Source of the DNA: a virus
Taxonomy: Duplodnaviria > Heunggongvirae > Uroviricota > Caudoviricetes
DNA: 64,000 bases
IMG/VR virus record: IMGVR_UViG_3300029842_000004
Reading direction: 5' to 3' (one strand)
Shown here: positions 1 through 64,000 of the stretch, one piece after another
Layout: every line of letters begins with the position of its first letter
How positions within the stretch are numbered: position 1 is the first letter of the stretch
Made by a program: the position numbers and the translations under genes
Notes under the pieces: model-generated
The model's database searches: none
What the model saw: the letters and a program-made list of their open reading frames with translations, nothing else
What the model was told of the DNA's origin: nothing

Positions 1-74
1 GTTTTAAAACAGCATTTTGTAGTTTCTACCAACAAAATTAAGACTTACAGCGTTTTTAAAACAGCATTTTGTAG
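1..74. repeat. Two direct repeats gtttt(t)aaaacagcattttgtag (22-23 nt), 50-nt period, first copy at window edge
   Basis: Copies at 1-22 and 51-73 separated by a 28-nt unique segment. The unit may extend upstream of the window. Confidence 0.7.
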
Positions 75-138
75 GTAAGAGTTAAGGACTGCATTATGTG
101 AGTATTTTTTTTTAAGCGGGATGTTTAACAATTAAAAT

Positions 139-426
139 ATGGATGGTATGAACGTATATGACTTTGCGCCTGACTTAGATTTGAGTAAGGAGGGAGAAGG
201 TTCTATTTTTGGGGTGAAAGGAATAGAAGGTAGTGATGGAATAGAATACGCTAAGGTAGTTAGCTGTGTAGACGTTAAGGATTACAGTTGTGATAGGTGT
301 ATTTTTTTTTATGATTGTCATAAGGATAATTGTTATAAGGATAAATGTTTATTATCGCGTAGTGATAGTTGTGTAGATGGAGATTGGCTTTGTAGGTACG
401 AACAGGCTGCCATAGAGGGGGAATAG
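139..426 (+). CDS. hypothetical small Cys-rich protein (95 aa)
   Basis: ATG-started ORF. Multiple Cys pairs (CxxC-like). Confidence 0.45.
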   Translation: MDGMNVYDFAPDLDLSKEGEGSIFGVKGIEGSDGIEYAKVVSCVDVKDYSCDRCIFFYDCHKDNCYKDKCLLSRSDSCVDGDWLCRYEQAAIEGE

Positions 427-520
427 GCGGCGCCTTGGGCTAAGGCCTGCGGTTGTAGGTGGAACGTAGGTCGGAGCAGAGCCGGAACAGTTTATTGTGG
501 AACTAAAAAAAATAAAAAGG
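427..520 (+). other. GC-rich structured element immediately 3' of stop codon (GGCGGCGCC motif, small hairpins)
   Basis: Roughly 90-nt GC-rich island in AT-rich DNA. Hairpin gcctt-gggct-aaggc. T-arm-like hairpin gtaggtcgg-agcagag-ccgg at 466-485. Confidence 0.3.
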
Positions 521-533
521 AGGAGATAGCGAT

Positions 534-614
534 ATGAAAAAGGCATTTAAGATATTTTCTATTATGTTTGTCATAGAAATAGTGCTGATAGCTATTTTAG
601 ATGCTATGGCGTAA
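534..614 (+). CDS. small hydrophobic peptide (26 aa, MKKAFKIFSIMFVIEIVLIAILDAMA)
   Basis: Strong SD aaaaggagga 8 nt upstream of ATG. Single predicted TM helix. Followed by hairpin 657-686. Below the ORF-track size cutoff. Confidence 0.45.
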   Translation: MKKAFKIFSIMFVIEIVLIAILDAMA

Positions 615-656
615 GTGAGAAAAATTTCTTCATTAATTTTCTTATGCTTTAGACAA

Positions 657-686
657 AGTGCTCCCGTCTGCGAAGATCGGAGCACT
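657..686 (+). terminator. GC-rich hairpin (stem agtgctcc(c)g/cggagcact, loop tctgcgaagat), weak T tract after
   Basis: Inverted repeat read directly. Loop motif shared with the 5192-5229 terminator. Confidence 0.45.
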
Positions 687-693
687 TGCTTTA

Positions 694-738
694 TGGGATT
701 CATGGTGCGGTAGGTCGGTTCGATTCCGGCGATCTCAC
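694..738 (+). other. tRNA-like fragment: canonical T-arm (gtcgg-ttcgatt-ccggc) plus acceptor 3' strand gatctca, possible minihelix with tgggatt at 694-700
   Basis: GGTTCGATTCC T-loop/T-stem signature with G53 and C61 present. No D-arm or anticodon arm could be folded upstream. No CCA encoded. Confidence 0.3.
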
Positions 739-766
739 ACAACATTAAAAACAAAGGAGGAAGGAA

Positions 767-1108
767 ATGAAAGATGGCATTAAATTGCATCCAGAACACG
801 GATTGAATCCGTCTATAGAAGTCTGCATGATATGTGGCGAAGAGATGGGGATTGCTTTATTAGGGAATAACATCAAAGGGCAGGCGCCGCATCATATATG
901 CACGGGAGAAATATGTGACAATTGCAAAAAGATAATAGATGACGGAGGTTGTTTTATTATCGAAGTCGAGGATGGATCAGATCAAAAGAATCCGTATCGT
1001 ACAGGGAGATATTGCGCGATAAAGAAAGAAGCAGCAAAGAAAATACTTGGACAGGAACATAGTGTTGTGTACATGGAAAAGTCTGCATACAGTCAAATAA
1101 TACCATAA
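767..1108 (+). CDS. Zn-finger/Cys-rich protein (113 aa)
   Basis: Strong SD aaaggaggaagg. CMICGEEM...CTGEICDNC motifs. Confidence 0.65.
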   Translation: MKDGIKLHPEHGLNPSIEVCMICGEEMGIALLGNNIKGQAPHHICTGEICDNCKKIIDDGGCFIIEVEDGSDQKNPYRTGRYCAIKKEAAKKILGQEHSVVYMEKSAYSQIIP

Positions 1109-1122
1109 AAATAAAGAAAGAT

Positions 1123-1449
1123 ATGTTTACAAAAGAAGAGCGATTATTCATTTGGAAAAATGTATATGAGATGATTGATAGGCAAGAGGATGGGGAATAC
1201 ATATGTGTTGCGTTAAGAAATGTAGTGTTTATGTATTTCAAAAAACATAAAAATATCTATGGGTTTCGTTCAGACGAAATGGTGAGAATATATTTCCCGG
1301 AATTGGAGGAGAAGATAAGTATGGCCACAGAACCAGAGGAAACAAGAACGTTTTATGGGTGGTTTGGTTGTATTAGTCCAGAAACGAAGGAGGTAAGGCT
1401 GAATATTGTGAAAGATATTATAACAGAGGTTTGTTGTTGTGTTCAATAA
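1123..1449 (+). CDS. hypothetical protein (108 aa)
   Basis: ORF in operon-like array. Confidence 0.55.
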   Translation: MFTKEERLFIWKNVYEMIDRQEDGEYICVALRNVVFMYFKKHKNIYGFRSDEMVRIYFPELEEKISMATEPEETRTFYGWFGCISPETKEVRLNIVKDIITEVCCCVQ

Positions 1450-1657
1450 CAGATTCAGGCTTTACGTCTATAGCGGGCGTAATATCGGCTGTTAAAGACA
1501 AGTTACCAAACAAAGATCATAAGAAGATGGTGTTTGAAATCTTGAATGATACGAAAAAAGAGTACGGACGATATAACAATTGTGGGACAAAAGTATTGTA
1601 ATAAAGAGCAGAAAACAATATGTTTATGTAATATTAGTTTTTTCATTTTTATTGAAA

Positions 1658-1695
1658 AGAGCGCCGGCCTGTGAAGGTATGCGCTCTTTGTATTT
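1658..1695 (+). terminator. rho-independent terminator-like hairpin (agagcgc / gcgctct, loop cggcctgtgaaggtat) plus T-rich tail
   Basis: 7-bp GC stem, T-rich downstream. Loop resembles the CTGCGAAGAT motif. Confidence 0.5.
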
Positions 1696-1720
1696 GTATA
1701 ATATATAAAACAATAATAAT

Positions 1721-1975
1721 ATGACAGATAATAACATAGATGTGAATATCGTACCTGTAAAGAATGGTGCGAAACGTGTTGTGGTATCATATTACCATTA
1801 TTCACGCAAGGAGAAAGATCGCATGAGTTCTCAAACGGATTACGTGTGGGAAACAAAGAATGAAGAAATGTTTAAATACTTTGAGGCCAGGAGGACAAAA
1901 GTATTTTATAGTCAGATTCGTGCCATGTGTAGATTCTATGGCAAGAAAAATGTACGTAAATACAAAAAGCTATGA
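1721..1975 (+). CDS. hypothetical protein (84 aa)
   Basis: ORF. Confidence 0.5.
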   Translation: MTDNNIDVNIVPVKNGAKRVVVSYYHYSRKEKDRMSSQTDYVWETKNEEMFKYFEARRTKVFYSQIRAMCRFYGKKNVRKYKKL

Positions 1976-1978
1976 TGG

Positions 1979-2203
1979 GTGATTATACACCATTTTACAT
2001 CAAAGATGAAAAATGATATACATTTGTACGAAACTTCATACTGGGTATCACCAATACCCTCTACCGGTTGCTCAAAAGTGAGATCGCCGGATTCTTTTAC
2101 TAAAAACGTTTTTGATTTTACCCATCTTACGTTTTCAAGATGGAACCTTATATCAAAGACCTCTTTTGCCCAACCGTCTTGTCCGAAACGAGGGACTATG
2201 TGA
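1979..2203 (+). CDS. hypothetical protein (74 aa, GTG start)
   Basis: ORF with GTG start overlapping the upstream stop. Confidence 0.35.
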   Translation: MIIHHFTSKMKNDIHLYETSYWVSPIPSTGCSKVRSPDSFTKNVFDFTHLTFSRWNLISKTSFAQPSCPKRGTM

Positions 2204-2302
2204 TTCGATTGAGTGAAACAAAGCTAGAAAAGAAGAATATGAAATTAAATAACATCCGTATGTTTTATAACATACGTTTAGTGTAAAATATATAATCACC
2301 CT

Positions 2303-3112
2303 ATGATATTAAAAACGACAACCAACGAGTTTTGTTTCATTAACGTAAGTTTCTATGAAACAATAGCAGATCCTCGATATTTCTTTGAACAGGATTATGA
2401 AGAGATGCCAGAATATGAGGAGGAATCGGATTTTGATTTTGATTCTTATTACAATAAGTTTATTCCTTTTGTACAGGAATGGGCGAATGAGGTAAGTGAA
2501 CGCCTTTACGGATATGGCGTGAATAGTATAAAGGTAACATCGGTCGGATATCCAAAAGATCACAATTATGGTACTGATTGGATGGATGTAAGGGTAGAGT
2601 TTTGTGATGAATGGAGGAAAAAGATGTTATCTAACATTGGTAAGATTGTTAATGATGATAAATGCAAGAAGTGTGCGGAGGCTAATTATCGGTCGGTATC
2701 AGGATACATCTTTTTAGGGCCTGAAGATTTAAAGGAATTTGAAAAGAAAATAATAGAAAGAAAGTCAGATTCGGGATATGATGTAACAATATTATTAAAT
2801 ATGTATCTAACTTTGGCTTTTGTAAAAGAATTTGGATTTAAAGCCGGAGAAGCATGGAGTGAAATAACAGAATATGCTTACGGATGTTTGTCGTATTCCG
2901 ATTTTGCAACAACAGAGATGCTTATACCAGAAGGTTCGGAGCATTTATTCAAAGACATTTACACGGCAAAGGCCGACGAATTATATCATCATGTCCTGGA
3001 TAAATTCAGATGGGCGTGGCGTGATCCGAAATATAAGTCAGAAACAGAATTATGCGCGATGCTAAAGTGGGCAAAAGAAAAAGGCTTGACCATTGAAGAG
3101 TTAAGTATTTAA
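2303..3112 (+). CDS. hypothetical protein (269 aa)
   Basis: Long ORF in AT-rich DNA. Confidence 0.65.
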   Translation: MILKTTTNEFCFINVSFYETIADPRYFFEQDYEEMPEYEEESDFDFDSYYNKFIPFVQEWANEVSERLYGYGVNSIKVTSVGYPKDHNYGTDWMDVRVEFCDEWRKKMLSNIGKIVNDDKCKKCAEANYRSVSGYIFLGPEDLKEFEKKIIERKSDSGYDVTILLNMYLTLAFVKEFGFKAGEAWSEITEYAYGCLSYSDFATTEMLIPEGSEHLFKDIYTAKADELYHHVLDKFRWAWRDPKYKSETELCAMLKWAKEKGLTIEELSI

Positions 3113-3139
3113 TTGTTAAACATAAGGCAGTAGTGGTGC

Positions 3140-3424
3140 GTGAGTATAGGTGCTGCCGTTAAAATATTTTATAAGATGAAAAAAGAAGAGATTCAAACTA
3201 TTTTATACACAATCAAAGAAGGAGACAGTATTAAGATCAAAGTACAAGACAAAAGTGAAGAGATAAGACTGCGGGATTATGTAAGAAGAGTACAGAAATA
3301 CGGATACAGATTTTGTTTGTCTCATTTACATGATGGAATTTTCTATCTGGAGAAGTTAAAAGAAGGGGATAAGGATAAATACTATAGAGTAATAAACAGA
3401 GGAAATGGAAAGACCGGAGTATAA
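3140..3424 (+). CDS. hypothetical protein (94 aa)
   Basis: ORF. Confidence 0.5.
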   Translation: MSIGAAVKIFYKMKKEEIQTILYTIKEGDSIKIKVQDKSEEIRLRDYVRRVQKYGYRFCLSHLHDGIFYLEKLKEGDKDKYYRVINRGNGKTGV

Positions 3425-3698
3425 CAAGCTACGTAAAATGGCTAAGACTACTCCAGGTCTGATAGTGGACGAGGCGCAAAACATGATGCGTGTATCGCTA
3501 TACGATAATGGGGAACTTAAGAAGGTGGTAGTAGTAATGAAATGCGATTCTTTTTTACAGTCAAAAAGTAACATAGAAAAGATAATGTTATTATCATCTT
3601 CTATAGAAGATAGAAAAAACAAAGAAAAAAATAAAACAAAATCAGAAAATGAACAGAATAACAAAAATAAGAGAAGAAATAGGAGAAAAACAGGTTGA
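3405..3698 (+). CDS. hypothetical Lys-rich protein (97 aa)
   Basis: ORF. 3' end overlaps the next ORF by 50 nt. Confidence 0.35.
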   Translation: MERPEYNKLRKMAKTTPGLIVDEAQNMMRVSLYDNGELKKVVVVMKCDSFLQSKSNIEKIMLLSSSIEDRKNKEKNKTKSENEQNNKNKRRNRRKTG

Positions 3699-4032
3699 TT
3701 TAACCTTTTACGGGCGCTTTTGCAGCCTTATCGAAGATGATAGAAAGATAATACTAAGGGCGATAAAAAACGGTCGTAAGAAGGGCGTAATTGGAGCCAT
3801 TCAGCCTGGGAGACATGATAGAATTTGGACCACATGGTCTATTGCTTTTGATGATTTGAAGGTAGGGGATACGGTAGAGTTCAGTACATCTGGAAAATAC
3901 AATCCCGGATTTCATGCTACGGAAAAGTATGTAGGGTGTGTAGAATGGATAAAAGGATCGGAATGTGCGATAAAAACCGGCAATGGAATGGCGGTAGTAT
4001 TAATTAAACACATAGAAGGGGTAGTAAAATGA
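3649..4032 (+). CDS. hypothetical protein (127 aa)
   Basis: ORF. ATGA overlap with the next gene. Confidence 0.55.
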   Translation: MNRITKIREEIGEKQVDLTFYGRFCSLIEDDRKIILRAIKNGRKKGVIGAIQPGRHDRIWTTWSIAFDDLKVGDTVEFSTSGKYNPGFHATEKYVGCVEWIKGSECAIKTGNGMAVVLIKHIEGVVK

Positions 4033-4313
4033 TGGGGTTGAGAGAATTTGTAGAACTTTTTGACAAGAATGAAGTAAAGAATTTGTTTAATGCATTGTCT
4101 TCATGTATAGAATACGTAAGGATAGATTTGCATGTATTTAATATAGGTGCTCATGTTGCGTGTCTGTACAGTAATGATCCTGAATTGCTTTCACAGGCAG
4201 AAGGTTGTAATGTGAATATGATAATAGAGGTACCCTACTTGTTTGAAGCATTTATGGAATACGCTTCACCGGAACTGAAAGCTTATTATGATGAACTAAC
4301 AAAAGAAGTATGA
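4029..4313 (+). CDS. hypothetical protein (94 aa)
   Basis: ORF, translationally coupled. Confidence 0.55.
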   Translation: MMGLREFVELFDKNEVKNLFNALSSCIEYVRIDLHVFNIGAHVACLYSNDPELLSQAEGCNVNMIIEVPYLFEAFMEYASPELKAYYDELTKEV

Positions 4314-4783
4314 AAGAGGAAGTAGAACGGATAAAGAAGTTGGTTGGCATAGATCATAACAGATGGGAGCAACCTTGTACATGTGATAAATGTAAAAACA
4401 TGTGTAAAGTTCCTTGTATTGGTACGCCAAAAGACATAGAGGCTATCATAGATGCCGGATACGCTGACAGGTTAAAAGAAACAATGTGGATGGTAGGGTA
4501 TCTTGCAGTGAAAGAAAAACCAATAGCGATGATCCAGCCAACAGAGAAAGACGGGTGGTGCGCATTCCGCCAGCCGGGCGGTCTCTGCGAGCTGCATGAC
4601 CTCGGACTAAAGCCGACTGAAGGAGTTCTGGCTTCTTGTAAGGTGGTTGAAGAAGACGATATTCCGACATACGAAACATCCGTACTTAGAGCAGTAGCTT
4701 ACGAGTGGGTTAAGGTGGAGAACTTTGGAAATGTAATGAAGGTCGTTTTTAAATTTTTGCATGAAAATGAACGTAGAAGATAA
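4310..4783 (+). CDS. hypothetical Cys-rich protein (157 aa)
   Basis: ORF. CTCDKCKNMCKVPC motif. Confidence 0.6.
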   Translation: MKEEVERIKKLVGIDHNRWEQPCTCDKCKNMCKVPCIGTPKDIEAIIDAGYADRLKETMWMVGYLAVKEKPIAMIQPTEKDGWCAFRQPGGLCELHDLGLKPTEGVLASCKVVEEDDIPTYETSVLRAVAYEWVKVENFGNVMKVVFKFLHENERRR

Positions 4784-5171
4784 ATTAAATAAAGTGGTTA
4801 AGATCCTAAAAGAAAAAGGATTCGTAGTATATAGAAAGGGCGGGAAGGAGCCAGGTGTATTTTATGCCAAAGAAGGTGACAGCCGGATAGGATTCGTTTA
4901 TCCAAACAACGGATATATATACGACAGGATAAAAATGTGGTCTTTTTCAAGGGTATATAAACCACATAAGAAAACAGGGTCTTCGTGTTTAATGTGTGTC
5001 AGCGACGAATTTACTATAGAAAATGCGATTAAGAACATAGAGGATAGACTGTGGGTAAATTACATAAAAGATGGTAACAGAAAACGACCAGAAGAATATA
5101 AAAATATAAGAGAATTTGTTGGTAGCTTCACTAAATTCCACAACTCTGTAGAATTAGTTGAGGTTAAGTAG
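4761..5171 (+). CDS. hypothetical protein (136 aa)
   Basis: ORF followed by a clear terminator. Confidence 0.6.
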   Translation: MKMNVEDKLNKVVKILKEKGFVVYRKGGKEPGVFYAKEGDSRIGFVYPNNGYIYDRIKMWSFSRVYKPHKKTGSSCLMCVSDEFTIENAIKNIEDRLWVNYIKDGNRKRPEEYKNIREFVGSFTKFHNSVELVEVK

Positions 5172-5191
5172 TTTTCCATGTAAGTTAGTTA

Positions 5192-5229
5192 CCGGCACTG
5201 GTCTGCGAAGATAGGTGCCGTTTTTTTAT
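5192..5229 (+). terminator. rho-independent terminator (cggcac / gtgccg stem, loop tggtctgcgaagatag, then TTTTTTTAT)
   Basis: 6-bp GC stem followed directly by a T7 run. Confidence 0.8.
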
Positions 5230-5248
5230 TCAAGAAAGGAGGACAAAG

Positions 5249-5500
5249 ATGGAGAAAAGAGACAAGAAGATGCCTTACGAGGTAGTCATACAGGAAAGAA
5301 AAAGAGTGGATTTGTACGGTAACGTAGTGTATTATATCCATTGGTTTGATAAATATGGGTACAATATCACAAAAGAATGGAAATTCTGGAGCAAGGGCCC
5401 GAAAAAGAAATATGATAGAGTTAATCGTTATCTAACGGATAGTTGGCTGAAGGAATACTGTGGGAATAACAATTTAAAGATAAGTAGAATTAAGGAATGA
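5249..5500 (+). CDS. hypothetical protein (83 aa)
   Basis: SD gaaaggagga. ORF. Confidence 0.6.
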   Translation: MEKRDKKMPYEVVIQERKRVDLYGNVVYYIHWFDKYGYNITKEWKFWSKGPKKKYDRVNRYLTDSWLKEYCGNNNLKISRIKE

Positions 5501-6012
5501 AAACGATAAAAGTAGACAAAGTGATATTATATTACATGGATCGGGTAGACCCTGACGGGAATTTATACCGGTTCTATGTGTATAAAGGAATGGCATCTGA
5601 AATAGAATACTTTTGCACGGAAGAGGCAGGTAATATGACTATACCAATCGGAGAAGGAAAGTATATTGAAATCATGCCAAAAGAAATAGAGAAAATACCA
5701 GTAAGGGGATACAGGAGGCTTGCTGGAATATGGAATCGTGAAACATGTAACGGGAAGGGATGGTATAGGCTTTTTAATTATTTCAAATACAAGCCAGACA
5801 TATGTTATATTAAAAACATAGGGCGTGATAAAAATGGAAACACAAGATATGAAATATCATTATTTAATGCCACTATGAATGTGACAAGGTATTTTAATCT
5901 GTGGAGAATGAAGCCAGGGAAGCATGTTATGATAACAAACGAGTACGGAGTCTTGGATATTATAAAAGAAAAATTCGATAACATAAATATAGTGGAATAT
6001 GGTTCTAAATAA
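5497..6012 (+). CDS. hypothetical protein (171 aa)
   Basis: ORF. Confidence 0.6.
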   Translation: MKTIKVDKVILYYMDRVDPDGNLYRFYVYKGMASEIEYFCTEEAGNMTIPIGEGKYIEIMPKEIEKIPVRGYRRLAGIWNRETCNGKGWYRLFNYFKYKPDICYIKNIGRDKNGNTRYEISLFNATMNVTRYFNLWRMKPGKHVMITNEYGVLDIIKEKFDNINIVEYGSK

Positions 6013-6253
6013 ATTGTATAAAGAAATAGAAGAAGCAGAGGCCAGTCTGAATGCAAAAAGATTAAAGTACATCAAAGAAGCATTAGCAGAAAACAATGGA
6101 ATTATAAAGCTAAAATTTAAAGAGTTTAAAGAATTTAAAGAAACTAATGATGTATTTGACTTTGATGATCAGTTTCCAGTGATAATAGAAATTGATGGAA
6201 ATTCCATGTATTTAACGGAAGTGTATGTCAAAAAAAAAACGATTTTCGTGTAG
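5999..6253 (+). CDS. hypothetical protein (84 aa)
   Basis: ORF. In-frame A10 run near the 3' end. Confidence 0.5.
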   Translation: MVLNKLYKEIEEAEASLNAKRLKYIKEALAENNGIIKLKFKEFKEFKETNDVFDFDDQFPVIIEIDGNSMYLTEVYVKKKTIFV

Positions 6254-6355
6254 TCATGCTGGATTATACTGATATGACTTTTTATGATTATAGCAATCCA
6301 GGGGAAAATGAACAGGTTGCTTATTTTATTAACTATTGCTTAAATCAAGACAAAG

Positions 6356-6544
6356 ATGGGAAAGAGTAGAAAAGATTATGAGAAGTATCTTAACTCAATA
6401 TCTCCAGATAGAGACGATGAGAGATGGATCATTGGAGGAAAGAACAGGTATTGCGGTAGAGAGAATTATGGTACTATGATCAAAAGGTATGATCCTATTG
6501 GTTTCAGTGTAGGATACAGGGAGTGGGTAGAACAGCCAGAATAA
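6356..6544 (+). CDS. hypothetical protein (62 aa)
   Basis: ORF. Confidence 0.45.
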   Translation: MGKSRKDYEKYLNSISPDRDDERWIIGGKNRYCGRENYGTMIKRYDPIGFSVGYREWVEQPE

Positions 6545-6627
6545 GGCGGCGCCTGCCTTACAATGAGGCCAGCCTGGCTGTTCGTGGCCAGGATCATACA
6601 TTAATCAGATAGTGAACAACGAAAACA
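6545..6627 (+). other. GC-rich element 3' of stop (GGCGGCGCC motif plus hairpin cctggc-tgttcgtg-gccagg)
   Basis: Second copy of the GGCGGCGCC post-stop motif, with a GC hairpin at about 6571-6592. Confidence 0.3.
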
Positions 6628-6918
6628 ATGCATAAAATGGGAAACGAATTAAAACTTAACAGCGCAGAAGAAGCAGGAGTAATCTTAATAAGATTAACTC
6701 CAGAAGAGTATCCTATTGCGTACGCAAATAAGGTGAAATGTTTAATGCTTTCAGGTCTTAGCAAGAAAGAAGCTGAGAGGATGGCGATGGAGCCAATAGA
6801 TCTTGAATTGTATTATGAAGTAGGTGTAGGGCTGATGGCGGTAGAACCTGGAGCGGTGGAAGCCGGAACAATATACAGTCCATATTCAGGGGAATTATAT
6901 GACAATTCAAAAATTTAA
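6628..6918 (+). CDS. hypothetical protein (96 aa)
   Basis: ORF. Confidence 0.5.
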   Translation: MHKMGNELKLNSAEEAGVILIRLTPEEYPIAYANKVKCLMLSGLSKKEAERMAMEPIDLELYYEVGVGLMAVEPGAVEAGTIYSPYSGELYDNSKI

Positions 6919-6949
6919 TGAGGTAATTATATACCTAAAATAATAGTTT

Positions 6950-7264
6950 ATGACATTCAAAGAATTTATGAAAGAAGTGGGCTATAACCTACTGACTACC
7001 TTTTGGGAAGATTTCAGCATAGCTGACAAGTATGGTATAGCAGGTGTCAAAGATACCTACAAACGTGCATTCAGTGAATGGAAAGATGATTATAAGTTTT
7101 TCACGGAATTAACGCTCGTATTGAATCATAAAATCTGGCAGCATTATGAAAGCAATCGTGAACTGGCTGCATTGTATGACCGGTTGTGGCGAGAAGCTGA
7201 CGAGTATGCCATGAGCAACTTTAAGGGAGAAGAACTTGATTATTATTACAGAATAACCGATTAG
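6950..7264 (+). CDS. hypothetical protein (104 aa)
   Basis: ORF. Confidence 0.5.
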   Translation: MTFKEFMKEVGYNLLTTFWEDFSIADKYGIAGVKDTYKRAFSEWKDDYKFFTELTLVLNHKIWQHYESNRELAALYDRLWREADEYAMSNFKGEELDYYYRITD

Positions 7265-7480
7265 CTATGTTATACCCGTTTTCATTGACGCTTGACTTAT
7301 ATATACAAGCCGAATCGTTTGAAGAAGCCAAGAAATTAGCGGAAGCGTACGTTCAAGATGCTTCGTTAGATACGACTGACTATCCGGAAATAGTGCAGGA
7401 TGTGTTGGAAGTAGCAGAGGCTGACAGATACCGAAGCTTGTGACTGGAATGTCGGTTATAGCGGATATAGTTTTGATTTT

Positions 7481-7966
7481 ATGTTTGACGACCTACTGTA
7501 TTATGAAGACCCGTATGATTGTGACCAAGACATTTGTCTTAGCGATTTGCATGGCAAATTATTGTTTCGCTATATCAATAATAATATTATGCCGTATATC
7601 ACAAAAGGCAGGTATTATTCCAAGGGCAAATATGTAGATGGCAAATACCAATATAAAGACAGACATAGTAAAATATTGCTGGAGAATAACAACTGTCCTT
7701 TAACCGGAGTATGCTACGACCAAGATATTTTAGATCCGATTATCCGATATTACAAGACATGGAACAGTTATCCGGAAGATTTTTCTTGGCCGGATTTGAT
7801 GAGACAATGTTATGACAATTTCTTTAAGAGTTGGCATGAAGAATATGAATATTGGGCTGACGATGAGAGTGCGTTACGAGAGGAATTGCATAACAATCAA
7901 TATGAAGACCGCCTTTATTATAAAAATGGAGACGTATATGTTGGACAATTAAACGAAATAGCATGA
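7481..7966 (+). CDS. hypothetical protein (161 aa)
   Basis: ORF. Confidence 0.55.
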   Translation: MFDDLLYYEDPYDCDQDICLSDLHGKLLFRYINNNIMPYITKGRYYSKGKYVDGKYQYKDRHSKILLENNNCPLTGVCYDQDILDPIIRYYKTWNSYPEDFSWPDLMRQCYDNFFKSWHEEYEYWADDESALREELHNNQYEDRLYYKNGDVYVGQLNEIA

Positions 7967-8355
7967 AAACACAAAAAGAATATGCCTATAAGATTGGTGA
8001 AATCGTTCTCAGGGATGTAGAAAGCTGCCAGAGTGACTGGTTCCTTATTGATCAGGAAATATTTATGCTTCCTGAAAACCGGAACAAGGCATTTATTTTG
8101 GGAACCCGGAAGACCGGATGTGATTTAATAATACTGGGTGGCACTAATTGTGATGAAGGTAGTATGGATTGGCTTTTTGGGAGTCTTGGCAATGAAAATT
8201 TCTATATATGTCAGCCGTTATCTTTCTATAAATCACAACGAGAAATCCAGAAAGTAAATCCGCTTTATGCTTTCAAGGTGGCCACTGCTTATTTTGGAGA
8301 ACAAGGGAAGGTTCCGGTATTTGAAGATAGTAACTGTAGATTAATAAAACTATGA
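7963..8355 (+). CDS. hypothetical protein (130 aa)
   Basis: ORF, ATGA coupling. Confidence 0.55.
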   Translation: MKTQKEYAYKIGEIVLRDVESCQSDWFLIDQEIFMLPENRNKAFILGTRKTGCDLIILGGTNCDEGSMDWLFGSLGNENFYICQPLSFYKSQREIQKVNPLYAFKVATAYFGEQGKVPVFEDSNCRLIKL

Positions 8356-8618
8356 GCATAAAAGCAAGATGGGATTACAATCGTTGCTTTAAGGATGAAT
8401 CACCGGACAAGGATTTGTTCGTAGAAAAATACGGACGGGTAATGGGTGAGCATTATTATAACAAGTTTGTCCATGAATTTGACGGAAATATTCTGAAGAT
8501 GGTTGGTTGCTTCAGAGGTTCCGAAAAAGAGGGGCAAGTCTTCTGCGATATGATAACCGAACGTATTGAAAAATACGAAAAGAGAATGTCATATGATAAA
8601 GGTAAGTTAAACAATTAA
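8352..8618 (+). CDS. hypothetical protein (88 aa)
   Basis: ORF, ATGA coupling. Confidence 0.5.
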   Translation: MSIKARWDYNRCFKDESPDKDLFVEKYGRVMGEHYYNKFVHEFDGNILKMVGCFRGSEKEGQVFCDMITERIEKYEKRMSYDKGKLNN

Positions 8619-8630
8619 AAAGATATTTAT

Positions 8631-9692
8631 ATGAACAATTCAATGGTCGCTCACTTGTGGGCTCATGAACAAGAAGAATCAGCATCAGGGAGCAATTTCT
8701 TCTTTGAAGGTACAAGTATTTATTCTTATGGGCATCACTTTGAAGTCGGGAGAATAGTAAAAAACAAACAAGGGAAGAAAGCATACCTGATAAATGAAGA
8801 TTATCATTCTGTTACCACGAGCAAACATCAATGCTATGTTCGTAATGCGATACCAACTTGGGCAATGGTTTTCAGTGTAGGGGATAATATATCGGATACT
8901 GGTGATATGAGGTTTGTTGCCAGCAAACTGGAATCAATTAAGAAGTCTATTGAAAAATACAAAAGAGCTAAAACAGAATTATCTTATACAGATATTTGGG
9001 GCGCTTTTGGGAATATGATGGATTACATTCAGTTCTTTAACATGGGGACTGCTAAGAGTATCCTTAAAAAGAGTGCTAATGATTGGCTTGGAACCAATCA
9101 TGAATTATCCAAGAGCGGAGATAGTATCAAGCGTAAGCACGTACATGAATTAAAACGCATCTTTCAAATTTTATTAGATCATCAAGGATTAAAAGTGTTA
9201 GGGACCGTAAATGTGATTGTTGATGAAGTTTGCGGGGAAGGTACATGGATTAAGTATTCAGAAAGATCTGAAAGATGGAGAAAGGGTGAGGAAGAAAGAG
9301 AAAGAATAAAATTAGAGAGATTAAGAAAGGAAGAAGAAGCCCGTTACAAGGATTTTGATGAAAAACTGGAAGAGTGGAAGTCAGGAGAAATCAATTTCTT
9401 GAATACACCTTTCTATATTCCTGGTGAAAAACCTAACGCCTGGATTCGTATAAAAGGAAATATTATTGAGACAAGTAAACAGATAAAGATTGGAATAGCA
9501 GAAGCCAGAAAACTGTGGCGGGCCGTGTCGGAAATGCACCGGGGCGCCGAGTTTCGGCACGGTCTGGTGGAGGATGTCACCGGCCACCAGTGGAGTCTAA
9601 ATCGGTACGAAAACGATTTGTTAACCGCTGGATGCCACCGGATTGCATATAGCGAGATGGAAAGTATTGCGAAACAACTGGGATGGGCGTAA
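8631..9692 (+). CDS. hypothetical protein (353 aa) with a GC-rich codon island near its 3' end (about 9520-9600)
   Basis: Long ORF. Local switch to CGG/CTG/GCC codons. Confidence 0.65.
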   Translation: MNNSMVAHLWAHEQEESASGSNFFFEGTSIYSYGHHFEVGRIVKNKQGKKAYLINEDYHSVTTSKHQCYVRNAIPTWAMVFSVGDNISDTGDMRFVASKLESIKKSIEKYKRAKTELSYTDIWGAFGNMMDYIQFFNMGTAKSILKKSANDWLGTNHELSKSGDSIKRKHVHELKRIFQILLDHQGLKVLGTVNVIVDEVCGEGTWIKYSERSERWRKGEEERERIKLERLRKEEEARYKDFDEKLEEWKSGEINFLNTPFYIPGEKPNAWIRIKGNIIETSKQIKIGIAEARKLWRAVSEMHRGAEFRHGLVEDVTGHQWSLNRYENDLLTAGCHRIAYSEMESIAKQLGWA

Positions 9693-9732
9693 GTAACCCA
9701 TCCTGTTTTATAACAATTAAAAACGAAAAGAT

Positions 9733-9990
9733 ATGGAAAATTCAATTATTGTTCCGTTTGATTTAAATACGGCGAGAAAAATTAAAAGCGGAGAAATAGA
9801 AGGTTCGGTATTAATTGATAATATTGAAATAGAATTTGTATATGAGTCGAAAGACTGTGCAGGTCCTTATAATTTGCTTTTTGTAAAAAAAAGATGGATA
9901 TGGGATAAGTGCTATATATGCCAACACGGAAGGTTGTACTATTGGCGGCACCACTCTGGAATTGAAAGTAGAGGCTGGAGCGTATTTTAA
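9733..9990 (+). CDS. hypothetical protein (85 aa), paralog of 10476..10920
   Basis: N-terminal IPFDL.TA.KIK...EIVYE similarity to the frameshifted downstream gene. Confidence 0.55.
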   Translation: MENSIIVPFDLNTARKIKSGEIEGSVLIDNIEIEFVYESKDCAGPYNLLFVKKRWIWDKCYICQHGRLYYWRHHSGIESRGWSVF

Positions 9991-10471
9991 GAAAGGAGAT
10001 GTATTAACAAGCACTAATGGATATCAATTCATATATGATGGAATTATTACCAAAGGGATAATGGGATGTATATGCGGAATGGCATCATTTGGAGATATTG
10101 GGTTTGATTACAAATTATGGACTGATGTGTATGACGAATATAGAAAACGGCATGTAAGAAAGGCTATAGAGGAAGAGAAGAAATTTTTAGCAGAAAAGAT
10201 TATAAAAGCCGAAGACAGTAGAAAAACAGATATAATAAAACGATATTTAAGTGAATATGAGTATCTATTAGATGAGATGCCGAAACGCGACTTCAAACCA
10301 TTTGAACGAGTGCTGGTGAGAAGAACTAACCAAGAGAGGTGGAAATTGCATTTATTTTCCAGAGAATCAGTAGGAGATAATAAATACGAATGCTTAGGAG
10401 GGGTAGGATTTAGTCAATGTATCCCATACGAAGGCAACAAACATCTTTTAGGAACTAATAAAAACAAATAA
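9962..10471 (+). CDS. hypothetical protein (169 aa)
   Basis: ORF. Confidence 0.55.
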   Translation: MKVEAGAYFKKGDVLTSTNGYQFIYDGIITKGIMGCICGMASFGDIGFDYKLWTDVYDEYRKRHVRKAIEEEKKFLAEKIIKAEDSRKTDIIKRYLSEYEYLLDEMPKRDFKPFERVLVRRTNQERWKLHLFSRESVGDNKYECLGGVGFSQCIPYEGNKHLLGTNKNK

Positions 10472-10475
10472 GATT

Positions 10476-10920
10476 ATGGAATATAAAATGGTAACAATCC
10501 CGTTTGATTTAGAAACGGCGAAAAAAAATAAACATAGGGGAAAGAGTAGGTCAGATTGTGACAGAGAAAGGACGAAATAGAGCAGAAATCGTATATGAAG
10601 ACAATTCGTCAATTTGTCCGTTATTGGTTGTAATTCATTCTATTTCTGTATCGGCAGATTGGTTTTCTGCTACAGGAAAAGCATTTAGCAGCGAAAATCG
10701 CCTCCTTCTTGAAGTCCCGGAATATACTACATTTAAAGATGGAGATGTGTTAAGCAACAAAGATGGAAGTTATATTTTTATTTTAAATATGCATGGGAAA
10801 TATTTAACATCTTTGTATGCGAGTCTTGCAGCGGGAACAAGTCTTAATATATTGGATGATTTGGCTGCACACGAAAACCACATAGAATGTTATAGACTTG
10901 CAACAGATTCGGAAAAATAG
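10476..10920 (+). pseudogene. Paralog of 9733..9990 interrupted by a +1 frameshift in an A8 run (10521-10528), or an assembly indel
   Basis: ATG 10476 frame (MEYKMVTIPFDLETAKKNKH) joins the 10558 frame (AEIVYEDN...) if A8 is read as A7. The joined product aligns with the 9733 protein. Confidence 0.5.
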
Positions 10921-11009
10921 AAGATGATTATTTTCCATTCTCATCTGCAAGTATAGTAGCATACGAGTACAAACTACTCTATCATGAGAAATTCTTCGAA
11001 CATCTTCAT

Positions 11010-11195
11010 ATGAAGAGACTGGTTATTGACGAGAATATCCCTTTTCCGGCAAGTACATGGGAGCGCTCATATCGGTATAAAGGATATGGTTACAATATGT
11101 GCCGGGAGACAAAGAAAAAACTTCTACAGGCTATTAAAGGTATAAACGTAGAGGAGGAAGATGTATCTTTGTACACTACTGGAGGATGGAATTAA
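11010..11195 (+). CDS. hypothetical protein (61 aa)
   Basis: ORF. Confidence 0.4.
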   Translation: MKRLVIDENIPFPASTWERSYRYKGYGYNMCRETKKKLLQAIKGINVEEEDVSLYTTGGWN

Positions 11196-11213
11196 CTTAT
11201 AAAACATAGATAT

Positions 11214-11876
11214 ATGAATACATCATTTGAGAAATCTAAAAACAGTACAGATGAATGGTACACACCTAAAGAAATTATAGACGCTTTAGGGGAATTTGAT
11301 TTAGATCCATGTGCGCCTATGCGTCCGTTATGGAGGACAGCCAGGGTTATGTATAACAAAGAGCAAGATGGATTAAAACAAAAATGGGAAGGAAGGGTAT
11401 GGTTAAACCCACCTTATTCAAGACCGACTATAGAGCATTTTATTACTCGTATGGTAGAGCACAATAATGGAATAGCTCTTCTTTTTAATCGTCTTGACAA
11501 TAAGATGTTTCAGGATGTTGTATTCCCGAAAGCAAAAGGTATATTGTTCATGAAAGGAAGGATAAAATTCCACAGAGAAGATGGAACAATAGGTGAAAGT
11601 CCAGGATGTGGGTCTATTCTGGTTGCATTCGGCGAAGAGAATGCGGAAACATTAAGATCTTCTAATATTGAAGGAAGATATATACAGGTCAATCAAGAAC
11701 CGTGTAACACCCATGTAGATTGGGAACAACGTAGATACGAGATAGCAAAAACCATACTTCCTATCACATCCGTATCAGGACGTGGACCTCACGGTGAATT
11801 AATATTGGAAGCGTGTGATAAGGCGGCTGAATTAGCTGTAATATATGCGGATGCTTTAATTAAAGAACTGAAATGA
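11214..11876 (+). CDS. dam: phage-type DNA N6-adenine methyltransferase (Dam_N6 family)
   Basis: DEWYTPKEI, DLDPCAP and NPPYS motifs characteristic of the phage Dam family. Confidence 0.85.
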   Translation: MNTSFEKSKNSTDEWYTPKEIIDALGEFDLDPCAPMRPLWRTARVMYNKEQDGLKQKWEGRVWLNPPYSRPTIEHFITRMVEHNNGIALLFNRLDNKMFQDVVFPKAKGILFMKGRIKFHREDGTIGESPGCGSILVAFGEENAETLRSSNIEGRYIQVNQEPCNTHVDWEQRRYEIAKTILPITSVSGRGPHGELILEACDKAAELAVIYADALIKELK

Positions 11877-12254
11877 AATCAACAGTATATGCTCATCTTG
11901 AGAATGATTATAGATTTTATAGACTTCCTCTATTTAGAGCTACGGCTGTAAAATACGGATGGAATAATCCTATAGGGGAAGATAGTGGGAGAGAGAAAAA
12001 AATATAATTCACAGTATTAAGTAGATATATTATGAGCACAAGTAAAGAATACAAGGCGGTAAGAAACTGCATACTAAATGAACTTCACCTTACCAAATAA
12101 GATATAATCAAAAACATAGAACCATTATTGGAAAAGCTTGTAAAAAGGTGCATGCATAATACATACGGAGGAAACAATCAGATAGAAAATTGGATCAGAT
12201 GTATGGTAAATGACGAACTTAAACAAAAAGAAGGCTATGGTTTTGTAAGGAAAA

Positions 12255-12872
12255 TATGTGGGGGGGGTTATAAAAGATCATGTGTTGAATGAGTTGAACA
12301 TAATTGTAAGACCAAAAAATGAAAGATGCGTATGTGAAAATAGAGTACCATCAAGAAAAGATGGTTTGTATCTAATCTACGGAAACGGACACGCTGAGCC
12401 GTTTGCTGGAGAGAATTTCAAAAAGAATGTGCGTTATATCGGATTAAAGCACAAAGACGTATCGTTTGCTATCTCACTGACGGAGCATGATAGCGTACAA
12501 TTGCTTGACGATGATAGCCGTGAAAAATCCGGAAGTGAGACATATTACGAACGTAAATGTGATGCGCTGTTTGACATTGACGGACGCGGCAATACGGAAC
12601 GCCTTGTGGCCAGAAATCCAAAGTTGAAAAATTTGCTGAAAGATGGCGAGTATATACCATCTCTTGGTCAATTAAATTTAATGGCCCATTATATGGACGA
12701 ACTAAACAAAGCATTCGCTTATGTTTCGGCATCTCCCCTCTCCTCGACGTGGTATAGATCCAGTACCGAGAGCAGCCCGAGCGTCGCGTGGTACGTGGAC
12801 TTCTCCATTGGTAGCGCGTACTACAGTAACAAGTACAACAGTAGCAGGGTTCGGGCGGTAATTGATTTTTAA
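12255..12872 (+). CDS. hypothetical protein (about 205 aa) with a G8 tract in codons 2-4
   Basis: ATG at 12255 in frame with track ORF 12258..12872. ATG GTG GGG GGG GTT. GC-rich codon island near the 3' end. Confidence 0.55.
   Translation, partial: YVGGVIKDHVLNELNIIVRPKNERCVCENRVPSRKDGLYLIYGNGHAEPFAGENFKKNVRYIGLKHKDVSFAISLTEHDSVQLLDDDSREKSGSETYYERKCDALFDIDGRGNTERLVARNPKLKNLLKDGEYIPSLGQLNLMAHYMDELNKAFAYVSASPLSSTWYRSSTESSPSVAWYVDFSIGSAYYSNKYNSSRVRAVIDF
12260..12267 (+). repeat. poly-G (G8) homopolymer at the 5' end of a CDS
   Basis: Read directly. G/C runs this long are rare in this AT-rich window. Confidence 0.9.
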
Positions 12873-12883
12873 AAAGGATTACA

Positions 12884-13690
12884 ATGATAACATCGGTAAA
12901 AATAAAAGACAACACAAAAACTCCTTTTGAATATGCTTCTGACATAGAAGCATTTGAAAATGGCAGAGAATTTATTTTCAAGCCAGGAGTGAACGTAATT
13001 ATAGGTAAAAACGGTAGTGGAAAATCAACCTTGCTTAACATCATATCAATGTATGCGTTATGTGAGAAATCCATGTGCTCTGAAATACCGATCGAGGCAC
13101 TGGATTTTCCACCTATATTTGATGATGATGATGATGATGACAAGGTTCTTGATGGGATTGACATATCATCCGATTATGCAGGGAAAGTATTCCGTTTATT
13201 GCCATCGGCGGAGATGAATCGAGATAGTGTATTAAAAAACATCAGCAACTTAGATTTGTATGTGAATAATATTCGAAGATCTTATGGAGAGAAAGTGGTA
13301 TTATCATTGGAATCACTTTTCAATTTAATGTTCGGTCAAAAGGATTATACATTTCCAATACAAGATCTTGTAGAATACAAGAAAAAATCAAATGCGTTTT
13401 GGATTAAAAGAATTGATAACCTGTTGAAGTATTATGAAAGAAACCGCATAACATTAACAGAAAGCAGTTTTGAATACACGGTTCTCATGGATGAGCCAGA
13501 TAGGAATCTTGACATTGACAACATAATGCAAATTTATAATGTATTGTCATTCCATAAACCACAAACACAAATTATAGCCATAGTACACAATCCGGCATTG
13601 ATTTACAAGTTAAGCAAATTAGATTGTGTGAATTTCATAGAGATGACAGAAGGGTATCTTAATAAAACTTGTACATTTGTGTCCAATTGA
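12884..13690 (+). CDS. minimal ABC-type (AAA_21/SMC-like) ATPase, 268 aa
   Basis: Walker A GKNGSGKST. Signature-like SYGEKVVLSL. Walker B/D-loop VLMDEPDRNLD. H-loop IAIVHNP. Acidic DDDDDDD insert. Confidence 0.75.
   Translation: MITSVKIKDNTKTPFEYASDIEAFENGREFIFKPGVNVIIGKNGSGKSTLLNIISMYALCEKSMCSEIPIEALDFPPIFDDDDDDDKVLDGIDISSDYAGKVFRLLPSAEMNRDSVLKNISNLDLYVNNIRRSYGEKVVLSLESLFNLMFGQKDYTFPIQDLVEYKKKSNAFWIKRIDNLLKYYERNRITLTESSFEYTVLMDEPDRNLDIDNIMQIYNVLSFHKPQTQIIAIVHNPALIYKLSKLDCVNFIEMTEGYLNKTCTFVSN
13121..13141 (+). repeat. (GAT)6GAC trinucleotide microsatellite encoding Asp7
   Basis: gatgatgatgatgatgatgac inside the ATPase CDS. Confidence 0.9.
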
Positions 13691-14407
13691 TCAAGGCATT
13701 TATATGTCATTTTAACACATTTTTTATAAATCAATTAATTATTCATTTTTAAGTTACAGTCATGAAAACATTAAAAGAAAAAGACAAACAATCTTTTTAG
13801 CAAGAAAAGAAGAAGTTTATTCCTTAATAATGGAAATGGGATCATTATTGGCAGATTATGATCATCAATGGTCTAATGAACTAAGAAGAAAATTTGAAAG
13901 AGCTACTTCTTTTCTTTCCTCTATGAATTAGAATATTTTCTATCATCGGGGAACTTGTTGGTAGGATTATAGAATACAAAGTAAAACAACTTATTGCAAT
14001 GGCTTATTTCATATTAATGGGAAGAAGAATCCCCAAACAAGCTATAACAGGCTTCAAATTTCAAAATGAAACAGATAACATTCGTCCTTTTCTGTCAATC
14101 AGGATAAGGGGAAAGGACGAAATTATACCTTTCAAAGATAAAAAAGGAGATACAGTCCGTAAAAGCGCATCTGTGTTCTATCTTCTCCGGATTTGTAAAA
14201 ATAGGCGACTGGTATCTCAAGATGTCGGAAGTTAAGGAATATAAGCCGGTGACCGCCAAAGACATGAACCCCTACATCTTGTTTAAGACATCTAAGTTCG
14301 GAAACATAAAAGTTCGTTTCCCGAAAGATGAAGATATGGATGCAGAATTATTGGTGTTAGATCAACTTTTTGATGTAGAATGAATTATTGATCATATTTT
14401 AGAAATC

Positions 14408-14659
14408 ATGACCTGGAAAGAATTAAAAGACAAAATATCCCTTATGACAGAAGAAGAGCAACGACAAGAAGTTGCAGTCTGGGGAGAAAATATGAATCTA
14501 ATGAAAGATTGTTCCTTGGAGAAAACAGACGAGGATTTGTACTATAATACTGAATGGGATTATACTTGTGAAGAGAGCGAATTGGAGCCGGAAGACAAGA
14601 ATGACCCTGATGCACATAAGGTATATGAAGCAGGCATGCATTATATTTATTCAAATTGA
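14408..14659 (+). CDS. hypothetical acidic protein (83 aa)
   Basis: ORF. Confidence 0.5.
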   Translation: MTWKELKDKISLMTEEEQRQEVAVWGENMNLMKDCSLEKTDEDLYYNTEWDYTCEESELEPEDKNDPDAHKVYEAGMHYIYSN

Positions 14660-14677
14660 TTTTAAAAAGATCTGATT

Positions 14678-15253
14678 ATGGCAGCATTAACAACACTAAA
14701 TATAACGGAAAAGAACGCTAATAACAGTTTGTCTGTAACTGTTAAAGTGAATGTCACCAAAGAAGGAGTGTTTACCACTACCTTGTCAAAAGAAGATGTG
14801 GATAAGATTCATTCTTATGGGATCAAATTACCTACAAACAGATTAGGCAACGAAGGATATTTCAATAGTATAGCACTTTCTGATTTGGAAAGTCAAATCA
14901 GGGAAGTTCTGAAGAGATGTTTGAGTTATAAAATAGTAGAAGAAGTGCCTGTTATTAAGTATCAACTGGAAACGAATTGCCTGTTTTCATATGACAAAAA
15001 CGGAAATATTGTCCCTAACCCCTCTAAGGAATGGACAGGAGGCGATGAAAATGGAAAATGGAGGGATGGAACTTCCCGTTTAGATGCCTTAAACACCCAA
15101 CCTTTCGGTTTTAGTGTTTATGCAAAACCATTTCTAAAAAGAGTAATTGAATATGGAAATGGAGAGACAAAAGTAGAATACAGCAGGTTAAATACAGAAA
15201 AAAGGAACCTATGCGCACTGGCTGAATTGTGTAACGAGCATATCATACAATAG
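14678..15253 (+). CDS. hypothetical protein (191 aa)
   Basis: ORF. Confidence 0.6.
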   Translation: MAALTTLNITEKNANNSLSVTVKVNVTKEGVFTTTLSKEDVDKIHSYGIKLPTNRLGNEGYFNSIALSDLESQIREVLKRCLSYKIVEEVPVIKYQLETNCLFSYDKNGNIVPNPSKEWTGGDENGKWRDGTSRLDALNTQPFGFSVYAKPFLKRVIEYGNGETKVEYSRLNTEKRNLCALAELCNEHIIQ

Positions 15254-15869
15254 ACATAAACAGGTAATGGAAGTGGAGTGTAACGAATGTACCTCGAAAT
15301 TATTCGTTGATATGATCAAGTCCATTTGTAATATAAGCGAACAAGTTAAGAGTTTTGTCAATCCAGAACAAATAAAAGCAATTGCGGAGTCAAATGAACC
15401 GATTTTGCTTTTATCTAACAACTAAAAAATCATGAGGTATGTATGTGTTTTTATCTGCTTTCTGTTATGGCTTATTTTTACATTGTTATTATCATCAACT
15501 GTCATAGGATTGGTTATAAGCGTGAGTGATGAATGGCAGGAAATGGGTGACAAAATAATAGATAAACTTTAATAAAATATGAATAAGAATATAATCAACA
15601 ACGCTCAACTTTTAGAGATTAAAACTAAGATTAGACAACTTGGGACAATGATGAATGCATATCAATGCAGGTTTGTGGTTTCTTCGGGTCAATTGTTTTT
15701 TTGTGGATGATGAATATGCTGGAACGGTTAAACTGACTAATCTTGATAATGGAGAATCTAACATATCATTCCCTTCATGTGACGATGGATTGATAATCAA
15801 TCCAGCCGATAAGCATATTAAATAATTTCAAAACTAAAAATATTTAAATTAATTAAACAATAATAAGAC

Positions 15870-16112
15870 ATGAAACAAGATATAGAATATGCTGTTCCTC
15901 TTTTTAAAGCTGGTGCAGAGTGGCGCATTAACAGCGTATGGCACAAACCGAGTGACATAGCTGAACCAGGAAAGGATTGTTTGGTTGAACACATGGATAT
16001 AGACGGAAATGTCTGCATTTGTATTGATTGGCGTTCTGAATATGAATGGGTAAAATCTTGCTATTACAACAAGATTTTGCGTTGGGCATACATCAAAGAT
16101 TTATTACCCTAA
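15870..16112 (+). CDS. hypothetical protein (80 aa)
   Basis: ORF. Confidence 0.5.
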   Translation: MKQDIEYAVPLFKAGAEWRINSVWHKPSDIAEPGKDCLVEHMDIDGNVCICIDWRSEYEWVKSCYYNKILRWAYIKDLLP

Positions 16113-16160
16113 AACAAGATAAACAATATGGAAAGCGAAAAGAAGAAAATATGAAAGGTT

Positions 16161-16364
16161 ATGACTGACAGAGAACTTCTTGAAGAAAACAATAAGATGT
16201 TAAAGGAAATTCTAAGTTTTGTGAGAAAAGTTGATTCTGCTGAATACAGGGATCATCAAGACTTTATGGAATTTCTTAGAAATGTGGCAGCCGATATATG
16301 GGCGGAATATACGGAGCCTGAACAAAGAGGTAGATTGTTTAATTTAATAAATAAAAAGAAATGA
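16161..16364 (+). CDS. hypothetical protein (67 aa)
   Basis: ORF. Confidence 0.45.
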   Translation: MTDRELLEENNKMLKEILSFVRKVDSAEYRDHQDFMEFLRNVAADIWAEYTEPEQRGRLFNLINKKK

Positions 16365-17029
16365 AAACAGTTTTTGATTTAAGCAGGGATGAGATTGTGT
16401 CATTGACATGCAAAGAGATATATCTGTATATAGACAAAGAGCTTGCTGGTAAAGGTATTCCAATTGAAGCTAAAAACTGGAATATAAAGAACGAAAAAGA
16501 AGTCGTGTATCCAAGAACAGGAGTTCCAGTATTTATGTTAAAAGATATCGGCATCGGTTTTAGAACCATAGAAGGTGCAACAGAGGTGGCTAATTTGCTT
16601 GTTAAATATAATGCATTTAAAACAGAATCAAGGTTCCTGACAGGCTCGTATGAACAATTTCGGATCATAGGGGAAAGTGTTTGCCCGGCTATTAAAGAGG
16701 AGGCGGGGTATAGCAAGGAAGAGTTTGATAAGGTAAACAAGGAAAACGAAGATCCAGAATTGAAAAGTATAAAATCCTTCAATGATACTGTGAAAAAAGC
16801 CAATGAAATCAAAGACAGGGTGTTAAAATACGTGTACAACATAAAACAAGAGCGTTCATATAACAATGACCTGGTTGGTATCTTTGAAAGGTATAAAGAT
16901 ATAGCAGACGGCGACCTGGAAGTAGCTATGAAATTTATCAAGGAGGCCTATCCGTTTAATGAAGAAACAGAGTCGTTTATCAGAAAAAAGTTTGACATGC
17001 CTATACCGGAAGAATCAAAAGAGCAGTAA
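16361..17029 (+). CDS. hypothetical protein (222 aa)
   Basis: ORF, ATGA coupling. Confidence 0.6.
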   Translation: MKTVFDLSRDEIVSLTCKEIYLYIDKELAGKGIPIEAKNWNIKNEKEVVYPRTGVPVFMLKDIGIGFRTIEGATEVANLLVKYNAFKTESRFLTGSYEQFRIIGESVCPAIKEEAGYSKEEFDKVNKENEDPELKSIKSFNDTVKKANEIKDRVLKYVYNIKQERSYNNDLVGIFERYKDIADGDLEVAMKFIKEAYPFNEETESFIRKKFDMPIPEESKEQ

Positions 17030-17103
17030 TTAAGCTAAATTAAATCATTTTGAATCTTTTTTATTATCAAAAGACATATCTTTGCCCAAAAAAAACAAAC
17101 ATA

Positions 17104-17358
17104 ATGGAAGAAAAAGAGATAAAAGAAGCTATGATTGAAGCCCTAACGCACTTAGAGGGGTGTAAGTATTTCGTGGCTACGATAGTAAATGAAGAGGAAA
17201 GAAGATTTGATATGAGCCAAAGAATGTCACAGCATCAATTGGCGTTAGTTATAAAAGGTATCTTATCTAATAATGAGATGATGATGATGGACGTTTTGCA
17301 GTGGTGTTCTGAAAGATTTAAAAATAGTATAGAGAAAGGAAAGAAATCAACTAATTAA
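17104..17358 (+). CDS. hypothetical protein (84 aa). Start revised to ATG 17104.
   Basis: MEEKEIKEAM. Contains an (ATG)4 run encoding MMMM. Confidence 0.5.
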   Translation: MEEKEIKEAMIEALTHLEGCKYFVATIVNEEERRFDMSQRMSQHQLALVIKGILSNNEMMMMDVLQWCSERFKNSIEKGKKSTN

Positions 17359-17369
17359 ATATTAATACA

Positions 17370-17840
17370 ATGAATCGCTGGTTTGAAATTACGGTAAAAG
17401 CCGAGATTGATAACATCGAGAACGGCAAAAAAAAGAAAGTAACTGAAAAGTATTTGGTGGATGCCTTGTCTTATACAGAGGCAGAATCAAGATCGTTGGA
17501 GATCTTTAAGGATTTGTACAATTCTTTCGAGGTTGTAAAAATTAACCCTATTAAAGTGTCAGAAATCTTTTTCAACGGAGAAGCTGAGTACTGGTATAAG
17601 TGCAAGGTGAATTACATTACACTGGATGAAAAGAAAGGTAAAGAAAAGAAAACGCCATACTATATGTATGTCCAAGCCGGCAATCCTAAAGACGCCGAAG
17701 CTGTGTTGACTAAAGGTATGCAGGGTACGTTGGGAGACTGGAATTGCGAGTCTATTGCTGAAACAAAGATCATTGAAGTGTTTAAATACGATCTGCAAAA
17801 AGGTGTAGAAAAATTGGGAGAAAGGAAAACTGATGAGTGA
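17370..17840 (+). CDS. hypothetical protein (156 aa)
   Basis: ORF. Confidence 0.55.
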   Translation: MNRWFEITVKAEIDNIENGKKKKVTEKYLVDALSYTEAESRSLEIFKDLYNSFEVVKINPIKVSEIFFNGEAEYWYKCKVNYITLDEKKGKEKKTPYYMYVQAGNPKDAEAVLTKGMQGTLGDWNCESIAETKIIEVFKYDLQKGVEKLGERKTDE

Positions 17841-18063
17841 TGTTGTTTCCCGTGTAGCACTTGCGACGGCAATTGTATTATTGGTAGTAGCAGGTGCTAC
17901 TTTGTTGATAGTGATTAAGACCGAAGAAGTACCGAGATGGTTAATGAACTTACCATATACGTTATCTTTAACGGCAGTATCCTTTTCAATTATATCACTT
18001 GTATTGAAATATAGAGAGTGGAAAAGAAATTGTACGTCTGCGAAAGATGCGGACGAAAAGTGA
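17833..18063 (+). CDS. small membrane protein, two predicted TM helices (76 aa)
   Basis: Hydrophobic segments. Holin-like topology. Function not established. Confidence 0.45.
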   Translation: MSDVVSRVALATAIVLLVVAGATLLIVIKTEEVPRWLMNLPYTLSLTAVSFSIISLVLKYREWKRNCTSAKDADEK

Positions 18064-18536
18064 TGATAAGAAGTCGTGGCTTATGCCAGGCTTGCAGGAG
18101 TAAAGAGTTGACTCCGAAGAAAAAAGACAGAATTACATCCATTAAAAACAGCAGCAAGAAGAAAAAGTTAGAGAACCCGGATTTATCCGGGTTTTTTCGT
18201 CTTATGCTGGAAGAGTTAAATAATAGTCGGATGTCTATGACCGGTAAGGCTATTCATTTTCCTACAGTATGTAACGTCTGTCACATACTTCCGAAAAGGA
18301 TATATAAGTCAGTTGCTACTTGCAGGGATAATATAGTTTTCCTTCATGAATCGGAGCATACGGTATTCGACATGTATCTTGACCGGATGGAATTTGATAA
18401 ACTTGAAACAGAATTTCCTTTTGTGTGGAAGTATGCGGTAAAGAAGGTACTGGATATGGAAAGCAGAGGAATGATCAAGGAAAGAGGTAGGTTGATTATT
18501 GAAATAATTGATAGGTATGATAGAAGAAAAGATTAA
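18018..18536 (+). CDS. Zn-ribbon protein, possible HNH-like motif (172 aa)
   Basis: CERCGRK...CQAC, then CNVCH...HESEH. Confidence 0.5.
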   Translation: MEKKLYVCERCGRKVMIRSRGLCQACRSKELTPKKKDRITSIKNSSKKKKLENPDLSGFFRLMLEELNNSRMSMTGKAIHFPTVCNVCHILPKRIYKSVATCRDNIVFLHESEHTVFDMYLDRMEFDKLETEFPFVWKYAVKKVLDMESRGMIKERGRLIIEIIDRYDRRKD

Positions 18537-19836
18537 AATATTAATAGATTTAGGGTTTGTACCTATGGTGAAAGGAGAGGGAAATACGTTGTTTAGAATG
18601 AACGATGTTGTGATGTCGGTGTCAGATCCTAACCAAACACCAGAGCAGTTGAAGAAGGAGGTTATGTCTTTAATAAAGAACAGAGACATAGCAGAAAGAG
18701 GCGGACAGGTTCCAGTAGTTAAAGAGCCGGCGCCTGAGCCAGAGCCGGTCCAGAAGGAGGAACCGGAAGCTCAGGCGGAGGAAGCCGCTCCTAACCCTGG
18801 AGAAGAAGATTCGAATCCGTTTACAGAAAATCAGGAAACATTAGAGCCGTTTTATATCTGTGATGAGTTAAAGAAGATTGAGACCCCCAAATTCGTAAGA
18901 TTGACATTAGACGATAATCGTTTTTATGTAAGAAAGATGGATGATGGGACGGCTAAGATATATGCTTCGGTAACAACTTTAATCAAAGATGGGTATGTAG
19001 ATGATAAGACAGCACTTCAGGAATGGAAGCAAGAGATAAAGATGCTTGGTCGCAATCCAGAAGAGGTAGCGCAGTATGAAGCCGATAAGGGAACGATCAT
19101 GCACTACTTATACGGATTGTACCTAACAGGTAGAGATATGGTCTTAAATCGAAGCTTTGTGGTTAAGACAGTGCAAGAAGGCAAGCTGAAGATATCTAAG
19201 AAAAATCTTGATCGGTTCTTTAATAGCATAGATGATCTTGACGATATGATTGTCAGGGTCATGAAGTTTGCCAAATTCTGTTCTGATTACAAGGTGAAAC
19301 CGATGATGATAGAAAGAATCCTTTCTTTAGAGGATTACCTTGTAGCAACACCTATTGATGCGATGGTTAAAATGACATTCAAATACAAAGAAGAAGGTTA
19401 TTTTGGAGCCGTGTATCAAAGGGCTACCGGACAGTTCAAAAAAGGTGATCCGAAGAAGGAAGTAAGAGAAGTGGAAAAAGAAGAAGTGGTCATTCTTGAC
19501 TTTAAATCGGGAGGAATATGGGAATCATATGCATTCCAATTGGAAGCTGAAAGAAGAATGGTTAAAGCATGGTATGGCATTGATGCACGTATTATGAACT
19601 TTTCTCCAAAAAGCACGAGCAGTAAAGGATATACGCTGAAAGAATGGACAGAAGACAGTGTAGCACTTGAAAAGGCGGACTGTGTGTTCCAACAAGGTAT
19701 GTTGAATCACCTTAGAAAAGATAAGAAATTCAAAGTGAGAAAAGGAGTATTGAATATCAATAAACCATACAATGAAGAGGATCATACGGTTGTATATGAT
19801 ATTGCAGAGGAAATATCTAAAAGGTTCATGATATAA
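18508..19836 (+). CDS. PD-(D/E)XK family nuclease-like protein (442 aa)
   Basis: VILDFKSGG motif (hhhDxK[ST]G) and YAFQL motif typical of RecB/Cas4/YqaJ-type nucleases. Confidence 0.55.
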   Translation: MIGMIEEKIKILIDLGFVPMVKGEGNTLFRMNDVVMSVSDPNQTPEQLKKEVMSLIKNRDIAERGGQVPVVKEPAPEPEPVQKEEPEAQAEEAAPNPGEEDSNPFTENQETLEPFYICDELKKIETPKFVRLTLDDNRFYVRKMDDGTAKIYASVTTLIKDGYVDDKTALQEWKQEIKMLGRNPEEVAQYEADKGTIMHYLYGLYLTGRDMVLNRSFVVKTVQEGKLKISKKNLDRFFNSIDDLDDMIVRVMKFAKFCSDYKVKPMMIERILSLEDYLVATPIDAMVKMTFKYKEEGYFGAVYQRATGQFKKGDPKKEVREVEKEEVVILDFKSGGIWESYAFQLEAERRMVKAWYGIDARIMNFSPKSTSSKGYTLKEWTEDSVALEKADCVFQQGMLNHLRKDKKFKVRKGVLNINKPYNEEDHTVVYDIAEEISKRFMI

Positions 19837-19858
19837 AAAGCAATGAGAGGAGCTAAGG

Positions 19859-20872
19859 ATGCTTGATTTTAGAAAATACGAAAACGTACCTCGGTTTCAA
19901 CTTGACCGCAGGCCTGGCAGGAGCCGACTGAAGCTAACCTGCCCGGCTTGCGGGAAAAGCCGGTGCCTTACCCCTTATATTGATGTGGCAACCGGTCAGG
20001 TCGTTGGCAATGAGTTTGGAAGATGCGATCATGAACGAACTTGCGGTTATGATAAACGACCTACCGGCAAGGATGTAGGTGACAAAGATCTTTGGATTTC
20101 GGGAAATAAGTGCATAAGAGCTTATCGTCCTCCTGTAAATCCTGACGTTGTAAATTACATACCTTTTAGCGAGTTTGAGAGGACTGTAGTTCCAGACGAT
20201 AGAAACACCGTATTTAGATTTTTATCGTCTCTATGGGGAAAAGAAAGGGTATCTGATGTATTTAGAAGGTATCATGTTGGAACAATGGACTTATGGGGAT
20301 GGAAAGGGTGTTGTATATTCTGGCAGATAGATAAGGACTTTGTATGCAGAACCGGCAAGATTATGGATTTTTATATAAAGACCGACAGCCAGGGGAATGA
20401 GATTGATGTAAAAAGAGTGAAGGAAAAAGACGGTGACAATGAGCGACCTCATGTCATGTTTTATCACTCGTTGCATGCAAGAGACTTCTTGTTTAGACAA
20501 TGCCTGTTTGGAGAACATCTTCTAAGCCAGTATCCAGATAAGGTAGTTAATTTGGTGGAGTCAGAAAAGACGGCTATTATATGCGCCGTGAATAAACCAG
20601 ATGAGTTGTTTGTAGCTACCGGTGGGTTGCAGAACTTAAGACCGGTAGTGATAGATGTTTTAAAAGATAGAAAGACTGTAGCTTTTCCGGACAAAGGACA
20701 AGCATTTGACACATGGAGTAAAAAGATAGATGGGATGATGATGAAGTCAAGGATAAAAGTATCGGACTATCTTCAGAGTGTTGAGAATGTAGGGGACGGA
20801 GATGATGTGGCAGATTTGATAATTAATAACAAAGTAAAAGAGAAATATTATGAGCCTGGACGTTTATATTAA
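19859..20872 (+). CDS. DNA primase-like protein (N-terminal Zn finger plus Toprim-like region), 337 aa
   Basis: CPACGKSRCL...GRCDHERTCGY zinc finger. VESEKTAIICA...ATGGLQN...PDKGQAFD acidic Toprim-like motifs. Confidence 0.6.
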   Translation: MLDFRKYENVPRFQLDRRPGRSRLKLTCPACGKSRCLTPYIDVATGQVVGNEFGRCDHERTCGYDKRPTGKDVGDKDLWISGNKCIRAYRPPVNPDVVNYIPFSEFERTVVPDDRNTVFRFLSSLWGKERVSDVFRRYHVGTMDLWGWKGCCIFWQIDKDFVCRTGKIMDFYIKTDSQGNEIDVKRVKEKDGDNERPHVMFYHSLHARDFLFRQCLFGEHLLSQYPDKVVNLVESEKTAIICAVNKPDELFVATGGLQNLRPVVIDVLKDRKTVAFPDKGQAFDTWSKKIDGMMMKSRIKVSDYLQSVENVGDGDDVADLIINNKVKEKYYEPGRLY

Positions 20873-21203
20873 GAGCAAGAAGAAAGAAGAGGATCGTAAA
20901 TGGGTTGCAAACATCACCCACAACATGAACAAGATGGCACAAAAAATATTCGTATCAGAAAACAAAGAAACACTATACGATTATGTTTGGAGACCGGAAG
21001 AATTGGGCAGGGAAATAGATACTAAGGAGATGGTGAAGATACTCACAAAAGGTATATATATTATGATCTCCAAGAGAAAGAGTCTTTTGAGATACGAACC
21101 AGAAAACGGATGGGGGTCTTATGATTCATTTCTTAAGTTTCTTATCGAATACAAAGAGGCATGTGAAGATAATCCAGGGTGTGTAATTGAAGCAAGTAGA
21201 TAA
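20850..21203 (+). CDS. hypothetical protein (117 aa)
   Basis: ORF. Confidence 0.5.
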   Translation: MSLDVYIKSKKKEEDRKWVANITHNMNKMAQKIFVSENKETLYDYVWRPEELGREIDTKEMVKILTKGIYIMISKRKSLLRYEPENGWGSYDSFLKFLIEYKEACEDNPGCVIEASR

Positions 21204-21465
21204 CAACATGGAAAATTATAAAAACACTTTAAACGAGGTAGTGGTGATCGAATCATCACCAGAAACGTATTTTGTTTACGCTATTCGTAATGCTATTCGT
21301 ATCTCTAAATGTGCGTATCCTACAGCCAAGAAAGTAATTTTCAAAAGAGAGGACGTAGAGGTGGAGATCTCGGAAATGGAAACTGAAAGCAGTTTGTATG
21401 AAAAGTTTAAAGAGAAACAAAAGGATAGAGTATGGAACTCAATGTGCGGCAACAACGGATTTTAA
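21187..21465 (+). CDS. hypothetical protein (92 aa)
   Basis: ORF. Confidence 0.45.
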   Translation: MKQVDNNMENYKNTLNEVVVIESSPETYFVYAIRNAIRISKCAYPTAKKVIFKREDVEVEISEMETESSLYEKFKEKQKDRVWNSMCGNNGF

Positions 21466-21998
21466 GAGGCGAAATTTGCCCTTATTGCGGAAGAGAAACC
21501 GAGTTGGTCAATGCCGATAAAATATATAGCAGAAAAGGCTTAGGGATGGTTATGATGTGTAAACCATGCAACGCTTATGTCGGTGTTCATGAATCAGGGC
21601 CGAATAAGGGAAAAGCTAAAGGCCGGCTTGCGGGGCCATCACTGAGGTCTCTTAAGATAAGAGTCCATGCCGAACTTGATAGACTATGGCCTACGCCAGA
21701 GGAACGGGAAAGGATGTATAAAGATTTATCTGAATTTCTCGCTATACCGGAAGAGTACACACATATAGGTATGTTTGGCGAGAAGACGATGGGAAAAGTC
21801 TTTCAGTTCTGTCATGTAAACAAAGAACGATCAGGTTCGAGAATAGAATGGCATAAACCTGGAGATAAGTGCCCTAATAAGAACAATCAAATAGTGTCAG
21901 GCAGTAGCGCATGCAGAGGATGCCCTGAGTATCTCCATGATGAGAAAGACGGGTATGTCTGGTGTGATCCCGATATGAGCTACGGCAGGTTGAAATAG
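21432..21998 (+). CDS. Zn-ribbon protein (188 aa)
   Basis: CPYCGRE...CKPC and a C-terminal CRGC Cys cluster. Confidence 0.55.
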   Translation: MELNVRQQRILRGEICPYCGRETELVNADKIYSRKGLGMVMMCKPCNAYVGVHESGPNKGKAKGRLAGPSLRSLKIRVHAELDRLWPTPEERERMYKDLSEFLAIPEEYTHIGMFGEKTMGKVFQFCHVNKERSGSRIEWHKPGDKCPNKNNQIVSGSSACRGCPEYLHDEKDGYVWCDPDMSYGRLK

Positions 21999-22051
21999 GA
22001 CGCGAATTACCTATCTTTGTGCTATTATTCATCAAAAAAAAATATAAGCAC

Positions 22052-22330
22052 ATGGGTAGATCGACAGAGTACTACAGGACTCATCCCGAAGCCAGGAAGA
22101 AAAAGGCTAAAAAGGACAAGGAGATAAATGCCAGACCGGAACAGAAAGCCAAACGCCGGGAGCTTGGTCGTAAAAACTACGAAACGGACAAGAAGAAAGG
22201 CAAAAGCTGGAGGAAAGGCAAAGATTGTTCTCATACCAAAAACGGTCTTAGGTATAAATCAGTAAAAGCTAATAGGGGATCCAAATCGGATACAAAAGGT
22301 GACAAAAATGCACGAGGAGATAGCAAATAG
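22052..22330 (+). CDS. highly basic Lys/Arg-rich small protein (about 92 aa)
   Basis: KKKAKKDKE...KRRELGRK...KKKGKSWRKGKD. Start taken at ATG 22052 after an A9 run. Confidence 0.5.
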   Translation: MGRSTEYYRTHPEARKKKAKKDKEINARPEQKAKRRELGRKNYETDKKKGKSWRKGKDCSHTKNGLRYKSVKANRGSKSDTKGDKNARGDSK

Positions 22331-23426
22331 GATAGATATAAGAAGGATATTCAAAACCTCCAAACAGGTTATGGAAGAGGCGTATGAGAATATCTTAAAA
22401 TACAGGCGGGGAGAGCTTATCCCCGCTAAAACCGGATACGATTATATTGATGAGGCTTTGCTTGGAGGTATTTTCCCTCAGCATGCTATTGCCATAGGGG
22501 CTCGGCCATCTGTGGGTAAATCGTATGTGGCCCAAAAGATATTGGAAAATGTGATGAATCCGATGATCAACCCACAAGCAGAAGATTATTTTCTTGTCAA
22601 TTGCGAGTTCGAAATGAATCCTCAAGATCTTCTTCTTCGCAGAATGAGTCAGGATATGAAAAAACGGGCTCCTGAAATATTAAGAAGGCAAGATTCTAAT
22701 ACAGTAGAAGAGATAAGGATGTTTGAAATCCTTCAAGGTGAAATCAGAAATAATATAATATACATCGACGCTCCGTGTACGGTAAAAGAGTTTGAGGCGG
22801 CTGTGTATCATATAGCTACCAAACACAAAGACAAACGTCTTATAATATTTAAAGTCGATCATATTGCTTTGATAAAAAGAATGGGATTAGATCCTAAGTC
22901 GGCTATAGATGATTTGGTGGCGGTTATGAACGAAGCTAAATTAGTATATAAAAACATATTTTTCCTCATCATATCCCAATTCAACAGAGAGATAGAAGGA
23001 AGGATAAAAAGCCCTCAAGAGCAGCCTCCCCGTCTTTCTGACTTTTATCAGTCTGATACGCTGGGGCAACTATGTACGTTAATGATAGGTTTGCATAATC
23101 CTCGCAGATACGGGCTGGACAAGTATATGATATTTGGGAAAGACTGGTATCAGACTCTTGATAGGTTTAAAACTGAAAACAAAACATCATTCAGGACAGC
23201 CGGACTGGTGTTTCATCATATACTGAAGGTAAGGCAAGTTAGTATGGAAGAGCTTACTAATACAATCCACCCAGAGATACTGCCGGGACATGAATGGATG
23301 TACGGGGAGGGCGGGACGAAGTTCGTGAACCCCAACCAGCCGCCGACGCCGCCTAAGCTCTATACTGTGGAAGACGTTACGGACAATCAGGAACAAGAGA
23401 CAAAAGAAGAACAGTCATTGTATTAA
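22299..23426 (+). CDS. DnaB-like replicative helicase (RecA-fold C-terminal domain)
   Basis: GYDYIDEALLGGIFPQHAIAIGARPSVGKSYVA matches the DnaB H1/Walker A region. IIFKVDHIALI Walker B-like. Confidence 0.75.
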   Translation: MTKMHEEIANRIDIRRIFKTSKQVMEEAYENILKYRRGELIPAKTGYDYIDEALLGGIFPQHAIAIGARPSVGKSYVAQKILENVMNPMINPQAEDYFLVNCEFEMNPQDLLLRRMSQDMKKRAPEILRRQDSNTVEEIRMFEILQGEIRNNIIYIDAPCTVKEFEAAVYHIATKHKDKRLIIFKVDHIALIKRMGLDPKSAIDDLVAVMNEAKLVYKNIFFLIISQFNREIEGRIKSPQEQPPRLSDFYQSDTLGQLCTLMIGLHNPRRYGLDKYMIFGKDWYQTLDRFKTENKTSFRTAGLVFHHILKVRQVSMEELTNTIHPEILPGHEWMYGEGGTKFVNPNQPPTPPKLYTVEDVTDNQEQETKEEQSLY

Positions 23427-23441
23427 AAAAAAATAAGAACC

Positions 23442-24044
23442 ATGAGACTAACAGTAGAAGAAAACGAATACCTGATAAGTAAGTTCCTTTTGGTTCTTAC
23501 TGAGTTTGCAGGGGATGAAAGAGAGATGTTTTTAATCAACTCCATACATGATAAGGCGGTGGCGGATATGAATTATCGTCTTCCGTCTTTAATAAGCAGA
23601 GAACGTAAAAGACGAGTTATTGAGCTCCTTAAAGAAGGAACCAGAATAATCAAGGACTTTTCTGGCTATGCTGGTGATATGGGTATGATTAACGAATACG
23701 ATCGTCTAAAGAAAGAAATAGGAACCGTCCAAGACCAGCTTGGTGACGTAGAAGGTCAACTTCGGGCAGCAGGAGAAGTTATTAAAAAAGAACTTGATAT
23801 GATTGCTGACCGAATCAAAGAAGATCTTCTTGATCGAGAACTGGCTAAAAGTAATGCCGAGGCTGAAAGAAAAGCCAAAGTAGATCCGAGATACGAAGTA
23901 GCTTTAGGTGATTACAAGGAGATGCTGGAAGTGATTTTTACAACCAGAAACAAGTATTCTACGGTAGATTCTGTACATGACGATCTTCGACAGTCGGTAT
24001 CTACCGGTAGAAATTCGATTATTAAAGAAGGGTACAACAGTTAA
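23442..24044 (+). CDS. hypothetical coiled-coil protein (200 aa)
   Basis: ORF. Confidence 0.55.
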   Translation: MRLTVEENEYLISKFLLVLTEFAGDEREMFLINSIHDKAVADMNYRLPSLISRERKRRVIELLKEGTRIIKDFSGYAGDMGMINEYDRLKKEIGTVQDQLGDVEGQLRAAGEVIKKELDMIADRIKEDLLDRELAKSNAEAERKAKVDPRYEVALGDYKEMLEVIFTTRNKYSTVDSVHDDLRQSVSTGRNSIIKEGYNS

Positions 24045-24059
24045 AAACAAGGAGGGAAT

Positions 24060-24257
24060 ATGGAAAAGAAGGAATTTAAAGTAGGAGAAGTGTTTACTGC
24101 CGGACTTGTAAGATTAAAATGTGTGGAAGGTGATACATGCGATGGATGTATATTCGAAGATTACGATTCTTGTTCATGTACAGACATAATTATTGGTCCA
24201 TGTGGACATGTTGATAGACAAGATAACAAGAATGTTATTTTTATTAAAGCTGATTAA
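24060..24257 (+). CDS. small Cys-rich protein (65 aa)
   Basis: SD acaaggaggg. CVEGDTCDGC...CSC...CGH. Confidence 0.5.
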   Translation: MEKKEFKVGEVFTAGLVRLKCVEGDTCDGCIFEDYDSCSCTDIIIGPCGHVDRQDNKNVIFIKAD

Positions 24258-24259
24258 GA

Positions 24260-24973
24260 ATGTACATCAATTTCAGACAACTTGCAGCATCAGACATGAC
24301 TCCTAATGATCTTGCTAATCTTCTTGCCATAAGACAGAAGGATTCGGTTATGATCGAAGCCATGCCGGAAGAAGATGCTGGGAGGTATATAGAGCTTGGC
24401 CTGGTTGAGAAATTAAAATCAGGCGTGATGAGATTGACCAACAAAGGAACGTCTTTTGTGAATTATATAGAGACACCGGAGATGACAGACGAGGTTCTGG
24501 AAACGTTGAAGATTATGATAGGAATGTACGAATCGTATTCAAAAGACATAGGTGTCAGCAGAAAAGAAGCGGAATCCAGATTGTGTTGGTTTATGGGTAA
24601 CACCTCATTCAAGAAAGAGGTCATACTTCAGGTAACGGAATCTTATATAGCAGAGTCAGGAGATTATACAATGAGCTTATGCAACTTCATATGGAAACCG
24701 CCTTCTCAGGCTTTTTCAGTTTATATGAACCTTAAAAATTCAAAGCTCTTTGACTTAATAGCTGAAAAATTTAAGATCGCTACCGAGCCTTATTTGGAGT
24801 CTAAGAAGAATAAGGAAATGGATTGGTTGTTTGCCGTATCTAAATTGCCTACGCCGCCAGCTAAAGGCAATCCGGATTATTTGTTTACCGGAAGTTCTGA
24901 AACAGACAAAGAGCGATTGAAAAACATAAAAACGTATTTATTTAACAAAATTAGAAAGCAATGGAAAAAGTAA
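24260..24973 (+). CDS. hypothetical protein (237 aa)
   Basis: ORF. Confidence 0.6.
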   Translation: MYINFRQLAASDMTPNDLANLLAIRQKDSVMIEAMPEEDAGRYIELGLVEKLKSGVMRLTNKGTSFVNYIETPEMTDEVLETLKIMIGMYESYSKDIGVSRKEAESRLCWFMGNTSFKKEVILQVTESYIAESGDYTMSLCNFIWKPPSQAFSVYMNLKNSKLFDLIAEKFKIATEPYLESKKNKEMDWLFAVSKLPTPPAKGNPDYLFTGSSETDKERLKNIKTYLFNKIRKQWKK

Positions 24974-25212
24974 GAATCAGAAAGATAATAGAGGATATAA
25001 TTATTACTCAGTTTCTTAATTCGGAAATAGATATAATTCATGAAGAAGATGTGACGTTTAAAGAACTTGGATTAGATTCTGTTGATCAAATTGAACTGGA
25101 AGTGATGGTGGAACAAAAATTCAATATTGTTATTATTGATTATAATATGGAGACCATCAAAGATATGACTGATCTTGTTTACAAAATAATAACAGAAGGG
25201 TATGGGAAGTGA
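24961..25212 (+). CDS. acyl-carrier-protein-like small acidic protein (83 aa)
   Basis: ELGLDSVDQIELEVMVEQKFNIVI matches the ACP helix-II phosphopantetheine-attachment motif (LGxDSLD.VEL). The Ser falls in DSV. Confidence 0.55.
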   Translation: MEKVRIRKIIEDIIITQFLNSEIDIIHEEDVTFKELGLDSVDQIELEVMVEQKFNIVIIDYNMETIKDMTDLVYKIITEGYGK

Positions 25213-25690
25213 TATAATTTTATGCATGGCTTTAATAGCATCATTTGCTTTTGTTATACAGTTTTTGTTGTCGATATTAGGATCTGATCTGGATACGGAT
25301 ATTGACAATGCTTCTGATTTAAGCATGTCTTTATCAGACATCATATCATTTAAGGGTATAACACATTTTATTCTTGGATATAGCTGGACTACCTACTTTT
25401 CGGGTTCTCATTTAGTAGGGGTTGTGATAGGGTCGTTTTTCTTTATCGTTTTGTTTTACGTATATAAGTTACTTCTTAAGTTAAAGCAAGAAATGGTGTA
25501 CGAATGTCCGGAAGATTTAAATGGCAGAGAGGTGGAGATAGTATTTAGATCAGGGAAGAATCATTATATGGTAAATATTTCGAAAAATGGAAGACAGGAG
25601 CAAATGAGAGTAAGATGCTTGTCTGGAAAAACTTACAAAAACGGTGACAAGGTGAATATAAAATACGAAGAAGGAGAACTAAGTATCTAA
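25202..25690 (+). CDS. NfeD-like membrane protein (N-terminal TM helices plus C-terminal OB-like beta domain), 162 aa
   Basis: Three hydrophobic helices, then GREVEIVFRSG...MRVRCLSG...GDKVNIKYEEGELSI. Immediately upstream of an SPFH gene, the canonical NfeD-SPFH arrangement. Confidence 0.6.
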   Translation: MGSDIILCMALIASFAFVIQFLLSILGSDLDTDIDNASDLSMSLSDIISFKGITHFILGYSWTTYFSGSHLVGVVIGSFFFIVLFYVYKLLLKLKQEMVYECPEDLNGREVEIVFRSGKNHYMVNISKNGRQEQMRVRCLSGKTYKNGDKVNIKYEEGELSI

Positions 25691-25722
25691 TTTTTTTTAT
25701 CAACAATTAAATTTTAAAAGTT

Positions 25723-27168
25723 ATGACAACAATCATATACGTGTCAGCTATCTTAGCTGTAGTGATTATTTTGACAATCATCGGAGTCTTATCAAGGTAT
25801 CGTAGATGTAAGCCTAATCAGGTCTTGGTCGTTTATGGTAAGACAGGTGGGGAAAAGAAATCGGCGAAATTATATCATGGTGGAGCGGCATTTGTCTTGC
25901 CTATTATTCAAAGCTATGATGTTTTGTCAATGGAGCCTATGCAAATAGATTGCAAGCTTACCGGTGCTTTGTCATCTCAGAATATTAGAGTAGATGTTCC
26001 TACGACTATTACAGTAGCTATCAGTACAAATCCAGAGATCATGCAAAATGCGGCAGAAAGACTTTTGGGAATGGATACCGAATCTACTGAAAATCTTATT
26101 ACGGACATCGTTTACGGTCAGATGCGTTTGATTATTGCTGAAATGACAATCGAAAAACTTAATTCTGACAGGGATGAGTTTTTGGATAAGGCAAGAAAGA
26201 ACATTGATAACGAGCTTAACAAGTTAGGTCTTTACCTCCTGAACATCAACATCAGTGACATTAGAGACGAAGCCGGTTATATTATGAACCTTGGTAAGGA
26301 GGCTGAAAGTAGGGCTCTGAACGAAGCACAGGCTAATATCGAAGAACAGGAGAAGCTGGGGGCTATTAAGATTGCTGTACAGCAGAAGGAGAAAGAAACG
26401 GCTGTGGCTAATACCAAAAAAGAACAAGAGATTCAAATTGCTTGTACTGAAAAAGAAAAGGAAACAATAGTAGCTGAAACGAAGAAAGAAAAAGAAGTAG
26501 CTTTGGCTTTAACCGATAAAGAAAAACAGATCGGTGTAGCTCAAGCCGATAGAGATAGGGCTGCGGCTATAGCAAAGACTTTGGCTGACAAGGAATCAGC
26601 GATTGCAAGATCTAAGGCGGAACTTGAAGTAAACAAAGCTGAAGCCGAAAGAATGGAAGAAGCTAAGGCTAAGAAAGTTCAGGCTGCGCTTAAGGCTGAA
26701 AAGATTGTGCCGGCTGAAACCCAGAAGGAAGAGGCTATCTTGCAAGCTGATGCCGAGGCCGAGAAGATCAAACGCCAGGCTGAGGCTGAGGCATCAGCAC
26801 ATTTGGCAAAAGCTGAGGCAGAGGCAAAAGCTATTCAGATGAAGCTGGAGGCAGAAGCCGAAGGTAAGAAAAAGTCGTTAATGGCAGAAGCCGACGGATT
26901 TAAGGCTATGGTGGAAGCAGCAGAATCCAATCCTCAGATCGCCATCCAGTACAAGATGGTTAATCAGTGGAAAGAAATTGCTGGAGAACAGGTTAAAGCA
27001 TTTGAGCACATTAATCTCGGAAATATCACGGTATTTGACGGCGGTCAGAACAGTACCGGTAATTTCCTTAACAATGTTGTCAAGACCGTCGCTCCGGCAT
27101 TGGGAGTCATTGATCAGCTTCCGATTGCAGATACTTTAAAGAAATTAAAAGGAGATGACAAAAAATAA
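25723..27168 (+). CDS. flotillin-like SPFH/band-7 protein (YqiK/FloT-like), 481 aa
   Basis: N-terminal TM anchor. SPFH core (LVVYGKTGG...QIDCKLTGALSSQNIRVDVPTTITV...IIAEMTIEKLNSDRDEF). Long Ala/Glu/Lys-rich flotillin coiled-coil repeats. C-terminal conserved tail. Confidence 0.8.
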   Translation: MTTIIYVSAILAVVIILTIIGVLSRYRRCKPNQVLVVYGKTGGEKKSAKLYHGGAAFVLPIIQSYDVLSMEPMQIDCKLTGALSSQNIRVDVPTTITVAISTNPEIMQNAAERLLGMDTESTENLITDIVYGQMRLIIAEMTIEKLNSDRDEFLDKARKNIDNELNKLGLYLLNINISDIRDEAGYIMNLGKEAESRALNEAQANIEEQEKLGAIKIAVQQKEKETAVANTKKEQEIQIACTEKEKETIVAETKKEKEVALALTDKEKQIGVAQADRDRAAAIAKTLADKESAIARSKAELEVNKAEAERMEEAKAKKVQAALKAEKIVPAETQKEEAILQADAEAEKIKRQAEAEASAHLAKAEAEAKAIQMKLEAEAEGKKKSLMAEADGFKAMVEAAESNPQIAIQYKMVNQWKEIAGEQVKAFEHINLGNITVFDGGQNSTGNFLNNVVKTVAPALGVIDQLPIADTLKKLKGDDKK

Positions 27169-27385
27169 ATACAATGGCCCAAGGTTACACTTGGGCCTAA
27201 TTGAAGAAATAAAAGCAGCATTCATAGATTTCCTGCCTGCGGGAACAGTGATTTTAAGTGCTTTACTAATTACGATATTTTTAACATGGATTTTGGACAA
27301 GATTTAGAACCAGAAGAACTGACCAAGCATTATGATCAGTGTTATGGAATTGATTTTGAAACAGAAGAAGAGGAGGATGAAGAGT

Positions 27386-27691
27386 ATGACCGATGAGGGA
27401 TTTGCATTAGATAATAAGAAAAAGGTTGTTGTAAGAAAAAGAATATCTTATTTAAACAAAGGGGATAAAGTGTGGATTGTGTCTTCCGATGGGTATCTAC
27501 TACACACGGACGTAGTTAGAGCCGACCGCGGTAGATCTTATGTGGATATAGACGGGATTCTGTATTGGAAGCGAGGATTAGATGGCAAGCATCGTAATCG
27601 TAATAACTACATGCAGTTTGCCATGACACCAGAAGACGGTAAAAAGTATGTCGTATATTACCCAGAAGGGTTTAAAGACAATGACTTATGA
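27386..27691 (+). CDS. hypothetical protein (about 101 aa). Start revised to ATG 27386 after SD aggagg.
   Basis: Track ORF 27332 probably starts too early. SD-ATG spacing supports 27386. Confidence 0.5.
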   Translation: MTDEGFALDNKKKVVVRKRISYLNKGDKVWIVSSDGYLLHTDVVRADRGRSYVDIDGILYWKRGLDGKHRNRNNYMQFAMTPEDGKKYVVYYPEGFKDNDL

Positions 27692-28707
27692 TGGTCCCGG
27701 AAACGCATTTGCTATATAAGGAGTTTAATGGAGTGAAACGCCTTGCCATATCTTATTCCCAGATAGATACGTTTCTTACCTGTCCAATGAAATGGTATAA
27801 GACTTATGTGGAAGGTAAAAGGTCTACAGAAAAACAAGAAGCTACGTCTTATGGTACGGTTATTCATAAGACACTGGAATACTTCTTCAAGAACGGAAGG
27901 CAGCCTTCTGGCAAAGACCTTGGAGAAGCAATAAGTTACTATGCTTACCAAGAAGACATACCTTGGCAATCACCGGAAAATATGATGATAGCCATGAAAC
28001 AATCTGGGGAGCTTCTTGCTTGGATTGTGGATCTGTTTAAAAAAGACGGCAATAGGTTTATGATAGCTGATAGTGATCTTAATCCTTGTGAGAAACTTAT
28101 CAGACACGGCGCTATAGTTGGAGTCGAAGAAGATTTTGTGCTGCCGTACCGCCTTCCTAAGCCAGTTGACATAAATGGGGTAATTCATACCCATGTGTAC
28201 ATAGTAGGATCAGTAGACCTTCATCTGGCTATAAAGAGCAAGAACGTAATTCACCATTATGTCATAGATTGGAAATCAGGGAATAAGGTTTTTGATTCTA
28301 AGAAGTTGGAAACGAATTTACAGCATCCTATATATTCGTTTTACATCTATAGAAAATATGGTGGGGTTCTACCAGATATGAACATCTATTTCTTTACCAG
28401 AACCAGGCAGTACCAAAAGGTTAAGGTGGATGAGGAACGTAAAACAAAATCTATAGAGATGCTAAATGACACTTTATCTAAAATGTATGATTTTGAAGAT
28501 AATAGTGTAAAATCATTTCAAGCGTACATCCAGGGAGCAGAAGGAGCCAGATATAGCAAGAGGCGTGCCACCCTAAGCCAGCCTGTTTCGCAAAACAAGC
28601 TGCCCTGCCCGTCAGCACTGTGTTATTATTGTGACTTTGGATTACATAACAAAAACGAATGCCCTTTCTCTTCAGATTGGGATCCGTCTAAAAAGATAAA
28701 TCGATGA
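27688..28707 (+). CDS. Cas4/RecB-like PD-(D/E)XK exonuclease with C-terminal Cys cluster (339 aa)
   Basis: SYSQIDTFLTCPMKWY N-terminal motif. GSVDL. VIDWKSG (hhDxK[ST]G). C-terminal CPSALCYYCDF...C cluster. Confidence 0.65.
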   Translation: MMVPETHLLYKEFNGVKRLAISYSQIDTFLTCPMKWYKTYVEGKRSTEKQEATSYGTVIHKTLEYFFKNGRQPSGKDLGEAISYYAYQEDIPWQSPENMMIAMKQSGELLAWIVDLFKKDGNRFMIADSDLNPCEKLIRHGAIVGVEEDFVLPYRLPKPVDINGVIHTHVYIVGSVDLHLAIKSKNVIHHYVIDWKSGNKVFDSKKLETNLQHPIYSFYIYRKYGGVLPDMNIYFFTRTRQYQKVKVDEERKTKSIEMLNDTLSKMYDFEDNSVKSFQAYIQGAEGARYSKRRATLSQPVSQNKLPCPSALCYYCDFGLHNKNECPFSSDWDPSKKINR

Positions 28708-28873
28708 AATACGAGGACGTTCAAAAGTTAAGAACAAAATATCGGCAAGATCCGGAAGTCATATATCTTGAAGAGATGAGGAACGTGGCGGTACGGTGCG
28801 GAAATTTTAAAAAGGCGTTTGAGTTCCAGGAGAAACTTGAGGCTATTTGGTTTAACTACTTAAAGGGAGTGCA

Positions 28874-29197
28874 ATGAAAGAAGATCTAATATGTGGAGTA
28901 GCGATCCTTTTGTATTTAGTTTTATTATACTTGCTCACGACAATTTTCATAAAAACAGGTGAAGCAGTAGATCGTTATAAGATGAAGAAGAAAACTGACA
29001 AAATCAAAGTAGGTCAAAGATACGAACATAAGAACTACTTTGAGGATCCATTTGAAAGAGGCAAGCATGTGATTAAGATATTAGACATAAAAGAAGGGTA
29101 CGCTCTATATGAGTACGAAGAAAAACTATATATACGTTCTTCTGAGAGTCTTGAATATATTGTTAAAAAATATATTTTAATTACTGATATAAAATAA
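28874..29197 (+). CDS. small membrane-anchored protein (107 aa)
   Basis: N-terminal hydrophobic helix. Confidence 0.5.
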   Translation: MKEDLICGVAILLYLVLLYLLTTIFIKTGEAVDRYKMKKKTDKIKVGQRYEHKNYFEDPFERGKHVIKILDIKEGYALYEYEEKLYIRSSESLEYIVKKYILITDIK

Positions 29198-29203
29198 GGG
29201 GTT

Positions 29204-29590
29204 ATGGAAAAGAAAGTTACAATCAAAGAAGGGATGGATATTTTTTACAAAAATGCAGGGAAAGATATATGGGTCTATATTGGACTTTTTGGAAATAAAG
29301 TGCTATCCATTTTAAAAAACAAAGGTGTTATTGCATGTGAAAACGATGCTGAATATTGCGTGTTGATGGATGGAGAAGATCATTTTATAAGTATAGCAAA
29401 AGACATGAGTCACGACTATTGTTGTGAATACGTTGTAGAAAGAGCAGAAGCCTACAGAGACTACCCCTCCAAAGGTGCTACATGCAGTGTATGTCTGTTT
29501 GAAGATAATGAGAATAAAGCGAGAGAAATGCTAAAGGAGGCGATAATAGAACTTTCAAAAAACAGTAAAATAGATTGCGATGGGCTTTGA
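29204..29590 (+). CDS. hypothetical protein (128 aa)
   Basis: ORF. Confidence 0.55.
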   Translation: MEKKVTIKEGMDIFYKNAGKDIWVYIGLFGNKVLSILKNKGVIACENDAEYCVLMDGEDHFISIAKDMSHDYCCEYVVERAEAYRDYPSKGATCSVCLFEDNENKAREMLKEAIIELSKNSKIDCDGL

Positions 29591-31001
29591 ACTTAGACCT
29601 TACCAAAAAGAGGCCGTAGATGTCGGGCTTAAGTTTCTTACAGGAAAATCTAAGAAGCCTGGCATAATAGTGGCCCCATGCGGAGCAGGTAAGAGCCTTC
29701 TGATATCCAAGATAGCGCATGAGATAAATAGACCGACGTTAGTATTGCAGCCATCAAAAGAGATTCTGGAACAGAATTATGCGAAAGCCATATCATTTGG
29801 AGCTAAACCTACCATATACTCTGCCTCATGTGGCGTAAAGGAATTATCGGCTATGACTTATGCTACACTTAAAAGCATAAAGAAAGACGTAGCAAGGTTG
29901 AAAGATATAGGGATAGACACCTTATTGGTGGACGAATGCCACTCGGGGTATTCCCCTGAGGAAGGTTCTGAATTTATGGAGTTTATGAGCGAGTTTCCCG
30001 AGGCGAAGGTGCTGGGCTTCACCGCCACGCCCTGCCGCCTCCGGACCTACAGCTCCATGCTGGAAGGAAACTACAGCAAACTTAATATGCTGACGAAAGA
30101 CGAACATAACTTCTTCAAGAAAATAGTTCATGTAATACAAATACAAGAGCTAACTTCTCAAGGTTTTTGGTGTCCACTTAAGTACGAACGATGGTCGTTT
30201 GATGAATCGGCTCTGATGTTAAACAGTACCGGAGCCGAATACACCAACGAATCTATCAAAGAAAGCATTGTACGAAACGGCTTAAACAACTCTATCTATA
30301 AGCGTCTTCTTCAGCTTATGAACGAGCGTAAGGCCATTTTGGTTTGCATGGATTCTATCGAATCATGTAATAGAATATCCGAGTTCATGAATGCCAGGAT
30401 GGGAGCCATAACAGGTGTCGTAACATCGCTAACAACCAAAAAGAAAAGAGAGCAAATCATATCCGATTTCAAAGAAGGTAAGTTGAAGGTGGTTTTTAAT
30501 TATTCAACGCTTGCTACCGGATTTGATTTTCCCGAACTTGATTGTGTGATGTTTGGACGACCAACATTCTCATATTCAACATATTACCAGGTGCTCGGCA
30601 GGTGCGTTCGTATTCATCCTGATAAGAAAGAGGCGCTGATAGTTGATTGCTGCGACAACATGAGGCGTTTCGGCCGGATAGAAGATTTAACGATCGAACA
30701 ATTTCCTTCTAAGGGATGGTGTATGTTTGCCGGCGATCAACTTCTGTCCAATATAAGGATGGGTGATATTATTACCAAAGACGAAATCCTTCGCCGGGCA
30801 GCCTCGCTTAAATCCGTAAATGGAGATGGTAGGAGAGAGGACGATCTTGACAGCATAATAATGTGGTTTGGAAAATATGAAGGAATTAGATTCAAAGACA
30901 TACCGGTGTCGTATTTTAGGTTCTTGGCTGAGAATATGGCAGTAAAACCGGGAGATAGGAAAGAAAAGATTATCGAATATTATAATAGGATAAAAGCATG
31001 A
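29580..31001 (+). CDS. SF2 DExH-box DNA helicase (473 aa)
   Basis: RPYQKEAV (Q-motif/motif I region). APCGAGKS Walker A. LLVDECH DExH box. Motif VI-like QVLGRCVRI. Confidence 0.8.
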   Translation: MGFELRPYQKEAVDVGLKFLTGKSKKPGIIVAPCGAGKSLLISKIAHEINRPTLVLQPSKEILEQNYAKAISFGAKPTIYSASCGVKELSAMTYATLKSIKKDVARLKDIGIDTLLVDECHSGYSPEEGSEFMEFMSEFPEAKVLGFTATPCRLRTYSSMLEGNYSKLNMLTKDEHNFFKKIVHVIQIQELTSQGFWCPLKYERWSFDESALMLNSTGAEYTNESIKESIVRNGLNNSIYKRLLQLMNERKAILVCMDSIESCNRISEFMNARMGAITGVVTSLTTKKKREQIISDFKEGKLKVVFNYSTLATGFDFPELDCVMFGRPTFSYSTYYQVLGRCVRIHPDKKEALIVDCCDNMRRFGRIEDLTIEQFPSKGWCMFAGDQLLSNIRMGDIITKDEILRRAASLKSVNGDGRREDDLDSIIMWFGKYEGIRFKDIPVSYFRFLAENMAVKPGDRKEKIIEYYNRIKA

Positions 31002-31360
31002 ACAACAAAAGACGTAAGAAAATAGAGGATATTATTTCCAATTTGGAAAAGCATAAAACAGATCTTGAGTTTATCAAATCAAAGCTGTCAGAGGTCAGGC
31101 ATAATCTGGATTCAGCCAAGGATGATGTTGATATGATTTTAGACGAGGAGACAGAAGCAAGAGACAATATGCCGGAGTCGTTACAAGATACAGAAAGATA
31201 TTATCAATCAGATGAGGCTGTAGCTAATATGGAGGCGGTTGTTGATGATATGGAAAGTATTGTAGGGGATTTAGAGAATGCGGTTTCAACCATTGATGAT
31301 AAAATCGATGAGATAGAAACTGATATTATAGGAAATTTAGAGGCAGCCATAGGCGCATAG
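30998..31360 (+). CDS. acidic coiled-coil protein (120 aa)
   Basis: ORF, ATGA coupling. Confidence 0.5.
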   Translation: MNNKRRKKIEDIISNLEKHKTDLEFIKSKLSEVRHNLDSAKDDVDMILDEETEARDNMPESLQDTERYYQSDEAVANMEAVVDDMESIVGDLENAVSTIDDKIDEIETDIIGNLEAAIGA

Positions 31361-31409
31361 TATAAAAAATACAATAATAAAATTTAACACAGTATATTTG
31401 TATAGGTAT

Positions 31410-31446
31410 AATACGATACATATTTTTGTATCGTATTATTTTTTAT
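31410..31446 (+). terminator. rho-independent terminator (10-bp stem aatacgatac / gtatcgtatt, then ATTTTTT)
   Basis: Perfect inverted repeat followed by a T-run. Lies inside the track's TTG-started ORF 31426, so the real start is downstream. Confidence 0.75.
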
Positions 31447-31458
31447 GTGTTATATTTT

Positions 31459-32193
31459 ATGAAAACGAATGTCACAATGGTATCAAAAGACCGAGAATTA
31501 TTTGGCGTAATAATTAAGCAGGACACTAAAACTTCGTTTATGTCCTTAACAGACCTTCAGGAAGCCTACACGAAGAAGAGGGTTGAGATGGGGTGGAATG
31601 AAAAGAGAATAGAGAATATCCTATCTAATAAGGAGAGTGCGGAACGGGTTTACTATATCCTTGAAAAACAGGGATATAAGATAGAATCAGGATTTCCTGG
31701 TTTTATACAATCTGTTGAAAAAGAATCACTTATAAAAGTGATGAAAAAGATGGGAGCCTATAAAACAATGGGTAGAGGAGAGAATAGAAGGACTATGTGT
31801 AATCCATATATATGGGTGCTTGTAGCTATGGAACTGAACCCTATGTTGTACGCTGAGGTTGTTACGTGGTTGACAGATAAGCTTATCTTAAACCGAATAG
31901 AGGCAGGTGATAAATACAATGTCTTATCAAGAGCTATATCAAGATTTCCGGATGCCGATTACTCCAAGATGGCTAAAGGCTTAAATTGGATTGTATTTAA
32001 TGAGCATGAAAGCATGATAAGAAATAGGGCTACACAGGAGCAGTTGAAAGAACTTGAAACCCTACAGTCTAATCTTGCATTCTGCATAGAGATGGGAACC
32101 ATCTCTTCTTTCTCTAATTTAATGAACATGATGAGATCTATATATGTAAAGAAATGGGGAGAAGAGACTGTAACCTCTAAAAAAGTAAAATAA
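31459..32193 (+). CDS. KilA-N-like domain protein (about 244 aa)
   Basis: N-terminal VSKDRELFGVIIKQDTKTSFMSLTDLQEAY resembles the KilA-N/APSES fold. ATG start after the terminator. Confidence 0.5.
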   Translation: MKTNVTMVSKDRELFGVIIKQDTKTSFMSLTDLQEAYTKKRVEMGWNEKRIENILSNKESAERVYYILEKQGYKIESGFPGFIQSVEKESLIKVMKKMGAYKTMGRGENRRTMCNPYIWVLVAMELNPMLYAEVVTWLTDKLILNRIEAGDKYNVLSRAISRFPDADYSKMAKGLNWIVFNEHESMIRNRATQEQLKELETLQSNLAFCIEMGTISSFSNLMNMMRSIYVKKWGEETVTSKKVK

Positions 32194-32194
32194 T

Positions 32195-32482
32195 ATGGGA
32201 GTAAAAGAAATAAGAGAACTACTTAGACTCTACAATCTCGAACATAGTGTCGTCCAAAACAAAAGCTCTGGGCGCTATTCTATTATTCTTCACAATAACA
32301 TAATAGGAACGAACGTAGACGGAGAGAAAGTAGTTGTATTCAGGACCATTCCGGAAGGAAGCAACACGTTCTCTATGGAACGAAATAGATTCTATGAGGA
32401 ATTTGTAGAGGTTTTTGATGACGATAAGGCGATTGAAGCCGTAAGACAGTATTTTGAGAAAAACAGGAATGATAGGGTATAG
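32195..32482 (+). CDS. hypothetical protein (95 aa)
   Basis: ORF. Confidence 0.5.
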   Translation: MGVKEIRELLRLYNLEHSVVQNKSSGRYSIILHNNIIGTNVDGEKVVVFRTIPEGSNTFSMERNRFYEEFVEVFDDDKAIEAVRQYFEKNRNDRV

Positions 32483-32543
32483 GACGAAGATGAATTATAT
32501 TACTATCTAAATATGGTAAAACAACGATAAAACAAAATAAAAG

Positions 32544-33089
32544 ATGGACGATATTATTATTAAAAAAGGAACCGATGTAGTTCTTAACAGAGATCTTAAT
32601 GTTCGTGAAGTAACAGTAGCCAGAAAAGGACTTAAGGTTGCATGTGAAAAGGATATCAAAAAAGGAGATACAGAAGTTACACTGTCATACGAAGGTCGTA
32701 TGGAGTTCGATGTACCAGTTGAATATATATCTAAGAGTGATAATACTCTTTTTGAAAATAAAGAAAGTAAGTCGGTAAAGAATGACATCATTGACGACAA
32801 ACTACGATGGGATTTGCTTCCAATGGAAGAGATTGAGGATATTGTAAGAGTCTATCATGCTGGTGCAAAGAAGTACGGACCCAATAAATGGCAGAACCTT
32901 GACAACGGGTTTGAACGGTATCGTGCTGCGGCTGCCAGGCACCTAATGGAATACATGAAAGGGGAAAGAATAGACTCAGATACAGGAGCTTTTCATCTTG
33001 CACAATGTGCATGGAATTGTATAGCTATGCTGTGGTATGATAAGCACGGGAAAGGATTAATACCATTAAATAAGGAGGAAAAGAAATGA
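32544..33089 (+). CDS. dATP/dGTP diphosphohydrolase-like (MazG-related phage family) protein (181 aa)
   Basis: LRWDLLPMEEIEDIVRVYHAGAKKYGPNKW...AARHLMEYMKGERIDSDTGAFHLAQCAWNCIAML matches the conserved N-terminal domain of phage dNTP pyrophosphohydrolases. Confidence 0.6.
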   Translation: MDDIIIKKGTDVVLNRDLNVREVTVARKGLKVACEKDIKKGDTEVTLSYEGRMEFDVPVEYISKSDNTLFENKESKSVKNDIIDDKLRWDLLPMEEIEDIVRVYHAGAKKYGPNKWQNLDNGFERYRAAAARHLMEYMKGERIDSDTGAFHLAQCAWNCIAMLWYDKHGKGLIPLNKEEKK

Positions 33090-33397
33090 CAATAGAACAA
33101 CTAAATTATTTATTAAGAAAAGAGCTTTATGCTATAAAAAACCATAAAGACAACATTGATAGAATCAAAAAAGAATATTTTGATTCCAATTATGGGTTAA
33201 AAGAAGGAGATAAGATCCGTATTTTACACGAAGCAGGAGATGAAATGATAGGCTTCTTGAAAAAAGTTGAAGTATGTGAAGACGGAGATCTGTACTTGAC
33301 AATCCAAAAACAAAACGAAAAAGGTGACAGAGGCAGAGGGAAATGGAATATGTATCTATCATCAAAATTAATTAAAATAGAAAAATTATCAGATTAA
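33086..33397 (+). CDS. hypothetical protein (103 aa)
   Basis: ORF, ATGA coupling. Confidence 0.5.
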   Translation: MTIEQLNYLLRKELYAIKNHKDNIDRIKKEYFDSNYGLKEGDKIRILHEAGDEMIGFLKKVEVCEDGDLYLTIQKQNEKGDRGRGKWNMYLSSKLIKIEKLSD

Positions 33398-33404
33398 TAA
33401 CGAT

Positions 33405-33947
33405 ATGATTAGAGCAAGATTTTACATTAAAAAATCCGACTGCGGTAACGACTACCGTCCAGTCAAATGGCCTATAAAATATCCATATTGGTGTAGTGGT
33501 GAATCCGATGATTCATTCATACTTGTAGCGTATGCCGAAGACGAAGACAGCATAAAAGAGCTGTGGCCGGAAGCATACGATATTAATGTCTTAGAAAAAG
33601 ATACTGAGGTTAAATTCACATTAAGATTTCCTAAGCCTAAATGGTATGAATTGCAAGAAGAGAGATCAGAAGAGTATGATAAATTATATGGTAAATTCGT
33701 ATGGGTTACAGACATGTGTCTAAAAGATGGGAAAATAAGAAAGGTAAAAGCCAGAATAGAAGATTGTGGTGGTCTTTTATTAGCCGACACTCCTGGTCGT
33801 TACACCCCTTATCAGATAGGGGATTGTGCTTTTGAAAGCAAGGAAGAGGCTTTAAAACATGCAGAGGAACAGAGAACGAATTTAATTAAGTCTCTTAGGT
33901 TACAAATACATGAACTTGAAAATCTAAAATTCGAATGCGATGATTAA
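33405..33947 (+). CDS. hypothetical protein (180 aa)
   Basis: ORF. Confidence 0.55.
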   Translation: MIRARFYIKKSDCGNDYRPVKWPIKYPYWCSGESDDSFILVAYAEDEDSIKELWPEAYDINVLEKDTEVKFTLRFPKPKWYELQEERSEEYDKLYGKFVWVTDMCLKDGKIRKVKARIEDCGGLLLADTPGRYTPYQIGDCAFESKEEALKHAEEQRTNLIKSLRLQIHELENLKFECDD

Positions 33948-34653
33948 CTATGCAGCAAAAGCCAGAAAAGCTTATTTGATAAACAATTTCGATAAGATTC
34001 TTAACAGCCTCAACACGCTTCATTCAACGGTTGAAACCATGACGTTGTTCGTAAATGACCAGGCTTATAATTACATTCTTAAGCTAAAGGAAGTAATTAA
34101 AACCAGTCCTATATATAAGCACAATATCAAGCGTCTTTTAAATGATATGGACAAAGAGATAAAGAAGTACAATGCTTCTATCTACTACATAAATAAAGAG
34201 CGTAGTGAGGTTATAGCTGATATAACACAAGCGATGGAAGATTACCTCATGCCATACATAGACGACCTGGCCGGCGCTATAAGGGCAGCCGTGTGGTCGA
34301 GGGGTGTATCCGAGGAGCGGACGGAGGTGGCGGTACTGTCCCTAATCGTATCCTCCTTGGCCACGACATCAGGCAGACTTATTTCAGGTGGATATCAGAT
34401 CATGAAAGAAATGGGTGGTGGATGGGGTGGTAATCCATTTACGTTTATGAGCATTGATAAGATAAGACACTTATCTACATCATTATCTGATGCTATTACC
34501 GGTGGAGAAATAGCTCTTGAAGAAAAAGAAGCCAATGACATAACTAAGGCAATGGATGTTTTTATTGAGAAAATGTCTGATTCGGATATTGTCGATAAGG
34601 TGATCAACATACTCGAAGAGGCAGAATCTAAAAATAAGGAGGAGCAATCGTGA
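33940..34653 (+). CDS. hypothetical protein (237 aa)
   Basis: ORF. Contains a GC-rich codon island at about 34280-34350. Confidence 0.6.
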   Translation: MINYAAKARKAYLINNFDKILNSLNTLHSTVETMTLFVNDQAYNYILKLKEVIKTSPIYKHNIKRLLNDMDKEIKKYNASIYYINKERSEVIADITQAMEDYLMPYIDDLAGAIRAAVWSRGVSEERTEVAVLSLIVSSLATTSGRLISGGYQIMKEMGGGWGGNPFTFMSIDKIRHLSTSLSDAITGGEIALEEKEANDITKAMDVFIEKMSDSDIVDKVINILEEAESKNKEEQS

Positions 34654-34841
34654 ATTATTTGGATGGGTATGTAGAAGAAGTTCTTTCTGAGCCGTACTAT
34701 GACGATTATGGCTCTGGGGTTTTTAGGTGGTGGGTGAAAGTGTCTTACGTTTGTGAAGGAATAGGAGCTGTCACTACCTTAATGTTTGATACGAGAGAAG
34801 AAGCGGAAGCTGTAAAACCAGGTTACAAATTTTTATGCTGA
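34650..34841 (+). CDS. hypothetical protein (63 aa, GTG start after SD aaggagg)
   Basis: ORF. Confidence 0.45.
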   Translation: MNYLDGYVEEVLSEPYYDDYGSGVFRWWVKVSYVCEGIGAVTTLMFDTREEAEAVKPGYKFLC

Positions 34842-34848
34842 AAATAAT

Positions 34849-35034
34849 ATGAAGTATTTTATTTTATTGATGACATTAGTATTATCATCATGTTCAAATA
34901 ATCATCAGGTTAATGACGGATGGGTTATATATGATCTACGTCCTTTACAGGGTGGACTATTGAAGGGAAGGGTATTGTTACATCAAATAACTGCTGGTGC
35001 CAAGGTGATGTTTCGGATGCATTTAAGGATCTGA
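34849..35034 (+). CDS. putative lipoprotein (signal peptide plus lipobox LSSC), possibly frameshifted into the downstream frame (to about 35154)
   Basis: MKYFILLMTLVLSSCSNN. An adjacent frame continues open for about 66 codons to 35154. Confidence 0.45.
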   Translation: MKYFILLMTLVLSSCSNNHQVNDGWVIYDLRPLQGGLLKGRVLLHQITAGAKVMFRMHLRI

Positions 35035-35208
35035 TGCCTGATAATGCTACTTGGGCTACGAAGGAGGAATTTGACAAAGCCCCTGTAGTAGGATATATTA
35101 TAGAAGGTGTTGGTTTGGTTTTAACAGATAGGACAGGTCATGAAATTAATGCTTAGGAACTTATTTCATATTCCTCTTAGAATAGTTGAAAGAAAATTAA
35201 CTAATGGG

Positions 35209-35270
35209 GAATTGACATATTCTCATAGCTAAAGCAAGCGGGATTCTTGGATACAAACGTATGAAACCTT
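35209..35270 (-). pseudogene. remnant of a paralogous gene 3' end (YPRIPLALAMRICQFPIS*), one copy of a 48-bp imperfect repeat
   Basis: 35209-35257 matches 44297-44345 (about 43 of 48 nt), which encodes the C-terminus HPRIPFALAMGVCQTGNCII of the 44279..45004 gene. Confidence 0.45.
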
Positions 35271-35346
35271 AGTATTTTGTTGCAAGAAAAGATGGTAATT
35301 ATAACAATCCCCAGCCATACAATAGGTGTACGGTTGGGGATTGTTG

Positions 35347-36000
35347 TCATATCGTAAAATTAAGTGTTTTTTCTAATATTAGATATTCAGTATGAATTTT
35401 ACTTCCGCCATCATCTATCAAGTCCAAATTAATATAAGCCGTATATGATACATGATGATCACCAGGAGTGAGACGCTTCATTTCTGATAAGAACATAGAA
35501 TTTAAACCTTGGCCAGACCATGATTCTGGATATGGCAAAGGTGTAAAGTCGGCATCTGTACATTTTATAGCCCAAGTAAGATTAGGATCTGCCCTAACTA
35601 TTCTATCATGAGGTCCATCAATTACAAGATCTGGCATCTCATATTGGTAACTATCATAATTAAGGACAATAGGATCACCAAAGTTTATACAGTATATAGC
35701 AGCAGGTGGAGTAAGGCTTGTTATTAAAAAGGTTCTATAAATCCTATTGGTTGTTCTTAGCGTAAACTCATCAGGTGCTATCACACTTACTCTAAATCCA
35801 TAATAAGGAGAGGTTTCTAAAGCAATAGCAAGAACCACCGAATCCTGTTCAAGCAATTCCTTTATCGTATCAACTTGACTATCGATCTCTTGCCTATCTT
35901 CTATTGGAACACCTCCTCGAATATACACAGTATCCAACCTTTTTTTTAGAAGATTGGTATATAAGCTCACCACCATCAGGGATGGTTCCGATAAGTTCAT
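35347..36000 (-). CDS. hypothetical protein (217 aa)
   Basis: ORF. First gene of the minus-strand block at the convergent junction. Poly-G9 lies 13 nt upstream of its ATG. Confidence 0.6.
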   Translation of the reverse strand: MNLSEPSLMVVSLYTNLLKKRLDTVYIRGGVPIEDRQEIDSQVDTIKELLEQDSVVLAIALETSPYYGFRVSVIAPDEFTLRTTNRIYRTFLITSLTPPAAIYCINFGDPIVLNYDSYQYEMPDLVIDGPHDRIVRADPNLTWAIKCTDADFTPLPYPESWSGQGLNSMFLSEMKRLTPGDHHVSYTAYINLDLIDDGGSKIHTEYLILEKTLNFTI

Positions 36001-36013
36001 TGTTTACATAACA

Positions 36014-36022
36014 CCCCCCCCC
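36014..36022 (-). repeat. poly-G (G9 on the coding strand) in the 5' leader of 35347..36000
   Basis: C9 on plus strand. Minus-strand context gtataGGGGGGGGGtgttatgtaaacaATG. Confidence 0.9.
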
Positions 36023-36089
36023 TATACAGTTACTAACTATTTTATACTCATATAGTTTAGCATTATTTTCAAATCTTCTTCTCATAATT

Positions 36090-36800
36090 TCATAAAATTA
36101 ATTCAGTAAAAGGACGGACATAATGATAACTACCCCTTGAACCTGTATCCAAATGATCTCCTTGGATGTTTATATCATAATACCACGAATAGGAAAATTT
36201 TGTATTTCGAGTGGATGTCCACATTCTATTACTCATTATCGTACCTCCTACCATTAAAAGGCATTCGTTTATTTCATTCGCATACAATGATATCAAAAAA
36301 AACTCTCCGGCGCCACCTACATATCCATTTTGACCATTTTTAAATAAATAGCTATTAGCTTTATTAAAAGCGTAATCTGTATTACTGGTATCATATTCAA
36401 GATACGCATTCTGATTTTCACGCCCCCAATAATCCTTTTTAATAGTTCCCATATGAGAACTATCTTGTGCAAATATATTGTCTATTTGTCCATCCTTACC
36501 CCAACGAAATGTGCCAATATATTCGGTGGCTATAACAAAACACACTTTATCTACAAGAGCTATTCCATTGCATAGATCATTGGAATATCCTTTATTAGAC
36601 CAATTTTCTTTTGTATATAATCCTCCATCTACATGTTGGATGTATATGCCTTTATTGATTATAAGCGAGGGATTTACCCCCCCCCCATCCCTATTCGAAA
36701 TCTTCGTCTCATGATTTTTTGTTTGCAAGATAGCAATAATTGACAACATAAAAGAAACCGGTTCCCTATCATCTCTGACTGAGAACCGGTAAGAAAACAA
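36090..36800 (-). CDS. hypothetical protein with N-terminal hydrophobic anchor (236 aa), containing an in-frame poly-G10
   Basis: N-terminal FMLSIIAILQ. The G10 tract encodes DGGGV about 40 codons into the ORF. Confidence 0.55.
   Translation of the reverse strand: MFSYRFSVRDDREPVSFMLSIIAILQTKNHETKISNRDGGGVNPSLIINKGIYIQHVDGGLYTKENWSNKGYSNDLCNGIALVDKVCFVIATEYIGTFRWGKDGQIDNIFAQDSSHMGTIKKDYWGRENQNAYLEYDTSNTDYAFNKANSYLFKNGQNGYVGGAGEFFLISLYANEINECLLMVGGTIMSNRMWTSTRNTKFSYSWYYDINIQGDHLDTGSRGSYHYVRPFTELIL
36677..36686 (-). repeat. poly-G (G10 on the coding strand) inside the CDS
   Basis: C10 on plus strand, read directly. Confidence 0.9.
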
Positions 36801-36926
36801 TTTCAGAAAAAATTAAACCTACATAACCTTAAAGTAAGAACAAAAAAACGTATAGTCTACTCTTTGACAATGCTAAGATAACATATCTGGCTCACATCAA
36901 AGTAATGTAAGCTCGATATTCTTCGT

Positions 36927-39900
36927 CTATTTGTAGCTTGTATCCTCATCACCTTCCGAATCAGGAGTGGCGCCGATGAAGAACATCATTGACTTGTTGT
37001 TCGTCTGCTGCCACCAATTATAGGCGCGCGCTACGTCTTCCGGCGTCTTGATATTATACCATTGTTTGATAAACGTCTGTTTGGCGAGTTGCCTAAATAA
37101 CTTAGACTCTCCCTTGTATGTACCGGATGTTACTTTATCAAGTGAATAATTCCTAAGATCGGTAAGATCCTTCAGTTTTCGCCCCATAACAAACGGATCG
37201 TTAATGATATCTACCACGTTAAGCTCCATAATAAACGGCATCTGTGAAGCTATTTCGTTTATGGTTCTGAATCCGACATAGGATCCAAATTGAGTAAGCC
37301 AACTTTCTTCGTTTTCATCATCATCACGCCATCCGGCAAGAAGCATAGATACGGCCTGCATGATAAGGAACGTGCCGGCATAGACACTGAGACGTTTGAG
37401 ATTGGTTTTTTCTACCTCATTCATATTGTCTTTATTTTCATTCCAGACATCTATGATGTTTTTCATACCAGACTCGGAAGCCAGGCTAAATGCTTTGGCT
37501 ATCATATTCTTTAACGTAATTGACAACCCTTCCTCTTCTTGCATTGTCTGGAAATTGAAGCCACGTCTTTTCCACAGACGTTGAGCTGCCAGCACCAGCC
37601 AGCCTCGGTGGGCGGTCATGAACCTGGCTATCCAGTTGCGCGATGCGGCAGTTCGATTTTCTTCATTCAAAAATCCGTTACATATCTGCGACAAACTACG
37701 AACTTGATTTCTGGTTATAGCCATCTGGGTTTCAACTTCCTCAACAGTAACACCCGATCCCGGCTTTACAACCACCTTTCCATCCACGACGTCTACCATA
37801 CTCCATAAAGTACGATCTTTTAATGCGTTCCATTCTCTTTTTATGGTACTCTGTTCTTTATTTCGTTCTTTTTCCATCTTGAAATCTTGGAACGTGTAGA
37901 ACCGGCCTTTGTAATAACGAACATTGTCCATAGTAGCAATCATAACCTGCGGATCAAGAGGGTAGTTCAGGATTTCCATAAAAGCATACATAGGCGAATG
38001 CATTAAGGTCCTGGCCGCTCTATTGTATCCGGCACCATACATACGATTTCGGATATTGAATATCCCCATTCTCTCACCTATGACATATAATTTACTTTTT
38101 CTATCTATGTCTCCGGTTTCTGCTATACAAGATGGCGCAAGACGTGAAAACTCAGCCGATGCGTATTTAAGGGAATCTTTGCTTATATACTGTCCTACGG
38201 CAGATTCCATGATGAGGTTGATGTGGCCGGTAAGGGCGCCGGTAGCTGCCACAAACGGAGACAGTGCCAAGTTCATGACCGACATAAACCTTTCAACAGC
38301 CATCATAATTCTTGTAAGGTCTACCGTATATCCTCCGATGTTCACCGTAAGTTTTTTGGTGTTCATCCTAATGCCATAATAATGATCGTTGAAGAAGTCC
38401 CTAAACATCTGATATGCTTGGGTTGCTTCAGCCTTCTTACCGCCCTCAAATTGTTTGTTCAGCAACATCTGCTCCAGTCCTTGGGCAAGCTCTATAGACT
38501 TCTGCTTTTCGTTGTATAACGATGACTGCATCATAAGCATCGAATAAGAGTAGCCAAAATCGTGAGATACATCATCTTGGTTCTCCAATTCATATATGTA
38601 GTATTTAGGTATAGACCTAAGCCTGTCTTCAGGATCATATACTTCCCCCTGTCTGGTTTTACCGTATAGAGAATCGTCTACTCTGTCCAGGCACAGATCT
38701 GATACAAAATTACGAACCGTATTTTTGAAGTTAATACCCAATCCTTCTACACGTTCTATGTCTTGTTTTGATATCTGTGGAATAGCATATAGGTTCGGGC
38801 TCTGCTCTTTGTATAGATCAAGTGATTGTCTTTTTATTTCCTTGAGTTTTTGAATCATATTCCACTGCTCTACGTTTTTAGTAGCAACTTCATTACCGTC
38901 AGCATCATACTTGATACCAAAGTCATTGAAATACGATTCATCACGATACAGGCTTTTCTTAGGCATGCGATGACCATACCCATGATCTTTTACATAATCG
39001 GGATTACGGCCGCTATTTTCGGCTTCAGATTCAGCCACCCATGCCCTTGCAGGATCGAAAGACAGGTACGATATGTCCATGCCATAATCTTGGGTGGATG
39101 TACCGTTTTGTACGTCCTTAACCATCTGCGCCACATCTATCTCACCTCGACCTATTTTGTCGATCATGGCCGCATATCCGGTAGGCGCCATGCGTTTATA
39201 GTACGAAAAGACCTGGCTCCTGGCAAATTCATTAACAATAGCATTGGCCTCTTCTATGCCCTCTTCTCTTGTATTATTTAAAAACAAGCTGGCCATCTTA
39301 GCATTAACAGCATTCCTGAAATCTCTACCGTCTAATTCTTTGCTTATACCAAGCTTTTCTGACAGGTAGTTGGTTTCAGATACGGTAAACAGATATCGGT
39401 TATCAGCAGCCTTAAACAGCTTATCCCTTAAAGCCTGAATCCTTTTTGCTTTCTTCGCCGTAGTATGACGTTGTACGAACTTCCATTCCACTTCCTTGGA
39501 GTCAGCAAGAGCATTTAAATAAGACTGATTTACTTCGTTTTCGGCCTTACTGCTTTTAGTAAGGTACTTATCAATATCTTCAAGACCCACCATCTTAGCA
39601 TAATCTATTAAGATAGCGTAATCAGCTTCAATAGCTTCAGATGCGGCCCTAAAAGCATCTCTTTCAGATGAGGTAAATGTCGCTTCGTTAATTTCTCCGA
39701 TATCAGCCACATCTCGGTTGTTTCCGATTATTTCCTTGATAATGGCCTTATTTTTTTCTATATCTTTCACAATCGAATCCACGTCAGTCGCATCTCTATC
39801 ACTTGTCGTAGAACTAATGATATCATGCGCCATTTTAAGATACGAAGCCTTGTTATTTGATTCGGTACGCGCCGACTGTTCCGATTCTACTTCATTCCAA

Positions 39901-42900
39901 AACCGATCATTGAACGACAGGTGACCTCCCAACATAAGTGTCTTCAGCGCAGCTTCTCCTCCCGACTCGCTCTGAATCGTTCTTAATTTTTGCAAAAACG
40001 ATTCTGATACGGCATTAGTGGCATTATTTGATTCTTTTCTCCAAACTTCATTTATGGCTTGTATTTCTTTGGCCATCTTAAGTTGGTCGCCGGTTTTTTC
40101 CACTCTCCTGGTTCCTACATATATGTATTCCGAAGCTGCCTCCTTACGTTGTTTACGAAGCAGTCCTTCTTCTTCGTAGTTACTACTCTTATAGTAGGCA
40201 ACCTCATCAAAATTACCACCGCTATCAATAAAAGGCTGCCTCAATATCCGTTTTTGCCGGGATAAGGCATTAAGGTATTCTTTGGTTGTTTGAGAAACCG
40301 GATGTCCTAATTCTTCTTCAGCCTTTTTGTATATGGATTCCATTCTTGTGGCATAACTTTCACTAAATTCCAATTCTGAATTTTCAGCATCCCACTTTTC
40401 CATCTGCTCCGTATAGATCTTTTCCTGCTCGATGGTAAAAATATCGGTATTAACCCTATCGGACGATGGTTTAAATTTAGCGTTTTCAGTAACCGTATTT
40501 CCGTCCTTGTCAACTACTTCTCTTTTAAATACGTAATTACGATTATTGTCAACCACATCACCAATTTCTTCTTCTGATATCTCTATGTTCATGGCAGTCG
40601 CAAACGCTCGCATCTGCGCCAGCTTCTTATTACGATCGTATTTAGCCATATCAAGAGCACTACGAAGGTAATTAGAAGTTTTGCCGTCTACTTTCTGAAG
40701 CAGTTTTTCAAATTCAGATTTGTTAAAACCATGCTTTTTAGCATATGCCAGGAAGTCGGATATGGCGGGCTGGGCATTCACCATCGCATTGTAATTGTCT
40801 TTGGCAATCATAGCTCCAAGAGCGTTATTGAACGGACTGGAAGAATGCTCTAATATACCAAACCACCTACTTATCCAAGAAACATCGTGTTGAACCTTGT
40901 CGAAAAATTCTTTTACTCTCTTTACCTTATCTGCCGGCACATGAAGTTCGTTCATTAACTTATCAAGCAACGTACTTTCATCAAGGTCTTGTACTGATTT
41001 AATATCAGACTGAATACCATTGATGTCGGCAATGACGGTATTGATCCTATTTGTATAATCCTGCTTTTCACGTTCATCAAATTCGGTACTTCTGTTACGG
41101 ATATATCCTCGAAGATCGTTCATGATCGGAAGAACCTGATTGTTGATAATATCTACGTTCTTTCGATCATTGGTATTGAAGTGAAGCTTACCGTCTTTGG
41201 TATCACCATGAAGGATGGTGTTCACCACATTGCTTAAGTATCTGACCTGAGCTTCGGCTGTGGAGATCATGCTGTTCATGGCAGCCGCCATCTCATTCTT
41301 GTCTATCTCGGTCTCTACTTTATTTATCTTATCTTCTATGGTCTTAAGCTGAGCAAGGGTCATAGACGTAGTTACAGCCCTATCAGAGCTTATCTGACGT
41401 AAGTCTCTTAATGTTTTTCTTAGCGATCTGATCTTAGACTCAAGAAACTTGTTCTTGTTCATAGAAGAAAGGGAGTATAATGTAAAGTCATTATCCTTTA
41501 ACAGAGAGGTGTCAAATCCTTTATCTATGTCAGTAATGGCAAGATCACGAATGTTTTTAATAACGTTATTCAAATCTTGTCTTTGGGTTGATAAAGCTGA
41601 TTTAAGCCAGCTTACTATTCCAGAGAAAAGCCGCCGGACGCGCCCCAGGAAGGAGGTGGGCTCTACCGGCGCCTGTGCTGTGCCGGTCTGCATCTCCCTG
41701 GCGAGGATCTTTCCAAGAATTTCTCTCCTAACAGCATTATCAAGCTCAGCTCCTTCATATACCTTACCGTATGTATTATAATACTGACCTGCATACTGGT
41801 TCCACTCTTCCGTACCTTCCACATCTTGCAGAACAGCCTCAACAGCATTCTGATCTCTGTACGCCTCTACAAGGAAGTGGGCTGTTTCTTCTACTAAATC
41901 AGATAAAGTAGCATCTTCACCAACTGCTATTACGTTATTAGCAATATCCGCCAATGCCTTAGCAGAAGGTTCGTGCCCGTATTTGGTTTGGTACTTCTCT
42001 ATATAGTCGGTCATACCTATGACACTAACGCCAAGCGTTTTCAGTATCTCGACAATAGAATTTCGTTGGTCACGTTCCTGCCTGCTATAATCTGATACGA
42101 TCTTAGCTTTAGTATCAGCATAAAGATCGTTATCTTCTAATATGAATGAAACTACAAGCGCATCAAAATGATCGTACTTGGCGTCCAATTCATTGTATCT
42201 TCCTGACTTAAGATCGTTCTTTATCTGTTCCCTACTAACCCTTTCCGTTCCTCCGGTGGCGAGTCTCATAGTTACCTTACTGTTATCCAACGAGCTTATG
42301 GTTATCATACCTTGGTCGTTCATGGAAACATCGGAACCAAAATGATTACGGAGCTCGGTGTATGATAAGGCTGAATTGAAAAGTCTAATTTGTCCTGTAT
42401 AACCTTCTCCTGTAAGATAATAGCTTCTTGTTTCAGAATCGAATATCTTAGATCCTGACAAAAGACCTTTCTTTATAAGGTAGTTAATTATCCCGCCTTT
42501 TGTTGATAAAGAAGTAGAAGCAGAAGCGGTCATGACCGGTATAAAAGACTTGGGATTATTAAGAACATACTTTCCAGCTTTGTAAGTAATGTCTGCCACG
42601 CCATCCACGGTAGATTCTTGAACGGTTCCTGATAAGAATCCTATTCTAATATCATTCCCGCCAGAGCGAAGAGCTTCTCCGTAATCTTCAAATAATTGAC
42701 TACGATCGTTCATGAAAAACAAACGAGGCTCTCCAGTCTGATACGTTACACCCACAGGATTAGAATCTGTTTCTGGTAGCTCTTCTGGGCTAAATATCTT
42801 AAGACCGTCTTTTATAACCATATAATTAACACCCTTATCCTGTACCACAGATACGGGAGTGAAGTCCGAAGATATAGCATCTTGTAAATACTGCCCGGCG

Positions 42901-43349
42901 TCTATTCCTGGTTCTTCCGGTACGGAAATACTTGATGGGATCATAGCATCCACCAACATAATATTATCACCCAGATCTTGGCTATAGAATCCGAAGCCTG
43001 ATTCTTGAATCCCATAAGTTGCATCTGATTTTGATACAAGAACAGGATTACTCATCTTAGAAGCCTTATCCAGCACCCTTTCTCTATAAGCTTCCGGAAT
43101 AAGATCAATGTTGGATTTAACCTTATTATAAGCCGGTTTGTTGATAGGCACTCTCTTTCTCCAGTCGCCAAAATCCTTTAAGAACTTATTAGAAAATACG
43201 GTTTTAAAAACAGTAGTAGCCCGTTCCCTGTTCTCCATAAGAGGAATAGATGCTATCTTATCAAACAACATAGACCTGTCCCCTGATCTGGTAGAGACAG
43301 AAACAACTTTCTTTTTATTATCTCTTTTAATAATACACGTTGACGTCAT
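36927..43349 (-). CDS. giant protein (2140 aa), probable virion-associated or ejected cargo protein
   Basis: Uninterrupted 6.4-kb ORF in AT-rich DNA. Coiled-coil rich. No catalytic motif recognised. Confidence 0.8.
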   Translation of the reverse strand: MTSTCIIKRDNKKKVVSVSTRSGDRSMLFDKIASIPLMENRERATTVFKTVFSNKFLKDFGDWRKRVPINKPAYNKVKSNIDLIPEAYRERVLDKASKMSNPVLVSKSDATYGIQESGFGFYSQDLGDNIMLVDAMIPSSISVPEEPGIDAGQYLQDAISSDFTPVSVVQDKGVNYMVIKDGLKIFSPEELPETDSNPVGVTYQTGEPRLFFMNDRSQLFEDYGEALRSGGNDIRIGFLSGTVQESTVDGVADITYKAGKYVLNNPKSFIPVMTASASTSLSTKGGIINYLIKKGLLSGSKIFDSETRSYYLTGEGYTGQIRLFNSALSYTELRNHFGSDVSMNDQGMITISSLDNSKVTMRLATGGTERVSREQIKNDLKSGRYNELDAKYDHFDALVVSFILEDNDLYADTKAKIVSDYSRQERDQRNSIVEILKTLGVSVIGMTDYIEKYQTKYGHEPSAKALADIANNVIAVGEDATLSDLVEETAHFLVEAYRDQNAVEAVLQDVEGTEEWNQYAGQYYNTYGKVYEGAELDNAVRREILGKILAREMQTGTAQAPVEPTSFLGRVRRLFSGIVSWLKSALSTQRQDLNNVIKNIRDLAITDIDKGFDTSLLKDNDFTLYSLSSMNKNKFLESKIRSLRKTLRDLRQISSDRAVTTSMTLAQLKTIEDKINKVETEIDKNEMAAAMNSMISTAEAQVRYLSNVVNTILHGDTKDGKLHFNTNDRKNVDIINNQVLPIMNDLRGYIRNRSTEFDEREKQDYTNRINTVIADINGIQSDIKSVQDLDESTLLDKLMNELHVPADKVKRVKEFFDKVQHDVSWISRWFGILEHSSSPFNNALGAMIAKDNYNAMVNAQPAISDFLAYAKKHGFNKSEFEKLLQKVDGKTSNYLRSALDMAKYDRNKKLAQMRAFATAMNIEISEEEIGDVVDNNRNYVFKREVVDKDGNTVTENAKFKPSSDRVNTDIFTIEQEKIYTEQMEKWDAENSELEFSESYATRMESIYKKAEEELGHPVSQTTKEYLNALSRQKRILRQPFIDSGGNFDEVAYYKSSNYEEEGLLRKQRKEAASEYIYVGTRRVEKTGDQLKMAKEIQAINEVWRKESNNATNAVSESFLQKLRTIQSESGGEAALKTLMLGGHLSFNDRFWNEVESEQSARTESNNKASYLKMAHDIISSTTSDRDATDVDSIVKDIEKNKAIIKEIIGNNRDVADIGEINEATFTSSERDAFRAASEAIEADYAILIDYAKMVGLEDIDKYLTKSSKAENEVNQSYLNALADSKEVEWKFVQRHTTAKKAKRIQALRDKLFKAADNRYLFTVSETNYLSEKLGISKELDGRDFRNAVNAKMASLFLNNTREEGIEEANAIVNEFARSQVFSYYKRMAPTGYAAMIDKIGRGEIDVAQMVKDVQNGTSTQDYGMDISYLSFDPARAWVAESEAENSGRNPDYVKDHGYGHRMPKKSLYRDESYFNDFGIKYDADGNEVATKNVEQWNMIQKLKEIKRQSLDLYKEQSPNLYAIPQISKQDIERVEGLGINFKNTVRNFVSDLCLDRVDDSLYGKTRQGEVYDPEDRLRSIPKYYIYELENQDDVSHDFGYSYSMLMMQSSLYNEKQKSIELAQGLEQMLLNKQFEGGKKAEATQAYQMFRDFFNDHYYGIRMNTKKLTVNIGGYTVDLTRIMMAVERFMSVMNLALSPFVAATGALTGHINLIMESAVGQYISKDSLKYASAEFSRLAPSCIAETGDIDRKSKLYVIGERMGIFNIRNRMYGAGYNRAARTLMHSPMYAFMEILNYPLDPQVMIATMDNVRYYKGRFYTFQDFKMEKERNKEQSTIKREWNALKDRTLWSMVDVVDGKVVVKPGSGVTVEEVETQMAITRNQVRSLSQICNGFLNEENRTAASRNWIARFMTAHRGWLVLAAQRLWKRRGFNFQTMQEEEGLSITLKNMIAKAFSLASESGMKNIIDVWNENKDNMNEVEKTNLKRLSVYAGTFLIMQAVSMLLAGWRDDDENEESWLTQFGSYVGFRTINEIASQMPFIMELNVVDIINDPFVMGRKLKDLTDLRNYSLDKVTSGTYKGESKLFRQLAKQTFIKQWYNIKTPEDVARAYNWWQQTNNKSMMFFIGATPDSEGDEDTSYK

Positions 43350-43392
43350 AAGAATTTATTTTGTTTTGACACAAAGGTAATTAAAAATCAGG

Positions 43393-43437
43393 CACATGAT
43401 AAAAACAAAGCCGTCTAACTTCCCAGTCTGACGGCTT
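43393..43437 (-). terminator. rho-independent terminator on minus strand (stem aagccgtc / gacggctt, then T-rich on minus)
   Basis: 8-bp GC stem. Minus-strand downstream sequence ttgtttttatc. Confidence 0.6.
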
Positions 43438-43491
43438 AATAAATATTATGAAAAAAATAATTATAATCTGACGTAAATCGTCAAGTTACGC

Positions 43492-43848
43492 TTACGCATT
43501 ATATTTGTACCCATTTCTATGAATAAACCTTCCTGATTCGAACCTTTCCACATCATCCGGTCCAATAGGTCCGCAGTCTTCCCTCCTTGCCTCATACCAC
43601 AGCCCCGGCTTACGGAGCCGGCAGGTTATGACGTATTTAAAGCAGTTGTGAGTAAAATGGAATACGGAGCCTACTGGGAAATACCTGGTAGTTTGAAACA
43701 CTATTCTTTTTCGTTTAGTATCAAACACTATATCTCCTACTACCTTAGTCACGTAATAGCTTATGCCATTTAACGTTTCATCTGTTTGTGGTATCCAATA
43801 ATAACCTTTTGCCATGCTACAAATATACGAAAAAGTCGGATAACTCAC
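43492..43848 (-). CDS. hypothetical protein (118 aa)
   Basis: ORF. Confidence 0.5.
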   Translation of the reverse strand: MSYPTFSYICSMAKGYYWIPQTDETLNGISYYVTKVVGDIVFDTKRKRIVFQTTRYFPVGSVFHFTHNCFKYVITCRLRKPGLWYEARREDCGPIGPDDVERFESGRFIHRNGYKYNA

Positions 43849-44165
43849 GTACCCGACTTCATTATTTGTTTAAACATACCAATTCCGTTTATTACAATAT
43901 GACCGCTTCGCATACGACCATTATTATGATTGTGTAGAAAATTGAAACCACTTTCTTTTTCCTGTCTTTCAAAAGAACTGATATCCTTTCCTCTACGGGC
44001 TCTTTCAAAAGCTTTCTTGAACAACTTGCCTCTAAAGGTCTTGACGAGGATCTTGGTAGCGTTATTGCCGGCTTTTACCATTGCTTTCCTTGCCTGGTCC
44101 TCCGAGACAAAACTACTTCGGAAAATATACGATGCTGCTGCTTGTATGTCCTGCTTGGTGATCAT
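43845..44165 (-). CDS. hypothetical basic protein (106 aa)
   Basis: ORF, ATGA coupling. Confidence 0.5.
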   Translation of the reverse strand: MITKQDIQAAASYIFRSSFVSEDQARKAMVKAGNNATKILVKTFRGKLFKKAFERARRGKDISSFERQEKESGFNFLHNHNNGRMRSGHIVINGIGMFKQIMKSGT

Positions 44166-44278
44166 ATGATAAACATTTCTTTCAAGATACTGATATTTAT
44201 TGCGTATATCAGTTTTATTTCATCTTTATTATATACGTCAAAAAAGGATTTACTTAAGTCCTTTGAATCTGCGCTCAA

Positions 44279-45004
44279 TTAAATTATGCAATTACCAGTT
44301 TGACATACTCCCATAGCTAAAGCAAATGGGATTCTTGGATGCAAATTACCCCAATCGATTCTTTTTATCTTACGACCTAATTTAAGCCGTTCTAAAGCCT
44401 GTTCGAATGTCATGCCACGACGAGGCAGTTTGAGATACTTTTTAAGTCTGTCGGCGGCTTCATTTGGTGTATGGCCATCGTATTCGAAAGCGGTTTCTCT
44501 TTCAGGAACATCAAACAAATCCCAGTATTTGCTTTCATAGTGATTAGATACCTGACCGGTAGGTAGGATCGCCATCACAATAAACCAATCATCAGAACCG
44601 AAGCATTTTTCTCCGTCGCTGTGTCTCCTTGATTTACAAACTTCAACCTGTCCGTTTCTGGCTAATAGATTAAAGAAGGCGGCGTTATACAACATGCGAT
44701 ACCGATACAATTCATTGAAAGTATGGTATCCATCAGAAACTTCTCCCACGTCTACAGGCTTCTTGTTTTGAATACTACCCAAAATCTTCTCTACATAGAG
44801 CTGTATTTTATACAGACCCATTTCGGTGTGGCCGTATTTGTTCAAGATATTATTGACATCGTATTGTATATTAAAATCTTTTTCAAATTCTACTTCAGGA
44901 TGATTAGGATAGAAGTAATCTACTGATGCTTCTAACACTGACTTTACGTGTTCTATTATCCTCGCAACATCATCACGTTTAAAAAAAATGCTTAAATCTT
45001 TCAA
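44279..45004 (-). CDS. hypothetical protein (241 aa), weak DUF2829-like motif at the C-terminus
   Basis: C-terminal MTFEQALERLKLGRKIKRIDWGN resembles the DUF2829 N-terminal helix (MxFxEALxxLKxGKKxxRxxW). This part is truncated. Confidence 0.6.
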   Translation of the reverse strand: MKDLSIFFKRDDVARIIEHVKSVLEASVDYFYPNHPEVEFEKDFNIQYDVNNILNKYGHTEMGLYKIQLYVEKILGSIQNKKPVDVGEVSDGYHTFNELYRYRMLYNAAFFNLLARNGQVEVCKSRRHSDGEKCFGSDDWFIVMAILPTGQVSNHYESKYWDLFDVPERETAFEYDGHTPNEAADRLKKYLKLPRRGMTFEQALERLKLGRKIKRIDWGNLHPRIPFALAMGVCQTGNCII

Positions 45005-45112
45005 CGAATTTAATATCTTCGTTGATTGCTGATTCGAACTCTTCTTTTGTCATTACTCTAACCACATCTTTAAAATCTTTTAATTCCATGATTTGTTTTA
45101 AATTAATTGTTA

Positions 45113-45748
45113 CTATACTTTCTTTATCCTACAATACAAACCCCACAAAAACTCAGCGGAGAAACTATCCCATACATTATTCTTCTGCCAAAGTTCTACT
45201 TTGTTAACAAACCAAGACCATGTGGGACCCTCATATGAAGAATCAGATGATGATCCCAATCCGATTTTCTCCATTTCATTCGCCACATCAGAATAAGGAT
45301 CTAAATCGACTCCCCTAATCATGTTAATGATATCATCCTTGTCTAATGTAAATTGAAACCGCTCCTTGTTAGTAGGCGGATCTTGATTCAATTTACCAGT
45401 CGCAAGCCATTCTCCATCATGATACAATTCGGCAAGTTTCTTTACCTTATTTTTAAGAAAAGAATACTCTTGTGTGACTTCTATAAAATCAGCTTCGTTA
45501 GCTTCACCCTCTATGAAGATAACGGTTTTGCTTCCAGGTCTATGATCGTCTAAGCTTGCCGGGATCCCCAATATCGTCCATCCTTTAAACTCAGCTATCT
45601 TAAAACGCATGACGTCAAATACCTTATAGAAATCATCACAATCTACAGATTCTATTACCTTAATATCCTCTTCTGTGAATTTACCTCGTATCGGAATAGC
45701 GTAATGACCAGGGCAGCCATCGGTTCCGAAATATGCGATTCTAACCAC
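45113..45748 (-). CDS. hypothetical protein (211 aa)
   Basis: ORF. Confidence 0.6.
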   Translation of the reverse strand: MVRIAYFGTDGCPGHYAIPIRGKFTEEDIKVIESVDCDDFYKVFDVMRFKIAEFKGWTILGIPASLDDHRPGSKTVIFIEGEANEADFIEVTQEYSFLKNKVKKLAELYHDGEWLATGKLNQDPPTNKERFQFTLDKDDIINMIRGVDLDPYSDVANEMEKIGLGSSSDSSYEGPTWSWFVNKVELWQKNNVWDSFSAEFLWGLYCRIKKV

Positions 45749-45768
45749 GATATTTACAATATTTTAAT

Positions 45769-45984
45769 TTATTTTGCTAAAACATTCATATAACATGGCA
45801 CATCTACCACATCTCTTCTACGAAGTCCCTTATCAAAATAGGAAACCATATAAGTATTTTTACCTTCGTGATCAGGTCTGGGATCAAAACATTCAAAAAC
45901 GAATCTTGTTATACCTTCCAAATGACCAAGCATGAAAACAAATTCGCCACTGTATCTTTTATTAGCCAATTCTTCTACAGTCAT
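45769..45984 (-). CDS. hypothetical protein (71 aa)
   Basis: ORF. Confidence 0.45.
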   Translation of the reverse strand: MTVEELANKRYSGEFVFMLGHLEGITRFVFECFDPRPDHEGKNTYMVSYFDKGLRRRDVVDVPCYMNVLAK

Positions 45985-46208
45985 AATCTGTCCCCTCCTA
46001 ATCCTGAATTGATGCTAACGTACTTAACACGGACATCATTTCCACGTCCAAGCTGACCCCAGCCGGGCGATGGCGTTCCCTTGGCCGGAGCAGGGACAGC
46101 CCTAAGCCGAGACCAGTCCTGCTTTTGCCTCATGGCTTCAGCCTCTTTGTAATACAGGTTACACAGTTCTTGATCTTCGTAACCAACGTAATCTTCCTTA
46201 TTTTCCAT
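45981..46208 (-). CDS. hypothetical protein (75 aa)
   Basis: ORF, ATGA coupling. Confidence 0.45.
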   Translation of the reverse strand: MENKEDYVGYEDQELCNLYYKEAEAMRQKQDWSRLRAVPAPAKGTPSPGWGQLGRGNDVRVKYVSINSGLGGDRL

Positions 46209-46674
46209 ATAGAATACTTTTTCAACAAAAGTACGACATTCATGAATTAATTAGATTTAAAATAAAACAATATGAATTAAAATAAAAACCCGATACGTTA
46301 AAATCGCATCGGGCCTGGTATTGAAAAAAATAGGTTCAGATCTTGGGTAAAGATTCGAGCCAATTTTTAACATCTTTATATTTAGGGTCTTTGTCTATTC
46401 TATCTTTCAGTTCATGCAATGCTGAGTCCATAACCGTATTCGGTACGCCAATCAACTCTCCTATTAAATACAATGGGGTTTTATTCGATTTAGATTCGTG
46501 TGCTATATTCATGTCAAAAAAAAGTTATGTGAAACAAACCGGCCACGGGTATTCTATTGCCCGCCGACCGGTATAATATTTTTATTCCTTTTTTCCAAAC
46601 GGGAAAAACGGGAATGCGGGAATCATATTTTTTACTATGGCTCCCGCACCACCGGAAGGACCTGGATCTGGATC

Positions 46675-46968
46675 TCAGGTCAGATCCTTCCAGTTTATTT
46701 TTTCGCCGAGGTAATCTTGCACGGCAAGCCATCTTATAAAGGCTACTCCTTCGGGAGCATCCGGATCATCCAAATACATTAACGTAGCTTTCACCAACTC
46801 GTTCTCACATTTGAAGACCTTCGGAAAACCATCCGAATAGTACATTGCAAAGACATATTGGACATCGCCCCATGTCGCTTTATCCGGCTTCTTCGCTCCG
46901 CACTTTTCAAAAATATCTTTTATTTCCGGCTGCTTCCAGATCCTCTTGGATCCATCGACGTTGACCAT
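46675..46968 (-). CDS. hypothetical protein (97 aa)
   Basis: ORF. Confidence 0.5.
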   Translation of the reverse strand: MVNVDGSKRIWKQPEIKDIFEKCGAKKPDKATWGDVQYVFAMYYSDGFPKVFKCENELVKATLMYLDDPDAPEGVAFIRWLAVQDYLGEKINWKDLT

Positions 46969-47061
46969 CTTCTTTACCGCCTCATCAGCGAGAGCATTAG
47001 AAAAATGGTAGCCGTAAGTATCTACATATTTCTGATAAGCTGGATCCTCTGCGTCTGCTCC

Positions 47062-47430
47062 TCAATAAGAACGACCTCTGCCACGTCCGCGACCTCTACG
47101 CATCTGAGGTCCGTCACCGTAGTATCTGTCGTCTCCATAGTAATCGGTCGGGTAGGATTCGTAACCCATCCTCCGGTATTCCCGGTCCTCCATTTCATGA
47201 CGACGTTCGCGCTCTTCGAGCCTTCTTTCCCTTTCTTCCAGCTCGTTTTCGCGTTCTTCCATTTCTTTCATCTTCTCATGCATACCGTAATGGTCGTAAA
47301 TACCACCACCGTACCCCATGTACGTCCCATCAGAACGCCGGCTTCTGCCTCTGCCTCCACCTCGTCTGTCTTCTATCTCGTCATATCCAGGATATTCTCT
47401 GTGTCCTGAATTTAAATCATATACTATCAT
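47062..47430 (-). CDS. low-complexity Arg/Gly/Tyr-rich protein with RGRGRGRGRS tail and ERE coiled-coil repeat (122 aa)
   Basis: ORF on the block strand. GC-rich locus. An antisense plus-strand ORF 46858..47409 is probably spurious. Confidence 0.45.
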   Translation of the reverse strand: MIVYDLNSGHREYPGYDEIEDRRGGGRGRSRRSDGTYMGYGGGIYDHYGMHEKMKEMEERENELEERERRLEERERRHEMEDREYRRMGYESYPTDYYGDDRYYGDGPQMRRGRGRGRGRSY

Positions 47431-47437
47431 ATTATAC

Positions 47438-47861
47438 TTATTTCAAACGTTCTACAATTAACTTCTTTAAATCTTCGAATGAATCAGTAAGGTCATTCAC
47501 CTTATTTTCTATACCAGCTATTTTACGATCCTGCTCTCTCGTTTGTTTGAATGCCGGATTGATGTCTTCTAATATAGATTCACAAGCCTCTATCTTGGCA
47601 CGATGGGCATCTACGCTGTTTATTATGTCTTGACTGGTGTTTTTTTATAGCATTCAGTTCGTTCATAATCGGATCTATGCTGGTAGATAATGTTATGCCC
47701 ATAGCCTTAGCCACATTCTGGGATTCCGGGACCGTATAGGTCTTGGTTTCGCCAGTGAGCTCTACCGTCAGATCCACCACGCGGGTCTGCATCTCCCTCA
47801 TTTCCAACTGACAGAATTTGTCGTTGATCATAACGGTTTGGGCGTCAAGTTTCGCAGACAA
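47438..47861 (-). pseudogene. ORF split by a frameshift at an A7 run (plus-strand T7, 47640-47646): 93-aa ORF plus about 66 codons open in the Bro-N frame
   Basis: Reading A7 as A6 joins ...NELNAIKK to TSQDIINSVDAHRAKIEACESILEDINPAFKQTREQDRKIAGIENKVNDLTDSFEDLKKLIVERLK*. Confidence 0.4.
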
Positions 47862-48376
47862 GATATTGAATTGGCTTGTGGCTTCTCTGCCTCTGCCTGC
47901 GACTTTTCGGCTATAGCTTTTTGAGCAGCTTCATATTGATCAGCCCAGGCTCTTGCTGCATCTGCCGGATTAGAAAAGTCAGGGACCAAAATTCCCTTTC
48001 CACCGGAACTTGTTTTATATTCTCCTGTTTTACGAATAGAAGGAAGAACCTCAGATGTTACCCATTTCTTAAATCTCTTAGCAGACTCTAATTTTGAAGA
48101 TAATATAAGAGAATATAAACCAGATTCATTAATTATTCTTATACTATCTATATATCTAGTTTTCAATATAGATCGTTTTACGCCCCATTGATTATCAGAT
48201 ACTTGAAAAAGCATAGAATCATCATCATCTACATGTCTTTTTACCGCATCTTTAGCATTTATATATCCAAGAGATTTAGCCACATCTGACGCCACAAACC
48301 AAACATCTCCTTTTGGATCTACAATAATTCTAAGCTCTCCAAAATCCGAACTTTCAAAAACAGAAACTTTATCCAT
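47828..48376 (-). CDS. Bro-N domain protein (phage antirepressor/BRO family), 182 aa
   Basis: FESSDFGELRII.DPKGDVWFVASDVAKSLGY...ESGLYSLILSSKLESAKRFKKWVTSEVLPSIRKTGEY matches the Bro-N consensus. Confidence 0.85.
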   Translation of the reverse strand: MDKVSVFESSDFGELRIIVDPKGDVWFVASDVAKSLGYINAKDAVKRHVDDDDSMLFQVSDNQWGVKRSILKTRYIDSIRIINESGLYSLILSSKLESAKRFKKWVTSEVLPSIRKTGEYKTSSGGKGILVPDFSNPADAARAWADQYEAAQKAIAEKSQAEAEKPQANSISCLRNLTPKPL

Positions 48377-48550
48377 GATAAAAAAAATAGGCCCAAAAGA
48401 GAATGTCAGATCCCACTATGACAAACCCTAATGAGCCAAAAATATCTTTCAACATCAAACAACCAGAGGTGGGATCTCGTTGTTCATTGTTTCTGGAGCA
48501 AAGATAGGAACAGGATTTTAAATAGCAAATATTTTAATACTTTTTAAATC

Positions 48551-48580
48551 AAACCAGGGCCCGCATCACTGCGAGCCCTG
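48551..48580 (-). terminator. GC-rich hairpin (cagggcccgca / tgcgagccctg, loop tcac) in a long AT-rich intergenic region
   Basis: Stem of about 10 bp with one mismatch. Minus-strand downstream is T-rich. Confidence 0.45.
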
Positions 48581-49015
48581 ATCTACACTAATCTAAACTA
48601 ATACCATGAAAAACTTAAATCTAAAAACTAAAGAACACACAAATGTAGGAAAATGTATGCCTTTCACAAAGAATCTGTATCCTGTTCTTTTGTGTGATTC
48701 AAGACATGGGATATAGTTCTGATACTTAATCCGGTTTGATTTTGTATCAGATTATAAATATAGGATTTTGAAACTACAGTTCTTAATTGACCTAAATCAT
48801 TCATAATGTTTTTATACATAAGATGAATGCTGTTGTTACGTTTGATGGTACTGATTCTCGTTTCCTACTGTTATTAGTTACGTTCGGTTCTTACTTTTTC
48901 CTTATTTCCATAATCCCTTCCTGAAACTAATATTGCAAACTTAATAAAAATAATTCATAAACAATGAAAATCTAACTTTTCTTGTATGTTATTGATATAC
49001 GTGCATATATAAGAA

Positions 49016-49046
49016 AAGTGAGACTTTCACAAGCCTCACTTCCCAA
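49016..49046 (-). terminator. hairpin aagtgag / ctcactt (12-nt loop) downstream of the 759-aa gene, T-rich after it on minus strand
   Basis: Inverted repeat read directly. Confidence 0.4.
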
Positions 49047-49087
49047 ATTATAACTATGAAAAAACTATATATATATATATACAAAAA

Positions 49088-51367
49088 TTACCTGCATTCC
49101 AATTTGTTAAGATCATCCAATTCAGACTTGCTTACGGTCATGTCTTGCGTCAAGCCAGATCTGTTTTGGTATGGAGCGTAATCAGTTTCTACCGTCTTAG
49201 CCTTCTGAGTAGAATCGTATTTCACCTCCGATTCGGTTCCTGTCAGATTTTGGTAGATAGAGCCGGAACTACTCTCGCTTACTTTAGACCATATCTTATT
49301 ACCTACTCTTATAAAATTATCATAAATACCTTCTGCTGTTATAACACCACCTTGCTCTACGATATTAGAACCCGATTTTTCTTTTAACAAATACGGGTGC
49401 CTGGTGTAAAAATAGTGTTCAAAATCATTCCCAGCATACGAAGGGTCATACCTCTCCAAATAAAACAATTCTGATAAAGAAGGGTCGGTACTGGTCATGC
49501 TATAATCAAACAACATCAACCTGTCTTTTCCAGATAAAGATAATTCTATTGATTTCAAAATATCAGGATCATCAGAAATAAGACCCAAAGATGGACCAGG
49601 TTTGAAGTCAAGATACTTATAGGCATTATCATATAATTTTGTTTTATGGAGTTTGTTGTCAAGGTAAGATTGGTATAAATCGAATAAGGATAATGGGTTT
49701 TCGCTATCTTGTTTTTTGTTCATGTATCGACTATACTCCCGATCCACATCCACGTAAGGAACGTCAAGTACCGCCGGGTGTCCAAACGCCATCCTGGTCA
49801 TTATCATGTCCTCTGTGTTCTGAGAATCCATGAACGATCTGACGTATTTTTTAATGGAATCCATGAGCGTATTATTATCTACGTTCCGTACTTTCTCTTT
49901 ATCCAAAACGCCGTTCTTAAAACAAGATTCAGGATATATTTTAGCAGGAAAGTGAGTTAGGTCGTGCTTGGCTAACACTGTTGATATTTGATACATCTCG
50001 TTAAGATCATCTTTGCTGATCCTTTGATATAGATTATCTCCTACCTTAAGCAATGAATGTTTCTCAAATGCCTCTACTGGGTCTATATCGGATTCAGAAT
50101 AAACGATATTCAAATTATCCATATACTCCGGTAATAATCCAAAATAATAATCTGTGCTATCACCAAGAACATCGTCTATAGAAGATGCCAGCGTAGGAGC
50201 ATAATTCACATCATTGTGCCTGGCCACATAAATATCAAGATCCAGCATCAAATTATCTATCTTATTCAAAGATTGTTCTGTGCCATCATAAGTTTCCGAT
50301 GTCCCTATTATATCTATACCAAACCACGTACAAGCCTCTTCTATATCCCATATCATGCTTCTTAAATCAGATTCGGTGTCAGCGTTAGCCCTATTTAAAT
50401 AAGCTGATATACGAGCTCTTAGAAATTCTATTTTACCGGGATTATAATAAGACAGGTCTTGTAGCTTAGATAAAGATCTTTTCTTCCCTTCTACCACATC
50501 ATCACCTTCTATGTTTATTACCGGTATCTTTTCCATAGATGAAAACTCATCAAACATAGATTCAGCAAATTTTTTATCAGAAACAAATTTCTCGACCAGC
50601 TCAGGATACAGGTTCCTCAACGATTCAAAAGCAGATGAAAATTCAGAAAAGTTTTTTATGCCGCCTACTGTTTTGCACATAGCCCAATAAAGCTCAGAAG
50701 GATTATATGGTACTTTTTTACCAAATTGGTTAAACACTCCCTCCTTGTAAACAATAGGACCATACTGATAGTCAATAGACATAAAATAATTATCTTTTTC
50801 CCTATCATGTTCGTTATTGGAATAATCCAATAACTTCCTCATGGATGTCAAAACTTCATTAAGAACAGAAGGGTCAGATAAGATTCTACTTATCTCTGTT
50901 TCATTATACAAGCCTGATCTTCTTAAATTCTGCTCATTCAGTATCAAACTACCATCTACATAAAAATAATGAAGAATGATGTTGGATAATGATGGTGCCG
51001 TATAAACACCATAGGTAGATAAAAGAAAATCTCTTACATCCTTAACATCCTGATCCGTTAGAGGATCGGCAAAATAAGTTTGACGCTTCATATACGACAG
51101 CACGTCTTCTAAAAGAGGTTCACCATTGGAATCGGTATTAAACATCTCCCCTGGAGCCGGGTTATTCCAATGACCGTAATACGACAAAAAACCAGGAGTG
51201 TAAGCCTTAGCCCATACATGAAGAGCCCGCTCACTGTTTCCTAATAATTTTAAGGCACTTTCGTAAAGAACGGAAGACTCCCCGTTAGGAGCCTCAACCC
51301 GTTCTATTTTATTTTCCTTCTTTTCTATCTGACATTTGACACCCATAGTGATAAATATTTTAGACAA
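49088..51367 (-). CDS. large structural-module protein (759 aa)
   Basis: Uninterrupted ORF. Confidence 0.75.
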   Translation of the reverse strand: MSKIFITMGVKCQIEKKENKIERVEAPNGESSVLYESALKLLGNSERALHVWAKAYTPGFLSYYGHWNNPAPGEMFNTDSNGEPLLEDVLSYMKRQTYFADPLTDQDVKDVRDFLLSTYGVYTAPSLSNIILHYFYVDGSLILNEQNLRRSGLYNETEISRILSDPSVLNEVLTSMRKLLDYSNNEHDREKDNYFMSIDYQYGPIVYKEGVFNQFGKKVPYNPSELYWAMCKTVGGIKNFSEFSSAFESLRNLYPELVEKFVSDKKFAESMFDEFSSMEKIPVINIEGDDVVEGKKRSLSKLQDLSYYNPGKIEFLRARISAYLNRANADTESDLRSMIWDIEEACTWFGIDIIGTSETYDGTEQSLNKIDNLMLDLDIYVARHNDVNYAPTLASSIDDVLGDSTDYYFGLLPEYMDNLNIVYSESDIDPVEAFEKHSLLKVGDNLYQRISKDDLNEMYQISTVLAKHDLTHFPAKIYPESCFKNGVLDKEKVRNVDNNTLMDSIKKYVRSFMDSQNTEDMIMTRMAFGHPAVLDVPYVDVDREYSRYMNKKQDSENPLSLFDLYQSYLDNKLHKTKLYDNAYKYLDFKPGPSLGLISDDPDILKSIELSLSGKDRLMLFDYSMTSTDPSLSELFYLERYDPSYAGNDFEHYFYTRHPYLLKEKSGSNIVEQGGVITAEGIYDNFIRVGNKIWSKVSESSSGSIYQNLTGTESEVKYDSTQKAKTVETDYAPYQNRSGLTQDMTVSKSELDDLNKLECR

Positions 51368-51387
51368 AGATATTATAAAAATAGAAA

Positions 51388-51970
51388 TTATGAAACTTCT
51401 ATTTCATAATGCGAGGCCTCTGTTTCAACTATCAATCTTCCCTCTCCTTCGAACTCAACACTGTCATTTCCCGGACCAGTAACAAAAGGGAAATCAGATA
51501 CGGATGTTACATAATCTCCAGAACCACCAGAAAAAGACTGACTTTTACTTTGTTTGTAATTGATAGTCAATTGTGTTTTACCTGGCTGAAGAGTTCCAGA
51601 TAAATTTTTAGTATAAGTGGTGGTAGTCGTAATATTCCCATTTTTATAGCAATACATTATAAAAGTAGTAACCGGACTCTTTTTAATATTACTATCTGGA
51701 CCTTCATGATAAGATTCATTTCCTCCAAATATGCTACTAATATGACAATAAGGACCAACTCTTTTATTTGAAGTTTTAGCCTTATTCTCTACTCCCTTCA
51801 AAGATATAGTAACCTTGCTCTTGTATTCAATATCCCTCCAGTTGCAAACTCCTTCACTTACGTTTCCAACAAATCTGTCATCAACATAAACCTCTATATC
51901 CCCCCCCCTGCTGATTGGTCTTCAACTGGTAAGAAACAAGACTTGAGGTATCTTCGTATCTCCTTCTCAT
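51388..51970 (-). pseudogene. gene interrupted by a poly-G9 tract: ATG 51970 ORF stops shortly after the tract; G8 (or G11) would give about 193 aa continuous with the 137-aa ORF 51388..51801
   Basis: Manual translation. ATG AGA AGG...CAG CAG GGG GGG GGA TAT AGA GGT TTA TGT TGA with G9. With G8 the frame runs into MKGVENKAKT... The track ORF begins at TTG. Confidence 0.5.
51900..51908 (-). repeat. poly-G (G9 on the coding strand) at the gene-interrupting position
   Basis: C9 on plus strand, read directly. Confidence 0.9.
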
Positions 51971-51972
51971 AC

Positions 51973-54900
51973 TCAACACTCCTTATTTAACTCATTTATA
52001 GAATCTGAATTATCAGATTTTTTTACAAGATTCTTATTCCTGTCTATCTCTTCCTGACTCATGTTTCTTATCATGTTCTGTATTTCTCTTCCAGATTGTA
52101 ATAAGGAACGTATAAATTCACTGGAACTTATTTTAACTCCAAGATCGGGTTTAGCCCTGAACGCCTCACCGGTGTTGATGTTGTACAAATCATACAAACC
52201 TGAGTTCATGTAGAATTTGTATATCCAGTTTCCACCAGCTTTTTTGTATCCTAATTTGGTTAACTCGACTACACTCATACCAAATTTAATGCCATTACGA
52301 CCCATTATCTTCTCCGGTATAGGTTCTACCTTAGCCGGAACAGATGTATATGCTTCATCACCGCCGTACAGGAAATAAGGGGTTGTCACCCTTGATATGT
52401 GAGTAAGCGGTTCTTCGGATATACGAGGTTCGTCTTTTTCTATTTCTCCTTTTGTAGATCCAGGTAATTCGACATTTCCTTTAACTTCGACATTTGTTCT
52501 GGATTGTCCTTTGCCTTCTCCATCTCCCTTTTTATCGCCATCTTCCTCAGTGCGTACCGCACCGCCTTCTGCACTTCCTTCTTTTCCATCATTTAAAATA
52601 TTATCTGATTCTGACTCTATAGACTCCACAACAGCATCATACTCTGGTATGCCGCTAAGGAAATCTGCTACGTTATTCAAAAACTCTATTTTTTCCTCGT
52701 TTGTCATATCAAGGCTTTCCACGGGCCCCCATATGGCGGGCAAGTTGTTTGATTTTATTACAGTAGAAACATCTTCTATAGTTTGGTTGTCCACCGTAGG
52801 CAAAACTTTAGAAACCAAACTATTGATATCAGATTCCATTTTTTCTACTTCCTCTTTTGTGCCATATTCTTTTAGGGTATCCATGCCATTAACTCTAAGA
52901 GAATAATTCAAAGCCTTGCTTGGAACAAAATTAATATATTTCAAAAAGTTTTTCAACTCTGATATAATTTGTTCGTCAGATCTTGGCCCAACATAATCCT
53001 CGACTACCTGATCTGTTTGAGAACGAAGCCAAGAAACGTATTCTTCTAAAGTCTTACCACCTTTACCGGAAGGAGTGGATATTTTATCACCTACTGTTCC
53101 TTTAGGTTCTAATCCCATTTCCTCCTTAAGGCTTTTAGGATTACCTCTCTCACGAAGAAACCTCAAATCACCTCCTACAATCTTCCTTGCTATAAAATCA
53201 AAAATATTAGCATAAGGCGGCAATCCCTCTTTTTCTATATGAGATTCTATTTCGTTTAACATAAGAGAGAAGTTTTTCCTGGAGGTACGCTTCTTGCCAG
53301 GTAAAGACTGCGCATCTTGTGCCGCAGGAGCCGGCTGAGCTAATGGCGCCGGCTGAGTCTCCCGGGCAGCCCCTTCCTCTGGCATTTCCTCTTCATAAAC
53401 TTCCACGTCTTCCTTAGAAGTAACGGTCTTACCCTCATCAGAGAAAGGAAGATCATCCTCTATAAGTGATTTAGGTCTTGAAGATGATTTACCAAACTGG
53501 ATCCTGATCTTAGGAGCAACAAACATCTCACCTTCGAAATCTATTCCAGATTCTACTTCAGACGTCACAATGTCTTTCACGCTCCTACTTCCATCTTCTA
53601 CCCACTTAACAACATCAGGAACTGTAGATAATTCTTCTATAGCCTCACGAGCTTTTCTAAGACCTGAAATAGGATTCAAATACGATACTTGATACGAAGC
53701 CGGATCAAGACCTAACTTGGTTAGATACGCATTAAGATCTTGTATGTCATCTTGACCCATCTGTAGCAATTCAGAATCACCAGATTCAAGCAGCATATCT
53801 ATAAAAGACATCCATTTCTGCCCTTCCTCTGATTCTACAGAACGTAGGCTAACTGGGAAAAGATAATTAAGACCGTTTTTACCTTTGATGACGACTACCG
53901 GAACTCTTACATTTTTGTAATTATTCCCCTTGTCATTTAATATAGAATAAGCAAATGGGAAGCCTGTGTATTTAGATCCGTTCTTAAGCACGACTTTGCC
54001 ATTTAATACATATCCAACATCAGATACTTTTTCAGCACCTTTTTCGGTAATAGGGAGATTTTCTATCTGGCCATATCCTTGACCGTTCACCTTCATGTTA
54101 AACACCGGTCTTCCGGGAAGGGTCTGGGCAACAACATGCGTGCCGACGCCGATGGTAGCCGACCGGCCGGCGTCCTTCTTCCACTTGTTAAAAGCCGTTC
54201 TTCTTATTTTACTTATACCATCTATGCCTCCTGTATCAGCTTTTACAACAGAAACGAATCTGTTCCCACTCATGACCTTGATAACCATATTGGACACCAG
54301 TTTATTCTCAGCAGATTCTATTCTTTTTTTATCGCCGGACTGAACAGCATCATTGTATTCGGCAAAAAGAGACTGATTATAAGTATCATTTACATCTATT
54401 TCGAGATTAACCTTATCTCCTTTTTTCAAAGAAGATAATGCTTCCTGATCTATTTTATCTACCTCATTCTCTCCGAATCCGACACCCGTTCTGTACGGAA
54501 CCAATTCATCTGAATCAAGACGCTTATAAACCAAAGAATAGGAATTACCCACGTCCTGAATAGACACGTCTGTGTAACGGTTAAGAACACGAGCCGATTC
54601 TTTGTCTATAGACCATCTCGCATGATAAGGCAGTTCAATTATAGTAGCCGTTTCTCCACCTATGTTAAGAGAATACCTTTTAGTACCATTAGCGTTCGTT
54701 TCAGAGCTTATTTGAATAGGAACCAATGATTTTATAGAAGATATAAATTTATCGGCTCTAAGACCCGCAATTTCATACCTTTCGTTGCCATCGTTGGATA
54801 TTCTTCTAACCATCAACGTCTCTGGATTTTGGGCACTATCTATGTTAGCTCCAGGCGTATTATCGGATTCATCTAACTCATTTACAAGAGAATCTATATT

Positions 54901-57900
54901 GGTATCATCCTCCCCAAAATTACTTAACGTAGATTCGGAAATACGACCTTTATCAATAATCCTGTTTTGTTCGATATAAGGAAGGAGATCTGTGATGTTT
55001 CCAACCTGGCCAAGATCTTCTATGGTAAATACAGAATCGGCAAGCTTATCTTCGTCAACCTTCTCCCCTTTATCCCGTCTGTTCATTATATCAACATACG
55101 AAGAAATAGCATCATCAAGTTCCTTCCTTTGATCTGGTTCCAAATTGGATTTAGCCATATCAATAATAGCTTTATTATCCTCATACACAGATCGATGTTC
55201 AGTGAGTCTCCTAACTTTATCTGATAAATCTTTTATCATCTTAGCCGGACTATCACCAAGATTTGATATATAATCATCAATATCCTGTTTATACTTTTCA
55301 TATATCTCCTTCTCCCTTGGAGATAAAAGATCTTGATTACCTGTATATATCTTATCTACGATACGTTCTTTAACCTCTATAGGTGCAGACAAAAGATCTT
55401 CCATTGCCGACTCATAATCAAAATCAGACAATATATCTTCTTTCGGCTTCTGAGTTATACCATCGTTTAGATGACCAAATACTTTCATGGTAAATGCTTC
55501 ATCTGAATTTATTTCTCCATTATTCAGAAGCTCATCTATTTTTTCATCCAAACTGATATTATTACCCTCTGTCTGGTAAAAACGATCACTTTCTATAGAT
55601 TTAGTATTAGAAGATACCATATCATTTAAGAACTTAGAAAATAAAGAAAAATCATGTCTCATGAATTTCTTATCCTGTATGGAGTTCATAAATGACCGTA
55701 AAACCTTATATTGGGTAATGGCTTTCTGGTATTTCACCACCATATTTCTTAAATCCTCTGCTTCTTTCTTCCCTTTATTATTCTCAATATAAGTACTTAA
55801 AGAAGCTACAGAGTCATAAGCTTTCAATATATCTTCAGCAGTTATTGTTTCGGATTTAAACAACTCAAGAGCTAATACTCCAGGATCAAAAGAATAAAAT
55901 ACTTCTTTATAACTACTAAGAAGATCTTCTGACAACCTTCTATATTCCTTATTAAGATTATCGTATTTAATAGTTTTTTGTTTTATAGCCTCTGCTTCGG
56001 TATCATTGCCATCCTCTACTCTTCTCGGAGTTGTAGCCAACCTCTCTATTTCAGCATTCAGATCATTGATCTCATTACGCAATTCCCTTAACTGATTAAC
56101 TGTATCAAAAGCTTGACTTGATAATGAATAAAACGTATTTATATCATCAAACAAATTATTGTCATTTACATAATCAGCAATATCATTTGATGCTTCCATT
56201 GCTATATCTTCTGCATCCAACCCCTTAAACACAGCATTAGCAACATTAGATCGATAAAGATCAGATGAAGTCTCAGCAGTAATAGCCTCAGCAAAAGAAG
56301 AAGCTTTTTTATAATTGGCTAACTTCTTATCAAAATCTTTTATAATATCTTCCTTGTATTTTTTAACAGTTTCTTCATCTACTTTCATTTCAGAAGCCAA
56401 CTCATTTTCGTCAAGGCTTTTAACCATTGACCTGAAATTGTTAGCCGTATCCTCTAATATTCCCATTCTGTCAGATAATTCAAATTTAGAATAATAATCT
56501 GATTCAGGATCATTCATTTGAGCATTAAATTCGGCTAAATTTCGCATAGAGTCTTTTACGGATTGAGAAGTAAAAGCATTATTACTATTAAATTTCTCAA
56601 CATCAGTATTAATAGTACGCTCTTTATTTCTCCTTTCATATAAACCAAAAGCACCATTTCTGGCTCCAAATAAACCACCAATCAGGGCTCCTATGCCAAT
56701 CTCTTTCAATCCTTCTTTGGTTGTAAATTGTTCAGCTATAGCCTTAGAAAAAGAATCAACTATAGAAGACGTAGCATCAAGATACGTCTTATCATATCTT
56801 GATCTAATAAAATCTTCTCCCATGCGCTGAGCAACACCTTGCATGCCTTCCTCCCATACACCTTCAGATATGGGTCTTTTAGATACATTCCAAATAGTAG
56901 CTAAGGATTTCTGGAATAAATTTGCTTTTACCGTCTGTAATCTTCCAGCATCACCCGCTACCTTCTTAGTCCCTAATCCAAACAAATAGCGATCTACAAA
57001 ACTCTTTGATCCCCTATATGTGTTTGATACACCCTTTAATCCAGGTATGTATTTAGAAGCAAAACCAGTGTCTACTCCAAGATATTTTCCCAGAAGAAGA
57101 TAATTGGATAATCCAACTATACCCATATTAGCTAAAAATATGCTGTTTGCCGTATCGGAAATAGAACTCTTAAATTCAGCCATCTCAGACTGATTAGGAT
57201 TCCGACCATACATATTTTTAAAATATTCCTTGTATTTACTTTCAGAGTCTTTCATAAAGGACTGAGCCTCCACGGCAGACTCCCAGCCGGCGCCCACAAA
57301 CGTATTTACTCCTACCTTGGCCATATTGCCTATGGCCCTGCCGTACATCGCTCCTGCCCTATACGCTCCAAAAGCAGATTTTACAGCACTTGCCGCAATC
57401 TTAGACGCCGCCATCTTTCCGGCCACCCTCATCCCTACTTTAGCACCAACAGCTCCAAGACTTGACACACCCATCCCACCTGTAAGGTAGGCAGACAAAA
57501 TAGCTCCTGTCGTAAACGATAGACCATTTCCAATAACATCATTAAAAATAAAATTTGCAGTTCCAAGACTCTGCAAAAATCCCATATCACGTTCTTCTCT
57601 TGTATAATAATGAGGAAGAGAGTGGTTTATTCTTTCATCTATATCATTTATGGTTCGTGTAAAATCATTGTCAAATGCAGAAGATAACGTACCAGTCTTT
57701 ATAAGATTATACGCAGCCGGGATAATACCTACTACTCCTGATACACCATATAATGCTGTTTTTGTGACAAGCTTCCCTATGCCATTAACAGCCTTATTCC
57801 AAGTAGTTTGACTTCTTCCGTAATAATCTTCATTATCCCTTCCTGGCATATAACTTTTAAACCTTGCAAGACCGATGTTCCCATCGGATAAAAAGTCATA

Positions 57901-58380
57901 TGCTTCATCTAACTTAATAGTTCTTCCTTTACCAAATACACCAAAATCAGCAGCAGATGACTGTTGATTACCAGCTATAACCTCACCATAAGACGTTTGT
58001 TTACCAGAATAAGTATTCCTTGATTTATCTTGAATAGATTTTATCATGGAATTTAACTTATTATAAGACTCCTCTTTCTTCTTTCTTGGATCATCTCCAC
58101 CATTCAGAGCCGATTTTAGTCCAGAAAAAGATGTGTCTACATCAAAAGAAGTATCTATTCCGCTAATATCATATCCTTTTTCTGAATCATCATCAGGATT
58201 TATGGCTGATACCGGGGGAGTATATGAACCTACTTTCATCCTCTCCATCTCTCTTTTTGCTCCCTCAATAAGAGAAGATTCTTCTTCATATCGCGTAGGA
58301 ACTCCGGCATTATACCCTCTCAATCCAGTAGATGGTAAGAAACCTGATTTCTCTACCAATGTCTGTTCCTTATTTTCCAT
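51973..58380 (-). CDS. giant protein (2135 aa), probable virion-associated or ejected cargo protein
   Basis: Uninterrupted 6.4-kb ORF. Central coiled-coil region. Pro/Ala-rich linker. Stop overlaps the downstream start. Confidence 0.8.
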   Translation of the reverse strand: MENKEQTLVEKSGFLPSTGLRGYNAGVPTRYEEESSLIEGAKREMERMKVGSYTPPVSAINPDDDSEKGYDISGIDTSFDVDTSFSGLKSALNGGDDPRKKKEESYNKLNSMIKSIQDKSRNTYSGKQTSYGEVIAGNQQSSAADFGVFGKGRTIKLDEAYDFLSDGNIGLARFKSYMPGRDNEDYYGRSQTTWNKAVNGIGKLVTKTALYGVSGVVGIIPAAYNLIKTGTLSSAFDNDFTRTINDIDERINHSLPHYYTREERDMGFLQSLGTANFIFNDVIGNGLSFTTGAILSAYLTGGMGVSSLGAVGAKVGMRVAGKMAASKIAASAVKSAFGAYRAGAMYGRAIGNMAKVGVNTFVGAGWESAVEAQSFMKDSESKYKEYFKNMYGRNPNQSEMAEFKSSISDTANSIFLANMGIVGLSNYLLLGKYLGVDTGFASKYIPGLKGVSNTYRGSKSFVDRYLFGLGTKKVAGDAGRLQTVKANLFQKSLATIWNVSKRPISEGVWEEGMQGVAQRMGEDFIRSRYDKTYLDATSSIVDSFSKAIAEQFTTKEGLKEIGIGALIGGLFGARNGAFGLYERRNKERTINTDVEKFNSNNAFTSQSVKDSMRNLAEFNAQMNDPESDYYSKFELSDRMGILEDTANNFRSMVKSLDENELASEMKVDEETVKKYKEDIIKDFDKKLANYKKASSFAEAITAETSSDLYRSNVANAVFKGLDAEDIAMEASNDIADYVNDNNLFDDINTFYSLSSQAFDTVNQLRELRNEINDLNAEIERLATTPRRVEDGNDTEAEAIKQKTIKYDNLNKEYRRLSEDLLSSYKEVFYSFDPGVLALELFKSETITAEDILKAYDSVASLSTYIENNKGKKEAEDLRNMVVKYQKAITQYKVLRSFMNSIQDKKFMRHDFSLFSKFLNDMVSSNTKSIESDRFYQTEGNNISLDEKIDELLNNGEINSDEAFTMKVFGHLNDGITQKPKEDILSDFDYESAMEDLLSAPIEVKERIVDKIYTGNQDLLSPREKEIYEKYKQDIDDYISNLGDSPAKMIKDLSDKVRRLTEHRSVYEDNKAIIDMAKSNLEPDQRKELDDAISSYVDIMNRRDKGEKVDEDKLADSVFTIEDLGQVGNITDLLPYIEQNRIIDKGRISESTLSNFGEDDTNIDSLVNELDESDNTPGANIDSAQNPETLMVRRISNDGNERYEIAGLRADKFISSIKSLVPIQISSETNANGTKRYSLNIGGETATIIELPYHARWSIDKESARVLNRYTDVSIQDVGNSYSLVYKRLDSDELVPYRTGVGFGENEVDKIDQEALSSLKKGDKVNLEIDVNDTYNQSLFAEYNDAVQSGDKKRIESAENKLVSNMVIKVMSGNRFVSVVKADTGGIDGISKIRRTAFNKWKKDAGRSATIGVGTHVVAQTLPGRPVFNMKVNGQGYGQIENLPITEKGAEKVSDVGYVLNGKVVLKNGSKYTGFPFAYSILNDKGNNYKNVRVPVVVIKGKNGLNYLFPVSLRSVESEEGQKWMSFIDMLLESGDSELLQMGQDDIQDLNAYLTKLGLDPASYQVSYLNPISGLRKAREAIEELSTVPDVVKWVEDGSRSVKDIVTSEVESGIDFEGEMFVAPKIRIQFGKSSSRPKSLIEDDLPFSDEGKTVTSKEDVEVYEEEMPEEGAARETQPAPLAQPAPAAQDAQSLPGKKRTSRKNFSLMLNEIESHIEKEGLPPYANIFDFIARKIVGGDLRFLRERGNPKSLKEEMGLEPKGTVGDKISTPSGKGGKTLEEYVSWLRSQTDQVVEDYVGPRSDEQIISELKNFLKYINFVPSKALNYSLRVNGMDTLKEYGTKEEVEKMESDINSLVSKVLPTVDNQTIEDVSTVIKSNNLPAIWGPVESLDMTNEEKIEFLNNVADFLSGIPEYDAVVESIESESDNILNDGKEGSAEGGAVRTEEDGDKKGDGEGKGQSRTNVEVKGNVELPGSTKGEIEKDEPRISEEPLTHISRVTTPYFLYGGDEAYTSVPAKVEPIPEKIMGRNGIKFGMSVVELTKLGYKKAGGNWIYKFYMNSGLYDLYNINTGEAFRAKPDLGVKISSSEFIRSLLQSGREIQNMIRNMSQEEIDRNKNLVKKSDNSDSINELNKEC

Positions 58381-58383
58381 ATA

Positions 58384-61300
58384 TTATTCCCTATTTACAC
58401 TATTCAACAACTTCATCAACTTGCCGTTTTTATTCAAAGACGTAGGCAAATTACCTCCTTCTTTTGCTGCCACCATATCCTTAATCTCTTCTGTTATGGC
58501 TGCCACAACAAAATCAACTATTTTTTTCTGAGGCGCAACAGCAAGTTCTTTAGACACATTATCCGCAAACCATACATTAGGAGTATCAAACGAATCTATT
58601 AACTCAGGTTTACCATTCTCCATAAGATAAAGCCTTGTCTCATATCCATAACCGTAACTTGTCTTAGGATCATAACCTTCAACCTTTACACCAAGCTTTC
58701 CACTGTTATCCAATATATCTTTAGCTGCATTAAGAAGCCAAACCTTTTGTTCTGGCATATCATCTAAATTATTACCAGATTCATTTATCATATCCGATAA
58801 CACTTTCATCATTGAAGATACAGAAGCATAAGCGGGTGATATATCTGAATTTTCAAGCATCTTCGGATACCACATATTGGTATCACTTCCAAATGTAGGT
58901 CTTATAATACCACTTTCATATCCACCTATATCGACGGAAGGAGTATTAATACCAGGATCTATGCCATTATTTATCAACTCTGTTTCAGATACCTCAACAA
59001 TATCTATTTCCCCTCTTTCACCAGTATGATTAGCAACCAAACTGTAAGTCTTCTCTCCATTGTCGGCTATTCCCGATTCTGTCAAAGAAAATGATTCAAT
59101 AGTTGCCGATGATGATTTCGATTTACCAACAGGATGCTCTGCCATTTTCTTAGTAAATAGATCCCTGAGAACCCCCATCTCTCTATAACCAGCCTCCTTG
59201 GAGGTTAATTTGGTTGAATACGTTACTGTGTTAGGTGAATACAGTTCGAGATATTCTTTACGTATCTCATTTATACCATCATCTTGAACCTTAGTTATTT
59301 GATCAGCTATATTAATATCACTTACTGCATAGTTTCCAACGCCCTCCATTCCACTAATAGAATACAGTGCATTAAAAAACACCTTTTCTTCACCATCCGA
59401 GAAACTATTTTTTACATCATCGTATTTTTTTAAGAAATACCTGCCACTTTTGCTATCCCTCTCAAATACTTTAGATAAATCAATGCCATCATTTTTCACC
59501 CTCTTTCTTATAGTAGCTATATCAGCAGGCGAGAATCCTTTTTCATAATATCTTACTCCAGATTCTACATCGCCGACTGTACCTCTATTTTTTCTTAAAA
59601 TATCATTAAGGGATAACGCTGTAGCATAGGCTATATATTCTTCGGGTTTACCTCCTTCCTTCTGCGCGATCGCATTTGCTATTTCAGATACAATATTATC
59701 ATAAATCTTATTCTCCTTCTTAATTCTATCATTCTCTATATCCATCTTGTCTACAGCGCTATTAAGCTGCATATAAGCATCTGTGGCAGCTTTTCTCTCT
59801 GCCATAGGTAGCTTATCAAACATATCATTAGAAAGACCTCCATTGTCCTTTATATACTTAAGAAGTTTTTCTTCATCCATAAGATACTTGTATCCTGATG
59901 TTTCATCCGTCATATTTCTTGATATGGCAGCTTGAATATTTTTCATGTTTTCAGCACCAAGGGCCGTAGATAGCCTACTTCCGGATGTTACAAGATCTGT
60001 ATATGCCTTATTAAACTTCTTATGAGTTTCTTCTGATATGCTAATATTTTTAGTTTCGATAGGATTAGCTGAAATAGTTCCACCAGAGTTTGTGCCAACG
60101 CCCACCTGCATGGCTCGGCTTCCAGCTCTGCCGCCTGCCGCTCCTGCACCAGAGGACATAAGTTTTGCTATTCTGGCTTCATTAAGCCTATTCTGCATCT
60201 TCAGACGTTCTTCGTCTAATCCAAATCTGGCTTCATCCTTATTCTTACCATATTCAAACTCTGCAATATCCCTATTTCTTTCATATTCAAATTCTATCTT
60301 CCATTTTTCGAAATTCAAATTAGCTAATCTTTCCCTCTGATTATATTCTTTGGTTTTCCAGTAAAGCTCGTCGGCTTTGATTATGAAAGACGAATTATCA
60401 TAAGCATATGAAGCAGCAGCATTATTAATAAAATTATTTTCAATAACCTTCATCGCTCCAAGATACGGATCGTAAGTCCTTTCATCCATTCTGCTAAATT
60501 CAGATTTCATGGAAGCTATTTCAGATTTGGCTCTCTTTATTTCATTTTCAACCATTTCTTTCTTTGCAGGATCAGAACCCAAACCGGAAAGATCGGCAGT
60601 AAGAGCATCAACATACCTCTGCTTATCACTTATCTGCTTATTCATAAAACCAAGAACAGAATCATACGAATATAAAGAGGGATTAGAGTCTACCATGTAA
60701 ATAGCCTCCACCTGCATCTGCTGCCTTGCTTTATCTGATAACCCTGACAATGCGAAAGAAGCTATCTGTTCAGGAGTAAGCATATCCTTAGTTACTTCTT
60801 GTACTGCCCCGGTAGGATGACCATCCTTGTCAAGAATAGGAATCTGAACTTTAGCTCCTTTATGAAGCTTGCTTATAAAATCTATCCTATCTTTTAATTC
60901 CTTATTATAATCAGTATAAGGAGTATATTGAAGAGGAGCAAGACGGGAACCAGCCTTTCCATCATTCACCCATTCATTATACGGCTTTAAAGCCGCATAA
61001 GCATTCGCAGCAGAATAAAGTTCTGGATTATTTATTTGTAAATCAGATAGCATTTTATGCATTCTCCTGCCTTCTTTTGTGCCGGCAATCGCGTTAATGA
61101 CCGTATCATCCAACACTGAACTGATCTCTCCTTGTATAGCTCTCGTAATACCATCAGAAGAAAGATCCACGCCTTTGAATTTTTGATTGATGTTAGCAAT
61201 CACACCTGACATCTTATCTTCCATATAAGCGCGGGCTTCAGGCTTATCTATCTCTTGACCCATAAGATAATCTACCTGGGTATAGATCTTTTCACGAGCA

Positions 61301-61407
61301 GCATCAACCTTCTGCTGTTTGTACATCATGACGTCCTTAACAAGATCTATGTTGTAAGGACTAACATACGGGGCATATTGCCTTAAAATACTATACTGTG
61401 AAGCCAC
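58384..61407 (-). CDS. large structural-module protein (1007 aa)
   Basis: Uninterrupted ORF, adjacent to the giant ORFs. Confidence 0.8.
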   Translation of the reverse strand: MASQYSILRQYAPYVSPYNIDLVKDVMMYKQQKVDAAREKIYTQVDYLMGQEIDKPEARAYMEDKMSGVIANINQKFKGVDLSSDGITRAIQGEISSVLDDTVINAIAGTKEGRRMHKMLSDLQINNPELYSAANAYAALKPYNEWVNDGKAGSRLAPLQYTPYTDYNKELKDRIDFISKLHKGAKVQIPILDKDGHPTGAVQEVTKDMLTPEQIASFALSGLSDKARQQMQVEAIYMVDSNPSLYSYDSVLGFMNKQISDKQRYVDALTADLSGLGSDPAKKEMVENEIKRAKSEIASMKSEFSRMDERTYDPYLGAMKVIENNFINNAAASYAYDNSSFIIKADELYWKTKEYNQRERLANLNFEKWKIEFEYERNRDIAEFEYGKNKDEARFGLDEERLKMQNRLNEARIAKLMSSGAGAAGGRAGSRAMQVGVGTNSGGTISANPIETKNISISEETHKKFNKAYTDLVTSGSRLSTALGAENMKNIQAAISRNMTDETSGYKYLMDEEKLLKYIKDNGGLSNDMFDKLPMAERKAATDAYMQLNSAVDKMDIENDRIKKENKIYDNIVSEIANAIAQKEGGKPEEYIAYATALSLNDILRKNRGTVGDVESGVRYYEKGFSPADIATIRKRVKNDGIDLSKVFERDSKSGRYFLKKYDDVKNSFSDGEEKVFFNALYSISGMEGVGNYAVSDINIADQITKVQDDGINEIRKEYLELYSPNTVTYSTKLTSKEAGYREMGVLRDLFTKKMAEHPVGKSKSSSATIESFSLTESGIADNGEKTYSLVANHTGERGEIDIVEVSETELINNGIDPGINTPSVDIGGYESGIIRPTFGSDTNMWYPKMLENSDISPAYASVSSMMKVLSDMINESGNNLDDMPEQKVWLLNAAKDILDNSGKLGVKVEGYDPKTSYGYGYETRLYLMENGKPELIDSFDTPNVWFADNVSKELAVAPQKKIVDFVVAAITEEIKDMVAAKEGGNLPTSLNKNGKLMKLLNSVNRE

Positions 61408-63962
61408 TATTTGGTCCTCCTTCTTCTTTTATTTTCGTCATCTTCTTCATTTAAACTTCTCAAGTAAGGTGTAGAATAATCACCCATATTCATCACATCC
61501 TGATTACCTTGAACGTAAATAATTTGGCCACTTGGAAGCATTCTCATATTCGGAGCTATGGAAGCTATGGTATTCAACGATGTACGAACATTGAACTTAT
61601 TCTGTATTTCGCTGTTTATGCTATCATAATAACGAGCAAGATTTTCATCCCTTATAGCCATAGCCTTCAATAACCCAGATTCATAACGTTGCCTTTCCGC
61701 TATGTTCTTATCGTCTGTCTGAACATAAGCCATTTCATTGAATCTATCAGCTTCGTTTATTTGCCTTGCGTTATTGAAATTTACTTCGTTAATATACTTG
61801 GCTATATTGCTTCCGGCTATGGCGTTCATATTAGCCAGAATAGCGGAGCGCTGGGAGTCGGGCACGTCACCTACTGCGTCCAACTGAGCCGATGTCGCGC
61901 GGTTGAGCTCGTTGATATACTGATCAGCAGATTGAAGAACTGGGTCTATTCTCGGAGCCTGATGTCTTTCCAGACCTTCTATCTCCAAGCCTGTATCGAG
62001 CGTTCTCAGCATCTCCGGGAAGATAGGACCGAACGCCGCCGGTCTGCCCTGCCCTTTAGGTCCGTTGTCTTCAACCACCTCCTCTGTATCGGTGTCGGTT
62101 GCAGTCGTAGGCGTACTTGCTTTCGGTTTTACCTCTACCCTTCCAGGAGATCCAATCTTAGGCGGTGTAAGGCCTGGTGCTATGGGACCGGCCTCAATAG
62201 GCTTCATTTCTGGTTTAACAGACTCAAGAACGAAGTCTATTTCCGGCATTAACCCACTATCTCTTAAAGCAACAAACTTATTATAATCGGAGCCCAGAAT
62301 CTTCTTAGCGGCATCAGATTTATCACCAAATAAGTCAACATAATTCTTTATCCCTTTTTCGTTTAACAATCTTTTTTGCTCTGCCGAAACAACGTCCAAC
62401 CCATAATAAGAACGAGTAGCTGTTGTCTGACCAAACTTATCATCTACGGCAAATGAATTATAAGCCTGATTCCCTCCGTAGCTTCCGGCGTCCTGGCCCC
62501 AGAATCCGTATTCATCTCTGAATTTCTTGGCTGCATCAGCATTCGTAATAGCGCCTACATTAGCTAACGCCCACAATGCATTTAATTGCCTGTTGTATCC
62601 TTTCTGGAAACCTTCTGTATCAAAATCACCATCCGTATTGTACTTGTTAGCCCATCGGTTTACGTCGAGCAAATTAGATACCGCCTTATCATTTACCCTG
62701 CCGTATCCTAAATTGCTTCTATGTTGGAGATTCTGATTGGCATTGACACTGGAATCAGGATTAAGAATCTGCTCACGACCACTAACATCAGATACAGTCA
62801 TATTAAGAGTTCGTCCAAATAACTGATTGATAAGCTTATTGTAGCCGATAGCATTCTTTCTAAGTTCCTCCAGCTCCTTCTGAGTAGGTCCACCTTCAGC
62901 CATTTTTCTGGTTTGCTTAACATACTCGTCATATATCCAGTTCTTAGCATCTGATTCTGCAATATTAAAGGCCTTAGCTTGTTTCTTTACCTGATTCAGA
63001 TCAACAACCCCGCCATCCCTGAAAAAAGCATCCATCTTCTCGTTACGCTTAGATTCTTCCTGTTTGCCATAAACGATTTCAGCGAAAGAACGAAATTGTG
63101 CTTCAAGCTCGTCTATCTCTTTCTGGTTTTCATTGACGTACTTGGAAAGAATAGAAGCATTAAGATTAGATGTGTTTTTGTCTTTTACATCTTCATTTTT
63201 CTCTAATCTCTTATATACACGCTCCTGATCTTCGTACTTATCAGACAAACCAATCTTCTTCTTATATCGATCAAGGAGTGTAGCGTATGTATCTTTTGAC
63301 GTTGCCTTAATACCATAATTTTCTCTAACGTAAGAGGCAAACTCATCATCTATCTTACGATAATCGGAAACAATATAAGCCTCTGGCAAATCAACCGGAG
63401 TGCCACCATTTTCATGTCTGTTCCCTTTGGCTTCCATAGGCCCTACGGAGTCAGGAGTCAGCACGTACTCGCCTTTCTCTATCTCTACATTCGCAGCATC
63501 TTCCATAGACTTGGGAAGAGGATAAATATATTCGCCGGTCATATCAGACGTATCTATCTTCTGACCGTTACCTAAATTCACGCCACCACCTTCACGTTCC
63601 CACTTGATGAATTGCTGCCGGCGCTCCTTGGCAAGTTTTTCCCTCGCTGCCTGCTCGTCTCTGCTGGCTGCATACGCAGCAGATGAAGCTCCCATGATAT
63701 TACGGGTAAGACCTAATCCTAAACTAACACCAGACAAGGTAGCTTGAGCCACATTAGCACCGACCTTATTACCGGCTCTTATCCGACCAAGACTTGTACC
63801 GAACATTTGAGCTCTGCCGGTTAGATCGGGTGAATAATATGGGGTAGTCATAGGATCCAGAGGATTACCATCTTGGGAACGTTTTTCTTTAGAGGAATCA
63901 GAATCAACACCACCTAAATTCATTGCATTATCAACGACTGATTTCTCTACGTTTTTAACCAT
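61407..63962 (-). CDS. large structural-module protein (851 aa)
   Basis: Uninterrupted ORF. ATG at 63962. 1-nt overlap with the downstream gene. Confidence 0.8.
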   Translation of the reverse strand: MVKNVEKSVVDNAMNLGGVDSDSSKEKRSQDGNPLDPMTTPYYSPDLTGRAQMFGTSLGRIRAGNKVGANVAQATLSGVSLGLGLTRNIMGASSAAYAASRDEQAAREKLAKERRQQFIKWEREGGGVNLGNGQKIDTSDMTGEYIYPLPKSMEDAANVEIEKGEYVLTPDSVGPMEAKGNRHENGGTPVDLPEAYIVSDYRKIDDEFASYVRENYGIKATSKDTYATLLDRYKKKIGLSDKYEDQERVYKRLEKNEDVKDKNTSNLNASILSKYVNENQKEIDELEAQFRSFAEIVYGKQEESKRNEKMDAFFRDGGVVDLNQVKKQAKAFNIAESDAKNWIYDEYVKQTRKMAEGGPTQKELEELRKNAIGYNKLINQLFGRTLNMTVSDVSGREQILNPDSSVNANQNLQHRSNLGYGRVNDKAVSNLLDVNRWANKYNTDGDFDTEGFQKGYNRQLNALWALANVGAITNADAAKKFRDEYGFWGQDAGSYGGNQAYNSFAVDDKFGQTTATRSYYGLDVVSAEQKRLLNEKGIKNYVDLFGDKSDAAKKILGSDYNKFVALRDSGLMPEIDFVLESVKPEMKPIEAGPIAPGLTPPKIGSPGRVEVKPKASTPTTATDTDTEEVVEDNGPKGQGRPAAFGPIFPEMLRTLDTGLEIEGLERHQAPRIDPVLQSADQYINELNRATSAQLDAVGDVPDSQRSAILANMNAIAGSNIAKYINEVNFNNARQINEADRFNEMAYVQTDDKNIAERQRYESGLLKAMAIRDENLARYYDSINSEIQNKFNVRTSLNTIASIAPNMRMLPSGQIIYVQGNQDVMNMGDYSTPYLRSLNEEDDENKRRRRTK

Positions 63963-64000
63963 GCCCCTATTATCAGCGAGATATCCTGCATATCCTGCAT

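What the first reader, a model, noticed from the sequence alone, without database searches (positions are those of the whole stretch)
12255..12270. G8 tract in codons 2-4 of the first gene of a two-gene ABC-ATPase module
ATG GTG GGG GGG GTT begins the 205-aa gene that sits immediately upstream of the minimal ABC-type ATPase. This window has four G/C homopolymers of 8-10 nt (also 36014-36022, 36677-36686, 51900-51908). Every one lies at a gene 5' end or gene junction. Chance G/C runs of that length are not expected in such AT-rich DNA. Slipped-strand mispairing here would switch the module ON or OFF (phase variation). It is currently in frame.
Basis: partly seen in the sequence, partly recalled or inferred. 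Interest (0 to 1): 0.75.

Follow-up and report, generated by a model that had tools for sequence, protein, structure and literature searches.

The report
Strain-private poly-G frameshift in crAss-like phage
The run of eight G's is real, but it sits inside (not at the start of) a dispensable gene of a gut crAss-like phage and currently breaks that gene in this one strain only; three sister poly-G runs in the same genome look like real on/off switches of a small gene family.

Summary
The G8 run (12260-12267) exists. G/C runs of 8-10 nt are far from chance here: the window has four such runs and none of 6-7 nt.

The sequence is AT-ATG-TGGGGGGGG-TTATAA. The ATG is out of frame and stops after 5 codons. 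The 204-aa ORF starts only at an overlapping GTG.

In crAssE-Sib and about 55 metagenomic relatives the same DNA is codon ~77 of one conserved 278-279-aa gene (helical N-terminus, DUF1566/Lcl_C-like C-terminus). They read GGGGAGG or AAGGAAR there, always in frame and never poly-G.

The window strain alone has G8, a +1 frameshift, plus a private TAA at codon 23. The gene is therefore OFF or decaying, not "in frame".

The other three tracts behave differently. Each lies 9-21 codons after an MRRR(F/Y) start in the virion-gene module, with G on the coding strand.
- Site 36014-22 is an uninterrupted G7-G10 tract in about 50 relatives and varies within identical flanks. In the commonest allele G10 is ON and G8/G9 are OFF.
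- Site 36677-86 ranges from G4 to G10 among relatives.
- Site 51900-08 is G8 versus G9 between assemblies of this same strain.

Poly-G switching of this kind appears unreported for crAss-like phages in the papers I could search.

The parts
12260..12267 (+). G8 homopolymer (tract #1, the finding). Relatives have GGGGAGG or AAGGAAR here (7 nt, in frame). The window has 8 nt, a +1 frameshift.
12032..12100 (+). Start (ATG 12032) and first 22 codons of the ancestral 279-codon gene, ended by a strain-private TAA (12098-12100) where all relatives have GAA (Glu23).
12152..12292 (+). 46-aa ORF from Met41 of the ancestral gene. It reads through the G8 (..KICGGG) into the wrong frame and stops at TGA 12290-12292. 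It is the truncated product in the present state.
   Evidence: (46-aa gene call in L201)
12258..12872 (+). 204-codon remainder of the ancestral gene (helix 4 onward plus the DUF1566/Lcl_C-like C-terminal region). It is open only from GTG 12258. An AAGGA lies 6 nt upstream, but that is ordinary coding sequence in relatives.
12884..13690 (+). 268-aa minimal ABC/SMC-type ATPase, 11 nt downstream. It resembles defence-system ATPases (mad3, AriA, PtuA, LmuB, GajA) and contains a polymorphic in-frame (GAT)n repeat at 13121-13138.
36014..36022 (-). Tract #2, G9 on the coding strand, 21 codons after ATG 36085 (MRRRFENN...). It is a conserved hypervariable tract (G7-G10) in ~50 relatives. For this allele type G9 is in frame.
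35940..35947 (-). A8 on the coding strand inside gene #2. Relatives have AAAAAAC. This strain-private +1 breaks gene #2 whatever the G-tract length.
35347..36085 (-). Gene #2 (245 aa when intact), split in the window into a 63-aa ORF and a 217-aa ORF.
36677..36686 (-). Tract #3, G10 on the coding strand, 9 codons after ATG 36712 (MRRRFRIGM). Relatives have G5 (75, in frame), G6 (13), G4 (4), G8 (2), G9 (3). G10 is OFF from the MRRRF start (TAA follows at once) but in frame with an upstream ATG at 36749.
36090..36749 (-). Gene #3 (205 aa from MRRRF in relatives; DUF1566-like C-terminus, a distant paralog of gene #1). It contains a second polymorphic homopolymer, T8 on the coding strand at 36295-36302.
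51900..51908 (-). Tract #4, G9 on the coding strand, 21 codons after ATG 51970 (MRRRYED...). Relatives have GGGGA (50) or GGGGG (13), both in frame. Another assembly of this strain has G8 (ON, 193 aa). The window's G9 is OFF.
51388..51970 (-). Gene #4 (192-193 aa when intact), split in the window into a 29-aa ORF and a 137-aa ORF.

Best explanation
The window is part of an Epsilon crAss-like phage genome (genus Epsilonunovirus, close to crAssE-Sib) from a human gut metagenome. The G8 at 12260-12267 is a strain-private mutation. An ancestral GGGGAGG (Gly-Glu) became GGGGGGGG through an A>G change plus one extra G.

This puts a +1 frameshift at codon ~77 of a conserved but dispensable 279-aa early-region accessory gene, which has a helical N-terminus and a DUF1566/Lcl_C-like C-terminal domain. 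The same gene carries a second private lesion, a TAA at codon 23. In this strain the gene is therefore off. Ribosomes starting at Met1 stop at codon 23, and those starting at Met41 stop 8 codons after the tract. The C-terminal 204 codons could be made only by unproven initiation at GTG 12258.

The tract is physically slippage-prone, as the sister tracts show. G8>G7 revertants that restore a 239-aa product from Met41 should therefore arise. That would be an incidental property of a recent mutation, not an evolved, conserved switch.

Shown: the sequence, the frames, the ancestral state in ~55 relatives, the second lesion, and the same G8 in the two contigs of this strain that were read.
Inferred: the order of the mutational steps, the dispensability of the gene, and the mutability of this particular tract.
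For: Frames and stops were read directly. crAssE-Sib has one 278-aa CDS spanning the whole region, with GC-AAGGAAAT at the tract and GAA at codon 23.

Every other genome found has a 21-nt, in-frame, non-poly-G interval at the site: 31 IMG/VR loci, 21 metagenome contigs and ATPase- or Dam-linked loci. Only the window strain has 22 nt. The closest alleles differ only by GGGGAGG versus GGGGGGGG.

Of 41 distinct gene sequences, 33 are intact at 278-279 aa. Eight are broken by unrelated lesions, so the gene is often lost. The 90% cluster holds many truncated forms, and all the members read retain KICGEV.

The 204-aa product occurs on only 4 contigs, all apparently this strain. This strain carries at least 8 further frame-splits, each at a homopolymer that is +1 relative to relatives, and all in small accessory genes.
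Against: G/C runs of >=8 nt are otherwise rare and non-random in this genome. All four are G on the coding strand, which hints at a common cause or at selection.

Three of the four lesion-bearing genes (#1, #3, #4) are in an OFF-by-one state that a single slip would repair. In several other strains lesions cluster in the N-terminal ~80 codons while the C-terminal ORF stays open, so a domain-only product might be functional.

No read-level data were available, so heterogeneity at this tract within the population is untested.
Confidence: 0.7

Rival explanations
1. Tract #1 is a working contingency locus. Slipped-strand mispairing reversibly switches the DUF1566-like gene, and perhaps the ATPase downstream, as a bet-hedging device. 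It would be a newly born member of the poly-G system seen at the MRRR-leader genes.
For: Sister tracts vary in length within identical flank haplotypes and toggle ORFs. G8 is one slip away from restoring a 239-aa ORF. All tracts are G on the coding strand. Gene #1 and gene #3 share a DUF1566-like domain.
Against: The run is interrupted in all ~55 relatives. No length variation was seen between the two contigs of this strain that were read; the look-up lists 4 contigs with the same frameshifted product. A second, non-reversible-by-slippage lesion (TAA) sits in the same gene. The tract is internal, not near the start. No evidence links it to ATPase expression.
Confidence: 0.1
2. The G8, and the other +1 homopolymer differences of this strain, are sequencing or assembly artefacts. 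The true sequence would be GGGGAGG or G7 and the gene would be intact apart from the TAA.
For: All of at least 8 frame-splits of this strain relative to crAssE-Sib are +1 in homopolymers (A8, A8, G8, A6, A9, A8, T7, G9), a one-directional signature. The only differences between assemblies of this strain over ~37 kb are two homopolymer lengths. All assemblies may derive from the same reads.
Against: Contig names (k119_, k127_, which I read as MEGAHIT-style names) point to short-read assemblies, where I would expect consensus errors at A6 or G8 to be rare. The change at tract #1 also needs a substitution (A>G). The frameshifts hit only small accessory ORFs, while the 2140-, 2135- and 759-aa genes stay open, as expected after selection and not from random error. 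Similar homopolymer polymorphism is seen across many independent assemblies.
Confidence: 0.12
3. The frameshift is bypassed during expression. Programmed ribosomal frameshifting or transcriptional slippage on the G8 would still yield the full-length protein, or a deliberate mix of two products.
For: The two frames overlap at the tract. Homopolymers can cause RNA-polymerase slippage (general knowledge).
Against: Relatives encode the protein in a single frame with no slippery run, so there is no conserved recoding site. The upstream TAA would still truncate the protein. No tRNA genes lie in the window that could act as +1 suppressors. To my knowledge G runs are poor slippage sites compared with A/T runs.
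Confidence: 0.03
4. The frameshift created a new, shorter gene. Translation starts at GTG 12258, helped by AAGGA 6 nt upstream, and yields a 204-aa protein that is mostly the DUF1566-like domain. This is roughly the gene the first reader saw.
For: The 204-codon ORF is intact and ~99% identical to relatives. An SD-like AAGGA precedes the GTG. In other strains N-terminal lesions also leave the C-terminal ORF open, with gene calls of 239, 238, 222, 220 and 168 aa.
Against: The 'start' and its SD are ordinary coding sequence (V-R-K-I-C) in relatives. From what I know, Bacteroidia and their phages make little use of SD-led initiation. The out-of-frame ATG at 12256 competes for the same site and gives a 5-aa peptide. 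There is no expression evidence.
Confidence: 0.1

Closest known systems
Hypermutable polyG tracts in receptor-binding-protein genes of Campylobacter Fletchervirus phages (Sorensen et al. 2021, Cell Rep 35:109214, as cited in PMC12633550)
   Same: There are several G runs of 7-11 nt per phage genome, on the coding strand and inside virion-associated genes. Length changes shift the frame and create ON/OFF subpopulations. Tracts #2-#4 here match this pattern.
   Different: The phage lineage and host phylum differ (Epsilon crAss-like, predicted Bacteroidia hosts). The genes are small proteins of unknown function with an MRRR(F/Y) start, not shown to be receptor-binding proteins. Nothing is experimentally shown here. 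The reported tract #1 is not conserved and lies in an early-region gene.
Bacterial contingency loci (poly-G/C phase variation in Campylobacter, Neisseria, Haemophilus, Bordetella; e.g. PMC8355987, PMC5084427, PMC1891110 listed)
   Same: The mechanism is slipped-strand mispairing in a coding homopolymer. The run-length distribution is bimodal, with no 6-7 nt runs and a class of 8-10 nt. Tracts lie near the 5' end of paralogous genes, and ON and OFF alleles coexist among near-identical genomes.
   Different: The locus is on a virus. Tract #1 fails the conservation and polymorphism criteria.
Contingency loci in coliphages T2/T4 (bioRxiv 2025, PMC12633550)
   Same: Homopolymer repeats in phage genes give reversible frameshifts and are proposed as bet-hedging. 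They occur in genes of many functions, including non-structural ones.
   Different: As I read that preprint, it scans homopolymer repeats of >=6 bp of any base in well-studied lab coliphages and measures mutation rates. Here the runs are long G runs in uncultured gut phages and the evidence is comparative only.
Ordinary frameshift/nonsense pseudogene of an accessory ('moron'-like) phage gene
   Same: There are two independent inactivating lesions in one strain, and homologs are intact in most relatives. Other strains carry other lesions. This is what tract #1 most resembles.
   Different: The frameshift site is a G8 and therefore unusually revertible. It belongs to a genome-wide set of +1 homopolymer changes in this strain.
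Diversity-generating retroelement of Epsilonunovirus phages acting on the C-type-lectin RBP (PMC11054128)
   Same: It occurs in the same phage group and has the same presumed purpose of diversifying host-interaction proteins.
   Different: The mechanism is entirely different (reverse-transcriptase mutagenic homing) and so is the target gene. The poly-G tracts are not mentioned in that paper.

Membership tests
SSR-mediated phase-variable (contingency) locus - tract #1 (12260-12267) | Uninterrupted homopolymer long enough to slip (>=7-8 nt) within a coding region or promoter | tested here: met
   G8 inside a coding region
SSR-mediated phase-variable (contingency) locus - tract #1 (12260-12267) | A change of tract length switches translation of the gene between an intact and a truncated product | tested here: inconclusive
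   G7 would restore a 239-aa ORF from Met41. The full 279-aa ORF stays blocked by TAA at codon 23.
SSR-mediated phase-variable (contingency) locus - tract #1 (12260-12267) | Tract-length polymorphism among closely related genomes or within a population | tested here: not met
   The two contigs of this strain that were read both have G8, and the look-up lists 4 contigs with the same 204-aa product. No other genome has a tract here. Read-level data were not available.
SSR-mediated phase-variable (contingency) locus - tract #1 (12260-12267) | The tract is maintained (uninterrupted) across strains | tested here: not met
   All ~55 relatives have GGGGAGG, AAGGAAG, AAGGAAA or AAGGAGG
SSR-mediated phase-variable (contingency) locus - tract #2 (36014-36022) | Long uninterrupted homopolymer near the 5' end of the ORF, maintained across strains | tested here: met
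   G7-G10, 21 codons after the ATG, in 54 loci and 37 flank haplotypes. Only about 4 interrupted variants were seen.
SSR-mediated phase-variable (contingency) locus - tract #2 (36014-36022) | Length polymorphism among near-identical genomes that toggles the ORF | tested here: met
   Identical +-150-nt flanks carry G8, G9 and G10 (n=8: 5 G10, 2 G9, 1 G8; n=6: 3 G8, 2 G9, 1 G10). In the main allele G10 gives 245 aa while G9 gives 24 aa and G8 gives 44 aa. Of the top 120 protein clusters, 77 are full-length and 43 truncated.
SSR-mediated phase-variable (contingency) locus - tract #2 (36014-36022) | Reversible high-frequency switching with a phenotype | not testable with these tools
   Needs a cultured phage or deep reads. 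The function of the protein is unknown, with no Pfam or PHROG hit.
Fletchervirus-type polyG receptor-binding-protein switch | The tract-bearing genes encode receptor-binding or tail-fibre proteins | tested here: inconclusive
   Genes #2-#4 lie in the virion module directly after the giant 'structural protein' genes but have no family hits. Gene #3 and gene #1 have a weak DUF1566/Lcl_C-like region. The AF2 model of gene #1 is too poor to use (pLDDT 45.6).
Programmed ribosomal frameshift / transcriptional slippage site | Slippery run and two-frame arrangement conserved in homologs | tested here: not met
   Homologs are single-frame and lack the run
Pfam PF07603 Lcl_C (DUF1566) domain protein (gene #1 product) | Score above the Pfam gathering threshold | tested here: not met
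   24.0 bits against a cut-off of 34.9, E = 5e-5, covering only profile positions 73-116. Many family members carry a precomputed PF07603 hit. I therefore treat it as DUF1566-like, not as a proven member.
ABC/SMC-type ATPase of defence systems (12884-13690) | Walker A/ABC ATPase profile match | tested here: met
   AAA_21 scores 40.2 bits (cut-off 27) and AAA_23 scores 34.3 bits (cut-off 27). PADLOC gives mad3 2e-17 and AriA 3e-12. Membership of any particular defence system was not tested, and no partner genes of those systems were looked for.

The most novel reading that the evidence does not exclude
Epsilon crAss-like phages run a poly-G contingency system on a small family of virion-module genes that share an MRRR(F/Y) start. 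This strain shows the system spreading. Short G4-G5 seeds (sites #3, #4) and an interrupted GGGGAGG (site #1, in an early gene next to a defence-type ATPase) have expanded into slippage-prone G8-G10 tracts. On this reading tract #1 is a newly born, reversible switch and not mere decay. The sub-claim that site #2 alone is a genuine phase-variable locus I rate at about 0.7. The whole statement, including tract #1, I rate much lower.
Probability: 0.15. Interest if true: 0.7.

Novelty: new member of a known kind. Interest (0 to 1): 0.45.

Why it matters
Taken alone, the reported tract matters little.

Checking it exposed something more useful. A widespread group of uncultured human-gut crAss-like phages carries a conserved, length-variable poly-G tract, plus two weaker ones, just after the start codon of a small paralogous gene family in the virion module. 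ON and OFF alleles coexist among otherwise identical genomes.

Homopolymer switching of phage genes has been shown for Campylobacter phages and recently proposed for T-even phages. I found no report of it for Crassvirales, where host capsule phase variation and DGRs are the known diversity mechanisms. If real, it adds a third, cheap bet-hedging mechanism to these abundant gut viruses. It also identifies three candidate host-interaction proteins to study.

There is a practical warning as well. Automated gene calls at such tracts (204, 137, 219 or 63 aa here) are fragments, and frameshifted homopolymers are common in these metagenome-assembled genomes.

Tried and rejected
1. An ORF-fusion scan added or removed one base at every homopolymer >=5 nt and looked for longer ORFs. 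It gave 48 hits in the window but also 43 in the crAssE-Sib control, because abutting genes fuse. I rejected it as non-specific and replaced it with tblastn frame-split detection against crAssE-Sib ORFs and run-length comparison with relatives.

2. AlphaFold2 of the intact gene-#1 protein with 34 homologs gave pLDDT 45.6 and pTM 0.39, probably because the alignment is shallow (all >68% identical). It is too poor for a fold search, so none was run. A sequence search of the PDB found nothing.

3. I considered +1 frameshift-suppressor tRNAs (quadruplet decoding of AAAA/GGGG) as an explanation for the many +1 homopolymer frameshifts. There is no tRNA gene in the window.

4. I asked whether the A6 (36715-36720) and the G10 of gene #3 compensate each other to keep an upstream ATG (36749) in frame. 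In relatives A6 occurs with G5, G6 and G9 without any such pattern, so the idea is not supported.

5. A search for Bacteroides-type promoter motifs (TTTG...TAnnTTTG) around gene #1 and the ATPase found none upstream of either gene, which is uninformative.

6. PHROGs and PADLOC gave no functional name for gene #1 (phrog_4245, unknown function) and nothing for genes #2-#4.

7. Literature searches for crAss-like/Crassvirales together with homopolymer, frameshift or polyG, and the Epsilon crAss-like genome paper, turned up no prior description. One search failed on syntax.

8. A Markov-simulation script for run-length expectation timed out. I replaced it with analytic expectations.
Full report
What is in the sequence.

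Positions 12250-12275 read GAAAAT ATG T GGGGGGGG TTATAAAAG, and the G8 occupies 12260-12267. The ATG at 12256 is followed by TGG GGG GGG TTA TAA, giving MWGGL-stop. The 204-aa ORF 12258-12872 begins at a GTG that overlaps this ATG, and it is listed only because it is the first possible start after a stop. A third frame, opened at ATG 12032, reads MSTSKEYKAVRNCILNELHLTK-TAA-DIIKNIEPLLEKLVKRCMHNTYGG...GFVRKICGGGYKRSCVE-stop straight through the tract.

Is it more than chance?

Yes, as a class. The window is 37.8% GC. G runs number 7534, 1956, 313, 60 and 4 for lengths 1-5, and C runs fall off in the same way. There is no G or C run of 6 or 7 nt. Then come four runs of 8, 9, 10 and 9 nt. Composition or dinucleotide frequencies predict about 0.06-0.25 runs of >=8 per base type, and extrapolating the observed run-length decay suggests far fewer. 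Genes are on the + strand up to ~36 kb and on the - strand beyond, so all four tracts are poly-G on the coding strand.

What the tract sits in.

The only annotated relative in the phage collection is crAssE-Sib (OR575929, 151 kb, human gut, Epsilon crAss-like, genus Epsilonunovirus). There a single 278-aa CDS ('DUF3988 domain-containing protein') covers window 12032-12872. At the tract it reads ..AGC-AAGGAAATC.., and at the window's TAA it has GAA.

I scanned IMG/VR and the metagenome collection with the conserved flanks and a variable gap. I also fetched contigs that encode the identical ATPase or the neighbouring Dam-like protein. Every relative has a 21-nt interval. The alleles are GGGGAGG (the closest, identical on both sides to the window), AAGGAAG, AAGGAAA and AAGGAGG. 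Only the window strain has 22 nt with GGGGGGGG.

The tract is therefore codons 76-78 of a conserved 278-279-codon gene. It arose from GGG-GAG-GTT (Gly-Glu-Val) by an A>G change plus one extra G, and it puts the downstream 204 codons out of frame. The TAA at codon 23 is also private to this strain.

Of 41 distinct sequences of the gene, 33 are intact. Eight are broken, by different nonsense mutations, A-run frameshifts or deletions. The 90%-identity protein cluster contains many N-terminally truncated gene calls (239, 238, 222, 220, 201 and 168 aa). All the members I read that span the site keep KICGEV. The gene is thus a frequently lost accessory gene.

Its product has a predicted helical N-terminal ~88 residues, and the tract falls in the fourth helix. 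This comes from a low-confidence AF2 model (pLDDT 45.6). The C-terminal part gives a sub-threshold Pfam Lcl_C/DUF1566 match (24 bits against 34.9), and many relatives carry precomputed PF07603 hits.

The gene 11 nt downstream (12884-13690) is a minimal ABC/SMC-type ATPase. It most resembles ATPases of defence systems (mad3, AriA, HEC, PtuA, LmuB, GajA). The neighbourhood in relatives holds Gad2-like and Dam-like genes and, in one case, a TnpB insertion. The ATPase also occurs without gene #1. The 'two-gene module' is therefore a loose adjacency in a variable accessory island and not a demonstrated unit.

The same strain elsewhere.

The window matches contigs from human-gut run ERR912129 (PRJEB9576; ENA ERZ918321 k127_5155 and a Logan contig) and ENA ERZ27256539 k119_12166. 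Over ~37 kb compared, these assemblies differ from the window at only two positions, and both are homopolymer lengths: T6 versus T7 at 15696-15702 and G8 versus G9 at tract #4. Tract #1 is G8 in the window and in ERZ27256539 k119_12166, the only other contig of the strain read at this site. The look-up lists 4 contigs in all that carry the same frameshifted 204-aa product.

The sister tracts behave differently.

Reading the minus strand shows that the window contains exactly three ORFs on either strand that begin MRRR. Each is followed within 9-21 codons by one of the other three tracts:
- ATG 36085, MRRRFENNAKLYEYKIVSNCI-G9
- ATG 36712, MRRRFRIGM-G10
- ATG 51970, MRRRYEDTSSLVSYQLKTNQQ-G9

All three lie in the virion module, directly after the 2140-aa and 2135-aa 'structural protein' genes.

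Site #2 (36014-22) is an uninterrupted G7-G10 tract in 54 loci with 37 flank haplotypes. G8, G9 and G10 are about equally common. Genomes with identical +-150-nt flanks carry different lengths, for example 5 G10, 2 G9 and 1 G8 in one haplotype. In the main allele type G10 gives a 245-aa protein, whereas G9 and G8 give 24 and 44 aa. Among the top 120 protein clusters of this family, 77 are full-length and 43 are truncated calls.

Site #3 is G5 (in frame) in 75 loci. It is also G6 (13), G4 (4), G8 (2) and G9 (3), and G10 in the window, again within one flank haplotype.

Site #4 is GGGGA or GGGGG (in frame, 192 aa) in 63 relatives and G6 (OFF) in one Logan contig. In this strain it is G9 (OFF) in the window and G8 (ON, 193-aa gene call) in another assembly with an identical upstream 2135-aa protein.

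Short runs (G4-G5) are stable within haplotypes and long ones are not. This is the length dependence expected of slipped-strand mispairing. Site #2 meets the comparative criteria for a contingency locus. Sites #3 and #4 are weaker, lineage-dependent versions.

State of these genes in the window.
- #2 is in frame at the G tract but broken by a private A8 (35940-47; relatives have AAAAAAC).
- #3 is OFF from the MRRRF start, though an upstream ATG at 36749 happens to be in frame.
- #4 is OFF.

Gene #3 shares a DUF1566-like C-terminal region with gene #1 (BLASTP E = 2e-7). Genes #2-#4 have no Pfam or PHROG assignment.

A strain-wide pattern.

tblastn of crAssE-Sib ORFs against the window finds eight genes that are frame-split in the window. 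Every split lies at a homopolymer that is one base longer than in relatives:
- A8 at 9885-92
- A8 at 10521-28
- G8 at 12260-67
- A6 at 14140-45
- A9 at 23425-33
- A8 at 44981-88
- T7 at 47640-46
- C9 at 51900-08

To these add the A8 in gene #2 and the window-only T7 at ~15700. crAssE-Sib's own splits relative to the window are of other kinds, namely 5-nt and 20-nt indels. Twice the change is 'interrupting base converted, plus one extra' (GGGGAGG>G8 and AAAAAAC>A8).

The splits hit only small accessory ORFs, and the large genes stay open. That argues for real, selection-filtered mutations and against random sequencing error. Homopolymer polymorphism is also common in independent assemblies of relatives, for example the T8 of gene #3, which is T7 in 6, T8 in 70 and T9 in 7. 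Even so, the one-directional bias is unexplained, and only the reads can exclude an artefact.

How it most likely works.

For tract #1, replication slippage after an A>G change produced a +1 frameshift in a dispensable gene that is also knocked out by a nonsense codon. The present products are a 22-aa peptide or a 46-aa peptide. The C-terminal 204 codons are silent unless GTG 12258 is used. G8>G7 slips should occur and would restore a 239-aa product from Met41.

My confidences (the last reading is not exclusive of the first):
- About 0.7 for this reading.
- 0.1 for a functional nascent switch.
- 0.12 for an artefact.
- 0.03 for recoding.
- 0.1 for a neo-start producing a domain-only protein.

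Comparison with what is known.

Poly-G phase variation is classical in bacteria. In phages it has been shown for Campylobacter Fletchervirus receptor-binding proteins, noted in BPP-1 and PB1-like phages, and recently proposed for T2/T4. The paper on Epsilon crAss-like genomes describes a DGR on the receptor-binding protein but no homopolymer features. My searches found no report that links crAss-like phages with poly-G or homopolymer switching. The MRRR-leader poly-G loci are therefore best filed as a new member of a known kind. The reported tract itself is an ordinary private frameshift.

Scores.

Interest is 0.45. The tract as reported is ordinary and its gene model was wrong, but it belongs to a real, apparently undescribed poly-G system in abundant gut phages that can be tested directly with existing reads.

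Noticed in passing
window 36085, 36712, 51970 (minus strand starts); tracts 36014-22, 36677-86, 51900-08: The only three ORFs in the window that start MRRR(F/Y) are each followed within 9-21 codons by a poly-G tract. They form a small family of virion-module genes with a shared 5' end (ATGAGAMGRAGATWY) and swappable bodies. In crAssE-Sib the gene after #3 keeps the first ~22 nt but then continues as an unrelated 149-aa ORF.
   Followed up: yes
window 9885-92, 10521-28, 14140-45, 23425-33, 35940-47, 44981-88, 47640-46 (and 15696-15702): This strain has at least 8 accessory genes split by homopolymers that are exactly one base longer than in relatives (A7>A8, A5>A6, T6>T7, AAAAAAC>A8). There is no comparable -1 frameshift and none in large genes. 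The one-directional signature is unexplained: a polymerase or slippage bias, relaxed selection, or an artefact.
   Followed up: partly
window 36295-36302 (T8 on the coding strand of gene #3): A second polymorphic homopolymer lies inside gene #3. Relatives show T7 (6), T8 (70) and T9 (7), also within identical flank haplotypes. This accounts for many truncated 129-144-aa alleles of the gene.
   Followed up: partly
window 13121-13138 (inside the ATPase gene): An in-frame (GAT)6 repeat followed by GAC encodes a run of seven Asp. Relatives carry 3-7 GAY codons here, so the acidic loop of the ATPase is length-polymorphic.
   Followed up: partly
window 1-36000 (+ strand): A-run lengths on the coding strand are not monotonic. 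There are 34 runs of A6, 2 of A7, 5 of A8, 2 of A9 and 1 of A10. The excess of A8 over A7 partly reflects the +1 expansions listed above.
   Followed up: partly
window ~42521 / locus L242 27086-33488 (crAssE-Sib): The 2140-aa structural protein is one ORF in the window. In crAssE-Sib a 20-nt difference splits it into two overlapping annotated CDS (WOZ57322 and WOZ57323). The GenBank record probably carries a frameshift or a misannotation.
   Followed up: no
loci L196-L205, L232-L241 (relatives of window 9.9-16.7 kb): The early region around gene #1 is a variable accessory island. Neighbours include a Gad2-like protein (PF26128, an anti-Gabija family), one or two Dam-like methyltransferases, alternative genes in front of the ATPase, and in one genome (L197) an IS605 OrfB/TnpB insertion.
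   Followed up: no
window 36715-36720 and 36749: An A5/A6 polymorphic run lies between an upstream ATG (36749) and the MRRRF ATG of gene #3. In most relatives (A5, G5) both ATGs are in the same frame with no stop between them, so the true start of gene #3 may be 12 codons upstream of MRRRF. In the window (A6, G10) only the upstream ATG is in frame with the gene body.
   Followed up: partly

Follow-up and report, generated by a model that had tools for sequence, protein, structure and literature searches.

The early region of a gut-phage genome contains a small ABC-type ATPase gene immediately preceded by a reading frame that opens on a run of eight guanosines, and the locus raises the question of whether these two genes act as a unit or are independent neighbours. 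The window analysed here, which is the whole 64,000-nt stretch of DNA, is assigned by sequence comparison to an Epsilon crAss-like gut phage, the closest record being crAssE-Sib (OR575929; described in PMC11054128), with 92% nucleotide identity. A preliminary description had regarded the genes as a two-gene module of ATPase and effector. The reading preferred here, with a probability of roughly 0.65 for the account as a whole, is that they are two independent early genes, adjacent in a segment of mosaic, accessory character that immediately precedes the replication module: a conserved solo ABC ATPase, and a lectin-fold gene with an apparently orphaned DGR-type region, overlaid by lesions private to this sequence. 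The features of the locus are listed in Table 1.

Table 1. Features of the ATPase/lectin-fold locus, in window coordinates.
Feature	Position	Strand	Supporting observation
Dam-type N6-adenine methyltransferase gene, orphan	11214..11876	+	Pfam Dam, E 7e-15; PADLOC orphan MTase
Gene for 278-aa early protein, disrupted in the window: helical N-terminal region and C-terminal Lcl_C/C-type-lectin-fold domain	12032..12872	+	
In-frame TAA in the 278-aa gene	12098..12100	+	relatives GAA (82) or GAG (1)
204-aa ORF, GTG start, whole lectin-fold domain included	12258..12872	+	Lcl_C; phrog_4245
G8 tract, +1 frameshift in the 278-aa gene	12260..12267	+	absent from 83 distinct relatives
DGR-type variable region, last ~35 codons of the lectin gene	12753..12848	+	entropy peak, multi-allelic sites
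Conserved GC-rich 3′ end of the variable region, GTTCGGGCGGTAATTGATTTTTAA	12849..12872	+	nearly invariant in 84 sequences
Stand-alone ABC-type ATPase, 268 aa, 30.8 kDa, pI 4.8	12884..13690	+	
(GAT)6GAC microsatellite encoding Asp7	13121..13141	+	TRF period 3, 7.0 copies, 100% matches
56-aa gene broken by T5 (13794-13798); T6 in relatives	13762..13931	+	indel vs L127, L126, L133
127-aa gene broken by A6 (14140-14145); A5 in relatives	13999..14383	+	

The ATPase carries a Walker A sequence, GKNGSGKST (aa 41-49, nt 13004-13030), a signature-like motif, SYGEK (aa 133-137), a joined Walker B and D-loop, VLMDEPDRNLD (aa 200-210), and an H-loop, IVHNP (aa 233-237). All catalytic positions were invariant in 25 homologues with identities down to 52%, including Gly41, Gly44, Gly46, and Lys47 of Walker A, the C-loop Ser133-x-Gly135-Glu136-Lys/Arg, and Leu201-Met-Asp203-Glu204-Pro-Asp-Arg-Asn-Leu-Asp210 together with His235. 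The C-loop, which is followed by a helix (residues 134-150) in the AF2 model, is an SMC/AAA_21-like variant rather than LSGGQ. The Q-loop region between Walker A and the signature has no invariant glutamine, its conserved residues being Asp97 and Tyr98. The whole chain adopts the ABC fold, with a helical subdomain of only ~80 aa in the AF2 model, and the enzyme is predicted to be catalytically complete. Pfam AAA_21 (PF13304) matched in two stretches with 40.2 bits, against a gathering cut-off of 27, and AAA_23 was also above its cut-off. The NCBIfam scores were all far below the family cut-offs. The complete motif set, the AAA_21-type assignment, and the lack of a transporter partner that had been read from the sequence at first were thus confirmed, as no permease or transmembrane-domain gene lies next to the ATPase in the window. 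The latter distinguishes it from the NBDs of ABC transporters, and its single NBD sets it apart from ABC-F proteins, which have tandem NBDs and a linker. Like other ABC ATPases, it would probably form a head-to-tail homodimer that closes around two ATP molecules.

The ATPase gene was found to be widespread and syntenic, contrary to its first portrayal as a sporadic moron. Copies with 91-100% identity were present in no fewer than 236 IMG/VR contigs; in the more distant 152-kb relatives the gene is 69% identical and occupies a syntenic position. It evolves under purifying selection (pN/pS 0.135). Homologues also occur in unrelated gut phages, in siphovirus-like, 96-kb, 190-kb, and prophage contexts, with different neighbours each time. 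Members of the family are 264-271 aa long, one 90%-identity cluster alone contains 3,391 sequences, and a PHROG search returned no PHROG for the family. Homology to a core replication or packaging protein in a conserved syntenic position had been named as evidence that would count against a defence role; the synteny is indeed conserved, but the ATPase was not homologous to any known protein of replication or packaging.

The description of the region as accessory was supported by the mosaic gene architectures that surround the locus among relatives. The Dam-type gene directly upstream of the lectin-fold gene is swapped for an unrelated 145-aa gene in some relatives, and the slot just upstream of the ATPase is occupied in the 152-kb relatives by Tad3 (4e-34), with a small DUF2400-like ORF in between. 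Replication genes lie downstream of the ATPase in the window, DUF4494 and primase genes in the 152-kb relatives. Across nine genomic contexts, no conserved partner of the ATPase was detected and none of the neighbours was a nuclease; BLASTP of the upstream and downstream neighbours from five lineages revealed no similarity among them. Genomes in which the lectin gene is deleted (L121/L124) or missing (L163) retain the ATPase, and lectin-family genes occur without the ATPase in L205, L293, and Bacuni_F1. The two genes are separated by 12 nt in the window and are adjacent in most genomes of this phage genus, given which a lineage-specific functional link between them might still exist; co-occurrence counts are biased, since the loci were gathered via the ATPase or via the variable region.

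Other open reading frames near the ATPase were also considered. A 73-aa ORF that overlaps the ATPase start in crAssE-Sib is part of a ~330-bp repeated element, and was rejected as a partner. The 269-aa ORF at 2303-3112, located after a further copy of the element, was rejected as a paralogue of the ATPase. In one siphovirus-like lineage only, the ATPase is followed by a 65-aa hydrophobic ORF that probably spans the membrane.

The protein encoded upstream had been introduced as a 205-aa protein of unknown function with the G8 tract at its start. The reading frame and the tract exist, but the frame encodes 204 aa from a GTG start, and represents the 3′ three-quarters of a 278-aa gene (ATG at 12032), intact copies of which are present in all 83 distinct relatives; a 239-aa form, starting from an ATG at 12152, is found in close relatives (P0121, 144 member sequences). 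The C-terminal 170 residues of the 278-aa protein have an Lcl_C/C-type-lectin fold. Pfam Lcl_C matched residues 158-201 of the 204-aa ORF with an E-value of 5e-5, below the gathering score, and phrog_4245 matched with an E-value of 1.6e-8. Domains of this family span ~170 aa within phage proteins of 210-260 aa, and are encoded in the early or replication modules of four unrelated phage groups. None of the family sequences has an N-terminal signal-peptide-like hydrophobic stretch.

The end of the lectin gene is composed of hypervariable codons placed between invariant scaffold codons. At 11 hypervariable positions, 54 of the 61 distinct codons end in C, compared with 15-18% elsewhere, and A is among the alleles of nearly all multi-allelic sites. 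The pN/pS of the segment is 1.17, compared with 0.34 for the rest of the gene, and its GC content is 52%, compared with ~33% nearby. A C-type-lectin-fold domain with a C-terminal variable region is the arrangement of a DGR target, and the codon pattern agrees, indirectly, with the DGR signature of AAC-derived NNC codons. The variable segment would thus have been written by DGR mutagenic retrohoming, and the last 35 residues of the protein would form a variable binding surface. The GTTCGGGCGGTAATTGATTTTTAA segment lies where an IMH would lie, and may serve as one, judging by position only; neither the window, nor the whole Sib genome, nor any of the other loci scanned contains a second copy of it.

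The cognate template repeat was sought at several scales. The best ungapped match was only 29/50 in the window and 31/50 in the rebuilt whole Sib genome, while the same scan recovered the Bacuni TR, used as a positive control, at 43/50. A scan of L205 was negative, as were searches within ±8 kb in 105 relative loci and by blastn against 50,697 phage records. Scans of GTDB genomes (species representatives), IMG/VR, and JGI metagenomes for the predicted TR/VR scaffolds, which required exact matches to the predicted TR, were also negative. Genome pairs with less than 1% flank divergence differ at only 0-3 of 96 nt in the variable region, whereas ongoing diversification would make that region differ between otherwise identical genomes. 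The variable region looks orphaned and not currently diversifying; since no cognate template repeat is detectable now, its variants would be inherited and recombined rather than regenerated. A template could exist in incompletely read genomes, or in a host outside the species representatives.

Two known DGR systems are informative for comparison. Bacuni_F1_00026 (DUF1566, “fimbrial tip-like”) is 35.6% identical to the lectin-fold protein over the 170-aa domain, and is likewise a small protein of a replication or early module with its variable region in the last ~35 codons. One remote DGR target was reported for the Bacuni phage, with an ORF numbering that differs from the GenBank tags (PMC8143477); Bacuni_F1_00026, the 3′ end of which matches the Bacuni TR at 43/50, is most likely that target, the identification being made across the two numberings. 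The lectin-fold protein and the Bacuni remote target share the same structural match, BACOVA_04982 (PMC8143477). However, the Bacuni F1, F2, and F4 phages carry a cognate TR, Avd, and RT, whereas no TR matched here and close genomes share identical variable regions. CrAssE-Sib has a DGR cassette consisting of an RBP target, a TR, and an RT (PMC11054128), and belongs to the same phage genus, so that DGR machinery is present in the lineage. Its TR (Sib 46215-46310), which lies outside the window, shows no similarity to the variable region described here. The second lectin-fold gene is not mentioned in the crAssE-Sib description (PMC11054128). Epsilon crAss-like phages therefore appear to carry a second DGR-type variable protein in the early region, for which no template was found and which the published account of the group leaves out.

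The G8 tract, the TAA codon, and the broken 700 bp downstream are lesions private to this sequence. The relatives closest to the window read TGTGGGGAGGTT at the G8 site, with GGGGAGG in frame, encoding ICGEV; G8 is the only G run of six or more on the given strand of the window. The phase variation once proposed for this tract is not supported, as the tract is absent from all 83 distinct relatives. The stretch from 13691 to 14407, which contains no ORF longer than 78 aa, had been called gene-poor and decayed. It is disrupted here, but its two genes are intact in relatives, and each is broken by one single-base homopolymer change: the peptide of the 56-aa frame, restored by hand, was found in relatives by tblastn, and the 127-aa gene is intact in crAssE-Sib (L001, 8965-9348), L121, and L163. 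The apparent “switch”, “effector”, and “decayed island” are thus features of this one sequence and not of the phage group, which removes a false lead.

One possibility is that these lesions are uncorrected sequencing or assembly errors, and that the genes of the phage are truly intact, as in its relatives; the chance of this is put at a little under even. Between 10912 and 15582, where the window is 99% identical to three independent relatives, most indels are single-base differences, both +1 and -1, at or beside short homopolymers, the remainder being 3-6 nt in the GAT repeat and one 4-nt difference in L126. Other small genes are split in the same way (A8 compared with A7 at 9885, and C9 compared with TCCCC/CCCCC at 51900), and the growth of a 5-nt run by four residues is hard to explain by natural slippage. 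However, the placement of the lesions is not random: in the 4.7-kb early region, 4 of the 36 runs of at least 5 nt differ, whereas four large ORFs with 89 such runs contain no frameshift (P ~3e-5, assuming equal rates). This pattern is consistent with genuine mutations that have passed through selection, or with a record that was curated selectively. The replacement of GAA by TAA is, moreover, a substitution rather than a homopolymer error. No relatives of the C10 tract at 36677 were recovered by pattern search, and Rfam gave no match in the window or in L001.

The function of the ATPase admits other readings. It was suggested by SMC_N, the top Pfam match (39.6 bits, just under the cut-off of 40), by the AAA_23 match, and by the presence of Rad50, SMC, and RecF among the profile matches that the protein might be a replication, recombination, or repair accessory, acting as a minimal RecF/Rad50-head-like, ATP-dependent DNA clamp for the adjacent replication module. 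The strong conservation of the gene, and its location upstream of replication genes here and downstream of SSB in the siphovirus-like phages, would suit this role. This clamp reading is considered unlikely. Unlike the Rad50, SMC, and RecF clamps, the phage ATPase has no coiled-coil or DNA-binding insertion between its N- and C-terminal ATPase halves, and no nuclease or kleisin partner is encoded nearby.

A relationship of the ATPase to those of defence systems is indicated by PADLOC matches to mad3 (2e-17) and AriA (3e-12), the best stretches of which cover ~45 positions of profiles 253-709 positions long, at the P-loop and Walker B ends only. The defence ABC ATPases (PtuA of Septu and retrons, AriA of PARIS, GajA of Gabija, and AbiLi; AAA_21/AAA_15) are ~375-700 aa in length, and the shorter phage-encoded protein is without their insertion, dimerisation, or coiled-coil domains. 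In contrast to Septu, Gabija, PARIS, and AbiL, no HNH or TOPRIM nuclease or other effector is adjacent in any of the nine contexts. No defence-effector model matched the neighbours of the ATPase in the window, where PADLOC reported only orphan-methyltransferase models for the Dam gene and weak Cas5 matches for 9962-10468. Only host systems emerged from a search of the literature for stand-alone phage ABC ATPases with a role against defence. The ATPase probably has a host or phage molecule as its target, and would act without an effector dedicated to it in the phage genome. In terms of neighbourhood only, the setting of the gene is more suggestive of host takeover or counter-defence than of abortive infection, because of the orphan Dam methylase here and the anti-Thoeris gene Tad3 that occupies the corresponding slot in relatives.

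Tad3 is a phage inhibitor of Thoeris ThsB (PF25185; PMC13402655), and works by binding a host protein. Like the lectin-fold gene, it encodes a small early protein, but the two have no sequence or fold similarity, and a functional analogy between them is speculation from position only. A broader and quite improbable proposal, drawn from position only, is that the early-module lectin-fold proteins of Bacteroidales phages (this gene, Bacuni_F1_00026, L205, and L293) are intracellular hypervariable binders that neutralise host defence, rather than adhesins. DGRs would then diversify, now or in the past, counter-defence specificity, and the solo ABC ATPase would be a second factor of the hotspot, possibly a decoy or poison subunit against host ABC-ATPase immunity. 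This proposal was put forward because of the missing signal-peptide-like stretch, the placement in early or replication modules of four unrelated groups, and the occurrence of Tad3 in the slot. Least probable of all is that the two genes form an abortive-infection or superinfection-exclusion module carried by the phage, with an AAA_21 sensor, a small effector, and G8 slippage as a switch: the sequence matches are confined to two ends of the defence profiles, the upstream protein is a lectin-fold binder without a PADLOC match rather than a nuclease or membrane effector, no partner is conserved and the ATPase is found in genomes that lack the lectin gene, every distinct relative lacks the G tract, and the ATPase shows conservation and synteny instead of a sporadic distribution.

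With the two genes read as independent neighbours, the ATPase defines a family of minimal, stand-alone ABC ATPases that is abundant and conserved in human-gut phages but uncharacterised, and that offers a tractable target for functional work on crAss-like phages. The lectin-fold gene raises the question of which ligands are bound by non-structural variable proteins of this fold, and whether variable regions that have been orphaned are relics or are supplied in trans.

Within the ATPase, the Asp run is an in-frame, slippage-prone coding microsatellite. The expectation that it could vary in length in frame was verified across relatives, most of which have four Asp residues and others five, six, or seven; relatives that are 99% identical differ from the window by -3 and -6 nt. 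The run is situated in a gapped, variable part of the ATPase family alignment.

A single GenBank phage, crAssE-Sib (OR575929, 151 kb, human gut), was found to match region 11000-15500 of the window, with 92% identity. Listed in GenBank as csAssE-Sib, it has been described under the name crAssE-Sib as an Epsilon crAss-like phage, and Epsilonunovirus is the genus proposed for it (PMC11054128). Window 11899-12894 aligned end to end with the intact 278-aa coding sequence of crAssE-Sib, revealing that the ORF upstream of the ATPase, described preliminarily as a 205-aa unknown protein starting with a G8 tract, is a 204-aa truncated view of a 278-aa lectin gene; the G8 tract itself is present. The alignment used throughout comprised window 12000-13700 and the copies of 83 distinct relatives (84 sequences). 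Two lesions of the lectin gene occur only in the window: a TAA codon at 12098, where 82 relatives have GAA and one has GAG, and a +1 frameshift, GGGGGGGG at 12260 compared with GGGGAGG in relatives. The G tract was found in 0 of the 83 relatives and is thus not a conserved switch; the proposed phase variation at G8 is not supported. The 204-aa ORF still encodes the whole C-terminal domain, and a 239-aa form beginning at ATG 12152 is common in close relatives (P0121, 144 member sequences).

The extreme C-terminus of the lectin gene product gave a sub-threshold Pfam match to Lcl_C (DUF1566). Among 1.84 billion cluster representatives searched, 521 relatives were found, mostly of 210-260 aa, with a common C-terminal domain of ~170 aa at 30-48% identity. 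In an AlphaFold model from the relatives' alignment, residues 108-278 have pLDDT >93, and the N-terminal part of ~105 residues is modelled as helices of low confidence. The lectin-fold domain matched the C-terminal part of the Bacteroides ovatus fimbrial tip protein BACOVA_04982 (15.8), the Legionella Lcl C-terminal domain (11.0) and TvpA, a variable protein of a diversity-generating retroelement (DGR) (6.0), with FGE-type domains and C-type lectins lower than TvpA. No signal-peptide-like hydrophobic stretch was found in the N-termini of the family sequences. The paper on the phage group (PMC11054128) makes no mention of this lectin-fold gene.

The 3′ end of the lectin gene forms a variable region (VR), with a GC content of 52% compared with ~33%, that stands out by entropy and by the count of multi-allelic sites. 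The C-terminal tails of 120 cluster representatives come in 59 versions, built on the invariant scaffold W-SSTE-SQ--AW-V-FS-G------K----RVR-VIDF. At 11 hypervariable positions, 54 of the 61 distinct codons are NNC (97% sequence-weighted), whereas a third-base C is found in only 15-18% of codons elsewhere, and A is among the alleles at nearly all multi-allelic VR sites. This pattern is what adenine mutagenesis acting on the AAC codons of a DGR template would yield. The pN/pS ratio is 1.17 in the VR, compared with 0.34 in the remainder of the gene. The nearest homologue among cultured phages is Bacuni_F1_00026 (35.6% identity), a 224-aa DUF1566 protein encoded between PolA and methylase/primase genes in Bacteroides uniformis phages. 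These phages are reported to have two DGR targets, one of which is remote from the RT/TR/Avd core (PMC8143477). Bacuni_F1_00026 is most likely this remote target, since no other DUF1566 gene lies away from the core and the 3′ end of 00026 corresponds to the template repeat (TR); the ORF numbers of the paper differ from the GenBank locus tags. In L205, a locus from a temperate-type phage, the lectin-family protein is only 48% identical to that of the window; both VRs are GC-rich, and L205 8500-8640 and window 12750-12860 have long exact nucleotide stretches in common, such as AGTACCGAGAGCAGCC and GCGTGGT.CGTG. This nucleotide conservation exceeds what the protein identity would lead one to expect, as if the two VRs had descended from related templates.

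The lectin gene belongs to a known class, that of DGR targets, as a variant for which no template was detected. As a positive control, an ungapped scan with the 3′ end of Bacuni_F1_00026 recovered the Bacuni TR (43/50) and the second VR (45/50). The same scan returned nothing over background in the window (best 29/50) or in the complete rebuilt crAssE-Sib genome (best 31/50), and no TR rose over background within ±8 kb of the locus in 105 relatives (best 36/60). Blastn against 50,697 phage records returned the VR itself and no TR; a second copy of the conserved 3′ anchor GTTCGGGCGGT was present in none of 287 sequences, and exact-match scans of GTDB genomes, IMG/VR and JGI metagenomes gave no match for the predicted TR or scaffold. 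The DGR of crAssE-Sib itself, at 45.7-47.8 kb (RBP VR, TR and RT), has a TR unrelated to the lectin-gene VR. VR divergence follows flank divergence, and genome pairs with <1% flank divergence differ at 0-3 of 96 VR positions. We take the VR to be an orphan that is not being diversified over the time scale sampled, the scans for its TR having covered the part of its own phage genome that lies in the window.

Features of the locus and of the sequences compared with it (window nucleotides unless stated)
Feature	Position	Detail
Dam-type orphan N6-adenine methyltransferase	11214-11876	directly upstream of lectin gene
Lectin gene	12032-12872 (+)	278 aa, disrupted
Upstream ORF		204 aa, GTG start
G8 tract	12260-12267	
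VR	12753-12848	last ~35 codons of lectin gene
ATPase ORF	12884-13690 (+)	268 aa
Walker A	aa 41-49	ATPase
S-x-G-E signature	aa 133-137	ATPase
Walker B/D-loop	aa 200-210	ATPase
H-loop	aa 233-237	ATPase
Asp7 tract	13121-13141	(GAT)6GAC, in ATPase
Single-base homopolymer changes	12260 (+G), 13793 (-T), 14140 (+A), 15198 (+A)	vs relatives' loci L127/L126/L133
Further changes	15696 (+T); 9885, 10521 (+A)	+A changes vs one or more of L127/L126/L133
Poly-C runs	51900-51908 (C9), 36014-36022 (C9), 36677-36686 (C10)	poly-G on coding minus strand
~300-bp repeat	1978-2274	non-coding; also crAssE-Sib locus L001 7515-7865, crAssE-Sib 65335-65460

The ATPase ORF and the full motif set attributed to it were located, and its catalytic positions showed no variation across 25 homologues with identity down to 52%. 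In Pfam, AAA_21 (40.2 bits) and AAA_23 (34.3) exceeded their cut-offs (27 each), and SMC_N fell slightly short (39.6 against 40). The top PADLOC matches (mad3, AriA, PtuA, GajA and AbiLi) covered only the two ends of far longer profiles. No family was found in PHROGs. At least 236 IMG/VR contigs encode homologues at 91-100% identity; the family comprises 640 matches of 264-271 aa, with 3,391 sequences in one 90% cluster, and is under strong constraint (pN/pS = 0.135). It is a new and uncharacterised family within a known superfamily. In-frame variation of the GAT tract, suspected previously, is real, since the number of Asp codons among relatives is 4 (most), 5, 6 or 7, and three relatives with 99% identity to the window across 4.7 kb show a difference of -3 or -6 nt precisely at the tract, a gapped and variable position in the family alignment.

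By analogy with established ABC ATPases, the protein would work through ATP-driven head-to-tail dimerisation. Its neighbourhood suggests an accessory role in host takeover or counter-defence, because an orphan Dam methylase lies here and Tad3 occupies the same slot in relatives: in loci L208-L210, from 152-kb relatives, the stretch 3963-4736 upstream of the ATPase, syntenic with window ~12000-12870, holds a Tad3-family gene (Pfam 4e-34) along with a small DUF2400-like ORF. Tad3 inhibits ThsB of type I Thoeris (PMC13402655). The ATPase of these 152-kb relatives is 69% identical and occupies the equivalent position, ahead of DUF4494, the replication factor and the primase; its ORF has 391 aa, with a C-terminal extension of ~125 aa. 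A function as a replication or repair clamp is a serious rival to the host-takeover or counter-defence role.

The 700 bp 3′ of the ATPase contain no ORF >78 aa, as expected of the gene-poor, decayed region described preliminarily, but two genes of relatives are broken there by single-base changes. Repair restores a 127-aa gene present in relatives, and with T6 put back at 13794 a 56-aa frame (read by hand) opens, also present in relatives. Compared with L127, L126 and L133 (99% identity over 10912-15582), indels of the window are mostly single-base and in or beside short homopolymer runs; the remainder are GAT repeat differences of 3-6 nt and one 4-nt difference in L126. The C9 run at 51900 is also private to the window (relatives, TCCCC 54 and CCCCC 13), and shifts the frame of a gene that lies just downstream of a 2135-aa ORF and has a 192-aa annotation in crAssE-Sib. 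These changes could be sequencing errors. However, among runs of at least 5, 4 of 36 are affected in the early region and 0 of 89 in four large ORFs (p ~3e-5 at equal rates), and this non-random placement therefore speaks for genuine mutations on which selection has acted as a filter, or for selective curation of the record. Whether mutation or error, the lesions are private to the window sequence. The other two poly-C runs had no crAssE-Sib match or IMG/VR pattern match. An A8 at 9885, compared with A7 in L133, splits a small early gene; the 85-aa (9733-9990) and 169-aa (9962-10471) ORFs of the window are a single 245-aa ORF in locus L163. The 169-aa fragment (9962-10468) gave weak PADLOC Cas5 matches (best E 7e-5, 20.9 bits), which are probably spurious.

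The lectin gene and the ATPase are not a unit, and we regard their independence as established. In other phages, the ATPase is preceded by a pair of radical-SAM genes, by small unrelated ORFs close to SSB and antirepressor genes, or by a gene for either a 262-aa or a ProQ-like protein, and BLASTP detected no similarity among its neighbours across five lineages. Within the genus, loci L121 and L124 encode an ATPase 100% identical to that of the window, also with Asp7, and their lectin gene is cut to a VR remnant of ~120 nt (7867-7989, window 12750-12872), comprising the VR and 3′ end with no upstream in-frame ORF, which was left by deletion or replacement. In L163 the nucleotidyltransferase gene is missing, as are those for the methylase and the lectin-fold protein. 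In about a dozen relatives, an insert of ~330 bp separates the lectin gene from the ATPase. Conversely, L205, L293 and Bacuni_F1 carry lectin-family genes without the ATPase, in every case in early or replication modules. The reading of the pair as a defence module of ATPase and effector is weak, as ATPase neighbours differ by lineage and each gene is found without the other. The segment around the ATPase is mosaic. The position of the Dam methylase is held by an unrelated 145-aa gene in crAssE-Sib and many relatives, an alternation that indicates cassette-like exchange, and the alternative to the 56-aa gene is one of 102 aa.

The lectin-ATPase insert in crAssE-Sib and about a dozen relatives is a copy of the ~300-bp repeat, for which Rfam gave no match. 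The window copy, 87% identical, lies upstream of ORF 2303-3112. A partial 73% copy in crAssE-Sib spans the 3′ end of a TnpB gene and the adjoining downstream region. Possible identities of the repeat are a miniature element of the IS605 type and a portable regulatory cassette.

Follow-up and report, generated by a model that had tools for sequence, protein, structure and literature searches.

The presence of a flotillin gene in the genome of a phage raises the questions of where such a gene and its neighbours have come from, and what they may be doing in an infected cell. The phage concerned here is one of the crAss-like phages, which are among the most abundant viruses of the human gut, and whose Epsilon members are, to our knowledge, uncultured. 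The window, i.e. the whole stretch of DNA that was analysed (64,000 nucleotides; IMG/VR record IMGVR_UViG_3300029842_000004), shows 95.8% nucleotide identity to the GenBank genome crAssE-Sib (OR575929.1), which has been placed among the Epsilon crAss-like phages (PMC11054128), and it represents an Epsilon crAss-like phage of Bacteroidales. It contains three co-directional ORFs on the plus strand, viz. 24961-25212 (83 aa), 25202-25690 (162 aa) and 25723-27168 (481 aa), and the ORF listing agrees exactly with the positions at which the initial annotation had placed a three-gene module comprising an acyl carrier protein (ACP)-like protein, an NfeD-like membrane protein and a flotillin of the SPFH superfamily. 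The 83-aa and 162-aa ORFs overlap by 11 nt, and 32 nt separate the 162-aa ORF from the 481-aa ORF. In OR575929.1 these genes are labelled as acyl carrier protein, transmembrane protein and flotillin family protein, respectively. Their identities are already in GenBank, and the main result of the present work is the origin of two of them from a host operon; the functions proposed below we infer from sequences and models.

The largest of the three proteins is, based on its profile matches, a flotillin-type SPFH protein, in agreement with the identity initially proposed for it. It scores 92.1 bits with the Band_7 profile (PF01145; cut-off 23.6), which places it within the SPFH superfamily, and 38.3 bits with the Flot profile (PF15975; cut-off 27), the latter match following a long coiled coil, and the only solved structures that it matches are those of human flotillin-2 and flotillin-1 (E values of 1e-26 and 2e-22). 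The protein begins with a predicted membrane anchor, a hydrophobic stretch at residues 5-24 (25735-25794) with the residues RYRRCK after it, and this is followed by the SPFH/Band_7 domain (residues 30-211; 25810-26355), the coiled coil (residues 212-364; 26356-26814) and the C-terminal Flot oligomerisation domain (residues 365-474; 26815-27144). According to the positive-inside rule, the flotillin would have a cytoplasmic orientation. With the NCBIfam equivalog model for FloT (NF058507), the score of 158.6 bits stays under the cut-off of 700, and the phage protein should be regarded as flotillin-like rather than as an orthologue of FloT.

The form of the flotillin present in the window is not the common one. 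In 78 of the 81 loci from IMG/VR and GenBank the protein is 566 aa long, and alignment of the nucleotide sequence to locus L001, as well as alignment of the proteins, indicates that the 481-aa form differs from this majority allele by an in-frame deletion of 255 nt (85 aa) in the coiled coil. The junction of this deletion (26654..26662, plus strand) is, as read from the sequence, the retained copy of a 9-nt direct repeat, TGGAAGAAG. Due to in-frame deletions in the coiled coil, the alleles of this protein range in length from 409 to 595 aa; no tandem DNA repeats are found in this region of the gene.

The protein encoded directly upstream (25202-25690, 162 aa) is referred to here as the NfeD-like partner, a designation based on its fold, its gene context and the naming of its family, which should be read together with the fact that the Pfam NfeD profile (PF01957) shows no match to it even at E values up to 10. 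The other models in Pfam (E up to 10) and those in NCBIfam, PHROG and PADLOC also gave no usable match, and the Pfam YqiJ/DUF1449 profile did not match the protein. Structure prediction, which had been proposed in the initial annotation for all three proteins, was carried out for the partner, and it bears out the TM helices and the C-terminal beta domain expected there. The AlphaFold2 model based on 67 homologues (pLDDT 89.3), which replaced an earlier model from 6 sequences (pLDDT 61), contains helices at residues 2-26, 50-67 and 70-94 and a six-strand beta domain at residues 110-161. The predicted parts of the protein are thus TM1 (residues 2-26), an acidic DxDxD loop (residues 27-47), a TM2-TM3 hairpin (residues 50-94) and a C-terminal OB-type beta-barrel (approximately residues 105-162; 25514-25687), which in the model is like the C-domains of solved NfeD proteins. 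In a Foldseek search of the PDB, the 67-sequence model retrieved only generic OB folds at non-significant scores; the top match of the first model (pLDDT 61) had been YbbJ from the QmcA-YbbJ complex (8z5g). A word-indexed homologue search with the partner recovered only sequences from the same clade, and it was an exhaustive profile search that revealed its wider family, of which Pfam NfeD matches 2 of 67 members (best E value 6e-5). The profile of this family aligns over the whole soluble domain of YuaF with an E value of 0.19, and its comparison by hhalign with the single sequence of E. coli YqiJ gave a probability of 2% and an E value of 0.022 for one comparison. The 162-aa protein lacks the N-terminal ClpP-type serine protease domain that characterises long-form NfeD proteins and is thus a short form, as are YuaF, YbbJ and YqiJ; its three modelled N-terminal helices and its location next to an SPFH gene in the window agree with an NfeD-like identity. 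Hence, of the profile matches anticipated for the three proteins, those to Band_7/SPFH and PP-binding (see below) are found, whereas that to NfeD is not.

The origin of the two genes is clarified by the chromosomes of the hosts. A scan of host genomes using the flotillin alignment as the query, the alignment of the partner family offering no conserved stretch for this purpose, yielded 80 chromosomal loci from Bacteroidales, the flotillins of which are 60-65% identical to that of the phage. In 79 of these 80 loci, a gene of the partner family (A3 family) is present directly upstream of the flotillin gene. Because the same partner directly precedes a flotillin of this degree of identity in nearly every host locus, the pair in the phage is evidently a captured host Bacteroidales operon. 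The host partner genes match the family profile with E values of about 1e-55, and they are named in some sources as 'NfeD-like C-terminal domain-containing protein' or as 'membrane protein implicated in regulation of membrane protease activity', although they too show no match to Pfam NfeD at E values up to 0.05; the Bacteroidales flotillin-partner family is not modelled by Pfam. In a neighbour-joining tree, the phage flotillins are located beside those of Bacteroidales and far from E. coli YqiK and the protein of Vibrio phage KIT04; however, this tree carries no support values, and it should not be interpreted as fixing the number or the direction of the transfers. The sequences P0293, P0308, L082 and L084 are of the host type in the flotillin tree. 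The phage copy now shows about 63% identity to the host in the flotillin and 35-40% in the partner, which indicates that the capture occurred long enough ago for such divergence. The operon logic invoked initially, viz. an NfeD gene upstream of an SPFH gene, thus proves to be stronger than was supposed, as the pair copies an operon of the host. A view of the partner family as specific to phages, based on three phage-like contigs, was overturned by the host-genome scan.

As the pair is clearly host-like and deletion variants of it exist, it could be asked whether it is an artefact of host contamination or chimeric assembly, which the initial annotation had named as grounds for rejecting its proposal, or a neutral, decaying passenger that was picked up recently. 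This possibility is effectively refuted. In the complete GenBank genome, the pair is located inside a co-directional block of replication genes, with phage replication genes on both sides, and the identical gene order is found in this genome and in each of the 80 IMG/VR contigs that were fetched for the clade, which come from many samples and which supply the survey of related phages that had been suggested. Further, the base composition of the pair region is like that of the remainder of the window, and both genes are under selection. The pair is present in 81 of 81 fetched close relatives and in the sister species, as well as in all 8 of the additional IMG/VR contigs from other lineages (L176-L183). 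The dN/dS values for the flotillin (0.039) and the partner (0.061) are the same as those of the neighbouring replication genes. Because the synonymous divergence of the pair is 0.17-0.20 while its dN/dS is 0.04-0.06, the pair has evidently been retained for long under selection, and these values indicate strong purifying selection since the capture. Natural variants which have lost most of both genes also occur (a 196-aa in-frame fusion in two ENA contigs), and the pair is therefore not essential. With nearest relatives that are chromosomal genes of the host, flanks consisting of phage core genes and a non-essential character, it has the features of moron-type cargo. Since a widespread lineage keeps this operon under strong purifying selection, it can be argued that it is of some use in the infected Bacteroidales cell. 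The pair represents genuine host-derived, strongly conserved cargo, of a function proposed here from sequence, in a common crAss-like phage of the human gut.

The first gene of the locus (24961-25212, 83 aa) behaves differently from the pair. Its identification as ACP-like and the DSV motif noted in it initially are upheld: the protein scores 26.0 bits with Pfam PP-binding (PF00550; cut-off 20.8), matches phrog_5934 ('acyl carrier protein') at 1.8e-8 and also matches 52 solved ACPs, and within its LGLDSVD motif, Ser40 (codon 25078-25080) is the candidate for carrying phosphopantetheine; L38-D39-S40 and D42 of this motif are invariant among 69 intact orthologues. Its score with the model for the housekeeping AcpP (TIGR00517), 28.9 bits, does not reach the cut-off of 70.45, and all 15 of the NCBIfam ACP models remain under their cut-offs. 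Homologue searches and tblastn against GenBank phages recovered this protein only from the same clade. If the three genes formed a true unit with a link to lipids, as initially suggested, then the ACP would supply an acyl or phosphopantetheinyl group to the flotillin complex, either for lipid remodelling or for lipidation of the scaffold. The 11-nt overlap between the ACP and partner genes is consistent with this, as is the order ACP, partner, flotillin, which is common to two phage species; the ACP of the sister species is only 35% identical, but its position is kept and its D-S motif is intact. In addition, Cys29 of the flotillin, located directly after the membrane helix, is invariant in the phage and host sequences, and at one other viral locus (L183) a PP-binding ACP (36.7 bits) is found 3 kb from the pair. 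However, none of the 80 host loci contains an ACP up to 4 kb away from its flotillin, and the ACP is also missing at the other 7 of the 8 loci from further viral lineages (L176-L183) and at L082-L085. The dN/dS of the ACP is 0.37 versus 0.04-0.06 for the pair, so that it is about 6-9 times less constrained, and in 8 of 80 relatives the ACP is inactivated (6 nonsense and 2 frameshift changes) with the pair intact. Further, the annotation of a 151-kb relative lists no PPTase, acyltransferase or acyl-ACP synthetase. The chance that the three genes form such a unit is, in our estimation, slight, and these comparisons point to the ACP being a separate neighbour, which evolves fast and can in part be dispensed with, rather than an integral third component; it may have a loose functional link to the pair. 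Recoding of a stop codon was considered for the nonsense alleles and rejected, because the stops in the five identified alleles (the sixth being that of L069) are not one codon, four of them being TAA and one TGA.

Among known systems, the phage pair most directly corresponds to the operon of Bacteroidales, e.g. in Bacteroides xylanisolvens XB1A (L129), Parabacteroides goldsteinii (L102) and Phocaeicola massiliensis (L164), where a partner gene is likewise followed by a flotillin gene after a short gap. The phage copy differs from it in being located among replication genes, in having an ACP-like gene directly upstream and in the variable length of its coiled coil, and the identity between the two flotillins is 75% for the TM and SPFH region and 80% for the Flot C-terminal domain but 50% for the coiled coil. 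In E. coli YqiJ-YqiK and B. subtilis YuaF-FloT, a multi-TM partner with a C-terminal OB domain is also encoded upstream of the flotillin, and YqiK and FloT share with the phage protein the N-terminal anchor, SPFH domain, long coiled coil and C-terminal domain, although the identity to YqiK is only 22%. QmcA-YbbJ (8z5g) is a solved SPFH-NfeD complex, but QmcA is of the stomatin type whereas the phage protein is of the flotillin type, and the sequence identity to this complex and to the NfeD C-domains 3cp0 and 3wwv is 5-20%. SPFH genes were already listed in the T4-like phages 44RR, Aeh1 and RB43 in 2006 (PMC1524935), and an SPFH protein (263 aa) together with an ACP in the Vi01-like phage PhiSH19 in 2011 (PMC3220722). 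In view of these reports, and of the presence of the same genes in OR575929.1, the initial description of a phage-encoded flotillin as unusual was overstated. However, the earlier phage SPFH proteins are mostly short and contain only the SPFH domain, whereas that of the window is a full flotillin with a partner; the 'flotillin family protein' of Vibrio phage KIT04 is full-length, but it is 30% identical and its upstream ORF is just 82 aa. For none of these earlier cases has the capture of a host operon that includes an NfeD-like partner been demonstrated, and our literature search found no paper discussing a flotillin from a crAss-like phage.

The function of bacterial flotillins is still debated. 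The reading that we favour, with a probability of about 0.55, is that the captured operon supplements or replaces the flotillin microdomain of the host, with the ACP being separate from it. In the infected cell, the flotillin would be anchored by its N-terminal helix, as suggested by SPFH structures and the positive-inside rule, and its coiled coil and Flot C-terminal domain would mediate oligomerisation to a cage that lies against the inner membrane at the cytoplasmic side, with the three-TM partner and its OB domain probably located at the base of the cage. The microdomain so formed may stabilise the proteins and the integrity of the inner membrane while the cell is infected, and the operon would then constitute cargo for the maintenance of the host. 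A cage architecture has been described for flotillin and HflK/C, in which the C terminus stabilises oligomerisation (PMC11260169), and in S. aureus FloA-NfeD carries out an ATP-independent stabilisation of unfolded membrane proteins under stress (PMC11222466). However, the host already has its own flotillin/partner pair (79 of the 80 loci), so that the benefit of a second copy is not evident, which counts against this reading. If the phage flotillin instead co-assembled with the host subunits or displaced them, then it would re-partition the inner membrane, the height or compatibility of the cage being tuned and the ACP being accessory. The Flot C-terminal domain, which is the most host-like part (about 80%), the coiled coil, which is the least (about 50%), and the allele lengths of 409 to 595 aa can be cited in its favour, but we consider this to be improbable.

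Two other proposals have to be weighed against a role in maintaining the host membrane. The phage cage could enclose or sequester a membrane AAA+ protease, e.g. FtsH, as HflK/C does, with the consequence that phage proteins are protected or a repressor/antirepressor switch is biased. HflK/C cages do contain FtsH (PMC11260169), the Epsilonunoviruses carry repressor and antirepressor genes (PMC11054128, and also the annotation), and a classic AAA ATPase (PF00004) is encoded 1-3 kb upstream of the pair in L085 and L183 (120 bits in L183). However, the phage protein is of the flotillin type rather than of the HflK/C type, its best solved relatives being flotillin-1 and flotillin-2, the window has no AAA gene beside the pair, and the association with AAA genes is that of two loci, due to which control of a protease appears unlikely, though deserving of some weight. 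The scaffold could also act in exclusion or counter-defence, by blocking the DNA entry of competing phages or by shielding the membrane from abortive-infection effectors. In the gene table of PhiSH19, an SPFH gene (74,140-74,931) is immediately followed by a 'superinfection exclusion protein' (75,137-75,457) (PMC3220722), and the pair is early-block, non-essential cargo that is typical of such functions. But the PADLOC search gave no match, and very strong purifying selection, together with SPFH and C-terminal domains that nearly match those of the host, does not resemble an arms race, and we regard this role as no more probable than co-assembly with the host subunits. The natural alleles of this locus (viz. 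the different coiled-coil lengths, the deletions of the pair and the ACP knock-outs) could serve to probe SPFH cages in Gram-negative anaerobes.

Scans for sigma-70 promoters and for terminators showed no excess over shuffled sequences, such scans being ill-suited to Bacteroidales. The flotillin stop is overlapped by 14 nt by a small plus-strand ORF with a hydrophobic segment (27155..27307, 50 aa), which is 34, 50 or 57 aa long among the relatives and has a dN/dS of 0.36. The sister species has a 52-aa ORF with 33% identity at this location; the position is thus conserved but the sequence poorly so, and its status as a gene is uncertain. On the other side, a plus-strand gene for a 237-aa protein (24260..24973) overlaps the start of the ACP gene by 13 nt at its 3' end; it is described here as context and its membership in a module is not claimed. 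Pfam, PHROG and PADLOC gave no match to this protein, and a homologue with 45% identity is present in L083, where no ACP is adjacent. The gene is intact in 80 of 80 relatives with a dN/dS of 0.045, and its product is 76% identical in the sister species.

The three genes present at 24961-27168 in this Epsilon crAss-like phage, viz. an ACP-like gene (24961-25212, 83 aa), an NfeD-like partner gene (25202-25690, 162 aa) and a flotillin gene (25723-27168, 481 aa), are co-directional on the plus strand at the positions reported in the initial annotation. They are embedded in a densely packed block of plus-strand genes, which contains upstream a DnaB-like helicase (22299-23426) and three small genes without assigned function, and downstream a PD-(D/E)XK exonuclease (27688-28707) and also a helicase. 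The ACP-like and partner ORFs overlap by 11 nt, the start of the former is overlapped by 13 nt by a 237-aa ORF, and the flotillin stop is overlapped by 14 nt by a 50-aa ORF; the base composition of this region is uniform with the remainder of the window. Promoter-like and terminator-like sites did not exceed shuffle frequency, as judged by sigma-70 and terminator models that are ill-suited to Bacteroidales. The 237-aa gene (24260-24973, plus strand) has no detectable family, is intact in 80/80 close relatives and shows a constraint equal to that of the replication genes (dN/dS 0.045), with identities of 76% in the sister species (a more distant phage species with the same gene block) and 45% in L083, a related phage. 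Further along the window, the GC skew switches sign near 36000, where gene orientation flips, and past this point the minus strand carries giant ORFs at 36927-43349 and 51973-58380 (2140 and 2135 aa), of which the former matches a PHROG virion structural protein.

Over 8 kb, the region is 95.8% identical to GenBank OR575929.1, the record of the 151-kb human-gut phage crAssE-Sib, which PMC11054128 describes as Epsilon crAss-like and assigns to a proposed genus, Epsilonunovirus. The flotillin is found in at least 165 IMG/VR contigs, and as the gene order is identical in all 80 of those fetched and is shared by the crAssE-Sib record, host contamination or a chimeric assembly, which the initial annotation had named as a concern, is ruled out. 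The depositors of OR575929.1 labelled the three genes as 'acyl carrier protein', 'transmembrane protein' and 'flotillin family protein', and the main text of PMC11054128 makes no mention of flotillin, ACP, SPFH or membrane. The locus is a phage-borne example of a known bacterial operon type, which was annotated already and is analysed here for the first time. SPFH genes in T4-like phages have been on record since 2006 (PMC1524935), and PhiSH19 encodes an ACP besides an SPFH protein (PMC3220722). Among 50,697 GenBank phage records, only 10 gave a tblastn match to the flotillin, and only crAssE-Sib is close.

The description of the third gene as a full-length flotillin-type SPFH protein is borne out by profile matches above the Pfam cut-offs (Band_7, 92.1 bits; Flot, 38.3 bits), and its only solved sequence relatives are human flotillin-2 (E 1e-26) and flotillin-1 (E 2e-22). 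However, with 158.6 bits, where 700 are required, it does not qualify as a FloT equivalog; it shares only 22% identity with E. coli YqiK, and no family in PHROGs matches it. A 566-aa allele is present in 78 of the 81 fetched loci, from which the 481-aa window allele differs by a single 255-nt in-frame deletion (85 aa) within the coiled coil, flanked in the long allele by the 9-nt direct repeat TGGAAGAAG, whose retained copy lies at 26654-26662. Such length polymorphism of the coiled coil, described here for the first time, is extensive, as 98 distinct close alleles keeping both conserved ends range from 409 to 595 aa, and their length differences are in-frame indels confined to this region. 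Cys29 (25807-25809), which comes immediately behind the N-terminal membrane helix (SRYRRCK), does not vary among the aligned phage and host sequences; its position is reminiscent of the S-acylated cysteines of eukaryotic flotillins.

For the 162-aa partner, no match was found in Pfam (including E values up to 10), NCBIfam, PHROGs or PADLOC. An exhaustive profile search placed it in a family that comprises 231 representative clusters, most of them 150-190 aa long, and that has no Pfam model. An AlphaFold2 model based on 67 family members is confident (pLDDT 89.3) and predicts three helices, the first followed by a disordered, acidic DxDxD loop, and, at the C-terminus, a six-stranded beta domain; Foldseek returned generic OB folds only. 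The family profile spans the entire soluble domain of YuaF at an E value of 0.19, and Pfam NfeD is matched by 2 of the 67 members. Thus, the NfeD-like assignment, which is new for the GenBank 'transmembrane protein', holds in terms of predicted fold, architecture and context, but does not extend to the sequence level, where the window protein has no Pfam NfeD match. In the family alignment, residues 27-47 (25280-25342) form an acidic DxDxDxD loop that is conserved, after which comes an S-F-K-G motif without variation, K51 and G52 being the same in all 67 sequences; some members carry the JGI label 'Ca2+/Na+ antiporter'.

Scanning genomes with an alignment of flotillins recovered 80 chromosomal loci, in Parabacteroides, Bacteroides, Phocaeicola, Prevotella and their relatives. 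The flotillins at these loci are 60-65% identical to that of the window (by region, 75% in TM+SPFH and 80% in the C-terminal domain, with the coiled coil at 50%). In 79 of these loci a partner-family gene lies upstream, its end about 30-140 nt from the flotillin match, the remaining locus beginning too near a contig end to be scored, and the proposed NfeD-SPFH operon arrangement is thereby upheld. Some sources name the host partner 'NfeD-like C-terminal domain-containing protein' or 'membrane protein implicated in regulation of membrane protease activity', and others hypothetical. In a neighbour-joining tree without support values, the phage flotillins cluster together beside the Bacteroidales set and are remote from YqiK and Vibrio phage KIT04. 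These sequence relationships show the pair to be an operon captured from the host, an origin not reported previously.

Among 80 close relatives (81 loci for some genes), dN/dS is 0.039 for the flotillin and 0.061 for the partner, all 81 copies of which are full length at 162 or 164 aa, and the pair is under purifying selection; the value for the exonuclease (339 aa in 79/81) is 0.053. A larger deletion is seen in two ENA contigs (L172 and L173; 32 kb and 76 kb), where a 196-aa in-frame fusion at 3001-3591 joins the N-terminal part of the partner to the flotillin C-terminus. Most of the pair is thus naturally deleted in these contigs, whose flanking genes are normal, and the pair is therefore not essential; comparable fusions are seen in several Logan proteins.

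The ACP-like assignment of the first gene is well founded (PP-binding, 26.0 bits against a cut-off of 20.8; phrog_5934, 1.8e-8; matches to 52 solved ACPs; Ser40 within LGLDSVD), and as it stays under the cut-off of every NCBIfam ACP equivalog, it is a divergent ACP. The sister species retains the order 237 aa, ACP, partner, flotillin and small ORF, and its ACP keeps the D-S motif (PP-binding, 32.7 bits), but this is the fastest-evolving gene of the block, with 35% identity to the window, whereas the partner reaches 61%, the flotillin 67% and the other conserved block genes 76-84%. Its dN/dS is 0.37 and it is intact in 69/80 relatives; the 11 non-standard alleles comprise 6 nonsense, 2 frameshifts and 3 in-frame indels, so that it is inactivated in 8/80 with every neighbouring gene intact. 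Amber recoding does not account for the nonsense alleles, as the five identified codons are TAA or TGA. No ACP was found within 4 kb of the flotillin at the 80 host loci, nor near the pair in four other contigs (L082-L085) and 7 of 8 other viral loci; in the eighth (L183), a PP-binding ACP follows the pair 3 kb downstream. The annotation of the whole 151-kb relative lists neither a phosphopantetheinyl transferase nor an acyl-handling enzyme. Based on its fast evolution, inactivated alleles and absence from the host loci and most of the other viral loci, the ACP is a long-standing, weakly constrained neighbour, newly seen here as decoupled from the pair, rather than an established third component. 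The three-gene module proposed initially is thus not sustained, and a true ACP-linked unit is improbable; the original observation is confirmed and its interpretation partly supported.

By comparison with solved SPFH assemblies (PMC11260169, 8z5g) and the positive-inside rule, the flotillin would be anchored by residues 5-24 and form a cage on the cytoplasmic face, with the partner helices lying within the enclosed membrane patch and the OB domain against the SPFH ring. By analogy with FloA-NfeD of S. aureus (PMC11222466), the complex would most probably maintain inner-membrane proteins and membrane function during infection. That it instead controls an AAA protease is unlikely, and a role of the pair in superinfection exclusion or counter-defence is somewhat less likely still.

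The pair is also present in 8/8 further IMG/VR contigs (25-183 kb), and in L083 it occupies a different genomic position. TnpB / IS605 OrfB-type genes, which could bear on this relocation, occur in L083 (4670-5815, between the helicase and the relocated pair) and in OR575929.1 (58986-60125 and 64190-65413). Two other viral lineages, L085 (3549-5006) and L183 (43-1014 and 2514-3602), have ATPase genes of the classic AAA type (PF00004) at 1-3 kb upstream of the pair, and L085 has a second Band_7 gene (262 aa) 2 kb downstream. Lastly, very few ORFs of at least 75 aa are seen under the standard bacterial code beside the pair at about 8800-13200 in the 183-kb IMG/VR contig L177, which may reflect stop-codon recoding in that phage.
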